From assembly GCA_041749335.1 (NCBI GenBank), contig JBGTBM010000008.1, positions 18,462 to 82,461 on the forward strand: a stretch of DNA of 64,000 nucleotides. The letters are read 5' to 3'. The notes beneath the pieces are model-generated. The model had not been told where the DNA came from. It searched no databases and worked only from the letters and a program-made list of their open reading frames with translations. Origin of the DNA: Patescibacteria group bacterium (lineage in GTDB: Bacteria > Patescibacteriota > JABMPQ01). Shown here one piece after another: positions 1 to 64,000 of this stretch. A program made the translations under genes and the position numbers. How positions within the stretch are numbered: the stretch's first letter is position 1; every line of letters begins with the position of its first letter.

Positions 1-407
1 AACAAAAAACCCTTGATGAATTTATCAAATATTACCAATACTTTTTTGAATTTCTCTACTGGGCCCCCATTATTTTTGTTTCTGCTAAATCTGGACAGAA
101 TATTGATATTATTTTGCCGATAATAAAAGATGTCTATAACCAAAGAAATAAAAAAATAGATCAAGCTGAATTGGATTTATTCATTAATAAGACCTATAAA
201 AAATCTCCGCCCCCCAAGCTTAATAAGAAAAAACCTCCCCAAATAATAAATTTTCTTCAAATAGCGACCAATCCTCCTGTATTTAAAATTATTATTGCGG
301 AAGGATATACCCTAAAATCTAACTATATTAAATTTATTGGAAAAGAATTGCGCAAGTCTTTTGGATTTGAAGGTACCGGAATTAAAATAATTATTAAACA
401 TCAATAA
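1..407 (+). CDS. der: GTPase Der (EngA), C-terminal KH-like domain; 5' partial, continues upstream of the window
   Basis: In-frame translation from position 3 gives ...FVSAKSGQNIDIILPII... and the ORF ends ...GTGIKIIIKHQ, typical of the Der C-terminus. It lies directly upstream of pth. Confidence 0.65.
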   Translation, partial: QKTLDEFIKYYQYFFEFLYWAPIIFVSAKSGQNIDIILPIIKDVYNQRNKKIDQAELDLFINKTYKKSPPPKLNKKKPPQIINFLQIATNPPVFKIIIAEGYTLKSNYIKFIGKELRKSFGFEGTGIKIIIKHQ

Positions 408-410
408 TAT

Positions 411-968
411 ATGAAAATTATTGCTGGTCTGGGCAATCCAGGATCTAAATATAAAAAAACTAGGCATAATGCGGGATTTATAATTATTGATAAATTATTA
501 GATGATTTACAGAAAAATAATTATCAATTTACTTCATTTAAATTTAGCAAAAATTACAATGCCGAGATATCAGCTGGCAATATTAATAAGCATAAAGTTT
601 TATTGGTAAAGCCTCAAACCTTTATGAACGATTCGGGTAGATCAATAAATAGTTTGATTGATTTTTTTAAAATATCTCCGGAAAATAATTTAATTGTTAT
701 TTATGACGATATTGATTTGCCACTGGGAGAAATTCGAACAACCGGCATAAGCTCCGGCGGACATAAAGGATTGCAATCAATTATTGATAATCTCAATACT
801 TCAAATCTTTCGCGTTTGAGAATTGGCATTTTAGGAAAACCCAAAGATAAAATTGGCAATACTGCGCAATATGTGCTTAAAAACTTTTCCCAAAAAGAAC
901 AAAAAGCAATTAACTTAATTTCTGATAAAATATTTATCGAAGTTATGAACTTTATTAAAATTAAATAA
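411..968 (+). CDS. pth: peptidyl-tRNA hydrolase
   Basis: N-terminus MKIIAGLGNPGSKYKKTRHNAGF is the canonical Pth signature; 185 aa. Confidence 0.9.
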   Translation: MKIIAGLGNPGSKYKKTRHNAGFIIIDKLLDDLQKNNYQFTSFKFSKNYNAEISAGNINKHKVLLVKPQTFMNDSGRSINSLIDFFKISPENNLIVIYDDIDLPLGEIRTTGISSGGHKGLQSIIDNLNTSNLSRLRIGILGKPKDKIGNTAQYVLKNFSQKEQKAINLISDKIFIEVMNFIKIK

Positions 969-1011
969 TTTCACTAAATATTGATTATTTTTTATTTTAC
1001 GATATGATTTT

Positions 1012-4000
1012 TTGGTAATAAATCCACTTTGCAATATAAATAATCCATTTTGCAGTTTAGACAAAACAACCAGTACTATTACTGAAACCTTAATTCATAA
1101 AAACAGTGCTACCATTGTTAATGTCGATAATTCTGCAAAACCATTAATTATTACAAGGCTGCTCGATACCCCCCTTAAATACAAGCAGTCTGTTTTTTTG
1201 TTTGTGAAGGATAAAAAAGAAGCACAAAGCGCTAAATTAGGATTATCCTTCTTTAATAATTTATGCCAGGTAAATTCAACCTCTCGTATTGTACCCATAA
1301 TTGATGAAGATAATGAAAAAATTGACGCAAAAATAAATTTAAATTCAATTCTTTATAATATTATTAAAAATAATATTGGTTCATTAATACTCCCCATCGA
1401 AGCTTGTATTCAACGGACTCCTTCTTTGGCCTCATTTTCAAAATATTTAATGCACTTTGAAATAAATGATTTGCTTAATATAAATATCCTTTCGCAAAAA
1501 CTTAGCAATATTGGTTTTGAACGGCAGGATTTTGCATCAGAGCGTGGAGTTTTTTCCATTAGAGGTGATGTAATCGATATTTTTCCCTTAAATTATAACA
1601 ATCCTATTAGAATAGAATTTTTTGGTGATAAAATTGAAGCAATATACACAATTAACCCAAAAAATAAAAACAAAATTCAAGACCTGAAGAATTGTGAAAT
1701 TGTTCCAGTAAATATTATGGACAAATCTTTTGGCAGCATCTTGGATTATATTGAATTCAGCCAAAACAATAACTCAAATCAGTTATATATTTTTAATGAA
1801 CCCGCAGAACTTAAAAATTCTTTGGAATTTATTGATCCAGCCGCCTGGACCAAGTTAATGAAGCTGGCTAATAATTTTTATAAAATATATTTTGAAGATC
1901 TTCCCGCTCGCAGCGACAATGTAATAAATTTTGATTTTATAAAATCGCCAATTTATTATTACAACTTAAATAAGTTTAGAGAAGAAATACAAAATAAAAT
2001 CAATGATAAATGGCAGGTTATTTTTATTACCAAAAATAAAGACAGCATTGCCGCCATAATTAAAATTGAATCTCCGCTAATTACTTATGTAATAAATAAT
2101 GAATACTCCAAATATTTAAATGGCTTTTTTTCAAATAAACAAAAAATACTACTAATAACAGATAAGGATATTTTTGGCGTAATAATTTCTAAAAATATTA
2201 AAAAGGACATAAAATTTATTTCTGAATTAAAATCGGGAGATTACATTGTACATTATGATCACGGCATTGGCAGATTTATTGGAATGACAAAAAGAAAAAT
2301 TGATGAAGGGATGAGGGAGTTTTTTGTTTTAGAATACGCCATGGGAGATAAATTATTTTTACCGGTAGAATATTCGGAAAAATTAACAAAATATATTGGC
2401 GTTGCTCATCCAAAAATACATCGACTGCATGAGGCCAGCTGGTCGATAATAAAAAATAAAATTAAAGATAAGGCAGAAACTATTGCCAAGGAGCTTATCG
2501 AAATTTACGCCCAAAGAGAAGCTAAAAAGGGCTATAAATTTTCGCCCGATAATCAGATTATGCATGATCTGTATTCATTATTCCCCTACCGGGAAACCAA
2601 GGACCAAACCAAGGTTTGGAGAGATGTTAAAAATGATATGGAAAAATCAAATCATGAAAAACCCATGGATAGATTGGTGTGTGGCGATGTCGGCTTTGGC
2701 AAAACAGAAATTGCAATTAGGGCCGCCGTAAAAGCCGTCCAAGACAAAAAGCAGGTTGCGCTGTTGTGTCCCACTACTATTTTATCCCAGCAACATTTTG
2801 ATACATTTATCAACCGCCTTAATAAATTTAATTTAAAAATTGATGTATTGTCTCGCTTTAAAACTCCCGGTCAACAAAAAATATCAATTGAGAAAATAAA
2901 AAACGGTGAGACCGATATTATTATTGGCACCCATAGGTTGCTTTCCCAAGACATTAAATTTAAAGATCTAGGACTTTTAATTATTGACGAGGAACAAAAA
3001 TTCGGAGTTAAGCATAAAGAAAGAATCAAGTCATTTAAGGCCAATGTTGATGTACTCACTTTGACCGCCACCCCTATCCCCCGTACATTAAATTTATCTT
3101 TATCCGGATTACGGGATATTAGTACCATTGAAACGCCTCCGGAAGGAAGGCAAACCGTTAAAACATTTATTCAAAGATATGGTAATGATATTATCCAAAG
3201 CGCGATCAAAAAAGAATTAGATCGAAGTGGACAAGTCTATTATTTGCATAACAAAGTATCAACCATACAAGCTGCGGCTAAAAAAATAAGGCTGATGTTT
3301 TCCCATGCGGTAATTGATATCGCCCATGGACAGCTGCCGGAAAACAAGCTGGCAGAAGTTATGCACCGTTTTGACAAAAATCAAATTAATATATTGGTCT
3401 GTTCTTCAATTGTCGAAAATGGATTAGATCTCCCCAATGTTAATACTTTAATTGTGGACCGCTCTACTAACTTTGGCCTATCGAGCCTTTATCAATTAAG
3501 GGGCCGCATTGGCAGATCCACACAAAAAGCTTATGCTTATTTTTTATATCAAGATACCGATCTCAAAGAACAGTCTAGAAAAAGACTGCGAGCGCTTTTG
3601 GAAGCAAAAGAGCTGGGTTCAGGATTTAAGTTGGCTCTACGAGATTTAGAAATAAGAGGAGTGGGTAATATTTTAGGCAAAGAACAATCCGGCAACGTTG
3701 CGGCTATTGGATTTAATTTATATTCCCGACTGTTAAATAAAGCGGCAAGAGAAATTTCCGCCGGGAAAATTGAAAAAGAATTTGATGTTAGCATAGATTT
3801 GCCATTATCTGCTTTTATTCCCGATAATTTTATCAATAATGACAAAAAGAAAATCTATGTTTATCAAGAAATAGCCGGCCTCGAAAATATAAAAGATTTA
3901 GAATCATATAAAATAAAGCTTGCCGATAAATATAATGCCGCTCGTTTACCGCAAGAACTAATTAATTTATTTCACATCATTGAAATAAAGATATTGTGCC

Positions 4001-4233
4001 GACAAGCCAATATCAAAAATCTTGATACAAAAATAATTACAAAGCCTACCGGAGAAATTTTAAAGAAATTTATTATTACGCCTGTGATAAAAACAGATTA
4101 TAACAAGGCAAAAATTTTATTAAATTTTAATCCTAACTGGGAAATATATGAAAACAATCTAAAAATCGAGATAGCAGATCTGGGAACAAAATGGATAGAT
4201 AATCTTAAATTAAGTTTAAAATTTTTAGCATAA
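1012..4233 (+). CDS. mfd: transcription-repair coupling factor Mfd (TTG start)
   Basis: 1073 aa with helicase motifs GDVGFGKTEIAIRAA, DEEQ and LTLTATPIPRTL, plus a TRCF C-terminal region. Canonical pth-mfd synteny. Confidence 0.9.
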   Translation: MVINPLCNINNPFCSLDKTTSTITETLIHKNSATIVNVDNSAKPLIITRLLDTPLKYKQSVFLFVKDKKEAQSAKLGLSFFNNLCQVNSTSRIVPIIDEDNEKIDAKINLNSILYNIIKNNIGSLILPIEACIQRTPSLASFSKYLMHFEINDLLNINILSQKLSNIGFERQDFASERGVFSIRGDVIDIFPLNYNNPIRIEFFGDKIEAIYTINPKNKNKIQDLKNCEIVPVNIMDKSFGSILDYIEFSQNNNSNQLYIFNEPAELKNSLEFIDPAAWTKLMKLANNFYKIYFEDLPARSDNVINFDFIKSPIYYYNLNKFREEIQNKINDKWQVIFITKNKDSIAAIIKIESPLITYVINNEYSKYLNGFFSNKQKILLITDKDIFGVIISKNIKKDIKFISELKSGDYIVHYDHGIGRFIGMTKRKIDEGMREFFVLEYAMGDKLFLPVEYSEKLTKYIGVAHPKIHRLHEASWSIIKNKIKDKAETIAKELIEIYAQREAKKGYKFSPDNQIMHDLYSLFPYRETKDQTKVWRDVKNDMEKSNHEKPMDRLVCGDVGFGKTEIAIRAAVKAVQDKKQVALLCPTTILSQQHFDTFINRLNKFNLKIDVLSRFKTPGQQKISIEKIKNGETDIIIGTHRLLSQDIKFKDLGLLIIDEEQKFGVKHKERIKSFKANVDVLTLTATPIPRTLNLSLSGLRDISTIETPPEGRQTVKTFIQRYGNDIIQSAIKKELDRSGQVYYLHNKVSTIQAAAKKIRLMFSHAVIDIAHGQLPENKLAEVMHRFDKNQINILVCSSIVENGLDLPNVNTLIVDRSTNFGLSSLYQLRGRIGRSTQKAYAYFLYQDTDLKEQSRKRLRALLEAKELGSGFKLALRDLEIRGVGNILGKEQSGNVAAIGFNLYSRLLNKAAREISAGKIEKEFDVSIDLPLSAFIPDNFINNDKKKIYVYQEIAGLENIKDLESYKIKLADKYNAARLPQELINLFHIIEIKILCRQANIKNLDTKIITKPTGEILKKFIITPVIKTDYNKAKILLNFNPNWEIYENNLKIEIADLGTKWIDNLKLSLKFLA

Positions 4234-4259
4234 AAAAAGAGCTCTCTTTTGAGAGCTCT
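4232..4259 (-). terminator. rho-independent terminator hairpin in the mfd/leuS convergent gap
   Basis: Perfect 9-bp stem agagctctc/gagagctct with loop tttt. An A6 run on the plus strand gives a T-run after the hairpin on the minus strand. Confidence 0.45.
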
Positions 4260-4500
4260 GGCCTGTATATCTCTTGGATACACAGGGCTAAGCTACGAAC
4301 CTCCGCAACAATGAGCGACGCGTGGAATCATGAACCGCTTCATGTCTCTCCTCCTTTCTTTTTGCCGATTCCATACAATTGGCGAAAACATTTAAGTTGA
4401 TTTTAATATCCCCTGCTAATATTTTTTAACAGCCAAATGCAACCCAAAAAACATAATCCGATAATGAGTATATTTAGGGCTATTAATTTATCAGGCGATT

Positions 4501-7461
4501 TTAAACAACTAAATTTAAGACCTTGTCCGGTACAAATATTACTTTTTTAATTTCTTGGCGATTAATAAAATTTTTTACTTTGTTGCTTTGTTCGGCCAAT
4601 TTGACTGCATTTTCTTGAGAAATTCCTCTGTTAATCTTGATAGTGTCCCGTACTCTGCCATTTACTTGAATAATTAAATTTATTTGCTCTTCGGAAAGAA
4701 TTTTTGAATTATATTTAGGCCAATTTTCTTTCAAAATACTTTCTTGATTACCAATTTTTTCCCAAAGCTCTTCTGCCATGTGCGGCGCAAACGGTGATAG
4801 TAAAATTAAAAATATTTTCATAGCTCCGACCGGCAGCTTTTCTTGTTGGCTAGCCTGGTTAATAAAGATCATCATTTGAGAAATGGCCGTATTAAAATTC
4901 ATATTTTCAATATCTTCGCCTACCTTTTTAATCGTCTGATGCAAAAGAATTGATAAACTTTTGTTTACTCTGGCGCAGCTCCCGCCGCACTTAATCATTT
5001 CTTTTTCCTGATAAACAACCCATATCTTTTCTAAAAATCTTCTGATGCCCTTTATGCCATCCATACTCCAAGGTATCGCTTCCGAAAAAGGACCCATAAA
5101 TAATTCGTAAAGTCGCAGGGTATCCGCGCCCCCGCCTTCTTCATTTTGCACAATCTCGTCAGGATTGATTACGTTGCCAAAAGACTTGCTCATCTTGCGT
5201 CCGTCTTCGGCGAGAACCATTCCATGAGAAGTACGTCGAGCATATGGTTCCGGAGTACCCACTAATCCTTGATCATATAAAAATTTGTGCCAAAAGCGGG
5301 AATATAAAAGATGCAATGTGGTGTGTTCCATGCCGCCATTATATAAATCCACCGGCATCCAGTATTGCATTTTCCGCTCATCCGCAAAAGCTTTGAGATT
5401 TTTGGGATCGCAATATCTTAAAAAATACCAGCTCGATCCCGCCCAATTAGGCATTGTGTCAGTTTCTCTTTTCGCATCTGAACCGCATCGCGGACATTTA
5501 ACTTTAACCCAATCTTTAATAGTAGCCAAGGGTGATTCTCCGGTATCGGTTGGTTCGTAATTTTTTACATCCGGCAAACGAACCGGCAGATCTTTTTGCG
5601 GAACGGGTACGGTGCCACAAGTTTCACAATGAATTATAGGTATCGGCTCCCCCCAATAATGCTGCCGTGAAAATATCCAATCTCTCAACTTATAATTAAT
5701 CGCTTTGCGGCCATAGTTATTTTTTTCCAGCCATTGAGTTATTTTCTTTTTAGCAGCGAAAGTTTCAAGACCGTCAATAATTTTAGAATTAACGGCTATT
5801 CCCTCTCCGGCGAAAGCTTTATCTTTTGAAGCAACCTTGGATTGCACCACTGTTTTAATTTTCTGCTTATATTTTTTGGCAAAATCCCAATCTCGCTGAT
5901 CGTGCCCCGGCACTGCCATAATCGCACCGGTACCATAAGTGCTCAAAACATAATCTGCCACAAAAACCGAAATCTTTTCTCCGTTTACCGGATTAACAGC
6001 CTTAAATCCCCTTATCTCTACCCCTGTTTTTTCTTTCTGCAATTCGGTTCTTTCTAAATCTGATTTTGTTTTCGCTTTTTTAACATATTTTTCCACCTCT
6101 GAATAATTAGTAATCCGCACTTGATAGTTTTTTATAATTTCATGTTCGGGAGCCACTACCATATAAGTTGCGCCATAGAGCGTATCCGGACGAGTAGTAA
6201 ATATCTTAAGCTGTTCCAAACTGTGTTCTAAGACCAGCGGCTCTAATTTTCCTAAAAAATGTTTAGCTGTTCCCGTTCCGTCGATTATCTTTCCTCCAAT
6301 CGCATCCTTGATCTTATCCGCCTGCTCCGATGGTATCTTATGATCTTTTATATCCCGCAAAATCCTAATTTTAATTATCTTTTTGCAGATTTTTTCAAAA
6401 TTATATCGCCAGTTAAAAGTTTTTACAAAAGGCCTTTTGTGATTATCTAAAAATTCCGGAGTGACAAATCCTCCCACCGATACATATTTATAAATCGGCC
6501 GCTTTAAGCCTTCAAGCACTTTCATTGCTACCACCGACCCCAGACTATGCGCTATCAAAATAGTATTTTCGTCAAATTTTACATTTTTTTTCACGAACTC
6601 AATTTGTTCCAAAATATCAGGATTGTTAGTGTTGGGAAGCTGGGGAATTTGAACCCGGTGCCCTCTTTTTTCCAGTTCAGCTTTTAGCCAGCAGTAAAAA
6701 GAATTTTCCTTAGTCGCGCCATAACCGTGTAAAATTACATAATTAAATTTCTGATCAATTTCAAAATTAACTTCCGCCCCTTCGGATCTGCCAATCCAAT
6801 TTATCTGCTGCGCCTTAATCTTCTCTAGATAATCAACTGTGTCTAAATCATCTACTAGGCGGTCAGCATAAGCAGTTATTTTAAGCATCCACTGTTCCTT
6901 TTCTCGCTTTTCTACTTCTCCCTGGCACCGTTCACACCGTCCGTCTACCACCTCTTCGTTGGCCAACACTATTTTACAACTGCGGCACCAATTAACCGGC
7001 ATTTTATGTTTATAAGCCAATCCTTGCTCAAAAAATTTCAAAAATATCCATTGTGTCCATTGGTAATAATCAGGATCAGTGGTATCGATTTCCCGCGACC
7101 AATCATAAGATATCCCCAATGATTTTAACTGCTTTTTAAAAATCGCAATATTTTTTTGGGTAGCGATCTTGGGATGAATTTTGTGTTTAATCGCATAATT
7201 TTCCGTAGGTAAACCAAAAGCGTCCCACCCGATTGGATACATAACATTGAATCCCCGCAGGCGGTACATCCGAGCCATCACATCCAGAGCAGTATAAGAC
7301 CGCACATGGCCGACATGCAGACCTGCTCCCGAAGGATAAGGAAATTCAACCAATATATATTTCTTGGGTTTTTTAGAATAATCCTCAGCGACAAACACAT
7401 TATCTTTTTCCCATTGCTTTTGCCATTTAACTTCAATTTTTTGAGGACAATATTTTTGCAT
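4501..7461 (-). CDS. leuS: leucyl-tRNA synthetase carrying an inserted alpha/beta-hydrolase-like domain
   Basis: HIGH-type motif PYPSGAGLHVGHVRSY and KMSKS are present. Editing-domain motifs TTRPDTLYGATYMVVAPEH and GTGAIMAVPGHDQRDWDFA are intact. Real start is probably MQKYCPQ at 7461; the 48-nt N-terminal extension in the ORF track is rejected. Confidence 0.9.
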   Translation of the reverse strand: MQKYCPQKIEVKWQKQWEKDNVFVAEDYSKKPKKYILVEFPYPSGAGLHVGHVRSYTALDVMARMYRLRGFNVMYPIGWDAFGLPTENYAIKHKIHPKIATQKNIAIFKKQLKSLGISYDWSREIDTTDPDYYQWTQWIFLKFFEQGLAYKHKMPVNWCRSCKIVLANEEVVDGRCERCQGEVEKREKEQWMLKITAYADRLVDDLDTVDYLEKIKAQQINWIGRSEGAEVNFEIDQKFNYVILHGYGATKENSFYCWLKAELEKRGHRVQIPQLPNTNNPDILEQIEFVKKNVKFDENTILIAHSLGSVVAMKVLEGLKRPIYKYVSVGGFVTPEFLDNHKRPFVKTFNWRYNFEKICKKIIKIRILRDIKDHKIPSEQADKIKDAIGGKIIDGTGTAKHFLGKLEPLVLEHSLEQLKIFTTRPDTLYGATYMVVAPEHEIIKNYQVRITNYSEVEKYVKKAKTKSDLERTELQKEKTGVEIRGFKAVNPVNGEKISVFVADYVLSTYGTGAIMAVPGHDQRDWDFAKKYKQKIKTVVQSKVASKDKAFAGEGIAVNSKIIDGLETFAAKKKITQWLEKNNYGRKAINYKLRDWIFSRQHYWGEPIPIIHCETCGTVPVPQKDLPVRLPDVKNYEPTDTGESPLATIKDWVKVKCPRCGSDAKRETDTMPNWAGSSWYFLRYCDPKNLKAFADERKMQYWMPVDLYNGGMEHTTLHLLYSRFWHKFLYDQGLVGTPEPYARRTSHGMVLAEDGRKMSKSFGNVINPDEIVQNEEGGGADTLRLYELFMGPFSEAIPWSMDGIKGIRRFLEKIWVVYQEKEMIKCGGSCARVNKSLSILLHQTIKKVGEDIENMNFNTAISQMMIFINQASQQEKLPVGAMKIFLILLSPFAPHMAEELWEKIGNQESILKENWPKYNSKILSEEQINLIIQVNGRVRDTIKINRGISQENAVKLAEQSNKVKNFINRQEIKKVIFVPDKVLNLVV

Positions 7462-7555
7462 TTTTTTTCTTAGTTTTCGCTTCCTGATCACATTCAATTG
7501 TAAAATCATCTCGCCAATATTTTTAAAAAACTCATTTCAACTAAAATCACGGCAT

Positions 7556-8323
7556 TTATATATGATATAATTCTTCCGCGTTTTCAGTCGTCGCCATCTC
7601 AATTTCATTTAATCCCATTTCTTTAAGTGAAGCAATTTTTTCCGCTACCTGTCGGACATAAGCCGGCTCGTTTCTTTTTCCCCGATAAGGCTCCGGCGCT
7701 AAATAAGGCGCATCGGTTTCCACCATTATTCTCTCAATTGGAACTTCCCGAATGACATTTATCACCTCGCCTGCGTTTTTAAAGGTTATAACTCCCGTAA
7801 AAGACAAATAAAATCCTAGCTCTAAATAACGCCGCGCGGCTTCTTTGGTTCCTAAAAAACAATGCGACACTCCTCGATTAATTCTATCTTTTTTAAGAAT
7901 ATCAAGCATATCTTCATAAGCATCCCGGCAATGCAGAATCACTGGTTTATCTAGTTCCTTGGCAATGTCCAATTGGGCGCGAAACACTTTTTTTTGAATA
8001 CTTTTATCGCTTTCTTTTTGTAAATGAAAATAGTCAAGCCCAATTTCTCCCAAAGCCACCGCCTTCGGATCTTTCGCCCATTGATAAATCATCTGGCACA
8101 CTTCCTTAATACCCTTTTTAGCGCTGTCGTGCGGATGCACCCCCACAGAAGCGTAAATATTATCATATTTATGGGCTAGATCTACTGACGCCTGCGAGCG
8201 TTCGCAATTACATCCAACGTTTATTATTTTTTCCACGCCATTAGAAAACGCGCGCCGAATAACTTGCTCGCGATCTTTATCAAACTCTTCAAAATCCAGA
8301 TGGGCGTGTGTATCGATTAACAT
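7556..8323 (-). CDS. tatD: TatD-family metal-dependent DNase/hydrolase
   Basis: MLIDTHAHLDFEEF start, HxH and downstream His/Asp pattern, 255 aa; typical position next to metG. Confidence 0.85.
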   Translation of the reverse strand: MLIDTHAHLDFEEFDKDREQVIRRAFSNGVEKIINVGCNCERSQASVDLAHKYDNIYASVGVHPHDSAKKGIKEVCQMIYQWAKDPKAVALGEIGLDYFHLQKESDKSIQKKVFRAQLDIAKELDKPVILHCRDAYEDMLDILKKDRINRGVSHCFLGTKEAARRYLELGFYLSFTGVITFKNAGEVINVIREVPIERIMVETDAPYLAPEPYRGKRNEPAYVRQVAEKIASLKEMGLNEIEMATTENAEELYHI

Positions 8324-8330
8324 TTAATTT

Positions 8331-9824
8331 TTAGGTATTTTTAGGAAATAAAATCTCACCGGTTTTAATCTGAAACATATCAAGTAGTTTCCATTTTGTA
8401 AGCTCTTTAAATTTCATTGCTTTCTCGTCCTCTAAAACTCCTAATTGTTTTAAAATCTTGTCAGCTGTTTCCGGAAGATATGGATAAATCATCCAGGCGA
8501 TATGGCGCAGACACTCAGTTAAGCCCTGCATTGTAATTTCAAAATCTTGTTGGTTTTTCTTTCTTAATTCCCAAGGCTTAGTTTCATCAATATGCTTATT
8601 TAAATAATTAATTAAACTCTTGACTACTCCTAAAGCGCTATCAATTCTAAATTTTTCCATTTCATTTTGATATTTATTCCACGATTCTTCAATTTTAGCT
8701 TTTAATTCTTTATTATAAGTTTTTTGTTTTTTAATGCCTTGTGCTAATTTTACTACCCGGCTGACTAAGTTTCCCAAATTATTGGCTAGTTCAGCGATAT
8801 ATTGCTCTTCAAATTTTTCTGCCTTGATGTCTCCATCAGCTCCAAAGGGAAACTGCGCTAAAATTAAATATCTAGCGCCATCCGATCCAAATTTTTTTAC
8901 CAAATCATTGGGATCTATAACATTGCCAACGCTCTTGCTCATCTTTTGCCCATCGATAGTAAAAAATCCATGAACGTAAATATTTTGAGGCAGCTTAAGC
9001 CCAGCGGCCAGCAGCAGCGCCGGCCAATAAATCGCGTGAAATTTTAAAATATCCTTGCCGATCAGGTGTAGGTCTACCGGCCAATATTTTTTAAAGTTTT
9101 TTTCTTCTCCGGCAAAGCCTAGCGCCGTTATATAATTCTGTAAAGCTTCCACCCAGACATAAAAAACTTGTGATTCATCAAAGGGAATTTTTATGCCCCA
9201 TTTAACCTTTTCCCGCGAAATGGAAAAATTTTCTAATTTTTGCTGGAATAAACCCAATACCTCCTTTTTTGCCGAAGCTGGCAAAATATTTATTTCGTCG
9301 CGCTCTATTTTATTTTTTACTTTGTTTAAATATTTATCTAACTTAAAAAAATAATTTTTTTCAGTTATTTTCTCCGGTTCTATTTTATGATCTGGGCATT
9401 GTCCGTTAACCAGCTCCTTCTCGGTAATAAATTTTTCGCACCCAACGCAATATAGGCCGACATATTTATCCTCATATATATCGCCTTGATCTTTTAAAAT
9501 CTGAATAAATTTAAGCACGCCTTTTTTATGTTGATCCGAGGTTGTTCGATAAAATAAATTATGGGAAATATTTAACGCATCCCAAGCTTCTTCAAATCTG
9601 GCCGACATTTCATCGGTAAAAGCCTGGGGATCTTGATTGGCTTCTTGCGCCGATTGTGCAACTTTAGCGCCATGCTCGTCAGTGCCGGTTAAAAAAAACA
9701 CCTCTTGCCCTTTGAGCCGATGGTAGCGCGCTAAAACATCCGCGGCAATCATCGTGTAGGCATGTCCGATATGCGGCGTGCTATTTACATAATAAATTGG
9801 CGTTGTCACATAGAATTTATCCAT
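8331..9824 (-). CDS. metG: methionyl-tRNA synthetase (short form, no C-terminal tRNA-binding extension)
   Basis: PHIGHAYTMIAADVLARY (HIGH), KMSKSVGNVI (KMSKS), zinc knuckle CVGCEKF..CPDHK. Confidence 0.9.
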   Translation of the reverse strand: MDKFYVTTPIYYVNSTPHIGHAYTMIAADVLARYHRLKGQEVFFLTGTDEHGAKVAQSAQEANQDPQAFTDEMSARFEEAWDALNISHNLFYRTTSDQHKKGVLKFIQILKDQGDIYEDKYVGLYCVGCEKFITEKELVNGQCPDHKIEPEKITEKNYFFKLDKYLNKVKNKIERDEINILPASAKKEVLGLFQQKLENFSISREKVKWGIKIPFDESQVFYVWVEALQNYITALGFAGEEKNFKKYWPVDLHLIGKDILKFHAIYWPALLLAAGLKLPQNIYVHGFFTIDGQKMSKSVGNVIDPNDLVKKFGSDGARYLILAQFPFGADGDIKAEKFEEQYIAELANNLGNLVSRVVKLAQGIKKQKTYNKELKAKIEESWNKYQNEMEKFRIDSALGVVKSLINYLNKHIDETKPWELRKKNQQDFEITMQGLTECLRHIAWMIYPYLPETADKILKQLGVLEDEKAMKFKELTKWKLLDMFQIKTGEILFPKNT

Positions 9825-9859
9825 AAATATTAAATATTATTAGAATTTTTTACGATTAA

Positions 9860-10555
9860 TTATTTACCAATCGCGACTACAAACTCACCCTTAATTTTTT
9901 CCGGATTACTTTCAAAATAGCTGGAAATTTCTTGTATATTTCCCCTTTTTATTTCTTCAAAATGCTTTGTCAATTCGCGGCCCACAACTACCTGCCGCTC
10001 CCGACCCAAGACTTCTTTTAAAGAATTTAAAGTTTTTAGAATTCGATGGACAGATTCATAAAAAACAATCGTTTTATTTTCCTCAGCTATTTTTTTAAAT
10101 ATTTTTTCCCGGCCTTTTTTATGAGGCAGAAATCCCAAAAATTCAAAATGATCGCTAGCCAATCCAGATGCGCTCAACAAAGCGATTACGGCCGACGGCC
10201 CCGGGAGCGGTACGACGCTTATCCCCGCCTGTAAAATCTGTTCAACTAATTTTCCACCGGGATCAGAGATAGCCGGCGTACCGGCGTCCGAAACTAAAGC
10301 CACATTTTTTCCGTCAGCCAAAATATCAATTACCTCATTTATTCTTTTGAGTTTGCTGTGCTGATGATAACTGATAACTTTAGTTGAAATATTATATTCC
10401 ATAAGCAGCCTTCGGGTAATTCTGGTATCTTCGCAAGCGATGATATCTGCATCCTTTAATACCTCGAGCGCCCTCAATGTAATATCTTTAAGGTTTCCAA
10501 TCGGCGTCGCTACTACAAATAATTTGCCCGCATGAAATTTATTATTTTTTAACAT
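9860..10555 (-). CDS. rsmI: 16S rRNA (cytidine1402-2'-O)-methyltransferase RsmI
   Basis: KLFVVATPIGNLKDITLRALEVLKDADIIACEDTR is the tetrapyrrole-methylase-type RsmI N-terminal signature. Confidence 0.85.
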   Translation of the reverse strand: MLKNNKFHAGKLFVVATPIGNLKDITLRALEVLKDADIIACEDTRITRRLLMEYNISTKVISYHQHSKLKRINEVIDILADGKNVALVSDAGTPAISDPGGKLVEQILQAGISVVPLPGPSAVIALLSASGLASDHFEFLGFLPHKKGREKIFKKIAEENKTIVFYESVHRILKTLNSLKEVLGRERQVVVGRELTKHFEEIKRGNIQEISSYFESNPEKIKGEFVVAIGK

Positions 10556-11696
10556 TTTCTCCTGTTGTATTGCAAACCTCTTTTCTTAAAGCTTTTTCTT
10601 TGACTGATAAGTCTTTTTCATCTGTTTTTACTTGGCATATTTGCTTTCTTAATTTATCACGGTCTTTTTGATCCTTGATTTCAAAAATATCAGATAAAAA
10701 TACTTGAATGGCGGTAACTATCGGCACGGCCAAAATTCCGCCTAAAATTCCGGCAATTTTCGCCCCGACCAATATTGCGATTATGGTAATCAACGGATTC
10801 AGCCCGATCACTCGCTGCATTATTTTTGGAACCAAGAGGTGATTTTCCAGTTGCTGTACAACGACATAAAGCGCGATCACCAAAAGCGCCAGATAGGGCG
10901 ACTGGGTGAAAGCTAAAAATACCGCCGGAACCGCAGCCAAAATCGGACCGATATAAGGAATTATTTCCAGCAAACCTCCCAGGATGGCAATCACCAAGGC
11001 GTATTTTACTCCCAAGATGGTTAAGCCGATATAATATAAAATTCCCACCACTAATCCTAAAAGCAGCTGCCCCCTAAGCCAGCGGCCAATCTGAATCTGG
11101 ATGCGGCTGACTAAATCATCAGCGTAAACTCGATGCTTTAGAGGCACCAATGATTTAATAAATTTTTTTAAGCTATTTTCTTCCACGGTAAAATAAAATG
11201 CCAGCACCACTACGATCATTGCAGAAAATATTCCGCCAAAAACTCCCGTAACTGTTTCTATTATTCCACCCGCGCGATCGCCGAATTGATTAGTAAAAGA
11301 TGTCGCCACTTCCTTTAAATTATTATAAACTCCTTCACCTACCAATCCTTCCAAACGTCCGAGTTGTTCAATCGCAATATTAAAATATTGAGGCAAGCCG
11401 ACGGCTAGTTGCTGCACCTGTTCAATAATCGGAGGAATCAATAGACTGAATATCAATGTTATTAATCCCAATAAGATGGAAAATATCGACAAAACGCTAA
11501 GCCATCTTGGAATCCGCTTTTTTTGCAACCAGTCTACCCAGGAATCAATCGCAGAGGCGATAATAACGGCAACTACCATTATCAACAATAAATCTCTAAT
11601 CAAATATAAAAATATCAGCAACAATCCAATCAGTATCGTTTTTAAAAAAGTGGCGTAAGACACGTCGAAGATTATTTTTTTAGTATTTTGTTCCAT
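10542..11696 (-). CDS. AI-2E family (PerM-like) transporter
   Basis: Eight predicted TM segments; conserved C-terminal block LLVPKIMQRVIGLNPLITIIAILVGAKIAGILGGILAVPI. Confidence 0.75.
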   Translation of the reverse strand: MEQNTKKIIFDVSYATFLKTILIGLLLIFLYLIRDLLLIMVVAVIIASAIDSWVDWLQKKRIPRWLSVLSIFSILLGLITLIFSLLIPPIIEQVQQLAVGLPQYFNIAIEQLGRLEGLVGEGVYNNLKEVATSFTNQFGDRAGGIIETVTGVFGGIFSAMIVVVLAFYFTVEENSLKKFIKSLVPLKHRVYADDLVSRIQIQIGRWLRGQLLLGLVVGILYYIGLTILGVKYALVIAILGGLLEIIPYIGPILAAVPAVFLAFTQSPYLALLVIALYVVVQQLENHLLVPKIMQRVIGLNPLITIIAILVGAKIAGILGGILAVPIVTAIQVFLSDIFEIKDQKDRDKLRKQICQVKTDEKDLSVKEKALRKEVCNTTGENVKK

Positions 11697-11714
11697 AAAT
11701 TTATATTTATTAAA

Positions 11715-12980
11715 TTATAAATTAAAATATTTACCAAATCGGCTGGCAGAATGATATGGTCCGATAATCGCTAAATTAAGTTTTCGGTTTACCATTACAT
11801 CATTGGCTACCCTGATTATATCGCTGGACTTAACTTGATCAATTAATTTGAATTTCCGATCAATGTCAATAATTTTTCCGGTTAAGATTTCTTGCAAGGA
11901 CAGCCATAATCCATAATCATCCGAACCTTCCAGCCCCATCATTGTTTTGCCTTTAATATATTCTTGGACTTTTTTCAACTCTTTTTCCGACACTCCTGTT
12001 TTTTTAATTTTGTTCAATTCGTTTAAAATAACTTGAATAGCTTTATCGATATTTTTATTATCAACTCCGGCATGCACCGCCAGATAACCCGAATCGGTAA
12101 AAAACTCAGCGTCACAGCGGATATAATAAGCCAATCCTAATTTTTCGCGAACAGAAATAAACAGCCGAGAGCTCATGCCACCGCCTAAAATAGCGGCTAA
12201 AATACTTAGGGCATATTTATCTTTGTTGTTGATATCATATCCCCGACAGCCCAGATATATATGAGATTGATCGGTCACCTTGTGATGAATTAATATTTCC
12301 GGCTTGGCTTGCTTTTCTCTCACTTGCTTTTTATCAATTATTTTCTTGCTTGCAAAACCCGAAAAATATTTACGCGCCAATTCCCGTGAAATTTCCGGCG
12401 TAATTTTTCCCGCGAGGCACACCACTAAATTATTGGCATGGTAATGATCATGATAATATTTCACAAAGTCTGCTCGCTGTATATTCTTGACAGACTTTTT
12501 ATTACCGATTATTAATCTTCCCGCTGGCTGTTTTTGATATAATAAACTCTCAAATAAATCGCCGACGTACATCATTGGGCTATCTTGATACATATTCATC
12601 TCTTCAATAATTACATTTTTTTCTCTTTCAATTTTTTCCGGTTCAAGTTTGGAATTTTTAAGAATATCTGAAATCATATCAAGGGCTCTTTCGGTATGTT
12701 TGGGAGTTACCTTGGCATAATAACCGGTATATTCTTTGGATGTAAAGGCGTTGTACTCGCCCCCCACTTCATCTAAATATTCAGAGATAGCGAGTGAAGA
12801 CGGCCTTTTTTCAGTACCTTTAAAAAACATGTGCTCCAAAAAATGAGATACGCCCGCCACCTGATCACGTTCATATTTTGATCCAACGCCAAATAATGCT
12901 AAAAGCGTTACGGTTTTGGCATCCCGTATCGGCGCAATAATGATCCGAGTTCCATTTTTATGTTTCGTTCGATAAAACAT
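11715..12980 (-). CDS. M16-family zinc peptidase (insulinase-like)
   Basis: Inverted zinc motif HFLEHMFFKGT (HxxEH), 421 aa. Confidence 0.8.
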   Translation of the reverse strand: MFYRTKHKNGTRIIIAPIRDAKTVTLLALFGVGSKYERDQVAGVSHFLEHMFFKGTEKRPSSLAISEYLDEVGGEYNAFTSKEYTGYYAKVTPKHTERALDMISDILKNSKLEPEKIEREKNVIIEEMNMYQDSPMMYVGDLFESLLYQKQPAGRLIIGNKKSVKNIQRADFVKYYHDHYHANNLVVCLAGKITPEISRELARKYFSGFASKKIIDKKQVREKQAKPEILIHHKVTDQSHIYLGCRGYDINNKDKYALSILAAILGGGMSSRLFISVREKLGLAYYIRCDAEFFTDSGYLAVHAGVDNKNIDKAIQVILNELNKIKKTGVSEKELKKVQEYIKGKTMMGLEGSDDYGLWLSLQEILTGKIIDIDRKFKLIDQVKSSDIIRVANDVMVNRKLNLAIIGPYHSASRFGKYFNL

Positions 12981-12986
12981 TATTTT

Positions 12987-14342
12987 TTATAAATTATCCT
13001 TAAAATATTCTCCTAAATCCGCAATTTTTATTTTTTCTTGACGCATAGAATCTCGATCGCGCACTGTAACTATATCGTTATCCAGAGTATCAAAATCAGC
13101 CGTGATGCAATAGGGGGTCCCGATCTCGTCTTGGCGGCGGTATCTTTTGCCGATATTGCCATTGTCATCAAATTCGCAGTGATAAACCGTCTTTAATGTT
13201 TCATAGACTTCCCGCGCTTTGGCAACCAATTTGGGTTTATTTTTTAATAAGGGAAAAACCGCGATTTTAACCGGAGCGATCGCCTTGGGAAATTTCATTA
13301 CTACTCTGGTTTCTTTTTCAACCGGCTCTTCTGAATAAGCCGATGATAAGGCAGCCAAAATACTTCTGTCCAAGCCGAAGGTCGGCTCTAAAACTTGAGG
13401 AATAAATCTTTTTTTGCTTTCCTGATTAAAATATTCTAATTTTTTACCGGAATACTTTGCGTGCTGCCTTAAATCAAAATCACCCCGATGAGCCATGCCA
13501 AAAAGTTCCGCAAAACCAAAGGGGTATTTATACTCAATATCAACCGTTTTTTGGGAATAATGCGCTCTTTTTTCGTCCGAATGCTCATATCTTTTTAAAT
13601 CCGCTTTTTTTGCCCCCAAAGACAGAGCAAATTGCTCTTGCGCCTGCAGCCAATTCTCAAAAAGTTTATCCCATTTGCTTTGGGGATCAATAAAGTATTC
13701 CAATTCCATTATTTCAAATTCCCTCAACCGAAAAATAAAGTTGCCTGCCACGATCTCATTTCTAAAGGCCTTGCCGATCTGCGCAATGCCAAATGGTATT
13801 TTTACCCGCATGGCATCAACCATATTTTGGAATTCAATAAAGATTGAGCCCGCAGTTTCCGGCCGCAAATAGATGTCTTCCTCATAGCCGTTCATTTGGG
13901 TCTTAAACATCATGTTGAAATTCCTCGCTTCAGTCCAATCGGATGCGCCGCACTCCGGACATTTAATTTCACTTTTAATTATTTTAGTCATTCCCGAAAG
14001 ATTGCCTTCCAAATCTTTACCGGTCGCTTCTTCAACCAAATGATCGGCTCGAAAGCGCTTTTTGCATTTTTTGCAATCTACCATAGCATCATTGAAACTT
14101 TCGGCATGTCCTGAAGCCTCCCACGCCTTAGGATGTATTAATATTGGCCCATCAATTCCAATAATATCGTCCCGATTATGAACAAAAGTTTTCCACCACA
14201 GATTTTTAATATTATTTTTAAGCTCTACTCCATAGGGCCCATAGCCATAAGAATTAGCAAAACCGCCATAGATGTCTGAAGCCGGATAAACAAACCCCCG
14301 CCTTTTACACAAAGCGACAATTTTTTCCATTAAGCTTGCCAT
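12987..14342 (-). CDS. glyQS: glycyl-tRNA synthetase, alpha2 (eukaryote/archaeal-like) type
   Basis: MEKIVALCKRRGFVYPASDIYGG N-terminus and class II core motifs; 451 aa. Confidence 0.85.
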   Translation of the reverse strand: MASLMEKIVALCKRRGFVYPASDIYGGFANSYGYGPYGVELKNNIKNLWWKTFVHNRDDIIGIDGPILIHPKAWEASGHAESFNDAMVDCKKCKKRFRADHLVEEATGKDLEGNLSGMTKIIKSEIKCPECGASDWTEARNFNMMFKTQMNGYEEDIYLRPETAGSIFIEFQNMVDAMRVKIPFGIAQIGKAFRNEIVAGNFIFRLREFEIMELEYFIDPQSKWDKLFENWLQAQEQFALSLGAKKADLKRYEHSDEKRAHYSQKTVDIEYKYPFGFAELFGMAHRGDFDLRQHAKYSGKKLEYFNQESKKRFIPQVLEPTFGLDRSILAALSSAYSEEPVEKETRVVMKFPKAIAPVKIAVFPLLKNKPKLVAKAREVYETLKTVYHCEFDDNGNIGKRYRRQDEIGTPYCITADFDTLDNDIVTVRDRDSMRQEKIKIADLGEYFKDNL

Positions 14343-14419
14343 TGATAATATTTTTAATTAATTAAAAATTATTTTAAATTATATCATAATGCTTTTATCT
14401 TATAAATACCTTTATCAAT

Positions 14420-14445
14420 AAAAAAAGCGACTTTTGATCGCTTTA
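14420..14445 (-). terminator. terminator downstream of the kinase gene
   Basis: Hairpin aagcga-cttttga-tcgctt, followed on the minus strand by a T7 run. Confidence 0.4.
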
Positions 14446-14456
14446 TAAAGTTCAAT

Positions 14457-16055
14457 TTAGTCGCCCATATTAAGTACGGTTTGCTCGTAATGAGCGGCGC
14501 GGCGAGACAGAAAATTCCATTCGCCGCTATATTTTTCCGCCCGACTCGCTTTATACCGGTACAATTTTCCCAAGAGGCGAAAAACGGATTTGATAATTTT
14601 TTTAACCTCTTTTCTAAATTTCCAATCTCTATTTACCCAGTATTCTTTTTCAATCTTGTGTGCCAAATCATACGCCTGTTCATATTGCCCCTGTTCGTGC
14701 AAAATCCAGGCGCGGCGCATTAAGCACAAAGCCAGTTGCGCATGGCTATCTCTGATTTGCGGAGCGGCTTCTACACAGCTAATCTGAGCGCTGTGGAATG
14801 CATCGGGCATAGCTTTTTCCCCGGGCTTTGAGGCAGCATCTACTGTCTTTGGCAGTTTGTTGCCGCCAATGCCCGTCCGGTTAAATCTTATTTCTTGCCT
14901 TTGCCCACTTAAAATTAACACAGCAGAAACGGCCAGCGCGACCAGTAGAAAAAGCGCTATAAAAAGCGAATCTCTCTGCTTTATCACTTTCGGTGGTTCG
15001 GCTTGCTTTAATGTGTCGGCTTTGTTTTCCGCTGCGGCTAAAGCTCGTGCTACAACATTGCCATCAACCACTTCTACCACACTCTCCACTGTCGGAATAT
15101 CGCATTGATTCCGCTTTTTGGTCAGCAGGCTGACACGCCCGATCAGATAATGATCCGATTGCTCCAAGGATAAATCCAACGCCCCCACAATTTGATCCAT
15201 AAAAGGATAACGCTCTTCAATCTTGAATTTTAGGCACCTTTTGATGATCGGTGCCACATGCGGTGGGATAGCTTCTTCCTCAATTCGACTGATGACAAAT
15301 TCTTCGTTTCGCATCAATTGATATTGAGCATCAAGTTCTTCAGCGTGCCCGGTGAAAATTGACAAACCGGTATATGCCTCAAAAAGTATCAGCCCCAGGG
15401 CATAAATATCGGTTCGATTATCAATTTCTTTACCGGGAATAATCTGCTCCGGTGCCATATAACCCGGTGTCCCAATCGCTAACCCAACCCTGGTTTTGCG
15501 CGGACTTCCCTGAGGATGGCAAATGCCAAAATCAATGATTTTAGCCAGATTTCCACGACTGGAATTAATAATAATGATATTATCTGGCTTCAAATCGCGA
15601 TGGCATACGCCCTTGCGATGAACATGAGACATAGCTACAGCAACATCTCGCATAATTCGCAGATTCTCTGAAATTTTATAATCATCCGGTCTTACGACTT
15701 TATCGCCTGCTTCTCTGCCAAAAACATTGTCCAGATACCGGTTGAAAGCCAAACCGTTCAAATATTCCATGATCATAGCCAAGGTATTGTTCTCATCCAC
15801 CCATTGTAATATTCTCACTACACCTTCATGTTCAACTTGAGTCAAAGCTCCCGCTTCTCGACGAAAACGCTCACGGAAGCCGGGATCATGCTGATAATAT
15901 GGGTTAATCACCTTAACCGCCGCAATTCCTCCCAGCTCATTTCTGCCCTTAAATACTCTGGCCATCCCCCCTTCGCCGATTTGGTTTAGAATCTTATATC
16001 CCGCAATTTCTCGCGGCACAGCAGCCGATAAAGTTTTTGACATCTTTTGCTCCAC
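14457..16055 (-). CDS. Hanks-type Ser/Thr protein kinase with TM segment and extracytoplasmic C-terminal domain
   Basis: GEGGMARVFKG...AVK (ATP site), HRDLKPDNIII (catalytic loop), DFG, APE, then TM helix LFIALFLLVALAVSAVLILSG. The gene is visibly more GC-rich than its neighbours. Confidence 0.8.
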   Translation of the reverse strand: MEQKMSKTLSAAVPREIAGYKILNQIGEGGMARVFKGRNELGGIAAVKVINPYYQHDPGFRERFRREAGALTQVEHEGVVRILQWVDENNTLAMIMEYLNGLAFNRYLDNVFGREAGDKVVRPDDYKISENLRIMRDVAVAMSHVHRKGVCHRDLKPDNIIIINSSRGNLAKIIDFGICHPQGSPRKTRVGLAIGTPGYMAPEQIIPGKEIDNRTDIYALGLILFEAYTGLSIFTGHAEELDAQYQLMRNEEFVISRIEEEAIPPHVAPIIKRCLKFKIEERYPFMDQIVGALDLSLEQSDHYLIGRVSLLTKKRNQCDIPTVESVVEVVDGNVVARALAAAENKADTLKQAEPPKVIKQRDSLFIALFLLVALAVSAVLILSGQRQEIRFNRTGIGGNKLPKTVDAASKPGEKAMPDAFHSAQISCVEAAPQIRDSHAQLALCLMRRAWILHEQGQYEQAYDLAHKIEKEYWVNRDWKFRKEVKKIIKSVFRLLGKLYRYKASRAEKYSGEWNFLSRRAAHYEQTVLNMGD

Positions 16056-16183
16056 TTTTGTGTTGTTTTCAATGAACGATCAAAATACTATAATATATTG
16101 TTATCTTGTTGTCAATCTTTTTTGGTAATGTGCACACACATTTTGCACTGTCTGCTATCCTCAACACGCTATGACAAAATCAT

Positions 16184-16252
16184 AAAAATTTAATCTCTGA
16201 ACCTAGTCAAAGGGTTAAATTTTTATAGCCTTCGACAGGCTCAGGCAATAAT
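16184..16252. repeat. intergenic repeat module X (copy 1)
   Basis: aaaaatttaatctctgaacct.gtc.aagggttaaattttatagccttcgac..gctcaggcaataat. It recurs at 16347-16413 and 58804-58873, with degenerate copies at 18262-18325 and 61632-61690. Contains stem gtcgaagg/ccttcgac. Confidence 0.7.
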
Positions 16253-16346
16253 TTAATTTTACGTTACTGTAAATTCAGGTGATTTGTCGCCAATATTTGT
16301 AATGTTATTATTTTATTTCTTTATCCAAGTTAATTAACTAAATAAT

Positions 16347-16413
16347 AAAATTTAATCCCCGGACCGTAGAAGAGTTAAAGTTTACATAGCCTTCAACTGC
16401 GCTCAAACTATAA
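16347..16413. repeat. intergenic repeat module X (copy 2, diverged)
   Basis: aaaatttaatccccggaccgtagaagagttaaagtttacatagccttcaactgcgctcaaactataa aligns to the 16184 copy. Confidence 0.6.
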
Positions 16414-16437
16414 AATAGTTATACTAAATTTCCTAGT

Positions 16438-16595
16438 CCTCCTCCCCTCAGATGAGGGGAGGTGTTCCGATGTTACATCGGAACAGAGGGGTGCTGAAAA
16501 GATCTACGCCACCTTTTTAATTTTTTCCAAAGAAAAATGAACTGATTAATCTAACAAAGCAGGTTGAGAACCTGTCCTACTTTCTTCATTCTTCA
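16438..16595 (+). repeat. intergenic repeat module Y (copy A1): two conserved stem-loops plus a CU-rich tail; candidate structured RNA or regulatory cassette
   Basis: Contains cctcccctc-agat-gaggggagg and tgttccgatg-tta-catcggaaca hairpins, then gaggggtgctgaaaagatctac ... caggttgagaacctg ... tactttcttcattcttca. Near-identical copies at 18329-18487 and 61701-61877. Confidence 0.7.
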
Positions 16596-16804
16596 TCCTC
16601 CTATTTTATTTGTTTGTATCTTGTATCTTTTTTTGTTTCTTGTCATATTGTATCTCGTTTATTTTTTCCAAAAACAAGATAAAATTCTGCCCCACTTTAT
16701 TCATTATTCTTTATTCATTATTCAATTGCTCTAAATGTTTAGATAAAAAAACACCCCGCTTAATAACGAGGTATTTTGAATCAGTTTAATCTGTAAATCC
16801 TTGC

Positions 16805-18064
16805 TTATTTCTTTTTCTTTTTCTTTAAGAAGGCCGCGATGCCCACTACCAAACCTAAAGATAATACCGCAATTACAACTTTCCAGATGGTATTGCCGGG
16901 CAGTTCGGGGATAATTTCCTCTTCTTGTGGTTCAAGCTGTGCAAATGTAAAATTACTTCCAGAAGTATTTACAGCTTGCCTTAAATAATCATTACCACCT
17001 GCATTCTCTTCATAAATCACTACTGCACGGCTAGAAGAATCTGCATCAACAGAAACTAATCCATAGGTCGATCCAGAACTTTGGTCTACAGTAATATCAG
17101 CCAATACCGCACCGGTTTCATTCGTTTTAATCAATTCAACCTGAGGCGCTGAAGCTCCATCTGCATTTGAAAATGCTATTGCGGGACCGGTAGAAATAGA
17201 GGTAGCTTCTAAATCACCAACATTATCAGATAACGACTTGACTGTAGCTGCAGTAGCATATGTTGTTGCAGAATTAGCTGTAAATTGTAATAAATCCTTA
17301 TTTGTAGTTTCTTGGATAACTATAACGGGAAGATTATAGGTACTATCTTGCATTGCTATATCCATTTTGACTGGCATATCGGTAGTAGAAATTGTAATAA
17401 CATTAGTAGGTAAACCCGTCAGGTTATCATAGCCTAATTCAAAATTTCCTGTAACAGAGTCCTTCCCTATAAAATATGTATACGCTCTAGTAGGATCTTG
17501 CCAAGCCACTACTCCCGGATCTTTATATAACATATCTCCAGTAAGATAGTTTAGCTGAATACCTGTTCCATCATTCTTTATAGTTAATACTCTCACAGCT
17601 CCTGAAGTTCCTGCAGATGCACAATCAATGTATACTATTCTTGGATAAACCTCTCCTGGAGCAGTATATTCTGTCACAGCCCAAGCTGGACGATCTGTAA
17701 TTAAGGTTGGAGCATACGATACTATAGAAGTATCTAAATCCAAAGTTGCCAATCTTATATATGGGATTGTTCCAAGAATATTTTTATTTACATAATATAT
17801 TGCCAATTTATTGACACCCGAAAGTTTATGAACTGCTCTTACTTGTGTATAAGGCTGGCTGATGATGTTATCATAGAATGTAATTGTACCAGAAACATTA
17901 GTAATACAATCAATAGGATTATTCTCTCCAGCACGATTAAAACAAGTGTATGTGTCATTTCCCGATACGTCAGAAGCCATATATGTATAATCTGCTGCGC
18001 TCACACTGCCCGCCACGGCAAACATTGCCGCGAAAGCAAACAATGCAATGATTAGTTTTTTCAT
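16805..18064 (-). CDS. secreted/surface-anchored protein, paralog A
   Basis: Signal peptide MKKLIIALFAFAAMFAVAGSVSA. The body is rich in T/S/N/G, suggesting beta structure. C-terminus is EEEIIPELPGNTIWKVVIAVLSLGLVVGIAAFLKKKKKK. Confidence 0.8.
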   Translation of the reverse strand: MKKLIIALFAFAAMFAVAGSVSAADYTYMASDVSGNDTYTCFNRAGENNPIDCITNVSGTITFYDNIISQPYTQVRAVHKLSGVNKLAIYYVNKNILGTIPYIRLATLDLDTSIVSYAPTLITDRPAWAVTEYTAPGEVYPRIVYIDCASAGTSGAVRVLTIKNDGTGIQLNYLTGDMLYKDPGVVAWQDPTRAYTYFIGKDSVTGNFELGYDNLTGLPTNVITISTTDMPVKMDIAMQDSTYNLPVIVIQETTNKDLLQFTANSATTYATAATVKSLSDNVGDLEATSISTGPAIAFSNADGASAPQVELIKTNETGAVLADITVDQSSGSTYGLVSVDADSSSRAVVIYEENAGGNDYLRQAVNTSGSNFTFAQLEPQEEEIIPELPGNTIWKVVIAVLSLGLVVGIAAFLKKKKKK

Positions 18065-18108
18065 TATTTTTTAATTAATTATTATTTTTATAATCTTTAT
18101 ATAGTTTA

Positions 18109-18119
18109 CCCCCCCCCCC
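18109..18119. repeat. homopolymeric C11 (G11 on the coding strand) tract in the putative promoter spacer of paralog A
   Basis: 11 consecutive C in an otherwise AT-rich region, 45-55 nt upstream of the ATG at 18064. It lies between a TTGACA (minus strand, 18134-18129) and an AT-rich -10-like TAAACT (18108-18103); the spacer is 20 nt. Confidence 0.6.
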
Positions 18120-18183
18120 GACTGCCTTTGTCAAAGCGAGGTGTGGATAAGATTATTATTCAATTTACATTTAATGCCTTTAC

Positions 18184-18212
18184 CGTAGGGACAGAACAGT
18201 GTTCTGTCCCTA
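18184..18212. promoter_or_regulatory. perfect 14-1-14 palindrome gtagggacagaaca-g-tgttctgtccctac upstream of paralog A
   Basis: Perfect inverted repeat 120 nt upstream of the start codon. A related perfect palindrome lies at 18520-18547, with imperfect relatives at 60096-60123 and 61907-61936. Confidence 0.5.
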
Positions 18213-18328
18213 CAAAAAAATAATCCCTTAGCATGATCGAATGATAATTTTTTTGTCTAATCTTCGACCCGTCTGTCATAGCCTGGCATTGGCGGGCAGG
18301 CAGGCTCAGACAATATTTCTTACGTAAT

Positions 18329-18487
18329 CCTCCTCCTCTCAGATGAGGGGAGGTGTTCCGATGTTACATCGGGACAGAGGGGTGCTGAAAAGATCTACAC
18401 CACTTTTTTAATTTTTTTCCAAAGAAAAATAAACTTATTAATCTAAAAAGGCAGGTTGAGAACCTGTCCTACTTTCTTCATTCTTCA
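18329..18487 (+). repeat. intergenic repeat module Y (copy A2)
   Basis: cctcctctc-agat-gaggggagg and tgttccgatg-tta-catcgggaca stem-loops; each has one T-G position that is wobble-compatible only if read from the plus strand. Then gaggggtgctgaaaagatctac...caggttgagaacctg...tactttcttcattcttca. Confidence 0.7.
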
Positions 18488-18519
18488 AAAATTAAACAAG
18501 CGTTGATTTTTTTATTAGC

Positions 18520-18547
18520 GTAGGGACAACTCGCGAGTTGTCCCTAC
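18520..18547. promoter_or_regulatory. perfect 14+14 palindrome gtagggacaactcg/cgagttgtccctac
   Basis: Perfect inverted repeat between the tgt 3' end and module Y. It shares the half-site gtagggaca with the 18184 palindrome. Confidence 0.5.
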
Positions 18548-18572
18548 TGTTAAAATATATTTTAAATAGTCC

Positions 18573-19661
<1,089 letters not shown>

Positions 19662-21452
19662 TTAGTTGGATACTTCGTCTTTACCTTCCGCCAAAAAATC
19701 TTTCGTTAAGCTGGTATTAAGGCCGGCTTCGGTAAATTCAATTTTGTTATTGGTATAGCTATCCATGCCGATAAATTTGATCTCTTTAAGCAGATCCGGA
19801 GTTTTTCCTACATCTTCCGCCCGCGGAGTAATAAACAAATCAAATTCGGCCTGCATATGATTGGCAAATTGCCCGGTATTCGCGGGAATATTTCCAATTT
19901 CCCAGATAACTTTACCGCCTTCAAATTTTAAATCGCCGACAGAAACGCTAATTTTATTCTCCCATTTGGCCAATTCTCCTAAAATAATTTCCACTCGGCC
20001 GTTTTCCACATCATTGGTGCGATTAGCTAAAGTTATGTATATACGGTAGGTGGTTTTTTCGCCCACTTTGGGAGGCAAAGGTCCGGAACCGATTTGTTTT
20101 CCCTGGAAATCATAATATCTGGCTTCCGCCGCTAATGTGATCTGGGTATTTATTTTGGTTGAAATTTCATTGCCTTCAATCACCACTTCTTCATCGCCCG
20201 TTCCTCTTTTGGCCACATGCAAAGGTTTAGCCTTGATGTTGAAATTAGCATCTTCAATATTATCCACTATAATCGGATCAATAATTTTAATCTTGAAAAC
20301 AAAAGCCCCTTCTTGGCCCGGTTCAATGCTTTTTAATTTCTCTATTTTTTCAAAAGACCAAACCGCTTTATTTTCAATTAAATCTCCCTGATCCGTCACA
20401 ATACTGCCTGTATCTAATAAATCAATATGATCCAGTTCCAAGGTTAAAATATTATTTTTCAATGTTTCCGAACCGGTATTTTTATAAAATAATGTATATT
20501 CCAGCATATCGCCAGGATTTTTTGAAGTTTCCTCTACGCCGTTAACCAGTAGCTTTAAATCTCCGGAAATATCGACAGTTTTTACTTTTTTAATCTCTTC
20601 TCCCTGCAAGTAAAATTTGTTATGAGCATCAAATAGCCCGTATCTGGCTTTAAATTCCAACTCATCCCCGGTTTGGCTTGAAATTTTACCCGTAATCTTA
20701 ACTTCCTCGCTTTTACCGGATACTATTTTGGGAAAATCCCAATAATAGCTGGATTTATAATTTGGCGCCGCCGTGATCAATTCAAAATTATTTGGCAGCA
20801 GGGCCTCAATTCTAATATTATTGACATCAAAATCTGTATTGTTTTTAGCCTTAATAATATATTCAAAGTCTTTGTCGTTTTGAACCGTATCCGCAATATT
20901 TATTTCCAAATCAATATCGACGGGATTAATTTTAGTAGATAAATCAACTGTTTGATTAAAATTTGAGCTGACATTCCTGGGTTTATAAATTAAATTCGCC
21001 GCAGTGACAAGCGATGCCCCCACCTCGCCATAGATATCTCCCTTAATTATAACTGACTCGCTTTCACCCGCCCGCAAAAGATCAAATTCCCACTTATTGT
21101 CATTAAAGCTTTTTGATTTAGGATCGCTGCTTTTGAAGATAAAACCGTCGGGATAAATTATACTGATTTCAAGATTTTCCAGATCAATATTTTCGTTATT
21201 TGTGTATTTGATTTCAAAAGTTGCCGTTTCGCCCGCCGTCAATTCGCTCGGTCCGCTGATATCAAAATAGACATTTTCACCGGTGAAAGACTGTTCTTTT
21301 ATTAGAAAAAGCCAAAGCAAAAAAGCGGTCAATAAGCCAATTAAAACTATAACTGCGGTGATAATCAAAATCTTTTTTCTTAATTTATTTTTTTTAATCA
21401 TTACCTGTTCTTGATTTTCAATTTTATTTTCTTCGGTTTTTTCTTCCTGCAT
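19662..21452 (-). CDS. membrane-anchored surface protein with repeated DUF11/CARDB-like beta-sandwich domains
   Basis: N-terminal TM segment ILIITAVIVLIGLLTAFLLWLFLI. Repeated blocks of the type YTNNENIDLENLEISIIYPDGF, KNNTDFDVNNIRIEALLPNNFE and YKNTGSETLKNNILTLELD. Confidence 0.6.
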   Translation of the reverse strand: MQEEKTEENKIENQEQVMIKKNKLRKKILIITAVIVLIGLLTAFLLWLFLIKEQSFTGENVYFDISGPSELTAGETATFEIKYTNNENIDLENLEISIIYPDGFIFKSSDPKSKSFNDNKWEFDLLRAGESESVIIKGDIYGEVGASLVTAANLIYKPRNVSSNFNQTVDLSTKINPVDIDLEINIADTVQNDKDFEYIIKAKNNTDFDVNNIRIEALLPNNFELITAAPNYKSSYYWDFPKIVSGKSEEVKITGKISSQTGDELEFKARYGLFDAHNKFYLQGEEIKKVKTVDISGDLKLLVNGVEETSKNPGDMLEYTLFYKNTGSETLKNNILTLELDHIDLLDTGSIVTDQGDLIENKAVWSFEKIEKLKSIEPGQEGAFVFKIKIIDPIIVDNIEDANFNIKAKPLHVAKRGTGDEEVVIEGNEISTKINTQITLAAEARYYDFQGKQIGSGPLPPKVGEKTTYRIYITLANRTNDVENGRVEIILGELAKWENKISVSVGDLKFEGGKVIWEIGNIPANTGQFANHMQAEFDLFITPRAEDVGKTPDLLKEIKFIGMDSYTNNKIEFTEAGLNTSLTKDFLAEGKDEVSN

Positions 21453-21469
21453 ATTTATTATTATTTATT

Positions 21470-22240
21470 TTACCAGCTGCCTGATGCACCTCCGCCGCCC
21501 GACCGACCGCCGCCGAATCCGCCAAAGGAACCTCCGCCGCTGGAAGAACTCCCTCCGCTGCTAAAACCGCCAAAACCGCCGGAATTGCTTCTCGGAGGCC
21601 AGCTTTTTGAACGAGGCTTAATATTGCTGTTCCCGCTACCTCCCTTTTTAGAAGAGCGGGAAATTATTATGATAAAGACAATGACGACAGCCAGGATAAC
21701 AAAAAATACAATTACCCCACTGTTGCTGTCTGATGGTTCTTCCTCCCCCGTATATTCTCTGCCGATAGCGGCGATCAAGGCATCAACGCCCTTTTCAATC
21801 CCTCGGCTATAATCACCTTGAGAAAAACCGGGAGTAATTTCATTTCTAATTATTGATCCAGCCACGCTGTCCGGCACCGCCCCCTCTAATCCATAACCAA
21901 CCTCAATTCTCACTTTTTTTTCATTTAAAGCCACCAGCAAAAGAATCCCGTTATCTTTATCCTGCTTGCCAATTCCCCATTTTGTGAATAGAGTAACCGC
22001 ATATTCTTCAATGGACGAATCGCCAATCGATTGAATCGTGGCTACGGAAATTTCATTGCCGGTTTGTTTCTCATAATTTTCCAATTTTAATTCCAATTCG
22101 CCTTCATTGTCTATAATTTCCGCAAAATCGCTTACATAGCCCCGCGGCCTTTCAGGATATATGGCTTCCTGCGCAGATACAAAAGAAAAACAAGCTGTGA
22201 ATATTAAAACCGCAAATGATATTTTAATAATTTTTTTCAA
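21470..22240 (-). CDS. TPM-domain (YgcG/TLP18.3-like) protein with TM segment and Gly/Ser-rich tail
   Basis: Signal peptide followed by RGYVSDFAEIIDN...LLLVALNEKKVRIEVGYGLEG, the TPM fold signature. It is adjacent to lemA, as in the canonical LemA-TPM pair. Confidence 0.75.
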   Translation of the reverse strand: MKKIIKISFAVLIFTACFSFVSAQEAIYPERPRGYVSDFAEIIDNEGELELKLENYEKQTGNEISVATIQSIGDSSIEEYAVTLFTKWGIGKQDKDNGILLLVALNEKKVRIEVGYGLEGAVPDSVAGSIIRNEITPGFSQGDYSRGIEKGVDALIAAIGREYTGEEEPSDSNSGVIVFFVILAVVIVFIIIISRSSKKGGSGNSNIKPRSKSWPPRSNSGGFGGFSSGGSSSSGGGSFGGFGGGRSGGGGASGSW

Positions 22241-22251
22241 CGTTAAATAAC

Positions 22252-22839
22252 TTAATTAAATTGCACCTGGGGAACATCTTTAACCGAATCTTCCACCTCA
22301 AAATACTTAAATTCATCAAAGCCGAATATTGAAGCCAGCAAGCTGCGGGGAAATGTTTTGACATGCTTATTAAATACCGTAACATCATCATTGTATCTTT
22401 TTCGCTCCACCGCTATTCTATTCTCTGTGCCCTCTAATTGATCTTGCAGCTTCAAAAAGCTTTGGTCGGATTTTAACTCCGGATAACTTTCCACTACAAC
22501 CATTAGTCGGGAAAGCCCGGATTCTAAACTATTGGCAGCGGTAATTTGTTCATCAATATTGCCTGATTCTCGAGCATCGTTCCAGGAAGATCTTAAACGA
22601 GCCACTTCGGTAAATATGGTTTCTTCTTGAGATGCATAGCCCTTAACGGTTTCCACTAAATTGGGAATCAAATCCGCACGGCGCTGTAATTGATTTTCTA
22701 CCTGCGCCCATTTATTTTTTACGTCTTCTTGCTTCTGCACCATATTGTTATAGGTGCCGATCAAATATCCACCAATGCCAATAATCAATACTACTATCAG
22801 GCCAATGACAATGATGACTATAGCCAAGCCCTTTTTCAT
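22252..22839 (-). CDS. lemA: LemA family protein
   Basis: N-terminal TM segment followed by YNNMVQKQEDVKNKWAQVENQLQRRADLIPNLVETVKGYASQE, the LemA signature. Confidence 0.85.
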   Translation of the reverse strand: MKKGLAIVIIVIGLIVVLIIGIGGYLIGTYNNMVQKQEDVKNKWAQVENQLQRRADLIPNLVETVKGYASQEETIFTEVARLRSSWNDARESGNIDEQITAANSLESGLSRLMVVVESYPELKSDQSFLKLQDQLEGTENRIAVERKRYNDDVTVFNKHVKTFPRSLLASIFGFDEFKYFEVEDSVKDVPQVQFN

Positions 22840-22893
22840 TTTTTTAAATTATTTATTTTAAATTATTGTAGTTATTATATATAAAATATCGTT

Positions 22894-23664
22894 TTATTTC
22901 AAATGATCTACCTTGCGCATGAAATGCAAAGATTTAATATCTTTTTCAATAATAAATTTAATATAATTATTTAATATTTCGCTAATATAATTAATATCCG
23001 CCATATTTACCTCCAACCTCAAGATTAAATTAAAATCATTGCCGCCTAGTACCCGTAATAATTTAAACTGCCCAAAATTTAATTTCAGAGCGGATTTGTC
23101 AAAAGCTTTGCATTTATCGCACACTACGCCGCTAAAAGCATTGCTGAAATAATATTCGGCCGCCACTTTTATCTCGCTATTACAATTTAAGCAGCGATCC
23201 AGCCTGGGAGCAAAGCCTAATAATTTTAACAATTTAAATTTACTGGCCTGGATTAGCAGATTTTCGGATAAATCATTTTCACTGCTTGGCTTGTTTAATA
23301 ATTGAAAAGTCTGGACGCATAAATCAAAAACCCTGGTATCTTTATATTCATCGGGAGTTAATTTATCCAAAATTTCAATTAAATAATAGCCTTTACAGGT
23401 TTTAGACAAACTCCCGCAGATATTAGTAAAGTTATTAAGAGTTTTAACAGATGTTACTGTTGCTAAATTTTTTCCTTCCGCCAACATTAAATCAACTACA
23501 TTAAATATTTCCAAATGCCCTCCCATTTTGGAGCTCGTTCGCCTTACTCCTTTGGCGATCGCTCTAATTTTCCCCATATTCGCGGTAAAAATGGTTAAAA
23601 TCCGGTCGGCTTCCGCATAATCCATTTTTTTTATAATTATCCCCTTGGCGCGATATAAGGCCAT
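22894..23664 (-). CDS. recO: DNA repair protein RecO
   Basis: N-terminal OB-fold region MALYRAKGIIIKK..., C4 zinc finger CLNCNS...CDKC, 256 aa. Confidence 0.8.
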   Translation of the reverse strand: MALYRAKGIIIKKMDYAEADRILTIFTANMGKIRAIAKGVRRTSSKMGGHLEIFNVVDLMLAEGKNLATVTSVKTLNNFTNICGSLSKTCKGYYLIEILDKLTPDEYKDTRVFDLCVQTFQLLNKPSSENDLSENLLIQASKFKLLKLLGFAPRLDRCLNCNSEIKVAAEYYFSNAFSGVVCDKCKAFDKSALKLNFGQFKLLRVLGGNDFNLILRLEVNMADINYISEILNNYIKFIIEKDIKSLHFMRKVDHLK

Positions 23665-23771
23665 AAAATTAATTTATAATTAATAAATAATTTTAGCATA
23701 AAAATTAGACTATCAATAGAGACAGTCTAAATAAAAAACTCCCCCGAACGCGAGAGAGTTTTTATTTTTGT

Positions 23772-24296
23772 TTATTCTTTATCTTTATCTTCTTTTATCG
23801 CTTTTACCACATTGGAATCATCAGTCAGCTTCTCATAAAATAGAATATGCTCCTGGTTTAGCACCATTTTGTCTTCTGGCCCATGAAGTTCCTTGCCTAA
23901 TTTTACTAAAGACAATTCCGGTTGCTGTTCTTGTGATTGATCTTGTAATTCAGGTTGTTCACCTTCTGCCGGTTGCACTTGGGCTTGTTGCTGCTCTTGC
24001 TGTTGCTGTTGCTGATTTAACTGTAGATAGTAGATATCATTCAATTCAGGAAAATCCTTGGATACATTGGATAAGTGTCCGAAATATACCTGGCCATTAG
24101 ATAAAAACACCGCATAATACGCATTCTCATCAATGCCATTTTCGCTGGAAGAGAACTTGTCTTTTATGGTTGGGAATACCATCACGCCCAATAGTATCAC
24201 TACTACAATCACTAAGATAGTTACAACAAGCAACATAATGCTTTTACTGTTGCCCTTAATTGGCGCCGCAGATTTTGGTTTCATGTTTTGCATCAT
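23772..24296 (-). CDS. hypothetical membrane-anchored protein with poly-Gln stretch
   Basis: TM segment IMLLVVTILVIVVVILLGVMVF. The stretch QLNQQQQQQEQQQAQVQ is encoded by a (CAG/CAA)n run at about 23960-24030. Confidence 0.5.
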   Translation of the reverse strand: MMQNMKPKSAAPIKGNSKSIMLLVVTILVIVVVILLGVMVFPTIKDKFSSSENGIDENAYYAVFLSNGQVYFGHLSNVSKDFPELNDIYYLQLNQQQQQQEQQQAQVQPAEGEQPELQDQSQEQQPELSLVKLGKELHGPEDKMVLNQEHILFYEKLTDDSNVVKAIKEDKDKE

Positions 24297-24370
24297 TTTT
24301 TATTTATTATTTTTTTACTGAATAATTATACCAGATTTTTATAATTCGTAAAAATCGCCTGTTGATAACT

Positions 24371-27300
24371 TCAGCTCTTTTTTAAACCGATAATAATCCG
24401 GCTACTATTAATACTGATCTTTTTTTCAATATCGTTATCGGCTGATTTTATATTGTTTAGCGATTCCGCCAAAGTTTCTTTACCGATATAATCGCCGAAA
24501 TTTAAAATAGCTGCCTCAATATCATCATTGGAATCCAATAATTCATAATTTATTACAATTCTGTCATCTACCTGAAAATTGGCCTCTTTGCGTAAATCCT
24601 GAATATATCGCACCAGATCCCGAGCCAAACCCTCTTGTTTCAATTTGGCGGTTATATTCGTATCCAAAACAACAATAAAATATTTATCTGATTCTACGCT
24701 GTAATTGCCTTTGGCTTTATATTCAATTTCAAATTCATCCACGCCCAACTCAAATTTTCCTAAATTTAAAATTCCTTCTTTTAATTTAAATTTTTCCGCG
24801 CGCAGCAATTTCTGCATACTTTTAACTTCTTCTCGATATTTTTCGCCCAAAATCTTAAAATTTAATTTTATTTCGCTGTCGGCATATTCTTCGGCTTGAC
24901 CTTTTTTCGCGATTAATTCCACCGCTTTTACATTTACCTCCGCCAAAAGAATATTTTTCAAATTTTTATCAAGCTCTGTGATACCAAACACAAAAAGTTT
25001 ATTTAAAGGTTGCCTTACTTTAATTTGCGCTTTATCTCGCGCAGCATGAGCCAGACTTGAAATCTTTAGCACTGACCGCATTTGGTCGTTAAGCTTATGA
25101 TCAATCAAGGCGTTTTCATATTTGGGATAATCACATAAATGAATGGATTCCAGATCATTTTTAGATAATCGCCCTAAATTTTGATACATTTCTTCCGTCA
25201 AAAATGGCATAATCGGAGCCAGCATGCGGATAAATATTATTAAAACTTCATAAAGAGTATGATATGCTTGCAATTTATCTTCGTCATTTTTTGATTTCCA
25301 AAAACGCCGCCTTGATCTCCTGACATACCAATTGGCCAAGCTTTCTAGAAATTCTTCCACATAATTCATTGCGGTAAAAACATCATATGATCCAATTATT
25401 TCGGTAAAATTTTTGATAGTTTCATGCAGCAGTGAAATAATATATCGATCTAACTTATTGTTAAGCTTAGAAAAATCTATTTTGCTTTTAGTGGGATCAA
25501 ATTTATCGATATTGGCATACGTGATAAAAAATGAATAAACGTTCCATAATAAAATTATTCTACGGCGATAAGCATCGGCCGGGCCATAACCAAAATTTAG
25601 ATTTTTATAAGGATGAGCGCTGGCATACATATAGCGCATCACATCCACTCCCATTTTTTCCGCTGCGTCGTCAAACCAGATGGCATTTCCCTTTGATTTA
25701 TGCATCTCCTCACCTTTTTCGTCCCTAACCAATGAATGTCCCAAAACAGCCTTGAATGGATTAGTATTTTCCAGCACAGTGCTCATGGCAATTAAAGAAT
25801 AAAACCAATTTTTAAATTGTCCCGGAAAGCACTCTAAAATCAAATCCGCCGGAAACCATTTCTGCCAATATTTCTTGCCGGTTTTTTCTTTACCGTCAAC
25901 ATCAACAATTTTATCTCTGAAATATCCCATGGTGGAATATGGCACAATGCCGGCATCCAGCCAGGGATTGCCAACGTCCGGTATTCTGGAAACGGCCGTA
26001 CCGCAATTTGCGCATTTAATTTTTACCTGGTCGATCCATGGCTTATGAGGGGTATGGCCGTCAAAATCATCCCAGCCTGCTACCGCCCGCTTTTTTAATT
26101 CTTCGCGCGATCCCATCACTTCAAAATGTCCGCACTTTTTACATTCATAAATCGGCAATGCCAAGCCCCAATATCTTTTTTTGGATATTAGCCAATCATG
26201 CATATTTTTCAGCCAATCCAGCTCTTGGTCTTTGCCGAAACTGGGCATCCAATTAATTTTTTTGGTAACTTCCATCATCGGCTGCCTTAATTCATCCATC
26301 GAAATATACCACTCATCCACCACTCGCCAGACCAATTCTTCTTTACAGCGCCAGCAAGTGGGATATCTATGTTTATAATCTTCCAATTTGTATAAAAACC
26401 GACCACCGGCATTTTCTTTCAAATAATTAAAGATTAGCTTGGGATTTTCTTTGGCATTTTTACCAGATAATTCTCCCATGCGCTTTAAATATTTGGCTTC
26501 TTCGTCAATCACGGCAATCACAGAAAGCCGTTGTTCCTTGCTTAAATCAAAATCTTCTTTACCGCAACCCGGCGCAATGTGCACCATGCCCGTACCTTCC
26601 GCTTCGGTTACTAAATCTTCCGCCATAATAACGGTATGGAAAGTATCCGGATTTTCTTGTCGGGCCGCTATAACTAAATCCAAATCATCAAAAGCAGCTT
26701 GGTATTTTAAGCCGGATAACTCCTTGCCCTTTAATTCTTTTATCAGCTTAAAGTTTTGATAATCCTTTTTAAATATTTTTTCCGCCAGCTTTTTTAAAAC
26801 AATAAATTTTTCCTGGGTCTTATTATTCTGATAAATACCATAATCAAATTCCGGGCTCATGGCCACCGCGACATTGGCCGGGATGGTCCAGGGAGTAGTC
26901 GTCCAGACCAACAAATAAGTATTATCAAATCCCGCGGATATAATCGGTAGCTTGAAATAAACCGCAGTATGGACTATCTCTTTGTATTCTTCCGTTAGAA
27001 TTTCATGTTGAGAAATCGCCGTTCCGCAACGAGCGCACCAAGGAACCGAATCCCTTCCCTTATATAAATATTTTTTCTGATGGCATTGTTTTAAAAAATG
27101 CCATATCGCATAATTATTCTCCTCGGACATGGTGTAATACGAATTGTCCCAATCCATAAATTGGCCCAACCTGATTGATTGTTTGGTTTGAATAGCAGAA
27201 AATTTCTTAACTCTTTCCTTGCATTTTTCCACAAACTTATCTACTCCGTATTCTTCAATGTCTTTTTTATTTTTGAATCCCAATTCCTTTTCCACTTCCA

Positions 27301-27592
27301 CTTCCACCCAAAGCCCCTGGCAGTCAAATCCATTTTGAAATCTCTCCTGATATCCCTGCATATTTTTAAACCTCTGAAAAACATCCTTGAGCGTTCTTCC
27401 CCAAGCATGATGCACTCCCATTGGATTATTCGCGGTAATCGGACCATCAAGAAAAGACCAGCTCCGCTTGGAATTTTTATTTTTACACTGGAATTTTTTA
27501 AATATTTTATTTTTTGACCAAAAACGCAAAATTTTATGCTCCATCTTAATAAAATCCTGCCTGGGATCAACTGCTTTAAACATTTTTTTCAT
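24371..27592 (-). CDS. ileS: isoleucyl-tRNA synthetase (type 2, eukaryote/Thermus-like)
   Basis: DGPITANNPMGVHHAWGRTLKDV (HIGH region), ERFQNGFDCQGLWVEVEVEKELGF, KMHKSKGNAIW (KMSKS), zinc cluster CKKCGH...CANCG; 1073 aa. Confidence 0.85.
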   Translation of the reverse strand: MKKMFKAVDPRQDFIKMEHKILRFWSKNKIFKKFQCKNKNSKRSWSFLDGPITANNPMGVHHAWGRTLKDVFQRFKNMQGYQERFQNGFDCQGLWVEVEVEKELGFKNKKDIEEYGVDKFVEKCKERVKKFSAIQTKQSIRLGQFMDWDNSYYTMSEENNYAIWHFLKQCHQKKYLYKGRDSVPWCARCGTAISQHEILTEEYKEIVHTAVYFKLPIISAGFDNTYLLVWTTTPWTIPANVAVAMSPEFDYGIYQNNKTQEKFIVLKKLAEKIFKKDYQNFKLIKELKGKELSGLKYQAAFDDLDLVIAARQENPDTFHTVIMAEDLVTEAEGTGMVHIAPGCGKEDFDLSKEQRLSVIAVIDEEAKYLKRMGELSGKNAKENPKLIFNYLKENAGGRFLYKLEDYKHRYPTCWRCKEELVWRVVDEWYISMDELRQPMMEVTKKINWMPSFGKDQELDWLKNMHDWLISKKRYWGLALPIYECKKCGHFEVMGSREELKKRAVAGWDDFDGHTPHKPWIDQVKIKCANCGTAVSRIPDVGNPWLDAGIVPYSTMGYFRDKIVDVDGKEKTGKKYWQKWFPADLILECFPGQFKNWFYSLIAMSTVLENTNPFKAVLGHSLVRDEKGEEMHKSKGNAIWFDDAAEKMGVDVMRYMYASAHPYKNLNFGYGPADAYRRRIILLWNVYSFFITYANIDKFDPTKSKIDFSKLNNKLDRYIISLLHETIKNFTEIIGSYDVFTAMNYVEEFLESLANWYVRRSRRRFWKSKNDEDKLQAYHTLYEVLIIFIRMLAPIMPFLTEEMYQNLGRLSKNDLESIHLCDYPKYENALIDHKLNDQMRSVLKISSLAHAARDKAQIKVRQPLNKLFVFGITELDKNLKNILLAEVNVKAVELIAKKGQAEEYADSEIKLNFKILGEKYREEVKSMQKLLRAEKFKLKEGILNLGKFELGVDEFEIEYKAKGNYSVESDKYFIVVLDTNITAKLKQEGLARDLVRYIQDLRKEANFQVDDRIVINYELLDSNDDIEAAILNFGDYIGKETLAESLNNIKSADNDIEKKISINSSRIIIGLKKS

Positions 27593-27689
27593 TTGCTTTA
27601 TAAATATTTAGCATAATTTTAACATACTTTATATGTTTAACAAGTATGAATAACACATTGCTCATTATTTTATTGTTCATTTAAAAAAT

Positions 27690-27722
27690 ATAAAAAACCA
27701 TGTTTTATGCATGGTTTTGTTT
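27690..27722 (-). terminator. terminator after the rSAM-GT4-small protein operon
   Basis: aaccatgcataaaacatggtt hairpin followed by a T-rich run on the minus strand, about 70 nt downstream of the 27789 stop. Confidence 0.45.
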
Positions 27723-27788
27723 CTATTAATCATAATGCCTGCGATCTTAAAAACATTGGAGTAATGCAACTTGGCAATAAATTCCTGC

Positions 27789-28025
27789 TCACATCGCATC
27801 CTTAATTTTTTTTATTTTGACTAAATAATTGGGATAAATAATTAGCGATTGGCTGCAATTGGTGCATTCACATTCAAACGGCACCGAATTCTTGCCCACA
27901 ATAATCCATGCTCGGCATTTATTATTTGGACAAGTAATTACTCGAATGCCTAAAAATGTATAAACACAAGAAAAGATAAAAAAAATTGCCAATAATCCCA
28001 ATGCTGCATAACTGACAATGTTCAT
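27789..28025 (-). CDS. small membrane-anchored Cys-rich (zinc-ribbon-like) protein
   Basis: 78 aa with one TM helix, then CPNNKC...CECTNC (six Cys). Strong SD GGAGG 6 nt upstream of the ATG. Last gene of the argS-rSAM-GT4 transcription unit. Confidence 0.55.
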   Translation of the reverse strand: MNIVSYAALGLLAIFFIFSCVYTFLGIRVITCPNNKCRAWIIVGKNSVPFECECTNCSQSLIIYPNYLVKIKKIKDAM

Positions 28026-28057
28026 TCGCCCCTCCTCTGATTTAAAAGTACAAATAA

Positions 28058-29203
28058 TTATTCAAATATTTCTCGATATACTTGCAAAGTTTCTTTGGCG
28101 CATTTTTTCCAACTGAATTTTTTAGCTTGCTGATAACCCTTATTAATCAATTCTTCTCTAAGCGCATCATTATTTAAAACTTTTTTTATTGCTTTGGCAA
28201 TATCTTTTACATCATAAGGATCTGCTAATATGCCTGCATCCCCTAAAACTTCCGGCATTGAGGTAACTTTAGAAGTTATTACCGGAGTGCCCTGTTGCAT
28301 CGCTTCCAATATTGACAAACCGAAGCCTTCATAAAAACTTGGAAAAACAAACAAAGAGGCGGCATTTAGTAGGCTCCACTTATCTTTTTTGGTAACATAA
28401 TCGGTAAAAATCACTTTTTTGGTAAGAGCAAGTTCTCTCACTAAATTATAAACCGGCTCATATTTCCAGCCTTTTCCACCCGCAATTACCAGCTGATAAT
28501 TTTCAAATATTTTTGTGGATCTTAAGCTGTCAAAAGCGCTAATTAATCCTTCAATATTTTTACGTGGTTGTACCGTTCCCACGAATAAAATAAAATCTTG
28601 TTTAATCTCATATTTGTCTTTGACTATTTTGCGGTCTTCCGTCTTAACATCATCAATATCTTTTTTCGGCTCTACTCCATTATATATAACCGCCACCTTA
28701 TCTTCCTGGACTTTAAAATATTTTATTAAATCTTTTTTGGTATATTCAGAAACCGCGATAATTTTTTTGGCTTTTTTGATTGTTTGCGGAACCGCTACGC
28801 GCGTAGAAAATTTTTGTCCCTTGGGAAACCAATCCGGATTATGGTATATGGCTAGATCATGAATGGTAACTACCGCTTTTTTTGAATATGCCAAGGGGAT
28901 TGTGCTGGCCGGCGAATGAAAAATATCGATATTTTCTCGATCAACATAAGCCGCGATCAAGAGATGAGAATAGGCTCCCGGTAAATATTTTTTATAATCC
29001 ACGAATGGGAAAAACTTTATGGTAACATTTTTTTGCTTAAAATGTCCCGCATCCCCAATCTTAGGATCAAAAAACAAAACATACTGATTTTTAGCATCCA
29101 GTTTCAGTAAATTTTCCACTAAAAAATAAGTGTAGTGTCCTACCCCGGCTTGTTCTCCCCTTTTGGGATCTAAAATTGTCCGACAATCAATTCCTATGCG
29201 CAT
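28058..29203 (-). CDS. GT4-family glycosyltransferase
   Basis: MRIGIDCRTI...GVGHYTYFL N-terminus and EGFGLSILEAMQQGTPVITS (E-x7-E GT4 motif). Confidence 0.85.
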   Translation of the reverse strand: MRIGIDCRTILDPKRGEQAGVGHYTYFLVENLLKLDAKNQYVLFFDPKIGDAGHFKQKNVTIKFFPFVDYKKYLPGAYSHLLIAAYVDRENIDIFHSPASTIPLAYSKKAVVTIHDLAIYHNPDWFPKGQKFSTRVAVPQTIKKAKKIIAVSEYTKKDLIKYFKVQEDKVAVIYNGVEPKKDIDDVKTEDRKIVKDKYEIKQDFILFVGTVQPRKNIEGLISAFDSLRSTKIFENYQLVIAGGKGWKYEPVYNLVRELALTKKVIFTDYVTKKDKWSLLNAASLFVFPSFYEGFGLSILEAMQQGTPVITSKVTSMPEVLGDAGILADPYDVKDIAKAIKKVLNNDALREELINKGYQQAKKFSWKKCAKETLQVYREIFE

Positions 29204-29890
29204 TTATTTATAATAATCATACCGCTGATAAAAATCATCTTTTGCACCGACAAATTGCATAGCATAGCCATGGCGGGCGGTGTTTAATATTTTAATCAAT
29301 TTATTAAATTTATCGTTATCAATTTTATATTCGCTGCTTGTTTTTTTAGATTTTCCCTCAGGATTAAATTGAAATATTCGCCACTTGCTAATCCAGGCAG
29401 GAATAATATTTATCATTCCCGGAATATTTTTTAAATTCTTTCTGGTTGCTACTGTTGAAATTATAATCTTAATGTCTTTATTTTTCAACTGCCGCAAGAG
29501 TGAAATAATTTTATTAAAATGCCCATTGGTTCTCATTGCATCGTTGGTTTTAACATCATTCCCATCCAAGGGTAAGTTTATCTGATCTAAGACATCAGCC
29601 GCCTGCCGAATAAAATTAGTAGTAACTAAAACGCCATTTGTGTGTAAAATAGTATATAGGCCTTTTTGCTTGGCATATTTGATAAGCTCAATAATATCAG
29701 ATCGCAGTAAAGGCTCCCCGCCGGTAAAAACCAACGACCTGTATCCCTCCGCAGACAGCTTATTAATATTTCGTCGGGCCGCAGCGGTAGTTAAACATTT
29801 GGATTCGCTGATTGCCGGCCCAAAACAAAATTTACATTTTAAATTACACTGATACTCAACATTCCAAACTGCTATTGAATTTTTAGCCAT
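29204..29890 (-). CDS. radical SAM domain protein (small, no SPASM extension)
   Basis: CNLKCKFC (Cx3Cx2C) at residues 15-22 and GGEPLL glycine-rich SAM motif; 228 aa. Its stop abuts the GT4 start. Confidence 0.75.
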   Translation of the reverse strand: MAKNSIAVWNVEYQCNLKCKFCFGPAISESKCLTTAAARRNINKLSAEGYRSLVFTGGEPLLRSDIIELIKYAKQKGLYTILHTNGVLVTTNFIRQAADVLDQINLPLDGNDVKTNDAMRTNGHFNKIISLLRQLKNKDIKIIISTVATRKNLKNIPGMINIIPAWISKWRIFQFNPEGKSKKTSSEYKIDNDKFNKLIKILNTARHGYAMQFVGAKDDFYQRYDYYK

Positions 29891-29914
29891 TAAATTAAGT
29901 AATTTCCGTAAAAA

Positions 29915-31528
29915 CTACATCTTTTCCGGCGCATTAACTCCGATTATTTCTAAAATATTTTGCAGGACAATTTTCGTTGCGCCCGCCAAGGCAATTCTGT
30001 TTTGATTTAATTTTTTATCGGCGCTAATTACGCGGCATTTATTATAAAAAACGTGAAACATTTTTGCTAAATCAACCGCATAATAAGGCAGGCGATGCAC
30101 TTCATATCTTAAGGCAATATCTTCAATCATCTCCGGAAACTTTATTAATTCTCTAATTAGATTAAGCTCATTTTTATCAGTAAACGCATAATCGCCCGAA
30201 TGAATTTTGTTAATTTTAACATCAGCCTTTTTTAAAATATTAGCAATCCTGGCATGTGCGTATTGCACATAATAAACCGGATTTTGCTCTGATTTTTCTT
30301 TAGCCAAATCCATATCAAAAATTAAATGCGAATCCCAATCTCGCATGATGAAAAACCAACGTACCACGTCCAAACCGACTTCATCAATTAAATCGCTCAT
30401 TATTTCATAGTTGCCTCGCCGCTTGCTCATTTTTAACTCTTTGCCATCTTTATATAATTTAACCAATTGCGTTAATATTACTTCCAACTCACCTAAACCA
30501 ATGCTTTTAACACCAATTTTCAGTCTAGAAACATAACCATGATGATCGGCGCCCATAATATCAATCAGTTTTTCATAGCCCCGATTAAATTTATTCTTAT
30601 GATATGCGATATCAGGCAGGACATACGTAGGTTCACCGCCCTTGGCGGCAGATTTTCTAATTACCCGATCCTTAGAGTCTCCAAATTTTGATGTTTTGAG
30701 CCAAACAGCGCCATCTTTGTTATAAATTAGTTTTTTCTTGGATAAAAATTCAAAAGTTTTATCAATTTCACCCAAACGATGCAGCTCATATTCGCTGAAC
30801 CAATGATCAAAAATTATTCCCATTTTTTTTACTGCCGGCTTAATTTCATCTTCTAAAATAATCCGGGCAAAATTTCTGCCGGTAGCATAATAATCCTTGC
30901 TAATTTTTTGAGGGTATTTTTCCGCTAATATTTTTATATAATCGCCTTGATAAAATTCTTCTGAATCGGGAATAAGCTTAGCAGCGGCCTGGATGGATTT
31001 ACCCAGCAATTTGACTTGAAGTCCGGCATTATTAACATAGTATTCTCGGGAAACTTTATAGCCGGCTTTTTTCATAACATTTGCCAGCACATCGCCGCCG
31101 AAACCTCCTCTGCCGTTAGCAATGGTGAGCGGTCCGGTGGGATTGGCAGAAATAAACTCCAATAAAACTTTCTTTTTTTCGCCGATATTTAGTTCGCCGT
31201 ATTTATTGGCTTGCTGCAATATTTCATTTAGGCTTTTCGCCAAATATTTTGGGCTTAAAGAAAAATTAATAAAACCCGGCCGCACCACTTTCACTTTTGA
31301 AAAAATATCCCGGCTCGCTGGCTGCTTATCAATATCAGCTTTAATCAACTCGGCAATTTCCATAGGATTTTTATTTGTCAAACCGGCTAATTGCATCGCC
31401 ACATTAGTCGAAAAATCTCCGTACTGCTTATTTTCCGGATGATCGATATTTAAATCCTTAACAAATTCAATATATTTAAGGGAAATTAATGCTTGGTTCA
31501 ATATTTCTATTATTTTTTTTCTGGCCAT
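29915..31528 (-). CDS. argS: arginyl-tRNA synthetase
   Basis: ISANPTGPLTIANGRG (HIGH-equivalent), GADHHGYVSRLK, MSKRRGN (KMSKS); 537 aa. Confidence 0.85.
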   Translation of the reverse strand: MARKKIIEILNQALISLKYIEFVKDLNIDHPENKQYGDFSTNVAMQLAGLTNKNPMEIAELIKADIDKQPASRDIFSKVKVVRPGFINFSLSPKYLAKSLNEILQQANKYGELNIGEKKKVLLEFISANPTGPLTIANGRGGFGGDVLANVMKKAGYKVSREYYVNNAGLQVKLLGKSIQAAAKLIPDSEEFYQGDYIKILAEKYPQKISKDYYATGRNFARIILEDEIKPAVKKMGIIFDHWFSEYELHRLGEIDKTFEFLSKKKLIYNKDGAVWLKTSKFGDSKDRVIRKSAAKGGEPTYVLPDIAYHKNKFNRGYEKLIDIMGADHHGYVSRLKIGVKSIGLGELEVILTQLVKLYKDGKELKMSKRRGNYEIMSDLIDEVGLDVVRWFFIMRDWDSHLIFDMDLAKEKSEQNPVYYVQYAHARIANILKKADVKINKIHSGDYAFTDKNELNLIRELIKFPEMIEDIALRYEVHRLPYYAVDLAKMFHVFYNKCRVISADKKLNQNRIALAGATKIVLQNILEIIGVNAPEKM

Positions 31529-31809
31529 TATTTTTTTCTTTTTAATAATAATTTATATCCTCCTTTGCCATTTTTCATCCACCAAGAAATTCTAGCGATA
31601 GTCCGCGACGATAAACCGGTTTCTTTTTCAATAACTTTATAAGAAATCCCTTTCCCCAACATAGTTACCGCCCTCCAACGGTTGCCAAACTCAATAATTT
31701 CTTTTTCCGTTAACAAATCGCGAAAAAATATTTTAGCTTCTTTAATATTTTTTATTTTTAAAATTGTTTTAAACAGTTCTTCGGTTTTTTTATTGTCCCA
31801 CTTTGGCAT
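31528..31809 (-). CDS. TrpR-like YerC/YecD family DNA-binding protein
   Basis: 93 aa; GISYKVIEKETGLSSRTIARIS helix-turn-helix region; overlaps the argS start by 1 nt. Confidence 0.6.
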   Translation of the reverse strand: MPKWDNKKTEELFKTILKIKNIKEAKIFFRDLLTEKEIIEFGNRWRAVTMLGKGISYKVIEKETGLSSRTIARISWWMKNGKGGYKLLLKRKK

Positions 31810-31868
31810 TTTTTAGCTTTATTTTATTAAAGCATAATATTATTTAAAATTGTTGTCAAAAAAAATCG

Positions 31869-31899
31869 GGGCTACCAGTTGGCAGTCCCGAAAAATCAA
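31869..31899 (-). terminator. terminator after the small GC-rich gene
   Basis: cggggctacc-agtt-ggcagtcccg hairpin followed by T-run on the minus strand. Confidence 0.4.
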
Positions 31900-31928
31900 C
31901 AAGAACTAAGGTTAAATAAAGTCAAAGA

Positions 31929-32183
31929 TCAATCACGATCGTATAGCCACACATCGCGGCAGTATACAGTCGTAGCCGGAGTCAGCACCCAAGTCATAAA
32001 AATAATCATCAAGATGCTGCCCACGAAGAATCCGACATAGCCCCGCCTGACTCCCCGATCACCGTAGTACCGCTCAACCCCTCCGCTATTCACAATGCGT
32101 ATGATCAAGCAGACCGTAGCAATCATGGCAGTTGCGACCATCGCGAAAATGTACACATGGACCAACATTGACCATTCATTCAT
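31929..32183 (-). CDS. small two-TM membrane protein, GC-rich (possibly foreign) gene
   Basis: 84 aa; two hydrophobic helices; strong SD AAGGAGG 7 nt upstream; local GC near 50% against about 33% in the flanks. Confidence 0.5.
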   Translation of the reverse strand: MNEWSMLVHVYIFAMVATAMIATVCLIIRIVNSGGVERYYGDRGVRRGYVGFFVGSILMIIFMTWVLTPATTVYCRDVWLYDRD

Positions 32184-32297
32184 TTTTTCCTCCTTTTCGG
32201 TTTCTAGGCTTGCAATAACTTTATCACATTTTTAATTTTTTGTCAATACTTTTTATCATTTTATAGCTTATCTGCGATATTATGCTATTATTTAAAT

Positions 32298-32753
32298 ATG
32301 AAAAAGTATGCAATTAATAAGAAAGTGAGATTTGATTATGAAATCCTGGAAAAAATCGAGGCGGGTTTAGTATTGGCGGGGACTGAAGTTAAATCAATAA
32401 GAGCTGGCAATATCAGTTTAAAAGGCTCATACGTTACCTTAAAATCATCCGGAAAAAATCCTGAAGCCTGGCTGATAAATGCTCACGTTTCTCCCTACAA
32501 ACCGGCCGGAGATCAACCCGGTTATGATCCGGAAAGATCCCGTAAATTACTGCTGAAAAAAAAGGAAATAAATTACCTAATCGGCAAGAAAAAAGAACAA
32601 GGCTTGACATTAGTGCCATTATCGGTGTATAATAGAAGATCGAAAATTAAAGTTGAAATTGGTTTGGCTCGCGGCAAAAAAAGGTACGAAAAACGAGAAG
32701 ATATCAAAAAAAGAGAAGCTAATAGAAAAATCAGGCGAGCGTTAAAAAATTAA
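32298..32753 (+). CDS. smpB: SsrA-binding protein
   Basis: MKKYAINKKVRFDYEILEKIEAGLVLAGTEVKSIRAGNISLKGSYV and a basic C-terminal tail; 151 aa. Confidence 0.9.
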   Translation: MKKYAINKKVRFDYEILEKIEAGLVLAGTEVKSIRAGNISLKGSYVTLKSSGKNPEAWLINAHVSPYKPAGDQPGYDPERSRKLLLKKKEINYLIGKKKEQGLTLVPLSVYNRRSKIKVEIGLARGKKRYEKREDIKKREANRKIRRALKN

Positions 32754-32834
32754 TAATAAATTTTTATTGTAGTTATTATCACCTCCTCTCTGACTCCCCT
32801 CCTTACCTAGGAGAGGAGGATGATTACCAGAGAG

Positions 32835-33232
32835 GGGGATGACAGGCTTCGATAGAAATTTCAAAATGTATTATTGCAAACTGAGGCGCGCGATCCTCAT
32901 AAAACCTTGCGCAAAGTTATAAGTGCAAACTTACTAACTAAGGTAAAAGACAATGTTAAAGCTTTTGCTTCTAGCATGAGTCTTTCACCGATTGCAGCAG
33001 CATAAATCCTGTTGCCATTCGCCTTTTTCCGCCTGAGGGAGAAGAGTCGGGTGTCATATTTTCAGGCTAGATATTTTCTCCCGGCCCGAGAATTTATCGA
33101 AACCATATCGGCCTAAGCCTTATAAGTTTTTGTCTATTTTATACTTATCTGGCTGACAAAATAAATAGACTACGTTTGTAGACAATTTTATATTTAAATT
33201 TCTAGACGTGGGTTCAATTCCCACCATCTCCA
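32835..33232 (+). ncRNA. ssrA: tmRNA (ssrA); CCA not encoded
   Basis: 5' GGGGAUGACAGGCUUCGAUAG matches the tmRNA 5' consensus. The 3' end has a T-arm gtggg-ttcaatt-cccac, and the acceptor strand catctcc pairs with the 5' ggggatg through a G3-U wobble (alanine identity). It lies immediately downstream of smpB. A candidate tag ORF ends ...PIAAA-stop at 33003-33005. Confidence 0.75.
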
Positions 33233-33358
33233 CTTGATATAATCAATCTCTTTGGGATTTACTTATGCAATAAAATACATGAGATTAAATGAAGATGGTG
33301 GCATAACAATCAGAAATAATTACAGCAATTTATAATGCCCAAAATTTAAAATTTTTAA

Positions 33359-33604
33359 ATGTATTATTTGTATATATTAAAATGCTCAGATAATTCGCTC
33401 TATACCGGCATTACTAAAGATTTAAAATTAAGATTTTCAAGCCACCGAAATGGCACCGGGTCAAAGTATGTTAGATCCAGACTCCCCTTCAAGCACGTTT
33501 ATACTGAAAAATTTAAAAATCAAAGCGCTGCTTTAAAAAGAGAATTTCAGATTAAGCAATGGCCTAGAAATAAAAAATTTTTGCTATTAAATATTGAGCC
33601 ATAA
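33359..33604 (+). CDS. stand-alone GIY-YIG nuclease-domain protein
   Basis: MYYLYILKCSDNSLYTGITKDLKLRFSSH is the GIY-YIG motif; 81 aa; terminator-like hairpin at 33676-33700. Confidence 0.7.
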   Translation: MYYLYILKCSDNSLYTGITKDLKLRFSSHRNGTGSKYVRSRLPFKHVYTEKFKNQSAALKREFQIKQWPRNKKFLLLNIEP

Positions 33605-33737
33605 TTATATTTGAAGGCGTTAATTAATAATGATTTTGCCAAATTTTTCAAAAATAATGTTACCTGTAATTGGAAAACCTTGACTGATAGGTTTTTTTTA
33701 ACTAAACTAATAAAGTAGAAAATTAATAAATAAAAAG

Positions 33738-34298
33738 ATTTATAATCCAAACTACAACAAAAATTATAAAAAGTATCGTACTAGGATAAACGAATATATT
33801 AGAATTCCTCAAGTAAGAGTAATCGATGAAGATGGTACTCAGCTTGGGGTTTTAGATACTAACGAAGCTAGAAGATTAGCCCAAACCAAGGGGCTCGATC
33901 TGGTTGAAGTAGCCCCTAATATCAGGCCTCCGGTATGTAAAATAATGGATTACGGAAAATACAAGTATCAGCAAGAAAAGAAAGAAAGGAAAATGAAGAA
34001 AAGCCAGAAGAAAGTAGAGGTAAAGGGGGTAAGAATTTCTTTAAGAATCAGCCAAAACGACTTGGAATTTAAAGCTAATCAAGCTGATAAATTCTTGGCG
34101 CAAGGCGATAAGGTCAGAATTGAAATTGTATTGCGAGGTAGAGAAAACGCCCATCGCGATTTAGCCAGAGAAAGACTGAATGAATTTATTAAAAAAATGA
34201 AGCACGAGGTGATTATTGAGCAAAAGCCTCAAAAAGAAAGGCTGGGGCTTGCGATGATAATATCTGAAGATAAAAAAGCAAATATTAACAAAGGATAA
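33738..34298 (+). CDS. infC: translation initiation factor IF-3 with non-AUG (probably AUU/AUA) start
   Basis: The frame opens at 33714 with no ATG/GTG/TTG before the conserved N-domain RINEYIRIPQVRVIDEDGTQLGVL...PPVCKIMDYGKYKYQ. The C-domain is VRISLRISQNDLEFKANQ.... The exact start codon is uncertain (ATT 33738 or ATA 33726). Confidence 0.75.
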   Translation: MYNPNYNKNYKKYRTRINEYIRIPQVRVIDEDGTQLGVLDTNEARRLAQTKGLDLVEVAPNIRPPVCKIMDYGKYKYQQEKKERKMKKSQKKVEVKGVRISLRISQNDLEFKANQADKFLAQGDKVRIEIVLRGRENAHRDLARERLNEFIKKMKHEVIIEQKPQKERLGLAMIISEDKKANINKG

Positions 34299-34311
34299 TT
34301 TATCAATATTT

Positions 34312-34509
34312 ATGCCAAAGTTAAAAACACATAAAGCCACAGCGAAAAGAATAAAAATTTCCGGATCTAAAAAATACTTGCGCCGAAAATCCACGCAAGA
34401 TCATTTTAATGCTCGAGACAGAGGCAAAGATACCAGAAATAAAAGGGGTTACAAAAAGGTTCACAAAACAAATATCAGCAAAATTAAAAAAGCCTTACCT
34501 TATTCATAA
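34312..34509 (+). CDS. rpmI: 50S ribosomal protein L35
   Basis: MPKLKTHKATAKRIKISGSKKYLRRKS; 65 aa. Confidence 0.9.
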   Translation: MPKLKTHKATAKRIKISGSKKYLRRKSTQDHFNARDRGKDTRNKRGYKKVHKTNISKIKKALPYS

Positions 34510-34531
34510 TTAATAATAGTAACTTGATTAT

Positions 34532-34876
34532 ATGACAAGAGTAAAACGCGGAGTCTTAGCTTCAAAAAGAAGAAAAAAGATATTGAAAAGAACCAAGGGT
34601 TATCTTTTAGGCCGCAGTAAAAAATACCGCCTAGCCAAACAGGCATATTTAAAGGCTTCGGAATATGCTTTTAGAGATCGAAAGGCTAAAAAGGGCCAGT
34701 TTAGAAAACTTTGGATTATTAGATTAAATGCCGCAGTTAGAGAGCATGGACTTTCTTATTCAAGATTTATTGAAAAATTAAAAAAAGCTAAAATTGAAAT
34801 TGATCGCAAAGTCCTGGCTGAAATTGCCGTCAATAATCCAAAAACTTTCAAAATTATCGTCGATAAAATAAAATAA
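34532..34876 (+). CDS. rplT: 50S ribosomal protein L20
   Basis: [24 protein letters not shown]...[22 protein letters not shown]; 114 aa. Confidence 0.9.
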
Positions 34877-34953
34877 TATTTTATTAACAAGATCCTTCGT
34901 AATCCTATAATTACTTATTTAAGATGAAGAAGGATTTTTAATTTATAAAAGCT

Positions 34954-35907
34954 ATGACTATACAACAAATCTATGACCTCGCCATCAAATTAGGCAAACA
35001 GGCCGACCTAAGAGATAAAGGCGCAATTAATGAAAAACTGCAAAGAGAAAAGCTTAAGTTCAATAGATTAAACGCTAAAGATAAAAAATATTTTGACCTA
35101 GAGCAGCTAACCAACCCCTATTCCGATACCAGGGTTTTATTTGGAAAAATGAACGCTAAAATTAAGAGAATTTTGACCGGGATTGATATTACTTCCGGCG
35201 ATGTGCTTTTGGCTGACCGTTTATCCGAGAAAGGTAAAAAAATAGACTTAATAGTAAGCCACCACCCGCTGGGAAAAGCTCTCGCCAAACTGGATGATGT
35301 TATGGAGCTTCAAGTTGATTTATTGGAACAGCTGGGCATTCCAATAAACATTGCCGAGGGATTAATGAAAATAAGGATGAGCGAAGTATCACGGTCAGTA
35401 TCCCCGGTCAATCATAATAAATCAGTTGATGCCGCTAAAATTCTGAATATTCCCATTATGTGCACTCATACCATAGCCGATAATTTGGTATCTAAATTTA
35501 TTAATGATAAACTCAATAAAGCAAAACCAAATTATGTTTCTGATATTCTTAATATTTTAGATGAAATACCGGAATATCAAGAGGCTAAAAAAATTAACGC
35601 CGGCCCGGTTTTATTCGCCGGTTCAGCGGAAAATCGGTGCGGTAAGTTTGCTTTGACTGAAGTAACTGGCGGTACCGCTGGATCAAAAGATATTTATAAA
35701 AGATTATCAGAGCTCGGAATTGGTACTATTATTGGTATGCATATGTCGGAAGAATATAAACAAGAGGCGGAAAAAAATCATCTCAATGTTATTATCGCGG
35801 GACATATGGCTTCAGATTCTCTTGGCATGAATTTATTTTTAGACGAGCTTGAGAAAAAAGGAGTTGAAATTATTCCCTGTTCCGGACTAATCAGAATCAA
35901 AAGATAA
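34954..35907 (+). CDS. Nif3/YqfO-family dinuclear metal-centre protein
   Basis: IDLIVSHHPLGKALAKL (HHP metal-binding motif) plus a C-terminal IIAGHMASD region; 317 aa. Confidence 0.6.
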   Translation: MTIQQIYDLAIKLGKQADLRDKGAINEKLQREKLKFNRLNAKDKKYFDLEQLTNPYSDTRVLFGKMNAKIKRILTGIDITSGDVLLADRLSEKGKKIDLIVSHHPLGKALAKLDDVMELQVDLLEQLGIPINIAEGLMKIRMSEVSRSVSPVNHNKSVDAAKILNIPIMCTHTIADNLVSKFINDKLNKAKPNYVSDILNILDEIPEYQEAKKINAGPVLFAGSAENRCGKFALTEVTGGTAGSKDIYKRLSELGIGTIIGMHMSEEYKQEAEKNHLNVIIAGHMASDSLGMNLFLDELEKKGVEIIPCSGLIRIKR

Positions 35908-36318
35908 TATTAAAATTTAAAAATATTATACCTCTACGAAAACAGAGGTATTTTTAATAAAGATCAAATTATAATATTTTTTTGTTCAAGCGCCAGTCGA
36001 TAGGATGAAATTACGGTTTCTCTTCCATTTGGTATTTCAATGGTAGTCTAATATTGTGGCCCAAATCCATTTAACATAACTTTATTGCAATCAATATTAT
36101 GCTTCCAACCTCCTCTAACCTCGCAATTACACCTGATTTATTCTCCCGCACTAACAACCTGAAAAACGCAATCAATGTAGTTTTTATCAGGATTTATTCT
36201 AACTCTGTCGTCCGGCTTAAACACCTCGTCCTTCCAATATTTAAGGATTCAAGATATTATTTAAAATTTTAAGATTATATCAATAAAAAATCCGAGGGTA
36301 GATCCTCGGATGAATTTT

Positions 36319-37608
36319 TTATAATGTTCCATTTCTAATTTTGTCTAAAACCTTACGAGCATCATCTTCCGAAATTGATTTCTTTTTTCCCAAAATCTGA
36401 ATCAAGCCCTTCACTACTTGGGGAAACTCTTCTTCAGATGCTCCCACCAAAAGGGCAAAATTGGTAGCATGTAGTCTCATATGTCCTTCGGTAAAACGCT
36501 TATTGGGATCTACCAAGGCTGAAATTGCGGCATAATTTTGCGCCAACGCCGCAGCTCCCATCACCTCTCTCAGTTCCCGCGCTGTTTTTACCTTCATAAT
36601 TTCCAGCGAAATTGTCGCTATCGGATGCATAATTGCTCCACCAATGATTCCGATATCGATCGGAGCCTTAAATACTCCAATCAAATCGCCTTCAGACATT
36701 CTCCATTTAGAAATCGCCAGCTCTTTAGATTCAAGCGCGTAAGTATTGATCAATCCCATCACAGCCCGAGTATCATTGCCGGTAGCAGTAGCTATCGCAA
36801 TCAATGAATTCGCCATACCCTTATTATGAGTCACCGCTCTAAACAAATTTTGTTCTGCAAAGCGCGATGCAATTTCTATTCTACGGCCCATCATCTGATC
36901 ATATGTTTTTAATCTGATTTTACACTCCACCATTTTGAGAGTGTAATTGGTAAGAATACCCATAATCATTTCGTATCCGGTATCACTGGCGATACGCGCT
37001 CCCAAAAACTCGCAAATTGAAACTACTTTATTTGCGCCCATTGCGTCAACCGTATCAGCCGCCACATGCAATACGACACCGGTGTTTTCATCATCAATAC
37101 GATGCAAATAATTTTTCACCTCAATTGATTTTACTCCGCCGCCACGCTCAACATCCGCTTGAGCAATGTCCAAATTCGCCATAGCGATCAAATCCAGCTT
37201 ATGACTATCCAAATAAGCCTCAAATTGCTGAATCTTTTCTGGAGGAACGATTATCAAAATCTGTCCGACTGATTCGTGACTGCCAATTGATTGGGTTTCA
37301 ATGTACCCATTATGCTTTCGAAAAACACTGCCGGCTCGATTAGCTGCCGCTACCACTGATGTTTCTTCGGTCGCATAAGGTATGTAGCGGTCGGTGCCAT
37401 TAATTGGTAAACACACAATTCCTAAAGGGATTTGGAAATATCCCAAACAATTCTCAATTGCTTTCTCTCCCCATTCAACGGAAATTTGATCTCGGCGTAA
37501 CATTTCAGCATGAGCGGGCGTAATAGCGCCCATTGATGTCAATCTTACTAAACGATCGCGCCGCGATGTCAATTTACTAAATCCACTAAAGGGATGTCTG
37601 CTATTCAT
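36319..37608 (-). CDS. HMG-CoA reductase (class II-like)
   Basis: EETSVVAAANRAG, DAMGANKV and GGAIMH blocks match the HMGR fold; 429 aa; the gene is GC-enriched. Confidence 0.75.
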   Translation of the reverse strand: MNSRHPFSGFSKLTSRRDRLVRLTSMGAITPAHAEMLRRDQISVEWGEKAIENCLGYFQIPLGIVCLPINGTDRYIPYATEETSVVAAANRAGSVFRKHNGYIETQSIGSHESVGQILIIVPPEKIQQFEAYLDSHKLDLIAMANLDIAQADVERGGGVKSIEVKNYLHRIDDENTGVVLHVAADTVDAMGANKVVSICEFLGARIASDTGYEMIMGILTNYTLKMVECKIRLKTYDQMMGRRIEIASRFAEQNLFRAVTHNKGMANSLIAIATATGNDTRAVMGLINTYALESKELAISKWRMSEGDLIGVFKAPIDIGIIGGAIMHPIATISLEIMKVKTARELREVMGAAALAQNYAAISALVDPNKRFTEGHMRLHATNFALLVGASEEEFPQVVKGLIQILGKKKSISEDDARKVLDKIRNGTL

Positions 37609-37720
37609 TATTTTGTCCCTCCTTTGTCAAAGAACATTATGCTTTAAACAATAATTTCAAATAATTCAAATTTAGTCAAATAAAAAAATGTTTTTCGCCT
37701 AATTAACAATTTTTTGATTT

Positions 37721-40282
37721 TTAAAAATTCCCCACGGCTACATAAGCTCCGCCGCGAAAATTTTCGTCATACGCAAAGAAATTGTTATAAATTTGCGTCC
37801 CGTCTTTCTCAAAAATCCTAATTTGCGGGCCGCCGCCCATTCCCGGACCGGTAATTAATTCAGCCTTACCGTCAAAATCAATATCAAATGCTTCTATATT
37901 AGCTCCGGTTTCCACGCCTTCCGGATAAGCTCGAAACTCTCCTAAAATAGTTTGTTCTTCGTTGTATTGATATATTTTTGTCCAAGCTTCGCCATTGGCA
38001 AGTTGAGACACCGCTACATCATCCCTGCCATCGCCATCAAAATCTCCAGCCGCCACATCCACTCCAGTTCTAGACTCGGGATGAAAAGCAAAAAATGAAT
38101 AAGGAAGCAAACTTCCGTCGCCTTTAAACATTCTCACATGAGGACCGCCTCCCGTTCCTGCGCCAGCAATTATTTCATCTATGCCGTCGCCATTAAGATC
38201 GCCTGCTGCAACTGTTACTCCTCCGCGAAAACCCGGATCAAAAGCAAAAAAACCGGCAGTTAATTTAGGATTGCCATCTTTGTCAAAAACTCGTATATGC
38301 GGGCCGCCGCCTACTCCGGCACCGGCTATAATTTCGTCAATGCCGTCGCCATCCAAGTCTCCGACTGCAACATTAACCCCGCCCCGAAAAGATTCTTGAT
38401 AAGCGAAAAACCCCGGCGACTGCACACTGCCGTCTGCCTTGAAAATTCTAATATGAGGACCACTGCCATCTCCAGTTCCCGCGATGATCTCATCTTTGCC
38501 ATTACCATCAACATCGCCAGCCGCTACTTTTACTCCATTGCGTACATATTCTTGATAAGCGAAAAAACCGGGATGCTGAAGATCTCCCAGGGGATTAAAC
38601 TGCCTGATCTGCGGACCTCCGGAAAACCCGGCGCCGGTAACTATCCTAGTATTACCAATTAAAAAATTTAAAATAGCGGGACTATTCTCCCAATTACCTA
38701 CGCTATTTTTTGCTCTGGTTTCAATTTTATGGATTCCTTTTGATAAAACAGCTGTAGTAAATTTGAAATCCTCCCGCGACTGATTAAACTTCCCATCAAC
38801 CGCCTCGGCTCCCTGCCAAGACCCACCGTCCACACGATATTGAACGGTGCTGATTTCATCAATAGTCATATCATAAGATAGGCCGCTTCTACTAGTGCTA
38901 TAATAAGGATTGAGATTCTCCAGTTGATACACTTCCGCCGAACCATAAATAGTGGGAGTCGTATCGCTGGAACTGCCGCTTGATCTAATTATAGTATTAG
39001 GATAAGTATCGAGTAAATCAGGAATATTATCCTGATCGCTATCACGCCATCCGATTTGCCCCTTGGCGTAATAATCAATCTGTCTATTAACGAAGGGTGC
39101 GACTCCACCTCTCATTAAGCTTGGATGATTGCTAGCGCAAGATCCGCCGCTGGGATTATATTCGCTATTCTGATTTTGAATATTTAAATACCCCACGGAA
39201 CGATCACAGGGCTGATAGGCAGAATAATATTGATCTAAAGCAAAAAAAGTATGACCTATTTCATGCGCAAAAACAGAATCCATATTACCGATTCCGTAGC
39301 CATTATTATCATATGTCATAACCATAAAGGGTCCGCCATAATATGAATAGGCAAATTTACCGTCCTTAAAGCGGCCATCCCCGTCATTCTTGCTATCAAC
39401 TATAAAAACCGCAAATGCCCAATCCGAATTATCCTTTTTAATTAAATCGTTCAAATACGCTCTCACCTGATCAAAATAGTCGCCATTTGAATATCCCATT
39501 TTATTCATAATTTCATTAATCCACAAATCTTGCCCTCCGCTTTTAGTCCAGGAATCTCTGATAATGGGCTCATATTTAGTTTTCGCACGGCTATCTGTGC
39601 GACCATTAATAAAATGATAAGTAAAAGACAAATCGGCTAAATTTCCTCCCATGTCCTGCCACCACTTAGCGCCCATTTTTATTTCCCCGTAAACTTGTTC
39701 TTCCCGACCGCTTTCCCAATTTTCTATCGACTTGTCTAAGCTGCCATCACTTTCCACCAAAAATGCGGCGATAGATATTTTCCCCAACATAAATTCTGAA
39801 GTATCATAAAACCCTCCGCCGTCTGCCTCTCCGGGAGCATCTTCCGGCCCCCCTATTTCTCCAAAATTTTGAAATAATAAATCTCCGCCGATGGGGCCAG
39901 GTTCATTGCTGGGAATTTGATTAACGTCGGTTAAAGCATAATTCCATATTTTAGCGGAATTTTCAGCCGCCTGGCCGTATGGTCTTACCTGATTGATATC
40001 AATAACACTCTTGGAATAAAAATTAATCTTAACTTTATTTTTCAATAAATTAAATTTTTCGTCACTGATGCCAATCTCAATAATTTCATGAGTATAGCTT
40101 GACTTTAATTTTCCATTTAAACTTGGCAGCTCTTCAATAATCTGATCTTTTTGGTCGGTAATAACAAAATAATCAACATTAAAATTTTGGTCTTCTTGTG
40201 ATTTTACATTTTGCGCATCAAAATAAAATACCCCAAGAGAAAAAAATAAAATAAAAAGGGAAATTGGTATAAGTTTTTTCAT
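37721..40282 (-). CDS. secreted zinc metalloprotease-like protein with C-terminal FG-GAP/VCBS beta-propeller repeats
   Basis: Signal peptide; HExxH in VFAHEIGHTFFALDQYY. Seven or more repeats of the type AAGDVDGNGKDEIIAGTGDGSGPHIRIFKADGS...GFFAY (FG-GAP). Confidence 0.7.
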   Translation of the reverse strand: MKKLIPISLFILFFSLGVFYFDAQNVKSQEDQNFNVDYFVITDQKDQIIEELPSLNGKLKSSYTHEIIEIGISDEKFNLLKNKVKINFYSKSVIDINQVRPYGQAAENSAKIWNYALTDVNQIPSNEPGPIGGDLLFQNFGEIGGPEDAPGEADGGGFYDTSEFMLGKISIAAFLVESDGSLDKSIENWESGREEQVYGEIKMGAKWWQDMGGNLADLSFTYHFINGRTDSRAKTKYEPIIRDSWTKSGGQDLWINEIMNKMGYSNGDYFDQVRAYLNDLIKKDNSDWAFAVFIVDSKNDGDGRFKDGKFAYSYYGGPFMVMTYDNNGYGIGNMDSVFAHEIGHTFFALDQYYSAYQPCDRSVGYLNIQNQNSEYNPSGGSCASNHPSLMRGGVAPFVNRQIDYYAKGQIGWRDSDQDNIPDLLDTYPNTIIRSSGSSSDTTPTIYGSAEVYQLENLNPYYSTSRSGLSYDMTIDEISTVQYRVDGGSWQGAEAVDGKFNQSREDFKFTTAVLSKGIHKIETRAKNSVGNWENSPAILNFLIGNTRIVTGAGFSGGPQIRQFNPLGDLQHPGFFAYQEYVRNGVKVAAGDVDGNGKDEIIAGTGDGSGPHIRIFKADGSVQSPGFFAYQESFRGGVNVAVGDLDGDGIDEIIAGAGVGGGPHIRVFDKDGNPKLTAGFFAFDPGFRGGVTVAAGDLNGDGIDEIIAGAGTGGGPHVRMFKGDGSLLPYSFFAFHPESRTGVDVAAGDFDGDGRDDVAVSQLANGEAWTKIYQYNEEQTILGEFRAYPEGVETGANIEAFDIDFDGKAELITGPGMGGGPQIRIFEKDGTQIYNNFFAYDENFRGGAYVAVGNF

Positions 40283-40300
40283 TTTTTATATTTTAGCATT

Positions 40301-41809
40301 TTAGTGCAAACAATCTTTATATTCTGCCCGATACTGCCATTGTTCAAAGGGAATTTCAAAATGGATTGCGCCATTGCATATGTATGCCCGAGATATCACC
40401 TCTACCGGATAACCGCCATAGACATAGGCCTTCACCAATGTTCCCCAATTTTCAGAATTTATTTTTAATGTTTGATAATTATAATTTTCCTGCAGGCTGG
40501 TCTTTAATTCATTTGCTTTTTGAGCTTCTTCGGTTATCAAAATTCTGGGTTTATTATAGGCGAAAACAATTACTCCCCCGGTCCAGTCTTTATCGATAAA
40601 TTCTATATATTCCGGCCGATCTTTCCAAAGATATTGGGGAATTTCCGTATGAACGGTTTTACCTCCGTAGCGAATCGCCTGGGCAATCGCTTTTACGGAA
40701 TATCCTCCGTAAATATACGCACTTACAAATTTTGGCCAATGTTTGGCGCCGGCAGGAATTAATCCTTTGCCAAAGTAATATTCCAGGCGCCTCTTTAGTT
40801 CCAATGCTTTTTCGGATTCCATTTCCAGACTTAACCTTTCTTGATTATAAGGCCCAATCGGCACTTTTTTATACCAATTCCATGCCTCGCGCGAACTCAT
40901 ATCCTTATGTAATAATCCAAAATTATTTTCATAATCATTTATATAATCGTAATTTCTAATGTTATATATAAATATTCTTTCGACAAAACCGCTATCCATT
41001 ACGATACGCGTTGCTTCATCTAGATATTTTTTTTGAAATTCTTCATTGATATCTCGCTCGCCGGTAGAACATCCCATTTCCGTAACCCAAGCCTTTCCGC
41101 CATTATTGTTATTAATCACAGATTTTAAATTAGTGAGATCATTAATCAGTTTATCGTAATTTCCCTGATCTCGACGATAACCGCAATAATATATATGAAA
41201 AGATAGCGCATCAAATTTTTTAGTTCTTTTAAATAACTCTTGCGCAAAATAAACATTTGGAGAGGCCAGCCCGGCCGCCAAAACTTTATCGTTGGGATTT
41301 AGCTTTTTAATCCGATCATACGCAATTTCTAAAATCGGCAAATAATTATCCACCGTATTGGGCTTTAAATAAGTAAAAGAATCGGGCTCATTCCAGACCT
41401 CCCAAACATCAACATATTTGCCATAACGCCTCACCATATAGTCAACAAACCCTTCCCATTTTTTGGGATCGGGACTGGCAAAATTTCCATGTTCTGATCC
41501 ATAAGCCAGCATTCCTACCACCTTGATCCCGTTATTCTTATATTTTTTTAAAATATCCTCATAGCGATAAACCCAGGCTTGATTATCTCCATAAAACACT
41601 TCGGTATAAAAATGCTCTCTGGCCCACTTGGTTTTACTTTCATCTAAGCGCTTATTATAAAGATTATCCTGACCAAATCCTCCCAAAGTCCAATGCACAT
41701 TGAGGCCAATATTATCTTTGGTGGGCGCGGAAAAAGCTAAAACCGATGCCTGTATGGGCATTAATAGCATAAATCCCGCTAATATTAAAAATAAATATTT
41801 TTTATACAT
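40301..41809 (-). CDS. secreted clan GH-A glycoside hydrolase with two C-terminal repeats of about 50 aa
   Basis: Signal peptide; VWEVWNEPD (catalytic acid/base NEP motif) and WVTEMG (nucleophile-region candidate). Duplicated block W.KFVSAYIYGGYSVKAIAQAIRYGG / LVKAYVYGGYPVEVISRAYICNG. Confidence 0.65.
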   Translation of the reverse strand: MYKKYLFLILAGFMLLMPIQASVLAFSAPTKDNIGLNVHWTLGGFGQDNLYNKRLDESKTKWAREHFYTEVFYGDNQAWVYRYEDILKKYKNNGIKVVGMLAYGSEHGNFASPDPKKWEGFVDYMVRRYGKYVDVWEVWNEPDSFTYLKPNTVDNYLPILEIAYDRIKKLNPNDKVLAAGLASPNVYFAQELFKRTKKFDALSFHIYYCGYRRDQGNYDKLINDLTNLKSVINNNNGGKAWVTEMGCSTGERDINEEFQKKYLDEATRIVMDSGFVERIFIYNIRNYDYINDYENNFGLLHKDMSSREAWNWYKKVPIGPYNQERLSLEMESEKALELKRRLEYYFGKGLIPAGAKHWPKFVSAYIYGGYSVKAIAQAIRYGGKTVHTEIPQYLWKDRPEYIEFIDKDWTGGVIVFAYNKPRILITEEAQKANELKTSLQENYNYQTLKINSENWGTLVKAYVYGGYPVEVISRAYICNGAIHFEIPFEQWQYRAEYKDCLH

Positions 41810-42092
41810 ATTCCTTTTCCACTAACATTATACAGGCATTTATCAAAAATTAAATATTATCGCAAAAATTAATGTTCCGTCGGAAATTCCCTCAAAATAT
41901 TGCCCTAATTTCATCTCTCAATTAAACTTATGCGTGCCATGGTTCCATTAAACTTATCCGATACTGCGCAATAAATAGGAGATTTGAATCCACAGAATAT
42001 CAATTAAAAATAAATAGGCTAAATAATAGCCTAAATAAAGAAATAATATTGGAAATTTTGTAAATATCCGAAATAAATAATATATTTTTTTC

Positions 42093-42557
42093 TTATGGTT
42101 TGAGCGTAAAGCCAATGATATCTTTTGCTAAAACATAGCTTCCTCTAAGCACAGACGCCTGAATTTCATATTTACCCTCAAAAAAGCCGGAGCAAGATGA
42201 ACATTGGGGCAGCTGCTTTTCAATTTTAATTGTCTCTTCGGCATCTTTACTAAGTTTTATTATTTTTTTTTCGTTAAAATAATTTACCCCAAAATCATTT
42301 TTCATTCCTTCAATCAACACCATTAATTTTCCAGAATCCGAATTACTGCTTATCTTAATTTCCAGCTGCGCCATATCATTCGAAAAATATACCTCTTGAT
42401 CCAGATGTGAAAAAATATCTACCTTTTCCTGGATATTTTCCGGGTAGGCTAAAGAAGGCTTATCGTCCCCATTTCGACTTAATACTATCTGCCAAACCGC
42501 AACAATTAACACAACCCCCAAAAGCACCCCAATAATATATTTACCGTATTTGCTCAT
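42093..42557 (-). CDS. hypothetical membrane-anchored protein
   Basis: N-terminal TM helix, 154 aa; no recognised motif. Confidence 0.4.
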   Translation of the reverse strand: MSKYGKYIIGVLLGVVLIVAVWQIVLSRNGDDKPSLAYPENIQEKVDIFSHLDQEVYFSNDMAQLEIKISSNSDSGKLMVLIEGMKNDFGVNYFNEKKIIKLSKDAEETIKIEKQLPQCSSCSGFFEGKYEIQASVLRGSYVLAKDIIGFTLKP

Positions 42558-42562
42558 ATTAA

Positions 42563-43621
42563 TTAATATTTTCTTTTTTCCAGAAAGTTAGCTAAACCAA
42601 TAAAAACTTTTTTATCATAGACATTTAATATTTTTGACAGCCTAACAACTCTTTTGGCCTTTCCAATATATTTATCAATTTCGCTGTCAACTCGCTGCAG
42701 GGCGCCTGAACGTTTTATTATGTTTTTGAACTCAACAATCTGCTCTCTGGTCACTTTTTTATTTCCTAAAAGTTTTAGAAGATAATCACGTGATATTTTT
42801 CCTGACTTCAGCGCGTAATATATCAATAGTGTAATTTTTCCCTCTTTAATATCAGAATCGGTTGGCTTACCAATCTCTCGCCTCTTGCCGAACATTCCCA
42901 ATACATCGTCTTTTAATTGGAAAGCCAATCCTAATGGCACCGATAAATTTTTATAAAATTCCTGCTGGCTATTTCGAGCTCCCGCTAAGGTAGCGCCCAA
43001 TATTAGCGGCTTTTGCGCGGTATAATCGGATGTTTTCCTCATCATAACACTAACAATGCGATCTTTATCTGAAATATTTTTAACTTCACTCAAAAAAATA
43101 TCTTCCGCTTGTCCGATCATTATTTCGTTCTTCATTTCCTGATATAGCTTAAATACTCGGCGGTTATTTAAATTAAAAACCAATTCATTGGACCAGGTGC
43201 TGAGAATATCACCCGCCAAAACCGCTAAGCCTAAACCGAAATCACTGCTGCTACCTCGCCAATTTTTACTCTGGTGCCATTCCTGCAACATAATGTGAAA
43301 AGTGGGTTTATTTCTTCTTAAATTGGAAAAATCAATTATATCATCATGAATCAAAGCAAAACTATGAAATATTTCCAGTGCCATCCCCAAGCGCATGATT
43401 TTTTCATTATTATTGCCTCCGCTAACTTTGTATCCCATATACGCTAGAAACGGACGAATTCTTTTACCGCCCGCCAATATATATTCAGACAAATATTGGA
43501 CTAAATCCGTATATTCCGGACTGATAACCGCCGCTTCCTTCTTTTTGACCTCAAAATAAGCCTCTAATCTCTTATCAAAGGTTCCTTTGAAATTGACTAT
43601 TTTATTAATAAAATCCTTCAT
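42563..43621 (-). CDS. polyprenyl diphosphate synthase (trans-isoprenyl diphosphate synthase family)
   Basis: First Asp-rich motif LIHDDIID and second DDVLG; 352 aa. Confidence 0.8.
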   Translation of the reverse strand: MKDFINKIVNFKGTFDKRLEAYFEVKKKEAAVISPEYTDLVQYLSEYILAGGKRIRPFLAYMGYKVSGGNNNEKIMRLGMALEIFHSFALIHDDIIDFSNLRRNKPTFHIMLQEWHQSKNWRGSSSDFGLGLAVLAGDILSTWSNELVFNLNNRRVFKLYQEMKNEIMIGQAEDIFLSEVKNISDKDRIVSVMMRKTSDYTAQKPLILGATLAGARNSQQEFYKNLSVPLGLAFQLKDDVLGMFGKRREIGKPTDSDIKEGKITLLIYYALKSGKISRDYLLKLLGNKKVTREQIVEFKNIIKRSGALQRVDSEIDKYIGKAKRVVRLSKILNVYDKKVFIGLANFLEKRKY

Positions 43622-43695
43622 ACGAGTTAATTATATTAATTTTATACTAAGGTACCGCTCTTGATTATTATATGTATAATTAGAAATATTTCAAT

Positions 43696-44226
43696 TTATT
43701 TTGCATAAAGATAAATATTTTCTTTTTTTAAACTATATTCCCAATTATTAAATTCGTAACCGTAAGATATTACTTTGGCGCCCGCCTTGATTTCTTTTTT
43801 CAATTTTTTTTCCAGACGATCCATCTGATACGGAATTAAAAATAAAAATATAATAGTAAATTCGCTCAAATTTTCTTTAAAATAATCTCGCTTTGTAATT
43901 TCTATACGATTTTCTAAACCGAATTTTTTAATTTTCCGTTTTGATTTTAAATATAAAAATGGATTGATTTCAAAACCAGCAAATTTATTACCGGCATGTT
44001 TTTCGGCTGCTTCGATTAAAATTCTTCCATCCCCCGAGCCCAAGTCAACGATTTTATCAGAACTTTTTATCTTGGCAATTTTGATCATTGCCCTAACTTT
44101 AGCCATTTTCGTTCCGGCATATGGCGCACCCTTGATAGAAGCTAGGATTTTAAAATAACAAAAATATATTAAAAATAAAGCCAAAAAGAATAAACAAATT
44201 GCAATAACTAACAATAAATAAATCAT
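43696..44226 (-). CDS. small class I SAM-dependent methyltransferase with N-terminal TM helix
   Basis: KIVDLGSGDGRILIEAAEK (motif I) in a 176-aa protein. Confidence 0.6.
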   Translation of the reverse strand: MIYLLLVIAICLFFLALFLIYFCYFKILASIKGAPYAGTKMAKVRAMIKIAKIKSSDKIVDLGSGDGRILIEAAEKHAGNKFAGFEINPFLYLKSKRKIKKFGLENRIEITKRDYFKENLSEFTIIFLFLIPYQMDRLEKKLKKEIKAGAKVISYGYEFNNWEYSLKKENIYLYAK

Positions 44227-44283
44227 TTATTAACGGTTCAATAAACCAAATATTTATAAAATTTCAACATGGAGCTTAAATAT

Positions 44284-45549
44284 TTATCCAAACATTAACC
44301 AACCCGGTTTAAATATCAGTAAAATTCCTAAAATTAAAATAATAATGCCGCCGATTAGACTAGAATACCTTGAATACTTGCGGCTGATACCTACCGCCCG
44401 CAAAGTAATCATGGCAATAAAAAATATAATTAAGTCATCCAGCATAAAGATCAAAATATAGAACGCAATATACATATAGTATTGCCAGCTTGGAATATCA
44501 GATAAAGATAACACACTAGTATAAATGGCCGGCAGCCCGGCAGAACAAACCAATTCAACCAAATTGACAGCAAAAGCGATTAAAATAATCCCGCCCAAGG
44601 CAACTATAAACCTTTGATTGGAAGAAATCGCTTTAAGCCGATCAAATATTTTTTTTCTGCCCTCACTGCCCATGATGGTTTTACATCCTTTGCGATTAAG
44701 CCAATATTCACGCAAATGATAAATTCCGCTTCCGGCCGCTATTAATCCCACGATATAGCGCACCCAAACAATAAATCCGATAAATAAGAACAAGTTCAGC
44801 CAAGCAGACATAAAAAGAAAATAAGATATGCCGGAAGTTAATATAAATGTAATGCCTAAAATCCACATTCTTTTCTTGTTTTTCATCCCGAGGAGCAGGC
44901 TTATTAGAAATAATAACACCCACATTGCACAGGGATTAAATCCATCCAGCCCGCCGATAATAATGGTTAAAATAGGCAAAGAAAAATTTTCAGTTTTAAT
45001 TTCCCCGAAAAAGGGCAGCTTAATATTTTCCGGAAGTTCTTTTTCAATTAAGTTATTGTCTTTATCAATATCAAGTTTGGTAGTAGGAGCATCGCTTTCC
45101 TCAATAGTTAAATTGCCATTTTCTTGTTCTCTTTTAATAATATCTCCAGCCGGATCCGGACAATTTTCTTCTTCGCATAAATTTATTAAATCAATAATTT
45201 TTGCGCCGGTAGTAGCATCATCCATATAGCCATAAACGACTTTGTTATTAACAATGGTTACCGGCACGCCGGTAATATCAATATTCAATTCTTTTCCCAG
45301 CGCTGTTAATAATTTGGAATTTTCTCGATTGCGATTGACTTCAAATCGCTGAACTGCAACTTGCGGATTTTCCGCTTCGTAACGATCAAAAAATTCATTT
45401 TCTTTTTCACAATGAGGACAGCCCTCTGCCCAAAAAAAATAAATATTTACTTCACCTGCAGAAGCAGCACCGCTAGAATTAATTATAAAAAAAACTGATA
45501 ATAAAAATATTAAGACTAAAAAAAACGCTTTAATAGAATTTTTTATCAT
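44284..45549 (-). CDS. thioredoxin-like domain fused to a CcdA/DsbD-type transmembrane disulfide-transfer domain
   Basis: Signal/TM, then WAEGCPHCEKE (CxxC); a membrane domain with GGLDGFNPCAMWVL and LVELVCSAGLPAIY, the two conserved Cys-bearing helices of CcdA. Confidence 0.65.
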   Translation of the reverse strand: MIKNSIKAFFLVLIFLLSVFFIINSSGAASAGEVNIYFFWAEGCPHCEKENEFFDRYEAENPQVAVQRFEVNRNRENSKLLTALGKELNIDITGVPVTIVNNKVVYGYMDDATTGAKIIDLINLCEEENCPDPAGDIIKREQENGNLTIEESDAPTTKLDIDKDNNLIEKELPENIKLPFFGEIKTENFSLPILTIIIGGLDGFNPCAMWVLLFLISLLLGMKNKKRMWILGITFILTSGISYFLFMSAWLNLFLFIGFIVWVRYIVGLIAAGSGIYHLREYWLNRKGCKTIMGSEGRKKIFDRLKAISSNQRFIVALGGIILIAFAVNLVELVCSAGLPAIYTSVLSLSDIPSWQYYMYIAFYILIFMLDDLIIFFIAMITLRAVGISRKYSRYSSLIGGIIILILGILLIFKPGWLMFG

Positions 45550-45553
45550 AAAA

Positions 45554-45826
45554 TCACTTGTCCTTATTATTAATGATTATTTCAGTTAACTCCTTACGAT
45601 CAATTTCTCCTTCCAGCCTCATAAATTCCTCTCCATTTACATCTAAAAATACAAATACCGGCGGATTCTTGACTTGATACTTATCCACAATTTGTAGATT
45701 TTTTTCTTCATCAATCTCGTAATATTCTGTTTGCAGCCAGGGCAGCTCTTGTTCAATTTTTTCAAAGCGCGGCTTCATAATTAAACATTCCGGGCACCAC
45801 ACTGCTCCAAATTTTAATATTTTCAT
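45554..45826 (-). CDS. thioredoxin-family protein
   Basis: FGAVWCPECLIMKP (WCxxC); 90 aa. Confidence 0.65.
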   Translation of the reverse strand: MKILKFGAVWCPECLIMKPRFEKIEQELPWLQTEYYEIDEEKNLQIVDKYQVKNPPVFVFLDVNGEEFMRLEGEIDRKELTEIIINNKDK

Positions 45827-45839
45827 CTTACAATCTAAA

Positions 45840-46787
45840 TTATTTCCAATTGATTTTTAAATCCGATACGCCTAAATCTAAATCTATACTCAAAAATTTT
45901 TCCATATTTTGATAATCCCAGGATCGATAAGTATTATCTTGCACCTCTTCAAAATTATCAATTTGTTTTGAAGTAACGCCAGCATCAATATTTAAATCAA
46001 CGCCAACAGTCCGAGGAACAGAGATATCGACTGAACTGGCTCCGGCATCAATATTTAGCTTAGCATGCTTGATTTTATCTCCCATGGTTAGATCCAAATC
46101 AGATGCGCCGGTATTAATATCCACAATTTCTGCAAAAACATTCGACAGATCAAAGTCCATATTTGCAGCTCCGCTATCAATATATAATGCCATGGGAATA
46201 TTATTATTCAAGCTTAAATTAAGATCATTTTGATGCCTGCCCGTATATAGAATCTTACGTGAATCAAAATTTAATTTTACCCTTTGTACATCTTCAGACA
46301 AATTAGATTCTGGCTGCAAAGCTAAAATATTTGATTTTAAAGATCCGACCGCAAACTCGTCTGAACCGCCTTTAATTTTAATATTACCTGCGCCAAAATC
46401 CAGATCCAACTGACCTTTTTTCGCATCTGCTTCCAAAGAAATATCAATCGGAGATTCCTCCACGTCCCAATTGGCGTTATATTGCCCCCAGATAATAAAT
46501 GCTCCGATCAAACCAATGAGAGCTACAACCGTCACAATGCCCAAAAAAATCGTTATCCAGCTTCTAAGCTTTAAAAATGACAGCCCCGCAATAATAATTA
46601 ATACCGGCCACAATTGCCATAATGATATTTGTAAATCTTGCGGAACAAGATCCAAATTTCTAGCCAAATAGTATAAACCGATAAAAATCACAGAAACGCC
46701 AAAAAACACAGTGCCTAAATTTATTGGATTAATTTCATATCGCATTGTCCGATCTTCATTTTTTAATTTTATTTTTGCTTCTGGCAT
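45840..46787 (-). CDS. membrane protein with toastrack (DUF4097-like) extracytoplasmic domain
   Basis: Three N-terminal TM helices, then repeated beta-strand-like D/N/S-rich blocks (LDLTMGD, NIDAGASSVDISVP). Confidence 0.5.
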   Translation of the reverse strand: MPEAKIKLKNEDRTMRYEINPINLGTVFFGVSVIFIGLYYLARNLDLVPQDLQISLWQLWPVLIIIAGLSFLKLRSWITIFLGIVTVVALIGLIGAFIIWGQYNANWDVEESPIDISLEADAKKGQLDLDFGAGNIKIKGGSDEFAVGSLKSNILALQPESNLSEDVQRVKLNFDSRKILYTGRHQNDLNLSLNNNIPMALYIDSGAANMDFDLSNVFAEIVDINTGASDLDLTMGDKIKHAKLNIDAGASSVDISVPRTVGVDLNIDAGVTSKQIDNFEEVQDNTYRSWDYQNMEKFLSIDLDLGVSDLKINWK

Positions 46788-46791
46788 ATTT

Positions 46792-47499
46792 TTAGTTAAT
46801 TATTTCTACCGAACCAAAGATGGCAGCGCCGGTAATTTTTAAAACTTTATTTTTCACCTTGGATTCTGATTTGAATTTATTTTCCCAGCTACCCATGATT
46901 GGAGTTCCGCTGCTTTCTATCCTGATATTTTTTGGCACATATATTTTTATACTGCCAAAAACACTAGCAACATCCATTATGGCGCCATTGGTAGACAATT
47001 GAATATCCCTCAAATCAATTTTCATCCCCCCAAAAATGCTAGTAGCCTTCCCTCCTTTAAAATTTTTTGAATCGATGCGCTTATTCTTTCCGGAAAATAT
47101 TACAATTTCATCTATGCCGCCGACCGCTTCCACTTGAATATTATCCGCTTTGCTTTTTTCAATTTTATTCTTACTTGTTTCGTCTTCCTGGTTACGAAAA
47201 AGAATGATAAATCCGATCACAATAATAATTAGCGGCCAAAAAACGCCCCAAAAGCTCCAATCGAAAACGGTAGAAATCACCAATCCAATCCCCAAAAAAG
47301 ATAAAATAATTCCCCAAATAAAACTGCGGCGATAAAGCAATAGTATTCCTAAAGCTAAAATTAAAAGCGGCCACAAAATTCCAAAAAACCAATCAGCGGT
47401 TAAGCCCAGAGGAGCCAAAAAGCCCAATTGATCAATCAAAAAAATAAACCCGACGGCGATAAATATTGCCGCAATCCACGCTCTGCTATTATTTTTCAT
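46792..47499 (-). CDS. LiaF-like membrane protein (DUF2154/toastrack C-terminal domain)
   Basis: Four TM helices, then GGMKIDLRDIQLS...GSIKIYVPKNIRIESSGTPIMGS, typical of LiaF C-domains. Confidence 0.5.
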   Translation of the reverse strand: MKNNSRAWIAAIFIAVGFIFLIDQLGFLAPLGLTADWFFGILWPLLILALGILLLYRRSFIWGIILSFLGIGLVISTVFDWSFWGVFWPLIIIVIGFIILFRNQEDETSKNKIEKSKADNIQVEAVGGIDEIVIFSGKNKRIDSKNFKGGKATSIFGGMKIDLRDIQLSTNGAIMDVASVFGSIKIYVPKNIRIESSGTPIMGSWENKFKSESKVKNKVLKITGAAIFGSVEIIN

Positions 47500-47600
47500 T
47501 TGTTTTTTGTTATTTATATTTTTTTTATTATAGCAAAATTTAAAAAAATAAAAAAGCGAGACATTTTTATCCCCGCTTTTTTATATTACAACTGTCCAGC

Positions 47601-48326
47601 TTAAAAGGTTACAAAATTAAATCCACATTGTTTTGTATCGCTGGATATCGGATCTTCTATATACACCAAAAGTTTTCCCATCATACTACCCACGCTGGGC
47701 AAACAATCATCATCAATTGGCGTGACTATGGTGACATAGTCAGAATAATAATAATCAATGCCCTCAATGGCAATTTCGTATCTATGGGTCCCGGCATTCC
47801 ATGAACACACAACATTACTAGTTCCACCCAGCGTTGATCCATCATCATCACAAATACCATAAGCTACAGGTAGTCCTACTCCATTCGGTCCGGTTAGTTC
47901 ATTGACAATAGTTTTACCGCTTACCGTTAAATCAGAATTCAAAGTTGTACTGCCAGTTACGGTTAAATTACCATAAACGCTTACATCATCATTCAATTTT
48001 ATTGGCATACTGTCACCAGGACCCGATGTGGCTCCCCGCCAGATCATGCCATCAATTCTAACATCATCTCCAATGGTAACCGGAACCGGTTTATCATTTT
48101 CATCGGTAGTTTCATTAATAATCGTTCCATTAAAAAAGGTTACGCCACCGACTCCCTGTTTGCCCACTTTGATTGAATCAAAAATTCCCGTTCCATTTAC
48201 AATTAGATTTTCATCATAAATAACGCTAGAAGCAGGCTGCAATACATCCCCTGTAGAAGCAGAAGCCAGCGCAACAAAAGCAAAAATACCAAAAAATACT
48301 GCGATTGTTCCTAATGCTTTTTTCAT
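47601..48326 (-). CDS. secreted protein, paralog of 57665..58669
   Basis: Signal peptide; a shared N-domain of about 100 aa (LQPAS.IY.ENLIVNG.G.F.S...G..G.GGVT.FNGTIIN....PVT.GDDVRIDG.IWRG). Confidence 0.6.
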   Translation of the reverse strand: MKKALGTIAVFFGIFAFVALASASTGDVLQPASSVIYDENLIVNGTGIFDSIKVGKQGVGGVTFFNGTIINETTDENDKPVPVTIGDDVRIDGMIWRGATSGPGDSMPIKLNDDVSVYGNLTVTGSTTLNSDLTVSGKTIVNELTGPNGVGLPVAYGICDDDGSTLGGTSNVVCSWNAGTHRYEIAIEGIDYYYSDYVTIVTPIDDDCLPSVGSMMGKLLVYIEDPISSDTKQCGFNFVTF

Positions 48327-48353
48327 TATATTTTCACCCCCTTTCGTATTTTT

Positions 48354-49088
48354 TTATTCTCCCAAATATTTAAATAAATACATTAAAAATATTCCCAACA
48401 GAAATATTAGAAAGGCTTGTAATGATTTACTCAATTTGGTTTCTTTGCCAATTTCCGGAATCAAGTCTGCGGCGGCTATGTATAAAAATCCACCGGCCGC
48501 AAAAGGCAATAAAAATATTTTGGCGGCATCAATATGGTCCAGAAGGAAAAATCCGATTACCCCGCCAAAAATAACAGTAACCGCTGCCAGGAAATTAAGC
48601 AGTAGGGACTTCCTTTTGGTAAAGCCGGCGTGAATCAACACGCCAAAATCGCCAATTTCCTGCGGTAATTCATGCAAGGCAACCGCCAAAGTTGTCAATA
48701 AGCCCAATTTAAAATCGACAGAAAAGCTGGCGGCAATAATCAATCCATCAATAAAGTTATGTACTCCATCTCCCACGATATTGGTATAACCAAAAGTATG
48801 TATCGGACAAACTCCTTTGTGACAATGACGCCAGTGTAAAATCTTTTCCAAAAGAAAGAAAACAATAAAACCGAATAAAACAAAAAGAAAAATATTTTTA
48901 CTTTCTGAAGCTTCAAGAGCTTCGGGAATCAGATGAAGCAGTGCTCCGCCCAGCATTACTCCGGCCGACAAGCCCACCAGCGCTAATATAATTTTTCTTA
49001 AAAATTTATCACTAAAATATAAACCAAAAATGCCGACTAAAGCTAGCGAACTTATAAAGGCAGTGGCTAAAATTATCCAAATAAGCAT
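48354..49088 (-). CDS. ZIP-family metal transporter (ZupT-like)
   Basis: HNFIDGLIIAASF...ALHELPQEIGDFGVLIHAGF motifs; 244 aa. Confidence 0.8.
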   Translation of the reverse strand: MLIWIILATAFISSLALVGIFGLYFSDKFLRKIILALVGLSAGVMLGGALLHLIPEALEASESKNIFLFVLFGFIVFFLLEKILHWRHCHKGVCPIHTFGYTNIVGDGVHNFIDGLIIAASFSVDFKLGLLTTLAVALHELPQEIGDFGVLIHAGFTKRKSLLLNFLAAVTVIFGGVIGFFLLDHIDAAKIFLLPFAAGGFLYIAAADLIPEIGKETKLSKSLQAFLIFLLGIFLMYLFKYLGE

Positions 49089-49098
49089 TTTTTTATAA

Positions 49099-49413
49099 TT
49101 ATTTTAATTTAACTGCAGTACCATAAACTAATATTTCCGCCGCCCCTCCCATTACGCTCGTCGTAGAATATCTTACCCCAATAATCGCATCGGCTCCCTT
49201 TTGTTTGGCCTTTTCTTCCATTATTTTCATGGCGTCTTTTCTGGCTTGAGTAATCATATCGGTATAGCCCTTTATTTCTCCGCCAATAATGGTTTTTAAT
49301 CCAGCTGCAATATCCCGACCGATCCAGCGAGTTCTTACCGTATTGCCGGAAACAATACCGATTATATCAACGATCTCTTCGCCTGGTAATTTGTTGACTG
49401 TAGTGATGATCAT
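49099..49413 (-). CDS. YbjQ/UPF0145 family protein
   Basis: 104 aa; MIITTVNKLPG...ADAIIGVRYSTTSVMGGAAEILVYGTAVKL. Confidence 0.75.
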   Translation of the reverse strand: MIITTVNKLPGEEIVDIIGIVSGNTVRTRWIGRDIAAGLKTIIGGEIKGYTDMITQARKDAMKIMEEKAKQKGADAIIGVRYSTTSVMGGAAEILVYGTAVKLK

Positions 49414-49479
49414 AGCTTTTGTATATTAAATAAATTGAACTCTTAAAAATTTATATTTTATATAATGCAGGCCATGAGA

Positions 49480-50268
49480 TTACGCTGATAAAAACCCTCC
49501 GTCCACTGCGACAATCGCGCCAGACATATAACTGGATAAATCAGAGGCCATAACCAGCGCCATCTTGGCCACTTCATCCGGCTCTCCCAGCCTTCCCAAA
49601 GAGATCCGCCCCTTAAATTTTAACGCGGAGTCCAATAGCCCTTTTTTAAATTTAAAGATTAATTTTGCCGCCCCCTTGGTACCTTCGGTAATAATTCCGC
49701 CCGGCAATAACACATTGATTTTATATTTCTTCCTTCCGTGTTCATTCGCTAATGCCCTAGTCAAAGCGATTACACCCGCCTTGCTAGAGCTGTAATGCGC
49801 CAGATCTTTTTTGAAAGGGAGTAGGGCTTCAATAGAACCGACATTCACAATGGTACCGCCCGCCTTGCCCCTTAATTTAATCATGTTCTGGCACATCCAA
49901 AACACCGAATTTAAATTAATATCCATCACTTTTTGATAATGCTTCTCATCGATATCAACAAATTCTCTAAAAGGATAAATTCCGGCATTATTAACTAAAA
50001 TGTCGGGTAAATTATTTTTTATTTTTATCCATAATCTATCTATTTGCGGCTTGCGGGACAAATCAACTTTGAATATTTTAATCTTAACGCCATATCTGTT
50101 TAATTCAGAACGAACTTGATGTAATTTTTCGTCTTGAATATCAATTAAAATTAAATCGGAACCCGCTTCTGCGAATCGCTCGGCCATCGCTCGGCCAATC
50201 CCGCTGGCAGCGCCGGTAATTAATGATCTCTTTCCCTTGAGAGAAATTAATTCTTCTATTGATACCAT
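49480..50268 (-). CDS. SDR-family oxidoreductase
   Basis: TGAASGIGRAMAERF (TGxxxGxG), NNAG, YSSSKAG (YxxxK). Confidence 0.8.
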   Translation of the reverse strand: MVSIEELISLKGKRSLITGAASGIGRAMAERFAEAGSDLILIDIQDEKLHQVRSELNRYGVKIKIFKVDLSRKPQIDRLWIKIKNNLPDILVNNAGIYPFREFVDIDEKHYQKVMDINLNSVFWMCQNMIKLRGKAGGTIVNVGSIEALLPFKKDLAHYSSSKAGVIALTRALANEHGRKKYKINVLLPGGIITEGTKGAAKLIFKFKKGLLDSALKFKGRISLGRLGEPDEVAKMALVMASDLSSYMSGAIVAVDGGFLSA

Positions 50269-50372
50269 TTGATTTAAATATTTGATTATATTTTAACAAA
50301 AATAATTAAATAATGCTACAATTGAATAAATACCAGTAAATTGAATTTTTTTACAAACAATCTACTTTATCA

Positions 50373-50401
50373 TTGACATTGTTTATTATTATACCTATAA
50401 T
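50373..50401 (+). promoter_or_regulatory. consensus sigma70-type promoter TTGACA-17-TATAAT upstream of the receiver-domain gene
   Basis: ttgaca at 50373-50378, a 17-nt spacer, tataat at 50396-50401; SD GAGGAGGG before the ATG at 50436. Confidence 0.5.
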
Positions 50402-50435
50402 AGTTACTCTATGAACTTTTTAGCGAGGAGGGACA

Positions 50436-50798
50436 ATGCCAAAAAATGTGCTAATAATTGAAGATAATCCTCAAGTTCAGAATACCTTGATTAGACTATT
50501 TCATCGAAAAAAGTTTGAACCGGTTTCTGCTTTTACCCCAACGGAAGCGCAAAAATTATTTTATCAACATCAAGCTGATCTTAAACTAATAATTATTGAC
50601 GGCAATCTTATGGTCGAGAGAGATACGGTGCCGCTGGTAACAGAATTTCGGCCCTTATTTTCCGGCACCATGATAGCCATTTCCGCTGATGAAGATATCA
50701 ATCAAGAACTGGTAGCCGAAGGATGCGATCTTTATGGCACCAAGCCTGAAATAATGGATCCTATTATTAAAGCATTGGAAAATCTTAAGCACAGATAG
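50436..50798 (+). CDS. stand-alone CheY-like receiver domain protein
   Basis: VLIIEDNPQVQNT...LIIIDGNL pattern of a REC domain; 120 aa; terminator hairpin agaacttagaaatttaagttct plus T-run at 50800-50830. Confidence 0.55.
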   Translation: MPKNVLIIEDNPQVQNTLIRLFHRKKFEPVSAFTPTEAQKLFYQHQADLKLIIIDGNLMVERDTVPLVTEFRPLFSGTMIAISADEDINQELVAEGCDLYGTKPEIMDPIIKALENLKHR

Positions 50799-50864
50799 AA
50801 AGAACTTAGAAATTTAAGTTCTTTTTTTTAAATTAAAAACAGACTCTAAGTCTGTTTAAAAAAA

Positions 50865-51128
50865 CTAGTCCCCCAGCGTTTCTCGCTTTAAGCAATTAAG
50901 ACATTTATCGGGAATATTCCCCGCCTGTGAAAGATCAATCTGAATATCTTCTCCTTCAAATAAAATCTTTCCCCGAATACTGGTTAAGTGCCCACATCTG
51001 GCAACAACTTGTTTTTTACTTAAGCGATCATGGCAATAAATCAAATAAGCCATTACCAAACCGCATACCAGCAATAAACAGATAAAAATAAAAAGAACCG
51101 CTTGATCAATTTCTGCGGATGAGACCAT
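50865..51128 (-). CDS. small membrane protein with C-terminal zinc-ribbon-like Cys pairs
   Basis: TM helix, then CGH...C.NC; terminator hairpin at 50828-50857. Confidence 0.4.
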   Translation of the reverse strand: MVSSAEIDQAVLFIFICLLLVCGLVMAYLIYCHDRLSKKQVVARCGHLTSIRGKILFEGEDIQIDLSQAGNIPDKCLNCLKRETLGD

Positions 51129-51261
51129 ACAAGACCCCTCCTTTCAATGAGCATTTTGTGATGAGAGCATTATACCTTAAATTTTTTTAATGTAAAGATA
51201 TTAAAAGAACCCGCCCTGCGGCGAGTTCTTTTTGACAAACGATTTAATAAACTATCTTTTT

Positions 51262-51852
51262 TTACCAGTTGTGGCGCATCATACGATTAGCTCCCGCTTT
51301 TAATCCAATCTCTTGTTTGATATTTCTGGCCTGCTTGAACTTCTCTTGGCCTTGTTGCATTAATCCATGAGCCTCAATCAGTCTGGGAAATTCTTCTGCA
51401 GTAACTTGATCAGCCCTTTCATCACCGACCGCTTCTCTCCAAGCCTGATAATCTTTATTTTCCAGTGCAGCCATTACCGCTTCTCTTTTTTCCGGATCAC
51501 TGTTTTTACCCTGCATTATTCCCTTTCGTCCTAATCCCAATTCACCCATACTCTCTTTAATTTGCCTTGCTTCTTCAAATTTTCCCGCCTGCATTAAGCG
51601 ATGAGCTTCGGCCATTTTGTTAAAATTTTCCTCGGTCAATAAATTTTCGTCTACTCCTCTATTTTGCATCGTTTGCTTCCAGCCAGCAAAATCATTGCTT
51701 TCAATCGTACCCAGTATTTCCTGATTCTTGGCATTAAATTTACCCTCGCCTTTCTCTCCGTTATTTTGGGCATAACTGACACCAGCTACGATGGCGGTAG
51801 TCACCACCAGTCCGACTACTGCGATTCCGACTTTAAATAATTTTTTTCTCAT
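51262..51852 (-). CDS. secreted protein with two internal repeats
   Basis: Signal peptide; duplicated helical motif EENFNKMAEAHRLMQAGKFEEARQIKESMGELGLG / AEEFPRLIEAHGLMQQGQEKFKQARNIKQEIGLKAG. Confidence 0.5.
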   Translation of the reverse strand: MRKKLFKVGIAVVGLVVTTAIVAGVSYAQNNGEKGEGKFNAKNQEILGTIESNDFAGWKQTMQNRGVDENLLTEENFNKMAEAHRLMQAGKFEEARQIKESMGELGLGRKGIMQGKNSDPEKREAVMAALENKDYQAWREAVGDERADQVTAEEFPRLIEAHGLMQQGQEKFKQARNIKQEIGLKAGANRMMRHNW

Positions 51853-51888
51853 ATTTATTGTTATTTATTTATCAATTGGCGCCTTTCG

Positions 51889-52674
51889 CTATATAATACG
51901 CATTTCGATAATATTTCTTTCAATTTTCTGCTGCGAGCTATCCAAAATCTGAATGTTCATTTGCTTATAATAGAATCCCCGGGGCGCAAAACGAACACTG
52001 CGCGCGCCAAAATTATCATTTTTAATTATTTCGCCGATGATTTTAACCGGCCAACCCTCTTTGATAATATTTTTTTCCTCAATAGTAACTTTAGAAATAT
52101 CCACAATCCATTTATTTTCCTTCGGATCAATTATTACCACCTGATCGGAGTTTTTAAATTCTATCACCTTACCTATTAATATTCCCTGTTCCGGCTGTAG
52201 CCAAATATTGTTGCGGCGTTCAATTATTTGCTGATATTGAGGTAGGCCGCGGCGAAAAGCCAAATCCAATGTTTTAGCCAAACCCGCCTTATACAATATT
52301 GATCCTGCCACCAGAACAGCGATAGCGCCTAAAATTATCACCAAAGAAAATTTAAAGCGATAACCGCCCTTGATTTTTCTGAATATAAAATAAGATATTA
52401 AAATAAACAGTATAAACAGGATCAGCCAAATATAAGGAAATGTAGAAAATAAAAATGCCAGCAATCCCGGCGCGACCCGGCGGCGCAAATCCCAATCATT
52501 ATTAATCAGCAAAAAAAGCAGAATGGAAAATGCAATGCTGCCAAAAGCCAGTAAAAGTGCGACAAAACCGGCGAATAATACATTTTTCACAGTAAAATGC
52601 CACTTGGGCCGAGGCTTGATTTTTTTCTCCCTGATATCCTCTAGAATCTGACTGCTTAAATCTTTTTTATCCAT
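51889..52674 (-). CDS. multi-TM membrane protein, putative anti-sigma factor
   Basis: The start is 3 nt after the stop of the ECF sigma gene; cytoplasmic N-terminus then TM helices. No FecR or zinc-finger anti-sigma motif seen, so the function is inferred from context only. Confidence 0.35.
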   Translation of the reverse strand: MDKKDLSSQILEDIREKKIKPRPKWHFTVKNVLFAGFVALLLAFGSIAFSILLFLLINNDWDLRRRVAPGLLAFLFSTFPYIWLILFILFILISYFIFRKIKGGYRFKFSLVIILGAIAVLVAGSILYKAGLAKTLDLAFRRGLPQYQQIIERRNNIWLQPEQGILIGKVIEFKNSDQVVIIDPKENKWIVDISKVTIEEKNIIKEGWPVKIIGEIIKNDNFGARSVRFAPRGFYYKQMNIQILDSSQQKIERNIIEMRII

Positions 52675-52676
52675 AT

Positions 52677-53261
52677 TTATAAATTAATATTTTCCTGCTT
52701 CAATTCGTCCCGCAGTTTTTCTTTAGCGCGGTTAAGCCAAGTAGCAATAGTGCCAGCCGGCTTTTTTAAAATAAAAGAAATTTCCTGATAATTCTTATCC
52801 TCAAAAAATCTCAACATAATAACTTCCCGATATTTTTTATTGAGCCGACTTATAACGCTTTTAATTGCTTCTCGCGCTTCTTTGGCCTTAAGATTTTTTT
52901 CAATATCCAAATCGGCGGCCAGCCTTTCAAATATTTCGTCATCAATGTCCAAAACTAATCCTTTGGACTTAGCATGGCTTTTTCTAAAATTACTAATAGT
53001 TTCATTGCGAGTAATACGGTAAATCCAGGTTGAAAATTTATACCGGCTGTCAAAATCGTTCAAGTTACGATAAGTTTTAATAAAAACTTCCTGCAAGATA
53101 TCCTCGCTCTCCTGCCAACTGACATTGCTTATCCTTTGAATATATTTAAGCAGCTTATCCTGATATCTTTGCATAATACATACAAAATAATCCTGATTCT
53201 TCAACGTCAGTGCGATTAGTTCTTCGTCAGTTTTCTTATCACAGTTAAAAATATCGGACAT
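52677..53261 (-). CDS. ECF-type sigma-70 family factor
   Basis: Region 2 (EDILQEVFIKTYRNLNDFD...FSTWIYRITRNETISNFR) and region 4 (YREVIMLRFFEDKNYQEISFILKKPAGTIATWLNRAKEKL). Confidence 0.8.
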   Translation of the reverse strand: MSDIFNCDKKTDEELIALTLKNQDYFVCIMQRYQDKLLKYIQRISNVSWQESEDILQEVFIKTYRNLNDFDSRYKFSTWIYRITRNETISNFRKSHAKSKGLVLDIDDEIFERLAADLDIEKNLKAKEAREAIKSVISRLNKKYREVIMLRFFEDKNYQEISFILKKPAGTIATWLNRAKEKLRDELKQENINL

Positions 53262-53329
53262 AATGCGCTTTACTTATATATACGCTAAATACTATATTTT
53301 CTTTCGCTGCCTGTAAATTAAATATCGCC

Positions 53330-53656
53330 TTGCTTTTTATTTCCATTAATATTATAACAAAGAGAAATTCAGGGAGGAAAATTGTGGAAAATAAAGAAAC
53401 GGACGCAGACACAGATAGTTTTTATAATCTGACCATGAAACATAAAATTATCTGGATTATCTTTGCACCTTTGACTCTTTTTAGAATCAATAACGAACTT
53501 TGCCTGTTTTGGGTTATTGGCAGCTTGATGGCATTCATGGCGCTAAATATTTATACCCGCATTGATAAGCCCACGATGTTTTTATTTTCTTACCTGGCAG
53601 CGATGTTGATCGTTCTTTTGACTATCTTAATTCATAAAAATCGGCAAAAAAGTTAA
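53330..53656 (+). CDS. hypothetical small membrane protein
   Basis: 108 aa, three hydrophobic segments; a plus-strand terminator hairpin (aaagagg..cctcttt plus T-run) follows at 53660-53690. Confidence 0.3.
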   Translation: MLFISINIITKRNSGRKIVENKETDADTDSFYNLTMKHKIIWIIFAPLTLFRINNELCLFWVIGSLMAFMALNIYTRIDKPTMFLFSYLAAMLIVLLTILIHKNRQKS

Positions 53657-53759
53657 AGAGGTCCAATTATGGCCTCTTTTTTAATTGGAAATAACCTAAT
53701 AATTTAGCTCATAAAATAATCGCGTATTAATTAACAAATCCGGTTTTATATAAAATAAA

Positions 53760-53792
53760 AAAAGCCCGCTTATAATTACGGGCTTTTTATCC
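53760..53792. terminator. bidirectional terminator
   Basis: aaaaaaagcccg-cttataattac-gggcttttt: an 8-bp stem flanked by an A-run and a T-run. Confidence 0.5.
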
Positions 53793-53804
53793 AAAATTGT
53801 TTAT

Positions 53805-55913
53805 TTACTGAATCACGCCGTCTACTACCTTTATCACATTGCTGCGAGTTACCTGTTTGGCTTGATCCACGGTACACACGCTGTAATAATAGGTCCCGGT
53901 TGAAGTTGCCTTGACCTCGGTATCAACATAGCTTAACTCGTCCCGCGATGCTGCTTTGATATAGCCGTCGGCAGGATAAGTCGGTGCCGGGTTGGTTTGC
54001 GATCTTACCACTTTATAATAGATAAAATCAAGGTCATTATTTTTAGTCCAGCTTAGATATACTCCGTCCGCTTTTACTTGCGCGGATAAAGCTGAAGCCG
54101 CTGGGAGAGTATTTTCATCGATCGGAGTAACCGCCACATCATTGCTATAAGCAGATACGCTGCTGCCATCGTAAGCTCCTACTCTGATATGCAAGGGCTT
54201 ATTAGGAAGACCGCTCCAAGTATAGCTTCTGGTATCAGGCGTCACTTTTTGAACATAAGTTGCTCCGGGGAAGCTGGGATTAGCTGATTCGGAAACCAAA
54301 AGCGCAAATGCTTTAGGCGCGTCGCCGGTAGCATCCCAAAAGATATTCACTCCATTCGCCGTAGCTTGGGCTGAAGCCGTTACCGAAGCGCTAACAGCCT
54401 CTTCTTCTTTTACTTGAGCTGTCACCTGCGCAACATTGCCGCAAATTACTTCTTTGGCGGTATTGACCGCACAGACTCGGTAATAATATGCCTGACCTCC
54501 CTTAGCATCCGCATCAACCATGGCGGTAGTATTGATATCGGTAATCACTTTAATATATCCATCGTCGGGATATTTTAGATTAGGATTGGTTTCTGAACGA
54601 ACGACTTTGTAATAAGTTAATTCGCCATTAAATTTAACCCAAGATAAATGCACGCCGTCAGACTTGGCAACCACGCTTAGTGATAAACTATCGGCTGATG
54701 TTTCTTCCTGTTTATCACCTTCATCGGCTTCATCTTCCTTGGTATATTTAACTTTAACTTCCAAAATAGTCTCATTGCCATCCTTATTTACCGCTTTAAC
54801 TTTAATAGTATTATCGCCCTCGCTCAAAGTAAGCGCTTTTTCAAAACTGCCATCTTTATTTTCTACTTCCGCACCATTAACCGTGACTATCGCTTCCGGA
54901 TCGGTTACTCCTTTCAATACCAGATTAGAATTCTTAACTTCCGTACCGCTTAAGGGTTCGGTTACTTTAAGCATTGGCCCTTCGGTAGATTTTTTTTCAT
55001 AGACGGCATAGTCCTTGTCCTGATCTTTTTCAATGTTCCACAAGTACCAATCTTTAGCCAATTTTTCTTCAGACAAATCCTTTATTTCAATTTTTTCTTG
55101 GGCGGTATCTACGATTCCCTCTTTGCCTGCAGCGACGGTTTTGGAAGTTACTACCGTATTTTCCTGCTTTAATTCAATAGAAACTTGGCTATCCAGCACC
55201 GGCACTGATATGTCTTTTGTTCCCTCAACGCCGAATGCGGTGCCTCGCGCCGTTACGACGCTATCGCCGGCTGCTACCTGATAACTGGTGCCTTCTTTGA
55301 CGCGATGATAACTGGTTCCGGCCAACTGATTAAGCGTTACTTTAGTATCGGTCAAAGCGCCAATTTCCATTTCACTCGCTTCATCCACGCGGGCAATACT
55401 GCCATCGGTAAAATCAATGATCGCTTTGGACTTGCTGTCTGTTCTAACGCGCATACCTTCCTTCAACAGCATATCGGTTTCAGCTGCAATCCACTCGCTA
55501 TCGCCGTCTTGGTATTGCACCTCGCCTTGTTTAAAGCTCAAAAGCGCGCTCGCGCCCGATGCCACCTTGCGATCAGTATCTTCGCCGGGCTTTCCCATAA
55601 ACCAAACTGAAGTAAAAATAGCCAGCAAAAGAACCAGAGTCGCCGGTACCATTACTTTCCAGTTTTTCCACCAGGCGGTTTTTTTGACAGGCTGCTCTAT
55701 TATTTGCATATTTTTTTCCTTTCTTTGTGTTAAATAATTTTTATAAAGCTTGTCTCCTAATTGCGCTTTAAAATTTTCGTCGGGTAAATAATTTTTTCGT
55801 GCTTGCTTTAAATTTTCAGCAACGGCAAATAATTCTTGCGCTTGGCCGCCGCCGGCCTTGATTTCAGGATTATCTATCGCCTCTATTAAATTTTTAATCT
55901 CTTTTTTATTCAT
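53805..55913 (-). CDS. anti-sigma factor-like membrane protein with extracytoplasmic FecR-like and two FN3/Ig-like domains
   Basis: N-terminal cytoplasmic region, then TM helix VMVPATLVLLLAIFTSVWFMG. FecR-like block AIIDFTDGSIARVDEASEMEIGALTD. Two repeats of about 90 aa each ending YYKVVRS(E/Q)TNP..YP.DGYIK. The start overlaps the ECF sigma gene stop. Confidence 0.65.
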   Translation of the reverse strand: MNKKEIKNLIEAIDNPEIKAGGGQAQELFAVAENLKQARKNYLPDENFKAQLGDKLYKNYLTQRKEKNMQIIEQPVKKTAWWKNWKVMVPATLVLLLAIFTSVWFMGKPGEDTDRKVASGASALLSFKQGEVQYQDGDSEWIAAETDMLLKEGMRVRTDSKSKAIIDFTDGSIARVDEASEMEIGALTDTKVTLNQLAGTSYHRVKEGTSYQVAAGDSVVTARGTAFGVEGTKDISVPVLDSQVSIELKQENTVVTSKTVAAGKEGIVDTAQEKIEIKDLSEEKLAKDWYLWNIEKDQDKDYAVYEKKSTEGPMLKVTEPLSGTEVKNSNLVLKGVTDPEAIVTVNGAEVENKDGSFEKALTLSEGDNTIKVKAVNKDGNETILEVKVKYTKEDEADEGDKQEETSADSLSLSVVAKSDGVHLSWVKFNGELTYYKVVRSETNPNLKYPDDGYIKVITDINTTAMVDADAKGGQAYYYRVCAVNTAKEVICGNVAQVTAQVKEEEAVSASVTASAQATANGVNIFWDATGDAPKAFALLVSESANPSFPGATYVQKVTPDTRSYTWSGLPNKPLHIRVGAYDGSSVSAYSNDVAVTPIDENTLPAASALSAQVKADGVYLSWTKNNDLDFIYYKVVRSQTNPAPTYPADGYIKAASRDELSYVDTEVKATSTGTYYYSVCTVDQAKQVTRSNVIKVVDGVIQ

Positions 55914-56460
55914 TTTCCTTAATAATCTCCTTTAATTTCTTGAGCGCGCGAAATATTTTCACTCCCAGATGATTATAGCCGATACCCAGTATTTCCGAAA
56001 TTTCTTCATTGCCCAAATCTTGAAAAAATTTAAGTTCTAAAATTTGCCTGCTTTCCTCCGGCATTTTTTCCAAATTTTTGGCGATTTCGTCTTTACGAGC
56101 ATAGTCTTCCGCTTGATCGCTTTTTCCATCCACTAGCTGATGTTCGTAATTTAAGAGATCAACATTTTTTCTTTTGCCCATTCGGCGGTAATAATCAGTT
56201 AAATTATTAATGGCGATACGATACAGCCAAGCGGAAAAGCGGATATTGTCCCGCGCTTCAAAATCTTGCAGGCCCAGCACCGCTTTTTCAAAAGTCTGCG
56301 ATGTTAAATCCTGCGCTTCTTCTTTATTTTGCACCCTGCTCAAAAGATAGCCGTAAATGCGGGGCATATAATATTCATAAAGCTTATCAAAAGCGCTGTA
56401 ATCGTTTTGCGCCTTGATCACCAGCTCCTGCTCTTCATTTTTGTCTAAATAATCGCTCAA
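55906..56460 (-). CDS. ECF-type sigma-70 family factor
   Basis: Region 2 (EAQDLTSQTFEKAVLGLQDF...FSAWLYRIAINNLTDYYRR) and region 4 (ILELKFFQDLGNEEISEILGIGYNHLGVKIFRALKKL). Confidence 0.8.
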   Translation of the reverse strand: MSDYLDKNEEQELVIKAQNDYSAFDKLYEYYMPRIYGYLLSRVQNKEEAQDLTSQTFEKAVLGLQDFEARDNIRFSAWLYRIAINNLTDYYRRMGKRKNVDLLNYEHQLVDGKSDQAEDYARKDEIAKNLEKMPEESRQILELKFFQDLGNEEISEILGIGYNHLGVKIFRALKKLKEIIKENE

Positions 56461-56718
56461 GTTTTTACCCTTTAAATTTAAAGTGCTATTTTAGAAGCTT
56501 CTATCTACTAAAACGTCTTAAGCTTTAAAATATTACACTTTATTATAAATATTAACTTTTATTTCCTCCCCTTGATAAGAGTACCTTCCTTGTGGCAGAC
56601 AGGCGCTTTGCTCATTTAGTCAAACCTACTAAAATACTCTGTGCTTTTTTTCTTCTCAACTTAAAATACCAAAGTTAATTTTAACGGAATAAACTGCTTT
56701 TTAAAATACCAAATGATT

Positions 56719-56747
56719 TTGCCGAAGTATTAAAAATATGTTATATT
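56719..56747 (+). promoter_or_regulatory. candidate promoter TTGCCG-17-TATATT for the heliorhodopsin gene
   Basis: ttgccg at 56719-24, a 17-nt spacer, tatatt at 56742-47, about 37 nt upstream of the ATG at 56784. Confidence 0.4.
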
Positions 56748-56783
56748 CATTGTATTAAATTTTTGAAAAAATAAATAACAAAA

Positions 56784-57599
56784 ATGAAAACTAAGACTCA
56801 AACCAAAAAACCAACGAGGACGATCAAGCGCAAAACACAGCACAATTACGAAAGATTCAGAATTTTTAACTTAATCATGGGCTTTTTGCATCTGATGCAA
56901 GGAATTATCATGTTGATCATCAGCAACGATTTTAAGCTGCCGATCAATTCAGCTTTTATCCAATTTAACGCCACCACTTTAAAGCTCGCTCCGGTAATAG
57001 AAAAACTATATGAGCTCCAAATCGGACCGATTATCGCCGCCTTCTTGTTTTTATCTTCACTGGCTCATTTCTTGCTGACTCTGCCCGGTATTTATGACTG
57101 GTACGTAGAAAATTTAAAAAAAGGAGTCAATTTTGCCCGCTGGATGGAATATTCCCTAAGCTCTTCCATTATGATCGTAGTTATCGCCATGCTAGTGGGA
57201 ATCTACGACGTAGCTAGCCTAATTTTGATCTTCGGCCTTAACGCCTGCATGATTTTCTTCGGCTGGCTGATGGAACTGATCAATATGTACACTAAAAAAA
57301 CCAACTGGATTGCCTACTATTTTGGCTGTTTCGCCGGCCTGATCCCCTGGGTTTGCATCGGTTTATTCCTGGCAGGCGCCGGTAGCGGAGACGCCAAGCC
57401 GCCCACTTTTGTTTACTATATTTTCTTCACAATTTTCTTATTCTTTAATACTTTTGCCGTTAATATGATTTTGCAATACAAGAAAATCGGACCATGGAAG
57501 AACTATCAATTCGGCGAAGCAATGTATATTCTGTTAAGTTTAGTCGGTAAATCACTGCTGGCTTGGCAGGTCTGGGCGGGGACATTAAGGCCGCTGTAA
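56784..57599 (+). CDS. heliorhodopsin
   Basis: Seven TM helices with the family's conserved blocks: ARWMEYSLSSSIMIVVIA (TM3 with the Glu counterion), FGWLME, YYFGCFAGLIPW, and the TM7 retinal-Lys context YILLSLVGKSLLAWQVWAGTL. The cytoplasmic N-terminus is basic, consistent with inverted topology. 271 aa. Confidence 0.85.
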   Translation: MKTKTQTKKPTRTIKRKTQHNYERFRIFNLIMGFLHLMQGIIMLIISNDFKLPINSAFIQFNATTLKLAPVIEKLYELQIGPIIAAFLFLSSLAHFLLTLPGIYDWYVENLKKGVNFARWMEYSLSSSIMIVVIAMLVGIYDVASLILIFGLNACMIFFGWLMELINMYTKKTNWIAYYFGCFAGLIPWVCIGLFLAGAGSGDAKPPTFVYYIFFTIFLFFNTFAVNMILQYKKIGPWKNYQFGEAMYILLSLVGKSLLAWQVWAGTLRPL

Positions 57600-57603
57600 T
57601 ATA

Positions 57604-57640
57604 AAAAAATAAGTTTAATTAAAAAAGACCGGTGAATATC
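57604..57640. terminator. bidirectional terminator between heliorhodopsin and the convergent secreted-protein gene
   Basis: A6-gaccggtg-aatat-cgccggcc-T5 hairpin. Confidence 0.45.
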
Positions 57641-57664
57641 GCCGGCCTTTTTATTATATCAATG

Positions 57665-58669
57665 TTAGTCCGGAGAGCTTTTTGAATATTCTATTTTGAA
57701 AGATTCAACTCCTAAATTGCTTGGGATCGTACCGCTGCTTGAACACGAAATGCGATAATTGTGATTTTCATAATCTATAACAGGATAAGTAATCGTACTG
57801 GTAGATACCGGCTGTGCGCTGGTTGATGGACTTAGCGGCTGGGTGGTTACGGAGGCCATCTGCGAATAGCTCAAATCATAATTATGCCGCAACAAGCTGC
57901 AAGAAATATGTTTTGCTGGATCATTATCATAAAATATCGCAGTTATTTTTTTAATTTCTGCGCCGTCGGACAAATCAAGATTCCAGTGAGCCCTCATTAT
58001 AGTCGCAGCGCTTCCCCCGCGACAAACAAAATTATCCATATAATCGATATTAACTCCCGTGCACGCGAATCCATTAATGCCCTGATAAAAAGTTTTGGCG
58101 CTATTATAGGAAAATTCCGGAGATTTCAATTCTCCGCTCAATGTCCCGCCGGACAAAGGCAGATATTTGCTAACTGTAATATCATTGGGAATATCAGTAT
58201 CATCCAACCCCTCAACCGCATTCACTGTCAAAGTATCGGCGATATATAAATTCCCGCCGAAATCACCGTCTTTAGCATATATTTTTTTCCAGCGATTAGT
58301 GGCTGATCCTAAATCGTTAACATTGGTGGTTGTAGGTATTGCCGTATCAGAAATTTTTAAAGGCATCCCGTCTGATGTTCCCTTTGATACACCCCTCCAT
58401 ATCTCTCCGTCAATCCGCACATCATCGCCGAAAGTAACCGGCACGGCTTCTCCAATATTTATAATTGTGCCATTAAAATAAGTAACGCCGCCAATACCCT
58501 CCTCTCCGATTCTAACAGACGCAAATTTGCCATAACCATTAACGATTAAATTTTCATTATAAATAATATCTGAAGCAGGCTGGAGAAGGTTCGTTTCAGA
58601 AGCGATTACTGATTCCCAACAAAAAAACATCCCCAATAGAAGTGTTGTAATTATGATTGTTTTTTTCAT
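57665..58669 (-). CDS. secreted protein, paralog of 47601..48326, with a longer C-terminal domain
   Basis: Signal peptide; the same N-domain of about 100 aa (LQPASDIIYNENLIVNGYGKFASVRIGEEGIGGVTYFNGTIIN...PVTFGDDVRIDGEIWRG). Confidence 0.6.
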   Translation of the reverse strand: MKKTIIITTLLLGMFFCWESVIASETNLLQPASDIIYNENLIVNGYGKFASVRIGEEGIGGVTYFNGTIINIGEAVPVTFGDDVRIDGEIWRGVSKGTSDGMPLKISDTAIPTTTNVNDLGSATNRWKKIYAKDGDFGGNLYIADTLTVNAVEGLDDTDIPNDITVSKYLPLSGGTLSGELKSPEFSYNSAKTFYQGINGFACTGVNIDYMDNFVCRGGSAATIMRAHWNLDLSDGAEIKKITAIFYDNDPAKHISCSLLRHNYDLSYSQMASVTTQPLSPSTSAQPVSTSTITYPVIDYENHNYRISCSSSGTIPSNLGVESFKIEYSKSSPD

Positions 58670-58803
58670 TTTGTTTTGGTTATTTAAATTTTTAATAAAT
58701 ATTTCGTCATCGCGAAGAGCGCAGCGACAAAGCCTGTCCGCCGAAGGAGGGCCTGCCCGCCGAAGGCAGAAATTTCATTATCCTAATTTAATCGCCAAAC
58801 GAT

Positions 58804-58873
58804 AAAAATTTAATCTCTGAACCTGTCGAAGGGTTAAATTTTACATAGCCTTCGACTTCGCTCAGGCAATAAT
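58804..58873. repeat. intergenic repeat module X (copy 3)
   Basis: aaaaatttaatctctgaacctgtcgaagggttaaattttacatagccttcgacttcgctcaggcaataat: about 90% identical to 16184-16252, with a perfect gtcgaagg/ccttcgac stem. Confidence 0.7.
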
Positions 58874-58898
58874 CTATCTTCACGTTGTTATAAAATTA

Positions 58899-59345
58899 CA
58901 TGGGATTGTTTCGTCCCGACGTAACGTTGGGACTCGTAATGGCGTAAATATAGAACGTCATTGCGAACGACCAGAGGGAGTGAAGCAATCTCGTCTTATA
59001 CAATATCTTCAAATAAATCTTTCCAATCCGGATTAAATGAATTAATTAACTTCATTTTGTTTTTCCTTGAACCGGCTTTTATCTGTTTCTCTCTGGTAAT
59101 TGCATTATAAGGATCAGAAAAAGCTTCATAATAAACCAACTTGTCAATATTATATCTTGCGGTAAAACTTCTTTTTATAAATTTATTTTTATGTTCAAAT
59201 ATTCTTTTTGCTAAATTACTGCTTACTCCCGTATATAAAACTTTATTATTGTTATTAGTCATTATATAAACAATATATAATTTTTCTTCCATTAAATAAT
59301 GTAATAAATAAACATGGGATTGCTTCGCTTCGCTCGCAATGACGT
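58899..59345 (-). mobile_element. GIY-YIG mini-cassette bracketed by inverted repeats
   Basis: 16-bp inverted repeats acgtcattgcgaacga (58955-58970) and tcgctcgcaatgacgt (59330-59345; 15/16 match) flank the GIY-YIG ORF. A direct repeat catgggattg(t/c)ttcg sits at 58899-58913 and 59313-59327. Confidence 0.5.
58996..59292 (-). CDS. stand-alone GIY-YIG nuclease-domain protein
   Basis: LYIVYIMTNNNNKVLYTGVSSNLAKRIFEHKN (GIY-YIG); 98 aa. Confidence 0.7.
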   Translation of the reverse strand: MEEKLYIVYIMTNNNNKVLYTGVSSNLAKRIFEHKNKFIKRSFTARYNIDKLVYYEAFSDPYNAITREKQIKAGSRKNKMKLINSFNPDWKDLFEDIV

Positions 59346-59610
59346 GGGAAAAAATGATTTGTAATTTGAAATTTGTTTGTCTCTTGTATCCTTGTTCCTT
59401 GTATCTTATTTTTTATTTATTTTTTCCGAAAACACAATAATATTCTGCCCTACTTTCTTCATTCTATAAAATACTAATCACTCTCCCTATCCCTCATTGC
59501 TTTTTTATATTATAACACGCCTCCATTGCACCGCCAAATTTACGTATATTTACTTATAATATTTTTATGCTATCTTAATATAATGCCCCTTAAAAAACCG
59601 GGAGGATATC

Positions 59611-60033
59611 ATGCCGCGCGATAAAAAAATCAGCCTAAATATCACCCAGCCAATAATGGTTTATAACCCCGTTAAGCTTTATCAAATGCACGCTTTATAC
59701 GAAATTATCAATAAATTTAGCGTTATAGACCAATTTTCCAAACGCTGTTTTATTTGGTTATTGGAACATTCCGAGCGCCTCACCCGGCCGGTTTTTACCC
59801 GCGTCCCCCTGGCCACTCATCGCTTCATTTGCGACGACGCGCGCCGCATTACCGACGTTTGGCATCTTAATTTGGTGCTCAAATGTATGGATTCTTTCAT
59901 GAAATTATATAGCCCGGATCCCGACCCGGATTGCCCCGACTGCATTGTCCAAATAAGCGTCAAGTCGATCCAAGGGCCTGACAACCTAGAATTGCCCTTT
60001 GATCCAGAAAAGATCGCTTTAATCGCTCTTTAA
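59611..60033 (+). CDS. hypothetical protein, GC-rich gene
   Basis: 140 aa; SD GGGAGGA 5 nt upstream; GC about 50%. Cys-containing C-terminus DPDPDCPDC; no recognised motif. Confidence 0.45.
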   Translation: MPRDKKISLNITQPIMVYNPVKLYQMHALYEIINKFSVIDQFSKRCFIWLLEHSERLTRPVFTRVPLATHRFICDDARRITDVWHLNLVLKCMDSFMKLYSPDPDPDCPDCIVQISVKSIQGPDNLELPFDPEKIALIAL

Positions 60034-60095
60034 TAATCCACCTTGCGTGGATTTTTTATTTACATAGAGACAACTCGCGTGGATTTTTTATTCAC

Positions 60096-60190
60096 GTAAA
60101 GACAATTCACGAATTGTCTCTACAAAAAACACCCCGCCGGAAGCGAGGTGTTTTAGAATCTGTTTAACTTGCCTGCCTTGGGCAGGTCTG
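60096..60190 (-). terminator. conserved 3' module of paralog B: imperfect palindrome, rho-independent terminator, and stop-proximal hairpin
   Basis: Palindrome gtaaagacaattc-ac-gaattgtctctac (60096-60123). Hairpin aacacc..ggtgtt preceded on the plus strand by an A-run, which is a T-run after the hairpin on the minus strand (60121-60157). Hairpin cctgcc-ttg-ggcagg (60172-60186). A near-identical module lies at 61907-62000 after paralog C. Confidence 0.55.
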
Positions 60191-60202
60191 TTCAATCATT
60201 GC

Positions 60203-61456
60203 TTATTTCTTTTTCTTCTTCATGAAAGCGGCAATACCGACTACTAAGCCTAGAGCCAAAACTGCGATTAATACTTTCCATAAGGAATTGGAAGGAAGTT
60301 CAGGAATAGACTCGCCCTCTTCTTGCTCTTGATAAAGCGGAGTTGGAGCTCCGGCATTAATAGTTGAATATAGTCCGTCTAGAATAGAAATATCACCAGT
60401 TGAGTAGGTAAGAACTGACTGGTTGATGGAATTAAATCCGGCATAAACAATCGAGTTAATATAATCGGTGTCAGAATTAGTAATATTTGTAGTTGAAACC
60501 GCCGAACCGTCTGATTTCAAACTGATATCCTGTTCCAAATAGTTAGTATCTTGATCAACAATAGTAACCATTACCTGTGCGGTATTAGCCGCATTAGTTA
60601 TAGCATCAAATTTCATAGCAGCTGCAACCGTACCAACATTTGTTAATTGATCAACATCATAAACCGAACCATCGAAATCAGCTTCTTTAAAAATATTGCC
60701 TTCAGCGGTTCCGGTCTGATAAACGCTAGTAACTCTGCCATTATCCATGCCAATCGCAACGATGCCGGAAATGTTAGAAGTTAAAGTATTATCAACTACA
60801 ACTGAGTCATATGTAGCAGTATCCGTGGAATAATTAAAACCTGTTGAATATACATCATCTAATGAATCCATAAAGTATACCGTATAAGCAATTTGATCGC
60901 CACCGGTCAAATAGACATCATGTACTGATGTTGTATCTGAATATTCTATTACATCATAACCCCATGCGTCAGATACATTGCTAATTAAATTTAACTGGCT
61001 TGGACCTTCTGAAGAATTCGCAAGGAAAACCGGATATCCCGCCGAATCAATACTGTCTGACATTACTGCGTCCAATGCATCACTATTCGCAACAACATCT
61101 GATATTTCTCTTGGAGCTACTGATGGACCTAGAATTTTATAGTTTACAACATGTAAATCATTCGTAGCATCAATATAGGCATACCACGCATAATCAGTAC
61201 TCTGATATGTAATTCCAACCAAACTATCTACATCAGTTTCCACGCTTTCGTAAACTGTTGTGGTCGCATCCTTAACAATAAGATCAATATTGCCGGCATC
61301 TGTTAAAACTGCGGAAACGATATAGGCGTTAGTGGCATCATATATATCCGTATCACTATCTATAATAGCTTCGTCTGAAATCTCAGTTGCACTAACACTA
61401 CCCGCAACTGCAAACATTGCCGCGAAGGCAAATAATGCAATAATTAGTTTTTTCAT
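60203..61456 (-). CDS. secreted/surface-anchored protein, paralog B
   Basis: The first 23 aa (MKKLIIALFAFAAMFAVAGSVSA) are identical to paralog A, with near-identical nucleotides. C-terminus QEQEEGESIPELPSNSLWKVLIAVLALGLVVGIAAFMKKKKK. Confidence 0.8.
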   Translation of the reverse strand: MKKLIIALFAFAAMFAVAGSVSATEISDEAIIDSDTDIYDATNAYIVSAVLTDAGNIDLIVKDATTTVYESVETDVDSLVGITYQSTDYAWYAYIDATNDLHVVNYKILGPSVAPREISDVVANSDALDAVMSDSIDSAGYPVFLANSSEGPSQLNLISNVSDAWGYDVIEYSDTTSVHDVYLTGGDQIAYTVYFMDSLDDVYSTGFNYSTDTATYDSVVVDNTLTSNISGIVAIGMDNGRVTSVYQTGTAEGNIFKEADFDGSVYDVDQLTNVGTVAAAMKFDAITNAANTAQVMVTIVDQDTNYLEQDISLKSDGSAVSTTNITNSDTDYINSIVYAGFNSINQSVLTYSTGDISILDGLYSTINAGAPTPLYQEQEEGESIPELPSNSLWKVLIAVLALGLVVGIAAFMKKKKK

Positions 61457-61631
61457 TATTTTTTAGTTAATTAATTTTTTTTAATAAGATCTGGTTGGTA
61501 AGTCGACCGCGAGATTACCAAATGCTAAAAAAGAGTAATTTCTTTTTTATTAGATAATTATAGCACAAATAAGCTATTTTAAAAAGATATTTATCCACAA
61601 AGTGCTTTTTCTTGTTTTTTTATTATTTTAC

Positions 61632-61690
61632 CCTTCGAAAAATTGGGGATTAAATTATGCCTAGCCTTCGACTGCAATCAGAAAATATTT
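61632..61690. repeat. degenerate module X copy
   Basis: attaaattatgcctagccttcgactgcaatcagaaaatat aligns with the 3' half of module X. Confidence 0.4.
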
Positions 61691-61700
61691 CTTACGCATT

Positions 61701-61877
61701 CCTCCTCCCCTCAGATGAGCCTGTCCGCCTTTGGAGGAGGGAGGTGTTCCGATGCATATCGGAACAGAGGGGTGCTGAAAAATCTACGCTACCTTTTTTA
61801 ATTTTTTTCCAAGAAAAATAAACTTATTAATCTAAAAATGACAGGTTAAAAATTTGCCGTACTTTCTTCCTTCTCCA
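61701..61877 (+). repeat. intergenic repeat module Y (copy B)
   Basis: Same order of elements as the 16438 and 18329 copies. Hairpin 1 carries a 17-nt insertion (gcctgtccgcctttgg). Hairpin 2 keeps the stem tgttccgat/atcggaaca but with a different loop (gcat versus tta). Confidence 0.7.
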
Positions 61878-61906
61878 AAAATTAAACAAGCGTGGATTTT
61901 TTATTT

Positions 61907-62000
61907 GCGTAAAGACAATTCACGAATTGTCTCTACAAAAAAACACCCCGCCGATAGCGAAGTGTTTTGGAATCTGTTTAACTTGCCTGCCTTGGGCAGG
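61907..62000 (-). terminator. conserved 3' module of paralog C (palindrome plus twin hairpins)
   Basis: gtaaagacaattcacgaattgtctctac (61907-61936); A-run then aacaccccgccgatagcgaagtgtttt (61937-61968); cctgcc-ttg-ggcagg (61986-62000). Confidence 0.55.
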
Positions 62001-62017
62001 TCTGCGTAATCATTGCT

Positions 62018-64000
62018 CTATTTCTTTCTACTTTTTGCTCTGGTTTTTCTTGTTCGTACGGTTTTAACCGCTTTTTTGCTTCCGGAAGCCTTAGTCTTAG
62101 CCTTAACTGATTTCACTCCCCTTTTCCTTAATACCGCCGCAATGGTAATCACCGCGCCCATGGACATCAAAGCGATAATAACCTTCCAGATGATATTGGT
62201 AGGAAGTTCGGGAACAGTCGGACCTTCGTCCTGCTCGTTTAGCTGCTCGGGAACAGTCTCGCCTTCGGACATCGCAAAAAAATCGTCAGTTGTGGTGCCT
62301 TCCACTCCCCAAGTATAGGTTTCAACATCCAAGCTGCTTAGGCTGACCGTCGGACTAATAATATCTCCGGTTTGAATAACGGTTTTAGTGCTTGCGCCGG
62401 TTGCTTGAGTAATTTCCTGCCTGACTAGGCTGGTACCATCATAATAAACCGCAACCGCCTTGGTATCATCAGCTAACTCCACGGCGGAAATATCGGTAGT
62501 ATTAGCAAGTGTTTCCAGAGTTGTGGCCGTATAAGCGCTGCCATTATAGGTAGCTGACTTTACCGCCAAAGCATTGGTTTGATAAACCACCTCAAGAGCG
62601 GAATTTCTGACACCGGCCGCTTCAATATCAATGGTAGCGGCATCCATGGCTTCAATGGTAACGGGCGTAATTGCAGCGCTGCCAGCCGCCGCGAAAGATC
62701 CGGTTTTTAAATCAAGATCAGAAGAGTCTTGATAAGCAACATAAATATTAGTAGTCCCATCATAAGCTACTGCCAGCGGCGCGTCATAAACCGCGGCATT
62801 GGTTATAGCTGAACTTGTGCTATCGCGATATATGTATCCGGTACTGCCAATCGCATAAAATATAATCGGCTTATCGGAATATGTTTCGCGCGCAAAAGCG
62901 GCATTAAAATTCACATTACTGGCTACGGTAGTATCTGAAATCAAAGCCTCGCCATCCAAATCATAATGCACCACATGGGCTTCTGTTGGAGAAGATGTCT
63001 TGGTATAACCAAAATAAATACGAGTGGAATCCAGCGGATCTTGCACTACACCCGCCCCGCGCATTAAAGCAAGATTAGTTCCCGTCCTAACATTTGGAAT
63101 AGGAGTAACTCCGCCCGGACCTTGCCAATGAATATCAATGCTGGTTCCACTATTAACCGATAAAGCCGCTATATAATTATGGACTGAGTCAATAACCACT
63201 GTTTGAATATTTCCTAAGTTTAAAGTTTGAGTTGTATAAATACCAACTGCTCCATAACACAAACCGGTACTTTGGTTTCTATAAATAGTAACAAATTTGT
63301 CTGCTCCCAAATTAACTACTTTTACAGTATCTATGCTGGTTGAATCAAAAATTTCACTATTTCCCCAAATTATGCCATTCCCACTAATAGTGCCTACTTT
63401 ACTCGTTCCATAACTAGAATTATCGTCATCGGCATATGACGCAATAATAGTATTTGTATTTAATATTCCTGCCGAAGGTTCCGTAGCACCATTAGTCCCA
63501 TTGGAGATTATTGAAGGGTTGCCAAAATTTAATGTATCTGTTCCTAAAACAGAGCCAACTACCGCCAACCCCTTGTTAATAGAACCGTAATAAGGCTGAT
63601 AAGTAACAGCAAAACTAGTGCTTGTTAATTTAACTATTGATGTCCAAGCTGATGCATTCTGATTATCAATTATTTTAGGTAAACCAAAAGAAGTAATTTC
63701 ATTACCTGAAACATTTCCTACGATGGCTGTCGCCTTTTGAGTATTGGTATCGCTATAAGCTATAACAAATTTATCTGAAGACAAAGCAGCTACATCGCTA
63801 TATTCACTACCAGTGACATAATTATTTGATCCTCCAAAGGTAATTCCCGTGCCATCAATTGAACCAACTATGGCTGTTCCATATTGCTCGCTGGAGCCAT
63901 ACCCGTAGGAAATTACAATTTTAGTAGAAAGTAGCGCAGATATATTAACATAAAATGCTCCGTCATCTTCGAAAAATTGAGTAGCAGCACCCCAGCCAGC
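62018..64000 (-). CDS. large surface-anchored protein, paralog C; 5' partial, N-terminus beyond the window end
   Basis: The frame stays open to position 64000 (no stop upstream of the TTG the ORF track used). The body is T/S/G/N-rich. C-terminus TVPELPTNIIWKVIIALMSMGAVITIAAVLRKRGVKSVKAKTK...SRKK. Confidence 0.65.
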   Translation of the reverse strand, partial: AGWGAATQFFEDDGAFYVNISALLSTKIVISYGYGSSEQYGTAIVGSIDGTGITFGGSNNYVTGSEYSDVAALSSDKFVIAYSDTNTQKATAIVGNVSGNEITSFGLPKIIDNQNASAWTSIVKLTSTSFAVTYQPYYGSINKGLAVVGSVLGTDTLNFGNPSIISNGTNGATEPSAGILNTNTIIASYADDDNSSYGTSKVGTISGNGIIWGNSEIFDSTSIDTVKVVNLGADKFVTIYRNQSTGLCYGAVGIYTTQTLNLGNIQTVVIDSVHNYIAALSVNSGTSIDIHWQGPGGVTPIPNVRTGTNLALMRGAGVVQDPLDSTRIYFGYTKTSSPTEAHVVHYDLDGEALISDTTVASNVNFNAAFARETYSDKPIIFYAIGSTGYIYRDSTSSAITNAAVYDAPLAVAYDGTTNIYVAYQDSSDLDLKTGSFAAAGSAAITPVTIEAMDAATIDIEAAGVRNSALEVVYQTNALAVKSATYNGSAYTATTLETLANTTDISAVELADDTKAVAVYYDGTSLVRQEITQATGASTKTVIQTGDIISPTVSLSSLDVETYTWGVEGTTTDDFFAMSEGETVPEQLNEQDEGPTVPELPTNIIWKVIIALMSMGAVITIAAVLRKRGVKSVKAKTKASGSKKAVKTVRTRKTRAKSRKK

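Follow-up and report, generated by a model that had tools for sequence, protein, structure and literature searches.

Repeat-slippage phase variation is textbook in mucosal pathogens and mycoplasmas. In N. meningitidis, the major surface-protein gene porA carries a poly-G tract of 9–11 nt between its −35 and −10 elements (PMC3639595; PMC7864442); tracts of 11G, 10G and 9G give high, medium and low expression, respectively, and one-base steps shift the spacer from 17 nt (PMC3639595). In T. pallidum, tp0126 and the tpr genes (E, G, J and L) have poly-G tracts of 7–11 nt in or next to the promoters of putative surface genes, with permissive lengths of ≤8 G for the tpr genes and a 17-nt spacer for tp0126. 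For this uncultivable organism, the test of the effect combined fragment-length analysis with GFP reporters in E. coli (PMC7864442). The vlp genes of M. hyorhinis form a multigene family of surface lipoproteins that is switched ON and OFF by indels in a promoter poly-A tract (PMC10502178). G/C runs of at least 7 nt are the accepted cut-off for candidate phase-variable repeats (PMC6321876). We came across no account of phase variation for Patescibacteria, CPR or Saccharibacteria in the literature that we searched, which is not proof of absence.

Here, we describe a G homopolymer in the putative promoter of a predicted surface-protein gene, paralog A, in the window, by which we mean the whole 64-kb stretch of DNA that was analyzed. 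The locus comprises the following features, given in the direction of transcription:

18306..18547, minus strand: intergenic repeat of ~240 nt between tgt and paralog A
18452-18466, minus strand: terminator-like hairpin between tgt and paralog A, inside the ~240-nt repeat
18185..18213, minus strand: perfect 13-bp hairpin GTAGGGACAGAAC/GTTCTGTCCCTAC, ~50 nt upstream of the −35 hexamer
18129..18134, minus strand: perfect −35 hexamer TTGACA
18109..18128, minus strand: 20-nt spacer, consisting of AAGGCAGTC (9 nt) and G11
18109..18119, minus strand: homopolymer, C11 on the forward strand and G11 on the gene strand, the candidate slippage tract
18103..18108, minus strand: candidate −10 hexamer TAAACT (T1, A2 and T6 present), followed by ATATAAAG
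18094..18098, minus strand: inferred transcription start zone, purines 5–9 nt past the −10 hexamer (sigma-70 geometry)
18065..18093, minus strand: AT-rich leader that lacks a Shine-Dalgarno sequence and is conserved in paralog B and P0002
16805..18064, minus strand: paralog A gene, 419 aa, intact ORF, predicted surface protein
16748..16777, minus strand: terminator-like hairpin and T-run after paralog A

The tract lies 45–55 nt upstream of the paralog A start codon (ATG at 18064) between the flanking sequences TTGACAAAGGCAGTC and TAAACTATATAAAG, and the minus strand reads cgcTTTGACA-aaggcagtc-G11-TAAACT-atataaagattataaaaataataattaattaaaaaata-ATG. It is the only G/C run of at least 7 nt in the 64-kb window (37.1% G+C), for which base composition predicts 0.0023 runs of at least 11 nt. 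A/T runs of at least 7 nt number 120, the longest being an A8 and a T9 (42263-42271), and G11 exceeds every one of them in length. G/C runs of at least 8 nt were rare throughout 83 unrelated or related loci (686 kb) whose homopolymers were counted, and no orthologous tract was found among them. The sole other G/C run of at least 9 nt in the CPR loci fetched is a G9 (L046, 8587-8595) from a Falkowbacteria (CPR) genome, where it follows a 399-aa ORF in a hairpin-rich intergenic region. As the only tract of its kind in 64 kb, G11 gives no hint of a larger set of phase-variable genes, and the 64-kb window contains neither mutS nor mutL. G11 lies within the slippage length range of at least 7 G/C (PMC6321876), and its position in a putative promoter makes paralog A a candidate transcriptional phase-variable gene by this cut-off.

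Poly-G is a known artefact of two-colour instruments, and one sample supports the sequence, so that a false signal from two-colour Illumina sequencing, or from its assembly, has to be considered. Artefactual poly-G, however, stands at read ends and is much longer than 11 nt, whereas the present run is short, internal to a 105.9-kb contig and bordered on both flanks by unique sequence that continues into the gene. A second, independent assembly (Logan, SRR28170473, locus L001), made with a different assembler, also contains G11, and we regard an artefact as very improbable. Over 9 kb, the Logan contigs L001 and L003 match the window at 100% identity and hence come from the same population; as both assemblies thus represent one population, their agreement on G11 says nothing about the stability of the tract.

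Housekeeping genes surround the locus (tgt, RecO, LemA, several aminoacyl-tRNA synthetases, SmpB and tmRNA). The encoded Tgt is closest, at 68% identity, to one from a genome bin of the Parcubacteria group; other good matches are from Patescibacteria. This relative has the block RecO-LemA-TPM-DUF11-tgt-ProRS-M16 in synteny and nothing but a small GNAT gene separating tgt from ProRS, while the same slot of the window holds the repeat, paralog A and a Ser/Thr kinase. Inserted together with the kinase into an otherwise syntenic block, paralog A is accessory, lineage-specific DNA. Among the remaining genes of the window we noted a leucyl-tRNA synthetase (4501-7509, minus strand) with a serine-hydrolase or alpha-beta-hydrolase domain (residues ~257-410) inserted before the editing domain, as well as HMG-CoA reductase and polyprenyl synthetase (36319-37608 and 42563-43621, minus strand), which are mevalonate-pathway/isoprenoid genes in a CPR genome.

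Because terminator-like and perfect hairpins separate paralog A from tgt, the gene needs a promoter of its own; the hairpin at 18452-18466 would insulate it against tgt read-through, and the terminator-like hairpin with its T-run downstream implies that the unit is monocistronic. The perfect hairpins, which lack a T-run on the 3′ side and are thus not canonical terminators, form a family that flanks the surface-gene cassettes (18520-18547, 18185-18213, ~61909-61936 and ~60096-60123). They share the stem GTAGGGACA/TGTCCCTAC with differing loops, and the stem at the paralog B locus is GTAGAGACA/TGTCTTTAC with a G-T wobble. The intergenic repeat (160–260 nt, with several strong hairpins inside) occurs three times, after tgt (18306-18547), after paralog A (16434-16595) and after a third paralog (61678-61936), two copies being 94% identical. 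It stands in the same place in a related sample (SRR19071534, L085 ~3480-3560). Near the locus, the single Rfam match, to an sRNA, falls on the repeat and stays below threshold, at 25 bits where the gathering score is 80. Since one hairpin is not conserved in copy B, the repeat is perhaps not an RNA gene but a mobile or duplicated element in decay.

Within 200 nt upstream of paralog A, the best promoter candidate is TTGACA-20-TAAACT. The window has 33 TTGACA sequences on its two strands, and one of them would by chance fall on the gene strand 0–12 nt upstream of the tract with a probability of ~0.003. TAAACT agrees with the −10 consensus at 4/6 positions and ends 38 nt before the ATG, within the usual range of this genome (23–45 nt). 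A 20-nt spacer is strongly sub-optimal for sigma-70 promoters, and the assembled G11 allele, three steps off the optimum, is therefore predicted to be low or OFF. Shortening the run in silico to G7–G9 yields a 10/12 match with a spacer of 16–18 nt (17 nt for G8, 18 nt for G9).

Three other routes to a switch or a start were also considered. A translational switch or upstream ORF is excluded, as an in-frame TAA stands 9 nt before the paralog A ATG; the sole upstream ATG is directly followed by TAA. A G-quadruplex is ruled out, since a single run of 11 G cannot supply four G-runs. Because the window encodes two ECF-type sigma factors, we also sought an ECF-type promoter (GAAC...CGT) at paralog A and by eye found none. 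The two sigma genes lie with a 702-aa anti-sigma-like protein (FecR and glucodextranase-B domains) at 52677-56460 on the minus strand, a regulatory investment that is unusual for a small genome.

Other genes of the window have candidate −35/−10 promoters with 16–18-nt spacers whose −10 hexamers end 23–45 nt before the start. The kinase gene has TTGACA (16115)-17-TATAGT ending 43 nt before its ATG, and the receiver-domain gene a 12/12 TTGACA (50373)-17-TATAAT ending 34 nt before its ATG. Together with three other genes, these two have 11–12/12 matches 34–45 nt upstream, and several further genes have 10–11/12 matches with 16–17-nt spacers, ending 23–45 nt before the start. The leaders behind these promoters are usually AT-rich and without a Shine-Dalgarno sequence. 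Across the window, 50 sites match at 10/12 positions or better (16–18-nt spacer), six of which (6/50) fall in the 80 nt before start codons, which make up 2.8% of positions (~4-fold enrichment). A perfect 12/12 TTGACA-18-TATAAT inside the 3′ part of smpB (32604-32633, plus strand) is probably the ssrA promoter; the tmRNA gene (32835-33235) lies ~200 nt past it.

Every sequence statement of the original prediction on this region is thereby confirmed. It had claimed a C11 run in an AT-rich genome 45–55 nt from the paralog A ATG, with which both the coordinates and the G+C content agree, and a perfect TTGACA and a TAAACT flanking the tract on the minus strand, which lie at 18134..18129 and 18108..18103. 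Its argument that the 20-nt spacer is off-optimum, and that loss of 2–3 G would restore 17–18 nt, is arithmetically correct, and the genome does use 16–18 nt.

We read G11 as a promoter-spacer slippage switch of the porA or tp0126 kind, now at a low or OFF length, and assign this reading a probability of about 0.5. G11 would be the variable part of the spacer in a sigma-70-type promoter, TTGACA-N20-TAAACT, that drives paralog A, and slippage during replication would alter the spacer length. With a tract of G8 or G9 (17 or 18 nt), the resulting 10/12 promoter would be among the better consensus matches of the window and paralog A would be ON, whereas at G11 (20 nt) the hexamers would be out of register and transcription low or OFF. 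Given that the assembled length is predicted to be low or OFF, ON cells would make up a minority of the population. We infer that the hexamers are a real promoter, that the tract varies in length and that expression follows this length. The observation itself is real and non-random; the switch interpretation is unproven, but it is mechanistically sound and fits every feature that the sequence allows to be tested.

The main competitor of the slippage switch emerges from a comparison with paralog B and other members of the family, for which the following features are needed:

60203..61456, minus strand: paralog B, 417 aa, tract-free, sharing the signal peptide and anchor of paralog A
61557..61565, minus strand: extended −10 of paralog B, TGCTATAAT, conserved in P0002; TGGTATAAT in L084
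61495..61521, minus strand: family leader hairpin (TTGGTAA...GGTCGAC TTACCAA), absent from paralog A

Paralogs A and B have a nearly identical signal peptide and anchor (the first 23 residues are identical), and their leader and signal peptide share 88% nucleotide identity, while the alignable part of the body is ~31% identical. A and B thus show the Vlp-type pattern, in which leader and signal peptide are conserved and the mature protein diverges, but not a tract in the promoter of each paralog. Upstream DNA was readable for paralog B, P0002 (L002), two tandem L084 genes (ENA contig), P0012 (L085) and P0018 (L086), and in these six cases it contains no G/C run of at least 6 nt and no A/T run of at least 9 nt. 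Instead, the four full-length members among them (B, P0002 and the two L084 genes) have an extended −10 (TGnTATAAT), a conserved leader hairpin and the same AT-rich leader (window 61495-61565; L002 60-120; L084 1400-1480 and 2880-2965). The extended −10, which ends 88–111 nt before the ATG, is the usual promoter of the family. The hairpin, with GGTCGAC in its loop and a compensatory change in the outer pair (T-A to A-T), may act as a regulatory element or as one that stabilises the mRNA. At L084 (1509-1531), a 407-aa family gene has ATT in place of its neighbours' ATG (ATT AAA AAA ATA TTA ATT...), which may be a rare start codon or may leave the gene translationally silenced.

Paralog A keeps approximately the last 30 nt of the family leader, and homology with B resumes ~30 nt before the ATG. 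Further upstream, from −85 to −33, its alignments with B, P0002 and L084 are no better than chance, 337, 392 and 233 of 500 shuffles, respectively, reaching the observed score, compared to 0, 2 and 5 of 500 when B, P0002 and L084 are aligned with each other over the same segment; MAFFT places TTTGACAAAGGCAGTC and G11 as an insertion in paralog A. We therefore reject the TTGACA/G11 segment as a diverged family leader hairpin and regard the promoter module of paralog A (−35, tract and −10) as a replacement. Since the tract is also unique to paralog A, it is a one-off event rather than a family-wide design.

Such a history would also suit a tract that is incidental, that is, a neutral slippage product or junction scar in a replaced or crippled promoter whose length is not selected as a switch, with paralog A silent, weakly expressed or expressed from another start. 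Besides the dissimilar, inserted segment, it is favoured by the uniqueness of the tract among family and anchor-sharing genes with readable upstream DNA, by the location of paralog A in a lineage-specific insertion, and by the assembled 20-nt spacer, a length at which sigma-70 promoters are non-functional and for which a decayed promoter is an equally possible explanation. Chance, however, would have to place two hexamers on either side of the tract at the ATG distance usual in this genome (joint chance ~1e-4 to 1e-3). A/T runs are far commoner in the window and yet never longer than 9 nt, so neutral run expansion is not rampant. Moreover, the 419-codon ORF is intact and the codon differences between A and B in the signal peptide and anchor are all synonymous, which points to purifying selection rather than recent gene conversion. 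We therefore consider an incidental tract unlikely, albeit a serious contender. The strongest arguments for the slippage switch are the joint improbability of the geometry, the genome-typical position and the intact ORF under selection.

A further possibility is that the tract is transcribed from a start further upstream, the G run being the 3′ arm of a 5′-UTR hairpin with CCACACCUCGCUUU. This hairpin would be the counterpart of the family leader hairpin, and tract length would tune RNA structure or stability instead of promoter spacing. RNA folding does pair the G run with the C/U-rich stretch just upstream (~11 pairs, many of them G-U), four other members have their conserved hairpin at a similar distance from the ATG and are transcribed from the predicted extended −10, and an AATAAT stands at about −96 to −91 of paralog A. 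This AATAAT, however, lacks the TG extension, has a −35 with only 2/6 matches and is not among the best census candidates, and the paralog A segment is not homologous to the family hairpin. The stem is G-U-rich, the fold z-score being driven by the separate perfect hairpin at 18185-18213, and the perfect TTGACA would be left unexplained. A transcribed tract thus appears quite improbable to us.

The product of paralog A is predicted to be anchored at the surface by a signal peptide, a C-terminal membrane helix and a lysine tail. The signal peptide is of type I, with a predicted cleavage site between MKKLIIALFAFAAMFAVAGSVSA and AD (AGSVSA/AD; an AxA site), and the C-terminus consists of a IPELPGNTIWKV motif (PELPGN-W-KV), the membrane helix and a KKKKKK tail. 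No Pfam family matched paralog A, and its AlphaFold model, in which the body is all-beta, has a mean pLDDT of 42, a confidence too low to search for similar folds. In layout the tail is like a three-part sorting signal; by curated cut-offs it is neither a PEF-CTERM (16.9 bits, cut-off 23) nor an LPXTG member (14.2 bits, cut-off 15.9), and no sortase-like gene was found in the window. The anchor of A and B is found again in a third, larger protein (62018 to beyond 63997). The C-terminal module, [IV]PELPxNxxWK[VI] with a membrane helix and a K-rich tail, recurs in ~20 otherwise unrelated secreted proteins (16805-16930, 60203-60330 and 62090-62250 on the minus strand of the window; proteins P0005-P0023), including the subtilase-like P0023. 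The module may represent a sorting signal of this CPR lineage that has yet to be described.

Very few proteins make up the family. Apart from paralogs A and B themselves, word-indexed searches across 5.8 billion protein clusters recovered a single member, P0002 (33% identical, from another sample), and an exhaustive HMMER search of 1.84 billion cluster representatives returned 21 proteins, among which only P0005 and P0007 are full-length members besides A and B; most of the others share only the C-terminal anchor. A scan with the family alignment found no relatives in GTDB representative genomes and none in JGI metagenomes among the matches listed, which were filled by the common MKKLIIAL pattern. 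A degenerate DNA pattern for the signal peptide likewise gave none in JGI metagenomes. Across the 5.8 billion protein clusters, the GTDB representatives and the JGI matches listed, a second population with paralog A was not found. Within the window, a 1.5-kb region downstream of B (58670-60202) contains a gene for a 98-aa GIY-YIG nuclease (58996..59292, minus strand) and has several segments in common with the stretch that separates A from the kinase gene (16056-16804). The A and B loci look like diverged segmental duplicates. A heliorhodopsin gene (56784-57599, plus strand; Pfam E = 1.6e-97) adjoins the surface-protein cluster of this CPR genome.

With respect to the gene family, the original prediction also fared well: the DNA upstream of paralog B (60203..61456, minus strand) has no tract, as it had asserted, and its surface-protein label for paralog A is in line with the predicted signal peptide and C-terminal membrane anchor, which agree. 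Its reading of the tract as a contingency locus is borne out in part, in that the features testable from sequence fit.

If the slippage reading is correct, it would place a known mechanism in a phylum where it has not previously been described; if the tract proves invariant in length, what is left is a curious homopolymer within a promoter that has been rearranged. An attached life on host cells is assumed for CPR bacteria, and stochastic switching of a surface protein would for this reason bear on attachment, detachment and phage pressure. We tentatively go one step further, with somewhat less than even confidence, and suggest that the locus could be the first repeat-driven contingency locus in CPR, at which an ultra-small, host-dependent bacterium would use spacer slippage to bet-hedge the expression of a recently gained orphan surface protein, which could serve in attachment or as a phage receptor and carries an undescribed [IV]PELPxNxxWK-TM-KKKK signal.

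Set against the described systems, paralog A resembles vlp as a member of a family whose bodies diverge behind a conserved 5′ leader and signal peptide, in a small-genome, host-dependent bacterium. Every vlp gene, however, has a poly-A tract, while here a poly-G tract is found at one paralog only, and the Vlp products are lipoproteins, in contrast to the type I signal peptide and C-terminal anchor of the paralog A family. With T. pallidum it shares a poly-G tract at the promoter of a putative surface-protein gene; there, many paralogs and other genes have tracts that are conserved across subspecies, compared to one gene among those examined here. The variation of porA and its effect are demonstrated in Proteobacteria, while those of paralog A are proposed from its sequence; paralog A encodes an unrelated protein in a CPR genome, and the window offers no set of further repeat loci to go with the tract. 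The two also differ in register, 11G giving the 17-nt optimum at porA and a 20-nt spacer, predicted to be low or OFF, at paralog A. What paralog A has in common with porA is the arrangement itself, a G homopolymer within the spacer of a promoter, which for paralog A is a predicted one.

Follow-up and report, generated by a model that had tools for sequence, protein, structure and literature searches.

In the window, by which we mean the whole 64-kb stretch of DNA analysed here, three open reading frames on the minus strand (A, B and C) encode proteins with a common C-terminal module. All three are present where an initial annotation, made from the DNA letters alone, had placed them, and the genes, their parts and their flanks are as follows.

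16805..18064, minus strand: gene A, 419 aa, with a Sec signal peptide, a 7-bladed beta-propeller body and a PELP tail
17996..18064, minus strand: signal peptide of A, MKKLIIALFAFAAMFAVAGSVSA
16808..16912, minus strand: C-terminal module of A (IPELPGNTIWK, membrane helix, KKKKKK)
16748..16777, minus strand: terminator-like hairpin 3' of A
60203..61456, minus strand: gene B, 417 aa, with signal peptide and tail as in A
61388..61456, minus strand: signal peptide of B
60206..60307, minus strand: C-terminal module of B (IPELPSNSLWK, membrane helix, KKKKK)
60077..60203, minus strand: conserved 3' flank of B, with hairpins and a terminator, 92% identical to the C flank
62018..64000, minus strand: 3' part of gene C, at least 659 aa, with tandem beta-propellers, a PELP tail and a long basic cytoplasmic extension
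62021..62215, minus strand: C-terminal module of C (VPELPTNIIWK, membrane helix, 37-residue K/R-rich tail)
61890..62016, minus strand: conserved 3' flank of C
61678..61936, no strand assigned: copy of a dispersed intergenic repeat, given as context and not as part of the signal

Since 62018-63997 holds no in-frame stop, gene C continues off the end of the window, as had been proposed, and its full-length orthologues (P0006, P0008 and P0013) measure 794-841 aa. The bodies of the three proteins are T/S/D/A-rich and K/R-poor, which bears out the compositional bias described earlier. Their description as a paralogous family did not hold for these bodies: with signal peptide and tail taken off first, BLASTP gave no significant similarity among A, B and C (E > 0.1), profile-profile comparison gave body-against-body probabilities below 40%, and neither method detected any similarity of the B body to that of A.

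All three C-termini are built, as the initial annotation had pointed out, from an acidic linker followed by [IV]PELP-x-N-x-[IL]WKV, then a hydrophobic helix and lastly a K/R tail. The back-translated motif PELPxNxxWK has three matches in the window where 100 shuffles predict 0.00, so its occurrence there is not due to chance. Nor is the motif confined to A, B and C, since a tail-profile search of 1.84 billion proteins (representatives) returned 24 clusters at 50% identity, 22 of which are real, with the tail always at the extreme C-terminus. The bodies that it follows fall into at least four unrelated sequence groups plus singletons, including beta-propellers, an S8 protease (subtilase) and a Cys-rich family. 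Across 23 tails the core residues are close to invariant (P 23, E 21, L 23, P 23, W 22, K 22) and are followed by the helix and a K/R cluster; position 4, in LPxN numbering, is N in 16, S in five and G in two, and position 5 is variable. We considered an N-glycosylation sequon as a reading of PELPxN and dropped it, as N-x-S/T is absent.

Scored position by position, most of the tail exceeds 3 bits of conservation, and nearly all helix positions are conserved, including G18-x-x-x-G22 (GxxxG). Helix conservation of this strength is untypical of sortase substrates and would point to an intramembrane partner. The AlphaFold2 model of A places the helix at 393-417, starting two residues past N391, and the C-terminal end lies 5-40 residues past the helix in all 22 real members. 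The cytoplasmic tails of C-type and S8-type proteins are long (10-40 residues) and those of C-type orthologues are kept as such; tails of this kind would be unusual in a signal that is discarded.

When contigs were grouped by shared sample, coverage and GC to count tails per genome, sample SRR28170473 yielded at least six tail proteins (A, B, C, P0019, P0020 and P0022), as did assembly ERZ4787356 (at least six). We found no tail in 185,579 reference genomes. Pattern scans based on family alignments found no relatives in GTDB genomes, and none among the 600 matches listed for each of JGI metagenomes and viral contigs; a stricter DNA pattern applied to JGI data gave one further true tail (L034) together with two chance matches. 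When A, the tail alignment or the alignment of the Cys-rich family served as query, word-indexed protein searches yielded little beyond self matches and are thus uninformative on distribution. The tail belongs to a narrow clade of uncultivated bacteria that are probably CPR/Patescibacteria, and a search of the literature for CPR sorting signals and for the sample accessions found nothing specific.

The codons of the tails show what has kept these C-termini alike. Between the A and B tails, 21 of 28 codons for the same amino acid differ synonymously, against 15.8 +/- 2.4 expected at saturation, and the corresponding counts are 10 against 11.3 expected for A and C, and 8 against 9.1 expected for B and C. 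With synonymous sites in the tails saturated, it is purifying selection, and not recent gene conversion, that holds the peptide, and since the bodies attached to these tails are unalignable, selection acts on the peptide itself. P-E-L-P, the N/S/G position, W-K and most helix positions, GxxxG among them, are under purifying selection.

We found no sortase or other sorting enzyme within the 64-kb window, none on contigs L006 and L008, none on the short contigs of the divergent members P0023 and P0018, and no archaeosortase in the Pfam annotations of the scanned window ORFs and of L005-L008. On two related long contigs (L005 and L007), tail-bearing genes have the gene of an unclassified sortase at a distance of 3-4 kb, with the L10 and L7/L12 ribosomal genes in between. 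The sortase belongs to PF04203, scores above the cut-off of TIGR01076, has the His, Cys and Arg, and fits no class A-F model. The two neighbourhoods are syntenic orthologous regions and therefore count as one independent observation; L007 comes from the window's sample and has a similar GC, and we infer that the two belong to the same genome. Relatives of this sortase in GTDB genomes reach at most 35% identity (the best is on a Candidatus Yanofskybacteria contig), and their context is uninformative. More than half of CPR genomes have a sortase (PMC6744442). Within about 190 kb of lineage DNA, every real gene whose product ends in a membrane helix and a basic tail carries PELP/PQLP or the related PEF, and no LPXTG was seen in this sampled DNA. 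A salt bridge between a Glu in the sortase membrane helix and a Lys of the substrate was also considered, and is ruled out by topology. The sortase ectodomain is encoded at 15842-16492 of L007, and EEIIPELPGNTIWK would be a candidate peptide to pair with it.

Conservation of the same tail residues on unrelated proteins implies recognition by one common partner. Our main reading, to which we give roughly even odds (about 0.5), is that the tail, here called PELP-CTERM, is a lineage-specific modular C-terminal domain for surface sorting or anchoring, whose partner would be a processing enzyme. Of the two outcomes that the initial annotation had named as speaking against its proposal, restriction of the motif to A, B and C with no co-occurring enzyme, and a match to a described sorting-signal family, neither was observed. 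Cleavage and a cognate enzyme would be the hypothetical parts of that proposal, and the window carries no candidate enzyme. As judged from sequence, the N-terminal Sec signal peptide would send out the beta-propeller or protease body, and the C-terminal helix and poly-Lys would stop transfer, so that a short acidic stalk would tether the protein to the outside of the cytoplasmic membrane. The common partner would then be a dedicated enzyme that cuts at or near PELPxN, followed by transfer to the envelope; the only candidate is the unclassified sortase of the same genomes, with an unseen intramembrane protease as the alternative. More tentatively, and with the odds somewhat against it, PELP-CTERM may be the recognition signal of a new CPR enzyme-signal pair, formed with either a new non-LPXTG sortase class ([IV]PELPx[N/S/G]) or a candidate intramembrane sorting protease.

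A serious rival, although one that we hold to be rather less than an even bet, is that the tail is an uncleaved, partner-binding type I membrane anchor. PELPxN would then serve to start or cap the helix where it meets the membrane surface, the GxxxG helix would pack against a copy of itself or against a shared membrane scaffold (e.g. in surface-layer organisation), and the basic tail would be a cytoplasmic stop-transfer or interaction segment. N, S and G are classic helix N-cap residues and the model helix of A begins right after this position, which would allow a purely structural role for the motif. The conservation of nearly every helix position, G18-x-x-x-G22 included, the long cytoplasmic tails retained by C-type orthologues and the lack of an enzyme in the window all fit such an anchor, and synonymous saturation speaks for selection on the peptide and not for its purpose. 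Invariant P-E-L-P and W-K, however, are not needed by a plain anchor, the module has the features by which processed sorting signals have so far been recognised, and these small genomes retain a sortase for which about 190 kb of sampled lineage DNA offers no other substrate-like tail. A peptide of the type VLIAVLALGLVVGIAAFMK, if obtained from abundant mature protein, would fit the permanent anchor.

A life spent attached to other cells is assumed for CPR/Patescibacteria, and the display of their surface proteins is, to our knowledge, essentially unexplored. The tag, which is under strong purifying selection and sits on propeller or lectin-like proteins and on a subtilase, would mark out the surface proteome of this lineage, and an HMM of the tail would give a name to proteins that are now all called hypothetical. 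The PELP peptide also provides a ready substrate for testing the orphan sortase, and if the enzyme-signal pair is true, it would be the first defined surface-display pathway for the poorly understood CPR envelope.

Much less probable is that gene conversion, or cassette recombination, among paralogues, and not selection for a signal, has left the ends conserved, as the initial annotation had also suggested; we consider this very unlikely. That annotation had taken the signal peptides of A and B to be nucleotide-identical, and they are identical in their amino acids (23 of 23) and not in their DNA (88%), where 8 codons differ synonymously. These 8 fall below the 13.1 +/- 2.0 expected at saturation, and similarity is higher in the non-coding flanks than in the coding tails: the shared flanking DNA that had been proposed is indeed found, with 60077-60203 (3' of the B stop) and 61890-62016 (C) 92% identical, and copies of the intergenic repeat (others lie at 16434-16595 and 18325-18487) are 81-94% identical to each other. 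Gene conversion at the 5' end and in the non-coding flanks is on these grounds weakly possible. For the tails it is largely refuted by codon saturation, as their codons differ as much as random synonymous choice permits, and the same tail stands on unrelated proteins from several genomes and samples. The repeats also adjoin unrelated genes and recur in other loci, and so appear to be dispersed elements; Rfam gave a tmRNA only and no match for them.

Least probable of all is that a described family, whether the LPXTG cell-wall anchor or PEF-CTERM/PEP-CTERM, includes the tail as a divergent member, since the tails stay below the curated cut-off of every NCBIfam and Pfam sorting-signal model, and most of them match none, in keeping with the earlier remark that PELPxN was not a recognised signal. 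Sub-threshold scores and the L-P-x core would be what favours it. PEF-CTERM (TIGR03024) gives 16.6 for A, 8.3 for B and 10.7 for C against a cut-off of 23; TIGR01167 (LPXTG anchor) gives 14.3 and 13.9 bits against 15.9, aligning profile positions 12-34 only, which are the helix and basic part; the sole match among PEP-CTERM models is TIGR04155 (a cyanobacterial subfamily), at 12.5 against 21.6 and in the helix part; and PF00746 does not match PELP tails.

Comparison with the LPXTG/sortase system (TIGR01167/PF00746; PF04203) shows the same layout of motif, hydrophobic helix and basic C-terminal cluster, an L-P-x core followed by a spacer of 3-4 residues before the helix, an N-terminal Sec signal peptide, and, in related genomes, a sortase with catalytic His, Cys and Arg near tail genes. 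The PELP motif nevertheless reads [IV]PELPx[N/S/G]x without Thr-Gly: where an LPXTG or class-specific pentapeptide has Thr at position 4 and Gly/Ala/Asn at position 5, position 4 is N/S/G and not T, and position 5 is variable and not G. The P-E that precedes this core and the W-K that follows it are invariant, the sequence of the helix is itself strongly conserved, and the sortase fits none of classes A-F.

Like the substrates of exosortase and archaeosortase C (PEP-CTERM, TIGR02595; PEF-CTERM, TIGR03024), PELP tails start with [VI]-P-E, have their motif near the helix, conserved residues within it and a basic C-terminus, and occur as several members per genome on unrelated proteins. In contrast to them, PELP tails have neither P-E-P abutting the helix nor the P-E-F signature, are Lys-rich and not Arg-rich, and carry an additional L-P-x-N-x-x-W-K segment; neither an exosortase nor an archaeosortase was seen in the sampled DNA, and by appearance the host is a CPR bacterium that has peptidoglycan genes rather than an archaeon or a typical diderm. 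PEF-CTERM is an archaeal family. A VPEF-variant paralogue does reside in the same gene cluster as PELP tails, which again favours a link to PEF-CTERM, and two VPEF-variant tails gave no match to the PEF-CTERM model. This co-resident variant retains VPE and lacks LPxN and WK, an observation that sits awkwardly with a processing signal.

The closest parallels in kind are orphan tripartite domains described by comparative genomics only, Loki-CTERM (NF033507), Heimdall-CTERM (NF045529) and WGxxGxxG-CTERM (NF038039). Like these, PELP-CTERM is a short homology domain that many surface proteins of one restricted lineage carry at their extreme C-terminus, with the processing enzyme not established; its signature differs from theirs, and no match to a model passes the cut-off. 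When set beside the bioinformatic criteria for tripartite C-terminal sorting signals (bioRxiv 10.1101/2023.06.07.544157), the PELP tail lies at the extreme C-terminus, is found several times per genome on unrelated proteins, and has a near-invariant P/E/L/P/W/K signature in 23 tails, with helix and K/R cluster. Its spread is much narrower than that of the orphan domains, and with 22 real clusters in 1.84 billion representatives and 0 in 185,579 reference genomes, the signal is so rare that its reach would be narrow unless PEF-type variants are widespread.

The PELP tail is a modular C-terminal unit that is kept by purifying selection on unrelated proteins bearing signal peptides. Three of these are encoded in the window, by open reading frames that lie, all on the minus strand, where the initial annotation had placed them:

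16805-18064, minus, gene A, 419 aa
60203-61456, minus, gene B, 417 aa
from 62018, past the window end, minus, gene C (without a stop as far as 63997, so extending beyond the window)

Their common C-terminus was likewise confirmed: a linker that is acidic or rich in Gln leads into [IV]PELP-x-N-x-[IL]WKV, after which come a hydrophobic helix and a K/R tail. Back-translated, the motif has three matches in the window, where shuffled sequence gives an expectation of 0.00. The A and B signal peptides, previously described as identical in nucleotides, are identical in amino acids (23/23) but only 88% identical in nucleotides, with eight synonymous differences. The three proteins had also been called paralogous. 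With signal peptide and tail cut off, however, their bodies have no significant similarity to each other (BLASTP E > 0.1; hhalign probabilities < 40%), and what stands is a common fold class: predicted models of moderate confidence (pLDDT ~62-63) give a 7-bladed beta-propeller for A and tandem propellers for the visible part of C.

The last ~50 residues were made into a profile and searched against 1.84 billion representative proteins, which gave 24 clusters with E <= 0.001; for 17 of these, E was 1e-10 or lower. Two were false positives (eukaryote-like repeat proteins); in the remaining 22 of the 24 the tail is at the extreme C-terminus. Stripped of their tails, the bodies sort into four or more unrelated groups and some singletons:

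C-type propeller repeats
Cys-rich family
A-type propellers
S8 subtilases

Such tails are very rare: a scan of 185,579 species, with one genome each, turned up none, and none is among the matches listed for viral contigs; a strict DNA pattern recovered one additional true tail from JGI metagenomes. At least six tail proteins, window genes included, occur in sample SRR28170473, whose Logan contigs L001 and L002 are 100% identical to the window and which also contains the tail-bearing subtilase P0019 and P0020/P0022; at least six occur in assembly ERZ4787356, distributed over NODE_1 and NODE_5140, two contigs of comparable coverage. The C-then-B gene order recurs in the related contig L008, with a subtilase ahead.

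Position-by-position conservation across 23 tails revealed that P, L and P of PELP are invariant, with E in 21/23, N (16), S (5) or G (2) at the next conserved position, and W and K in 22/23 each. Nearly all helix positions reach ~3 bits or higher, and a K/R cluster follows, the basic tails being longer (10-40 residues) in C-type and subtilase members. A variant tail, VPEF[AS]SY[KR] followed by a helix and KRKKK, is carried by a paralogue of the Cys-rich family that belongs to the tail-gene cluster upstream of a sortase gene in two related contigs:

L005 11580-13004, VPEF-tail gene
L007 13060-14556, VPEF-tail gene (P0026)

The variant is homologous to the PELP tails and aligns with them almost without gaps. 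Linker, V-P-E, Gly position and basic end are common to both, but LPxN and WK are missing from the variant.

In agreement with the view that PELPxN is an unrecognised signal, whole proteins match no NCBIfam or Pfam sorting-signal family. Tails alone scored 16.6 against PEF-CTERM (cut-off 23) and 14.3 against LPXTG_anchor (cut-off 15.9; helix and basic part only), one PEF-variant tail scored 20.6 against Heimdall-CTERM (cut-off 24), and Pfam gave nothing relevant. By published criteria, a tripartite C-terminal sorting domain lies at the C-terminus, recurs within a genome, has a signature with three or more invariant residues, and includes a membrane helix as well as a basic cluster; the PELP tail shows all of these features (bioRxiv 10.1101/2023.06.07.544157). 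Its signature is new and its host range very narrow, the class of tripartite C-terminal sorting/anchoring domains being already known.

We put the probability that the module is a processed sorting signal at about 0.5. Proteins would be exported by Sec and then held by stop-transfer through the helix and Lys cluster, one common partner recognising motif and helix. The PELP tail has, however, strong helix-internal conservation and a motif close to the helix, features that have been associated with intramembrane enzymes more than with sortase A-type ones (bioRxiv 10.1101/2023.06.07.544157). The main rival, a real possibility if short of probable, is a permanent anchor, in which the motif would cap the helix (in the predicted model of A, helix 393-417 starts two residues past N391, which would put the conserved N/S/G at the N-cap place) and the G-x-x-x-G helix (G in 19/23 and 18/23 tails) would bind a scaffold or itself.

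If the module is processed, the only candidate enzyme observed is a sortase, and the two form a predicted, putative pair that we consider doubtful overall. The scanned window ORFs contain no sortase, exosortase, rhomboid or CPBP domain, and the 64 kb contain neither a TLxTC-type motif nor a tblastn match to the lineage's sortase. The sortase genes (208-216 aa) lie 3-4 kb from tail genes:

L005 14477-15103, sortase
L007 15842-16492, sortase

The L005 (ERR6043686) protein is also encoded, unchanged, on a 551-kb ERZ4787356 contig, and the L007 (SRR28170473) sortase is also on a 300,524-bp NCBI contig. Both neighbourhoods have the order YceG, two or three tail genes, L10, L7/L12 and, directly after, the sortase; being orthologous, they count as one observation. 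The sortase passes the general sortase model but fails every class A-F model. Its His, Cys and Arg line up in alignments with solved sortases, and its nearest relative among the reference genomes scanned (35% identical) is on a Candidatus Yanofskybacteria contig. Across ~190 kb of lineage DNA, real genes with a C-terminal helix and basic tail are of PELP/PQLP and PEF types only. L006 and L008 have tail genes, and no sortase was found there. L007 and the window come from the same sample and are similar in GC (37.7% against 37.1%), which suggests that both are parts of a single genome.

Tail codons for the same amino acid were compared with fully randomised synonymous choice:

A vs B: 21 differing of 28 identical-residue codons, 15.8 +/- 2.4 expected at saturation
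A vs C: 10 of 19, 11.3 expected
B vs C: 8 of 16, 9.1 expected

Synonymous differences are thus at or above the saturation expectation, from which it follows that long-term purifying selection kept the peptide even as the bodies lost all recognisable similarity. Recent gene conversion, once proposed for the shared tails, does not account for such saturated sites. The shared flanking DNA itself is real: the 3' non-coding sequences flanking B and C (60077-60203, 61890-62016) are 92% identical, against 61% nucleotide identity in the adjoining coding tails, and L003, which derives from a different sample, has this block at 92% identity as well. The A/B 5' end is also less diverged (8/23 codons differ; 13.1 +/- 2.0 expected). 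Homogenisation or nucleotide-level constraint may account for the 5' end and 3' flanks, in the B/C case perhaps acting on a terminator/hairpin block.

Hairpin-rich intergenic repeats, with copies 81-94% identical and no Rfam match, were found at:

16177-16273
16434-16595
18325-18487
58797-58894
61678-61936

The RNA fold of 18300-18560 (minus) has a z-score of -4.6, and L001 and L002 terminate beside copy 18325-18487. Copies adjoin unrelated genes too and recur at further loci, so the repeats look like dispersed elements. Two small stand-alone GIY-YIG nuclease-domain ORFs are present (33359-33604, plus; 58996-59292, minus), the second adjoining the repeat-rich region downstream of B. A conserved ~140-aa ORF without a Pfam match (window 59611-60033, plus; L008 12718-13152, minus) is found just past the 3' end of the last tail gene, to which it is convergent; that gene is B in the window and P0004, which is A-like, in L008. 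Another secreted family has a conserved region at its N-terminus (LQPAS..Y[DN]ENL.VNGTG...GVGGVTFFNGTI), no Pfam match and no C-terminal anchor, and in other loci it flanks the tail-bearing subtilase. Its members lie at:

window 47601-48326, minus
window 57665-58669, minus
L004 1075-1995
L008 1412-2323
L008 4625-5845

The window also encodes a full-length heliorhodopsin (56784-57599, plus; PF18761, E = 1.6e-97), its host being seemingly a small-genome CPR-type bacterium; a tmRNA (32835-33235, plus) with a long tag peptide of 26 residues (ANLLTKVKDNVKAFASSMSLSPIAAA); and an 853-aa FG-GAP repeat surface protein (ORF 37721-40282), within which lie four diverged tandem repeats of ~156-159 nt (38019-38566, minus).
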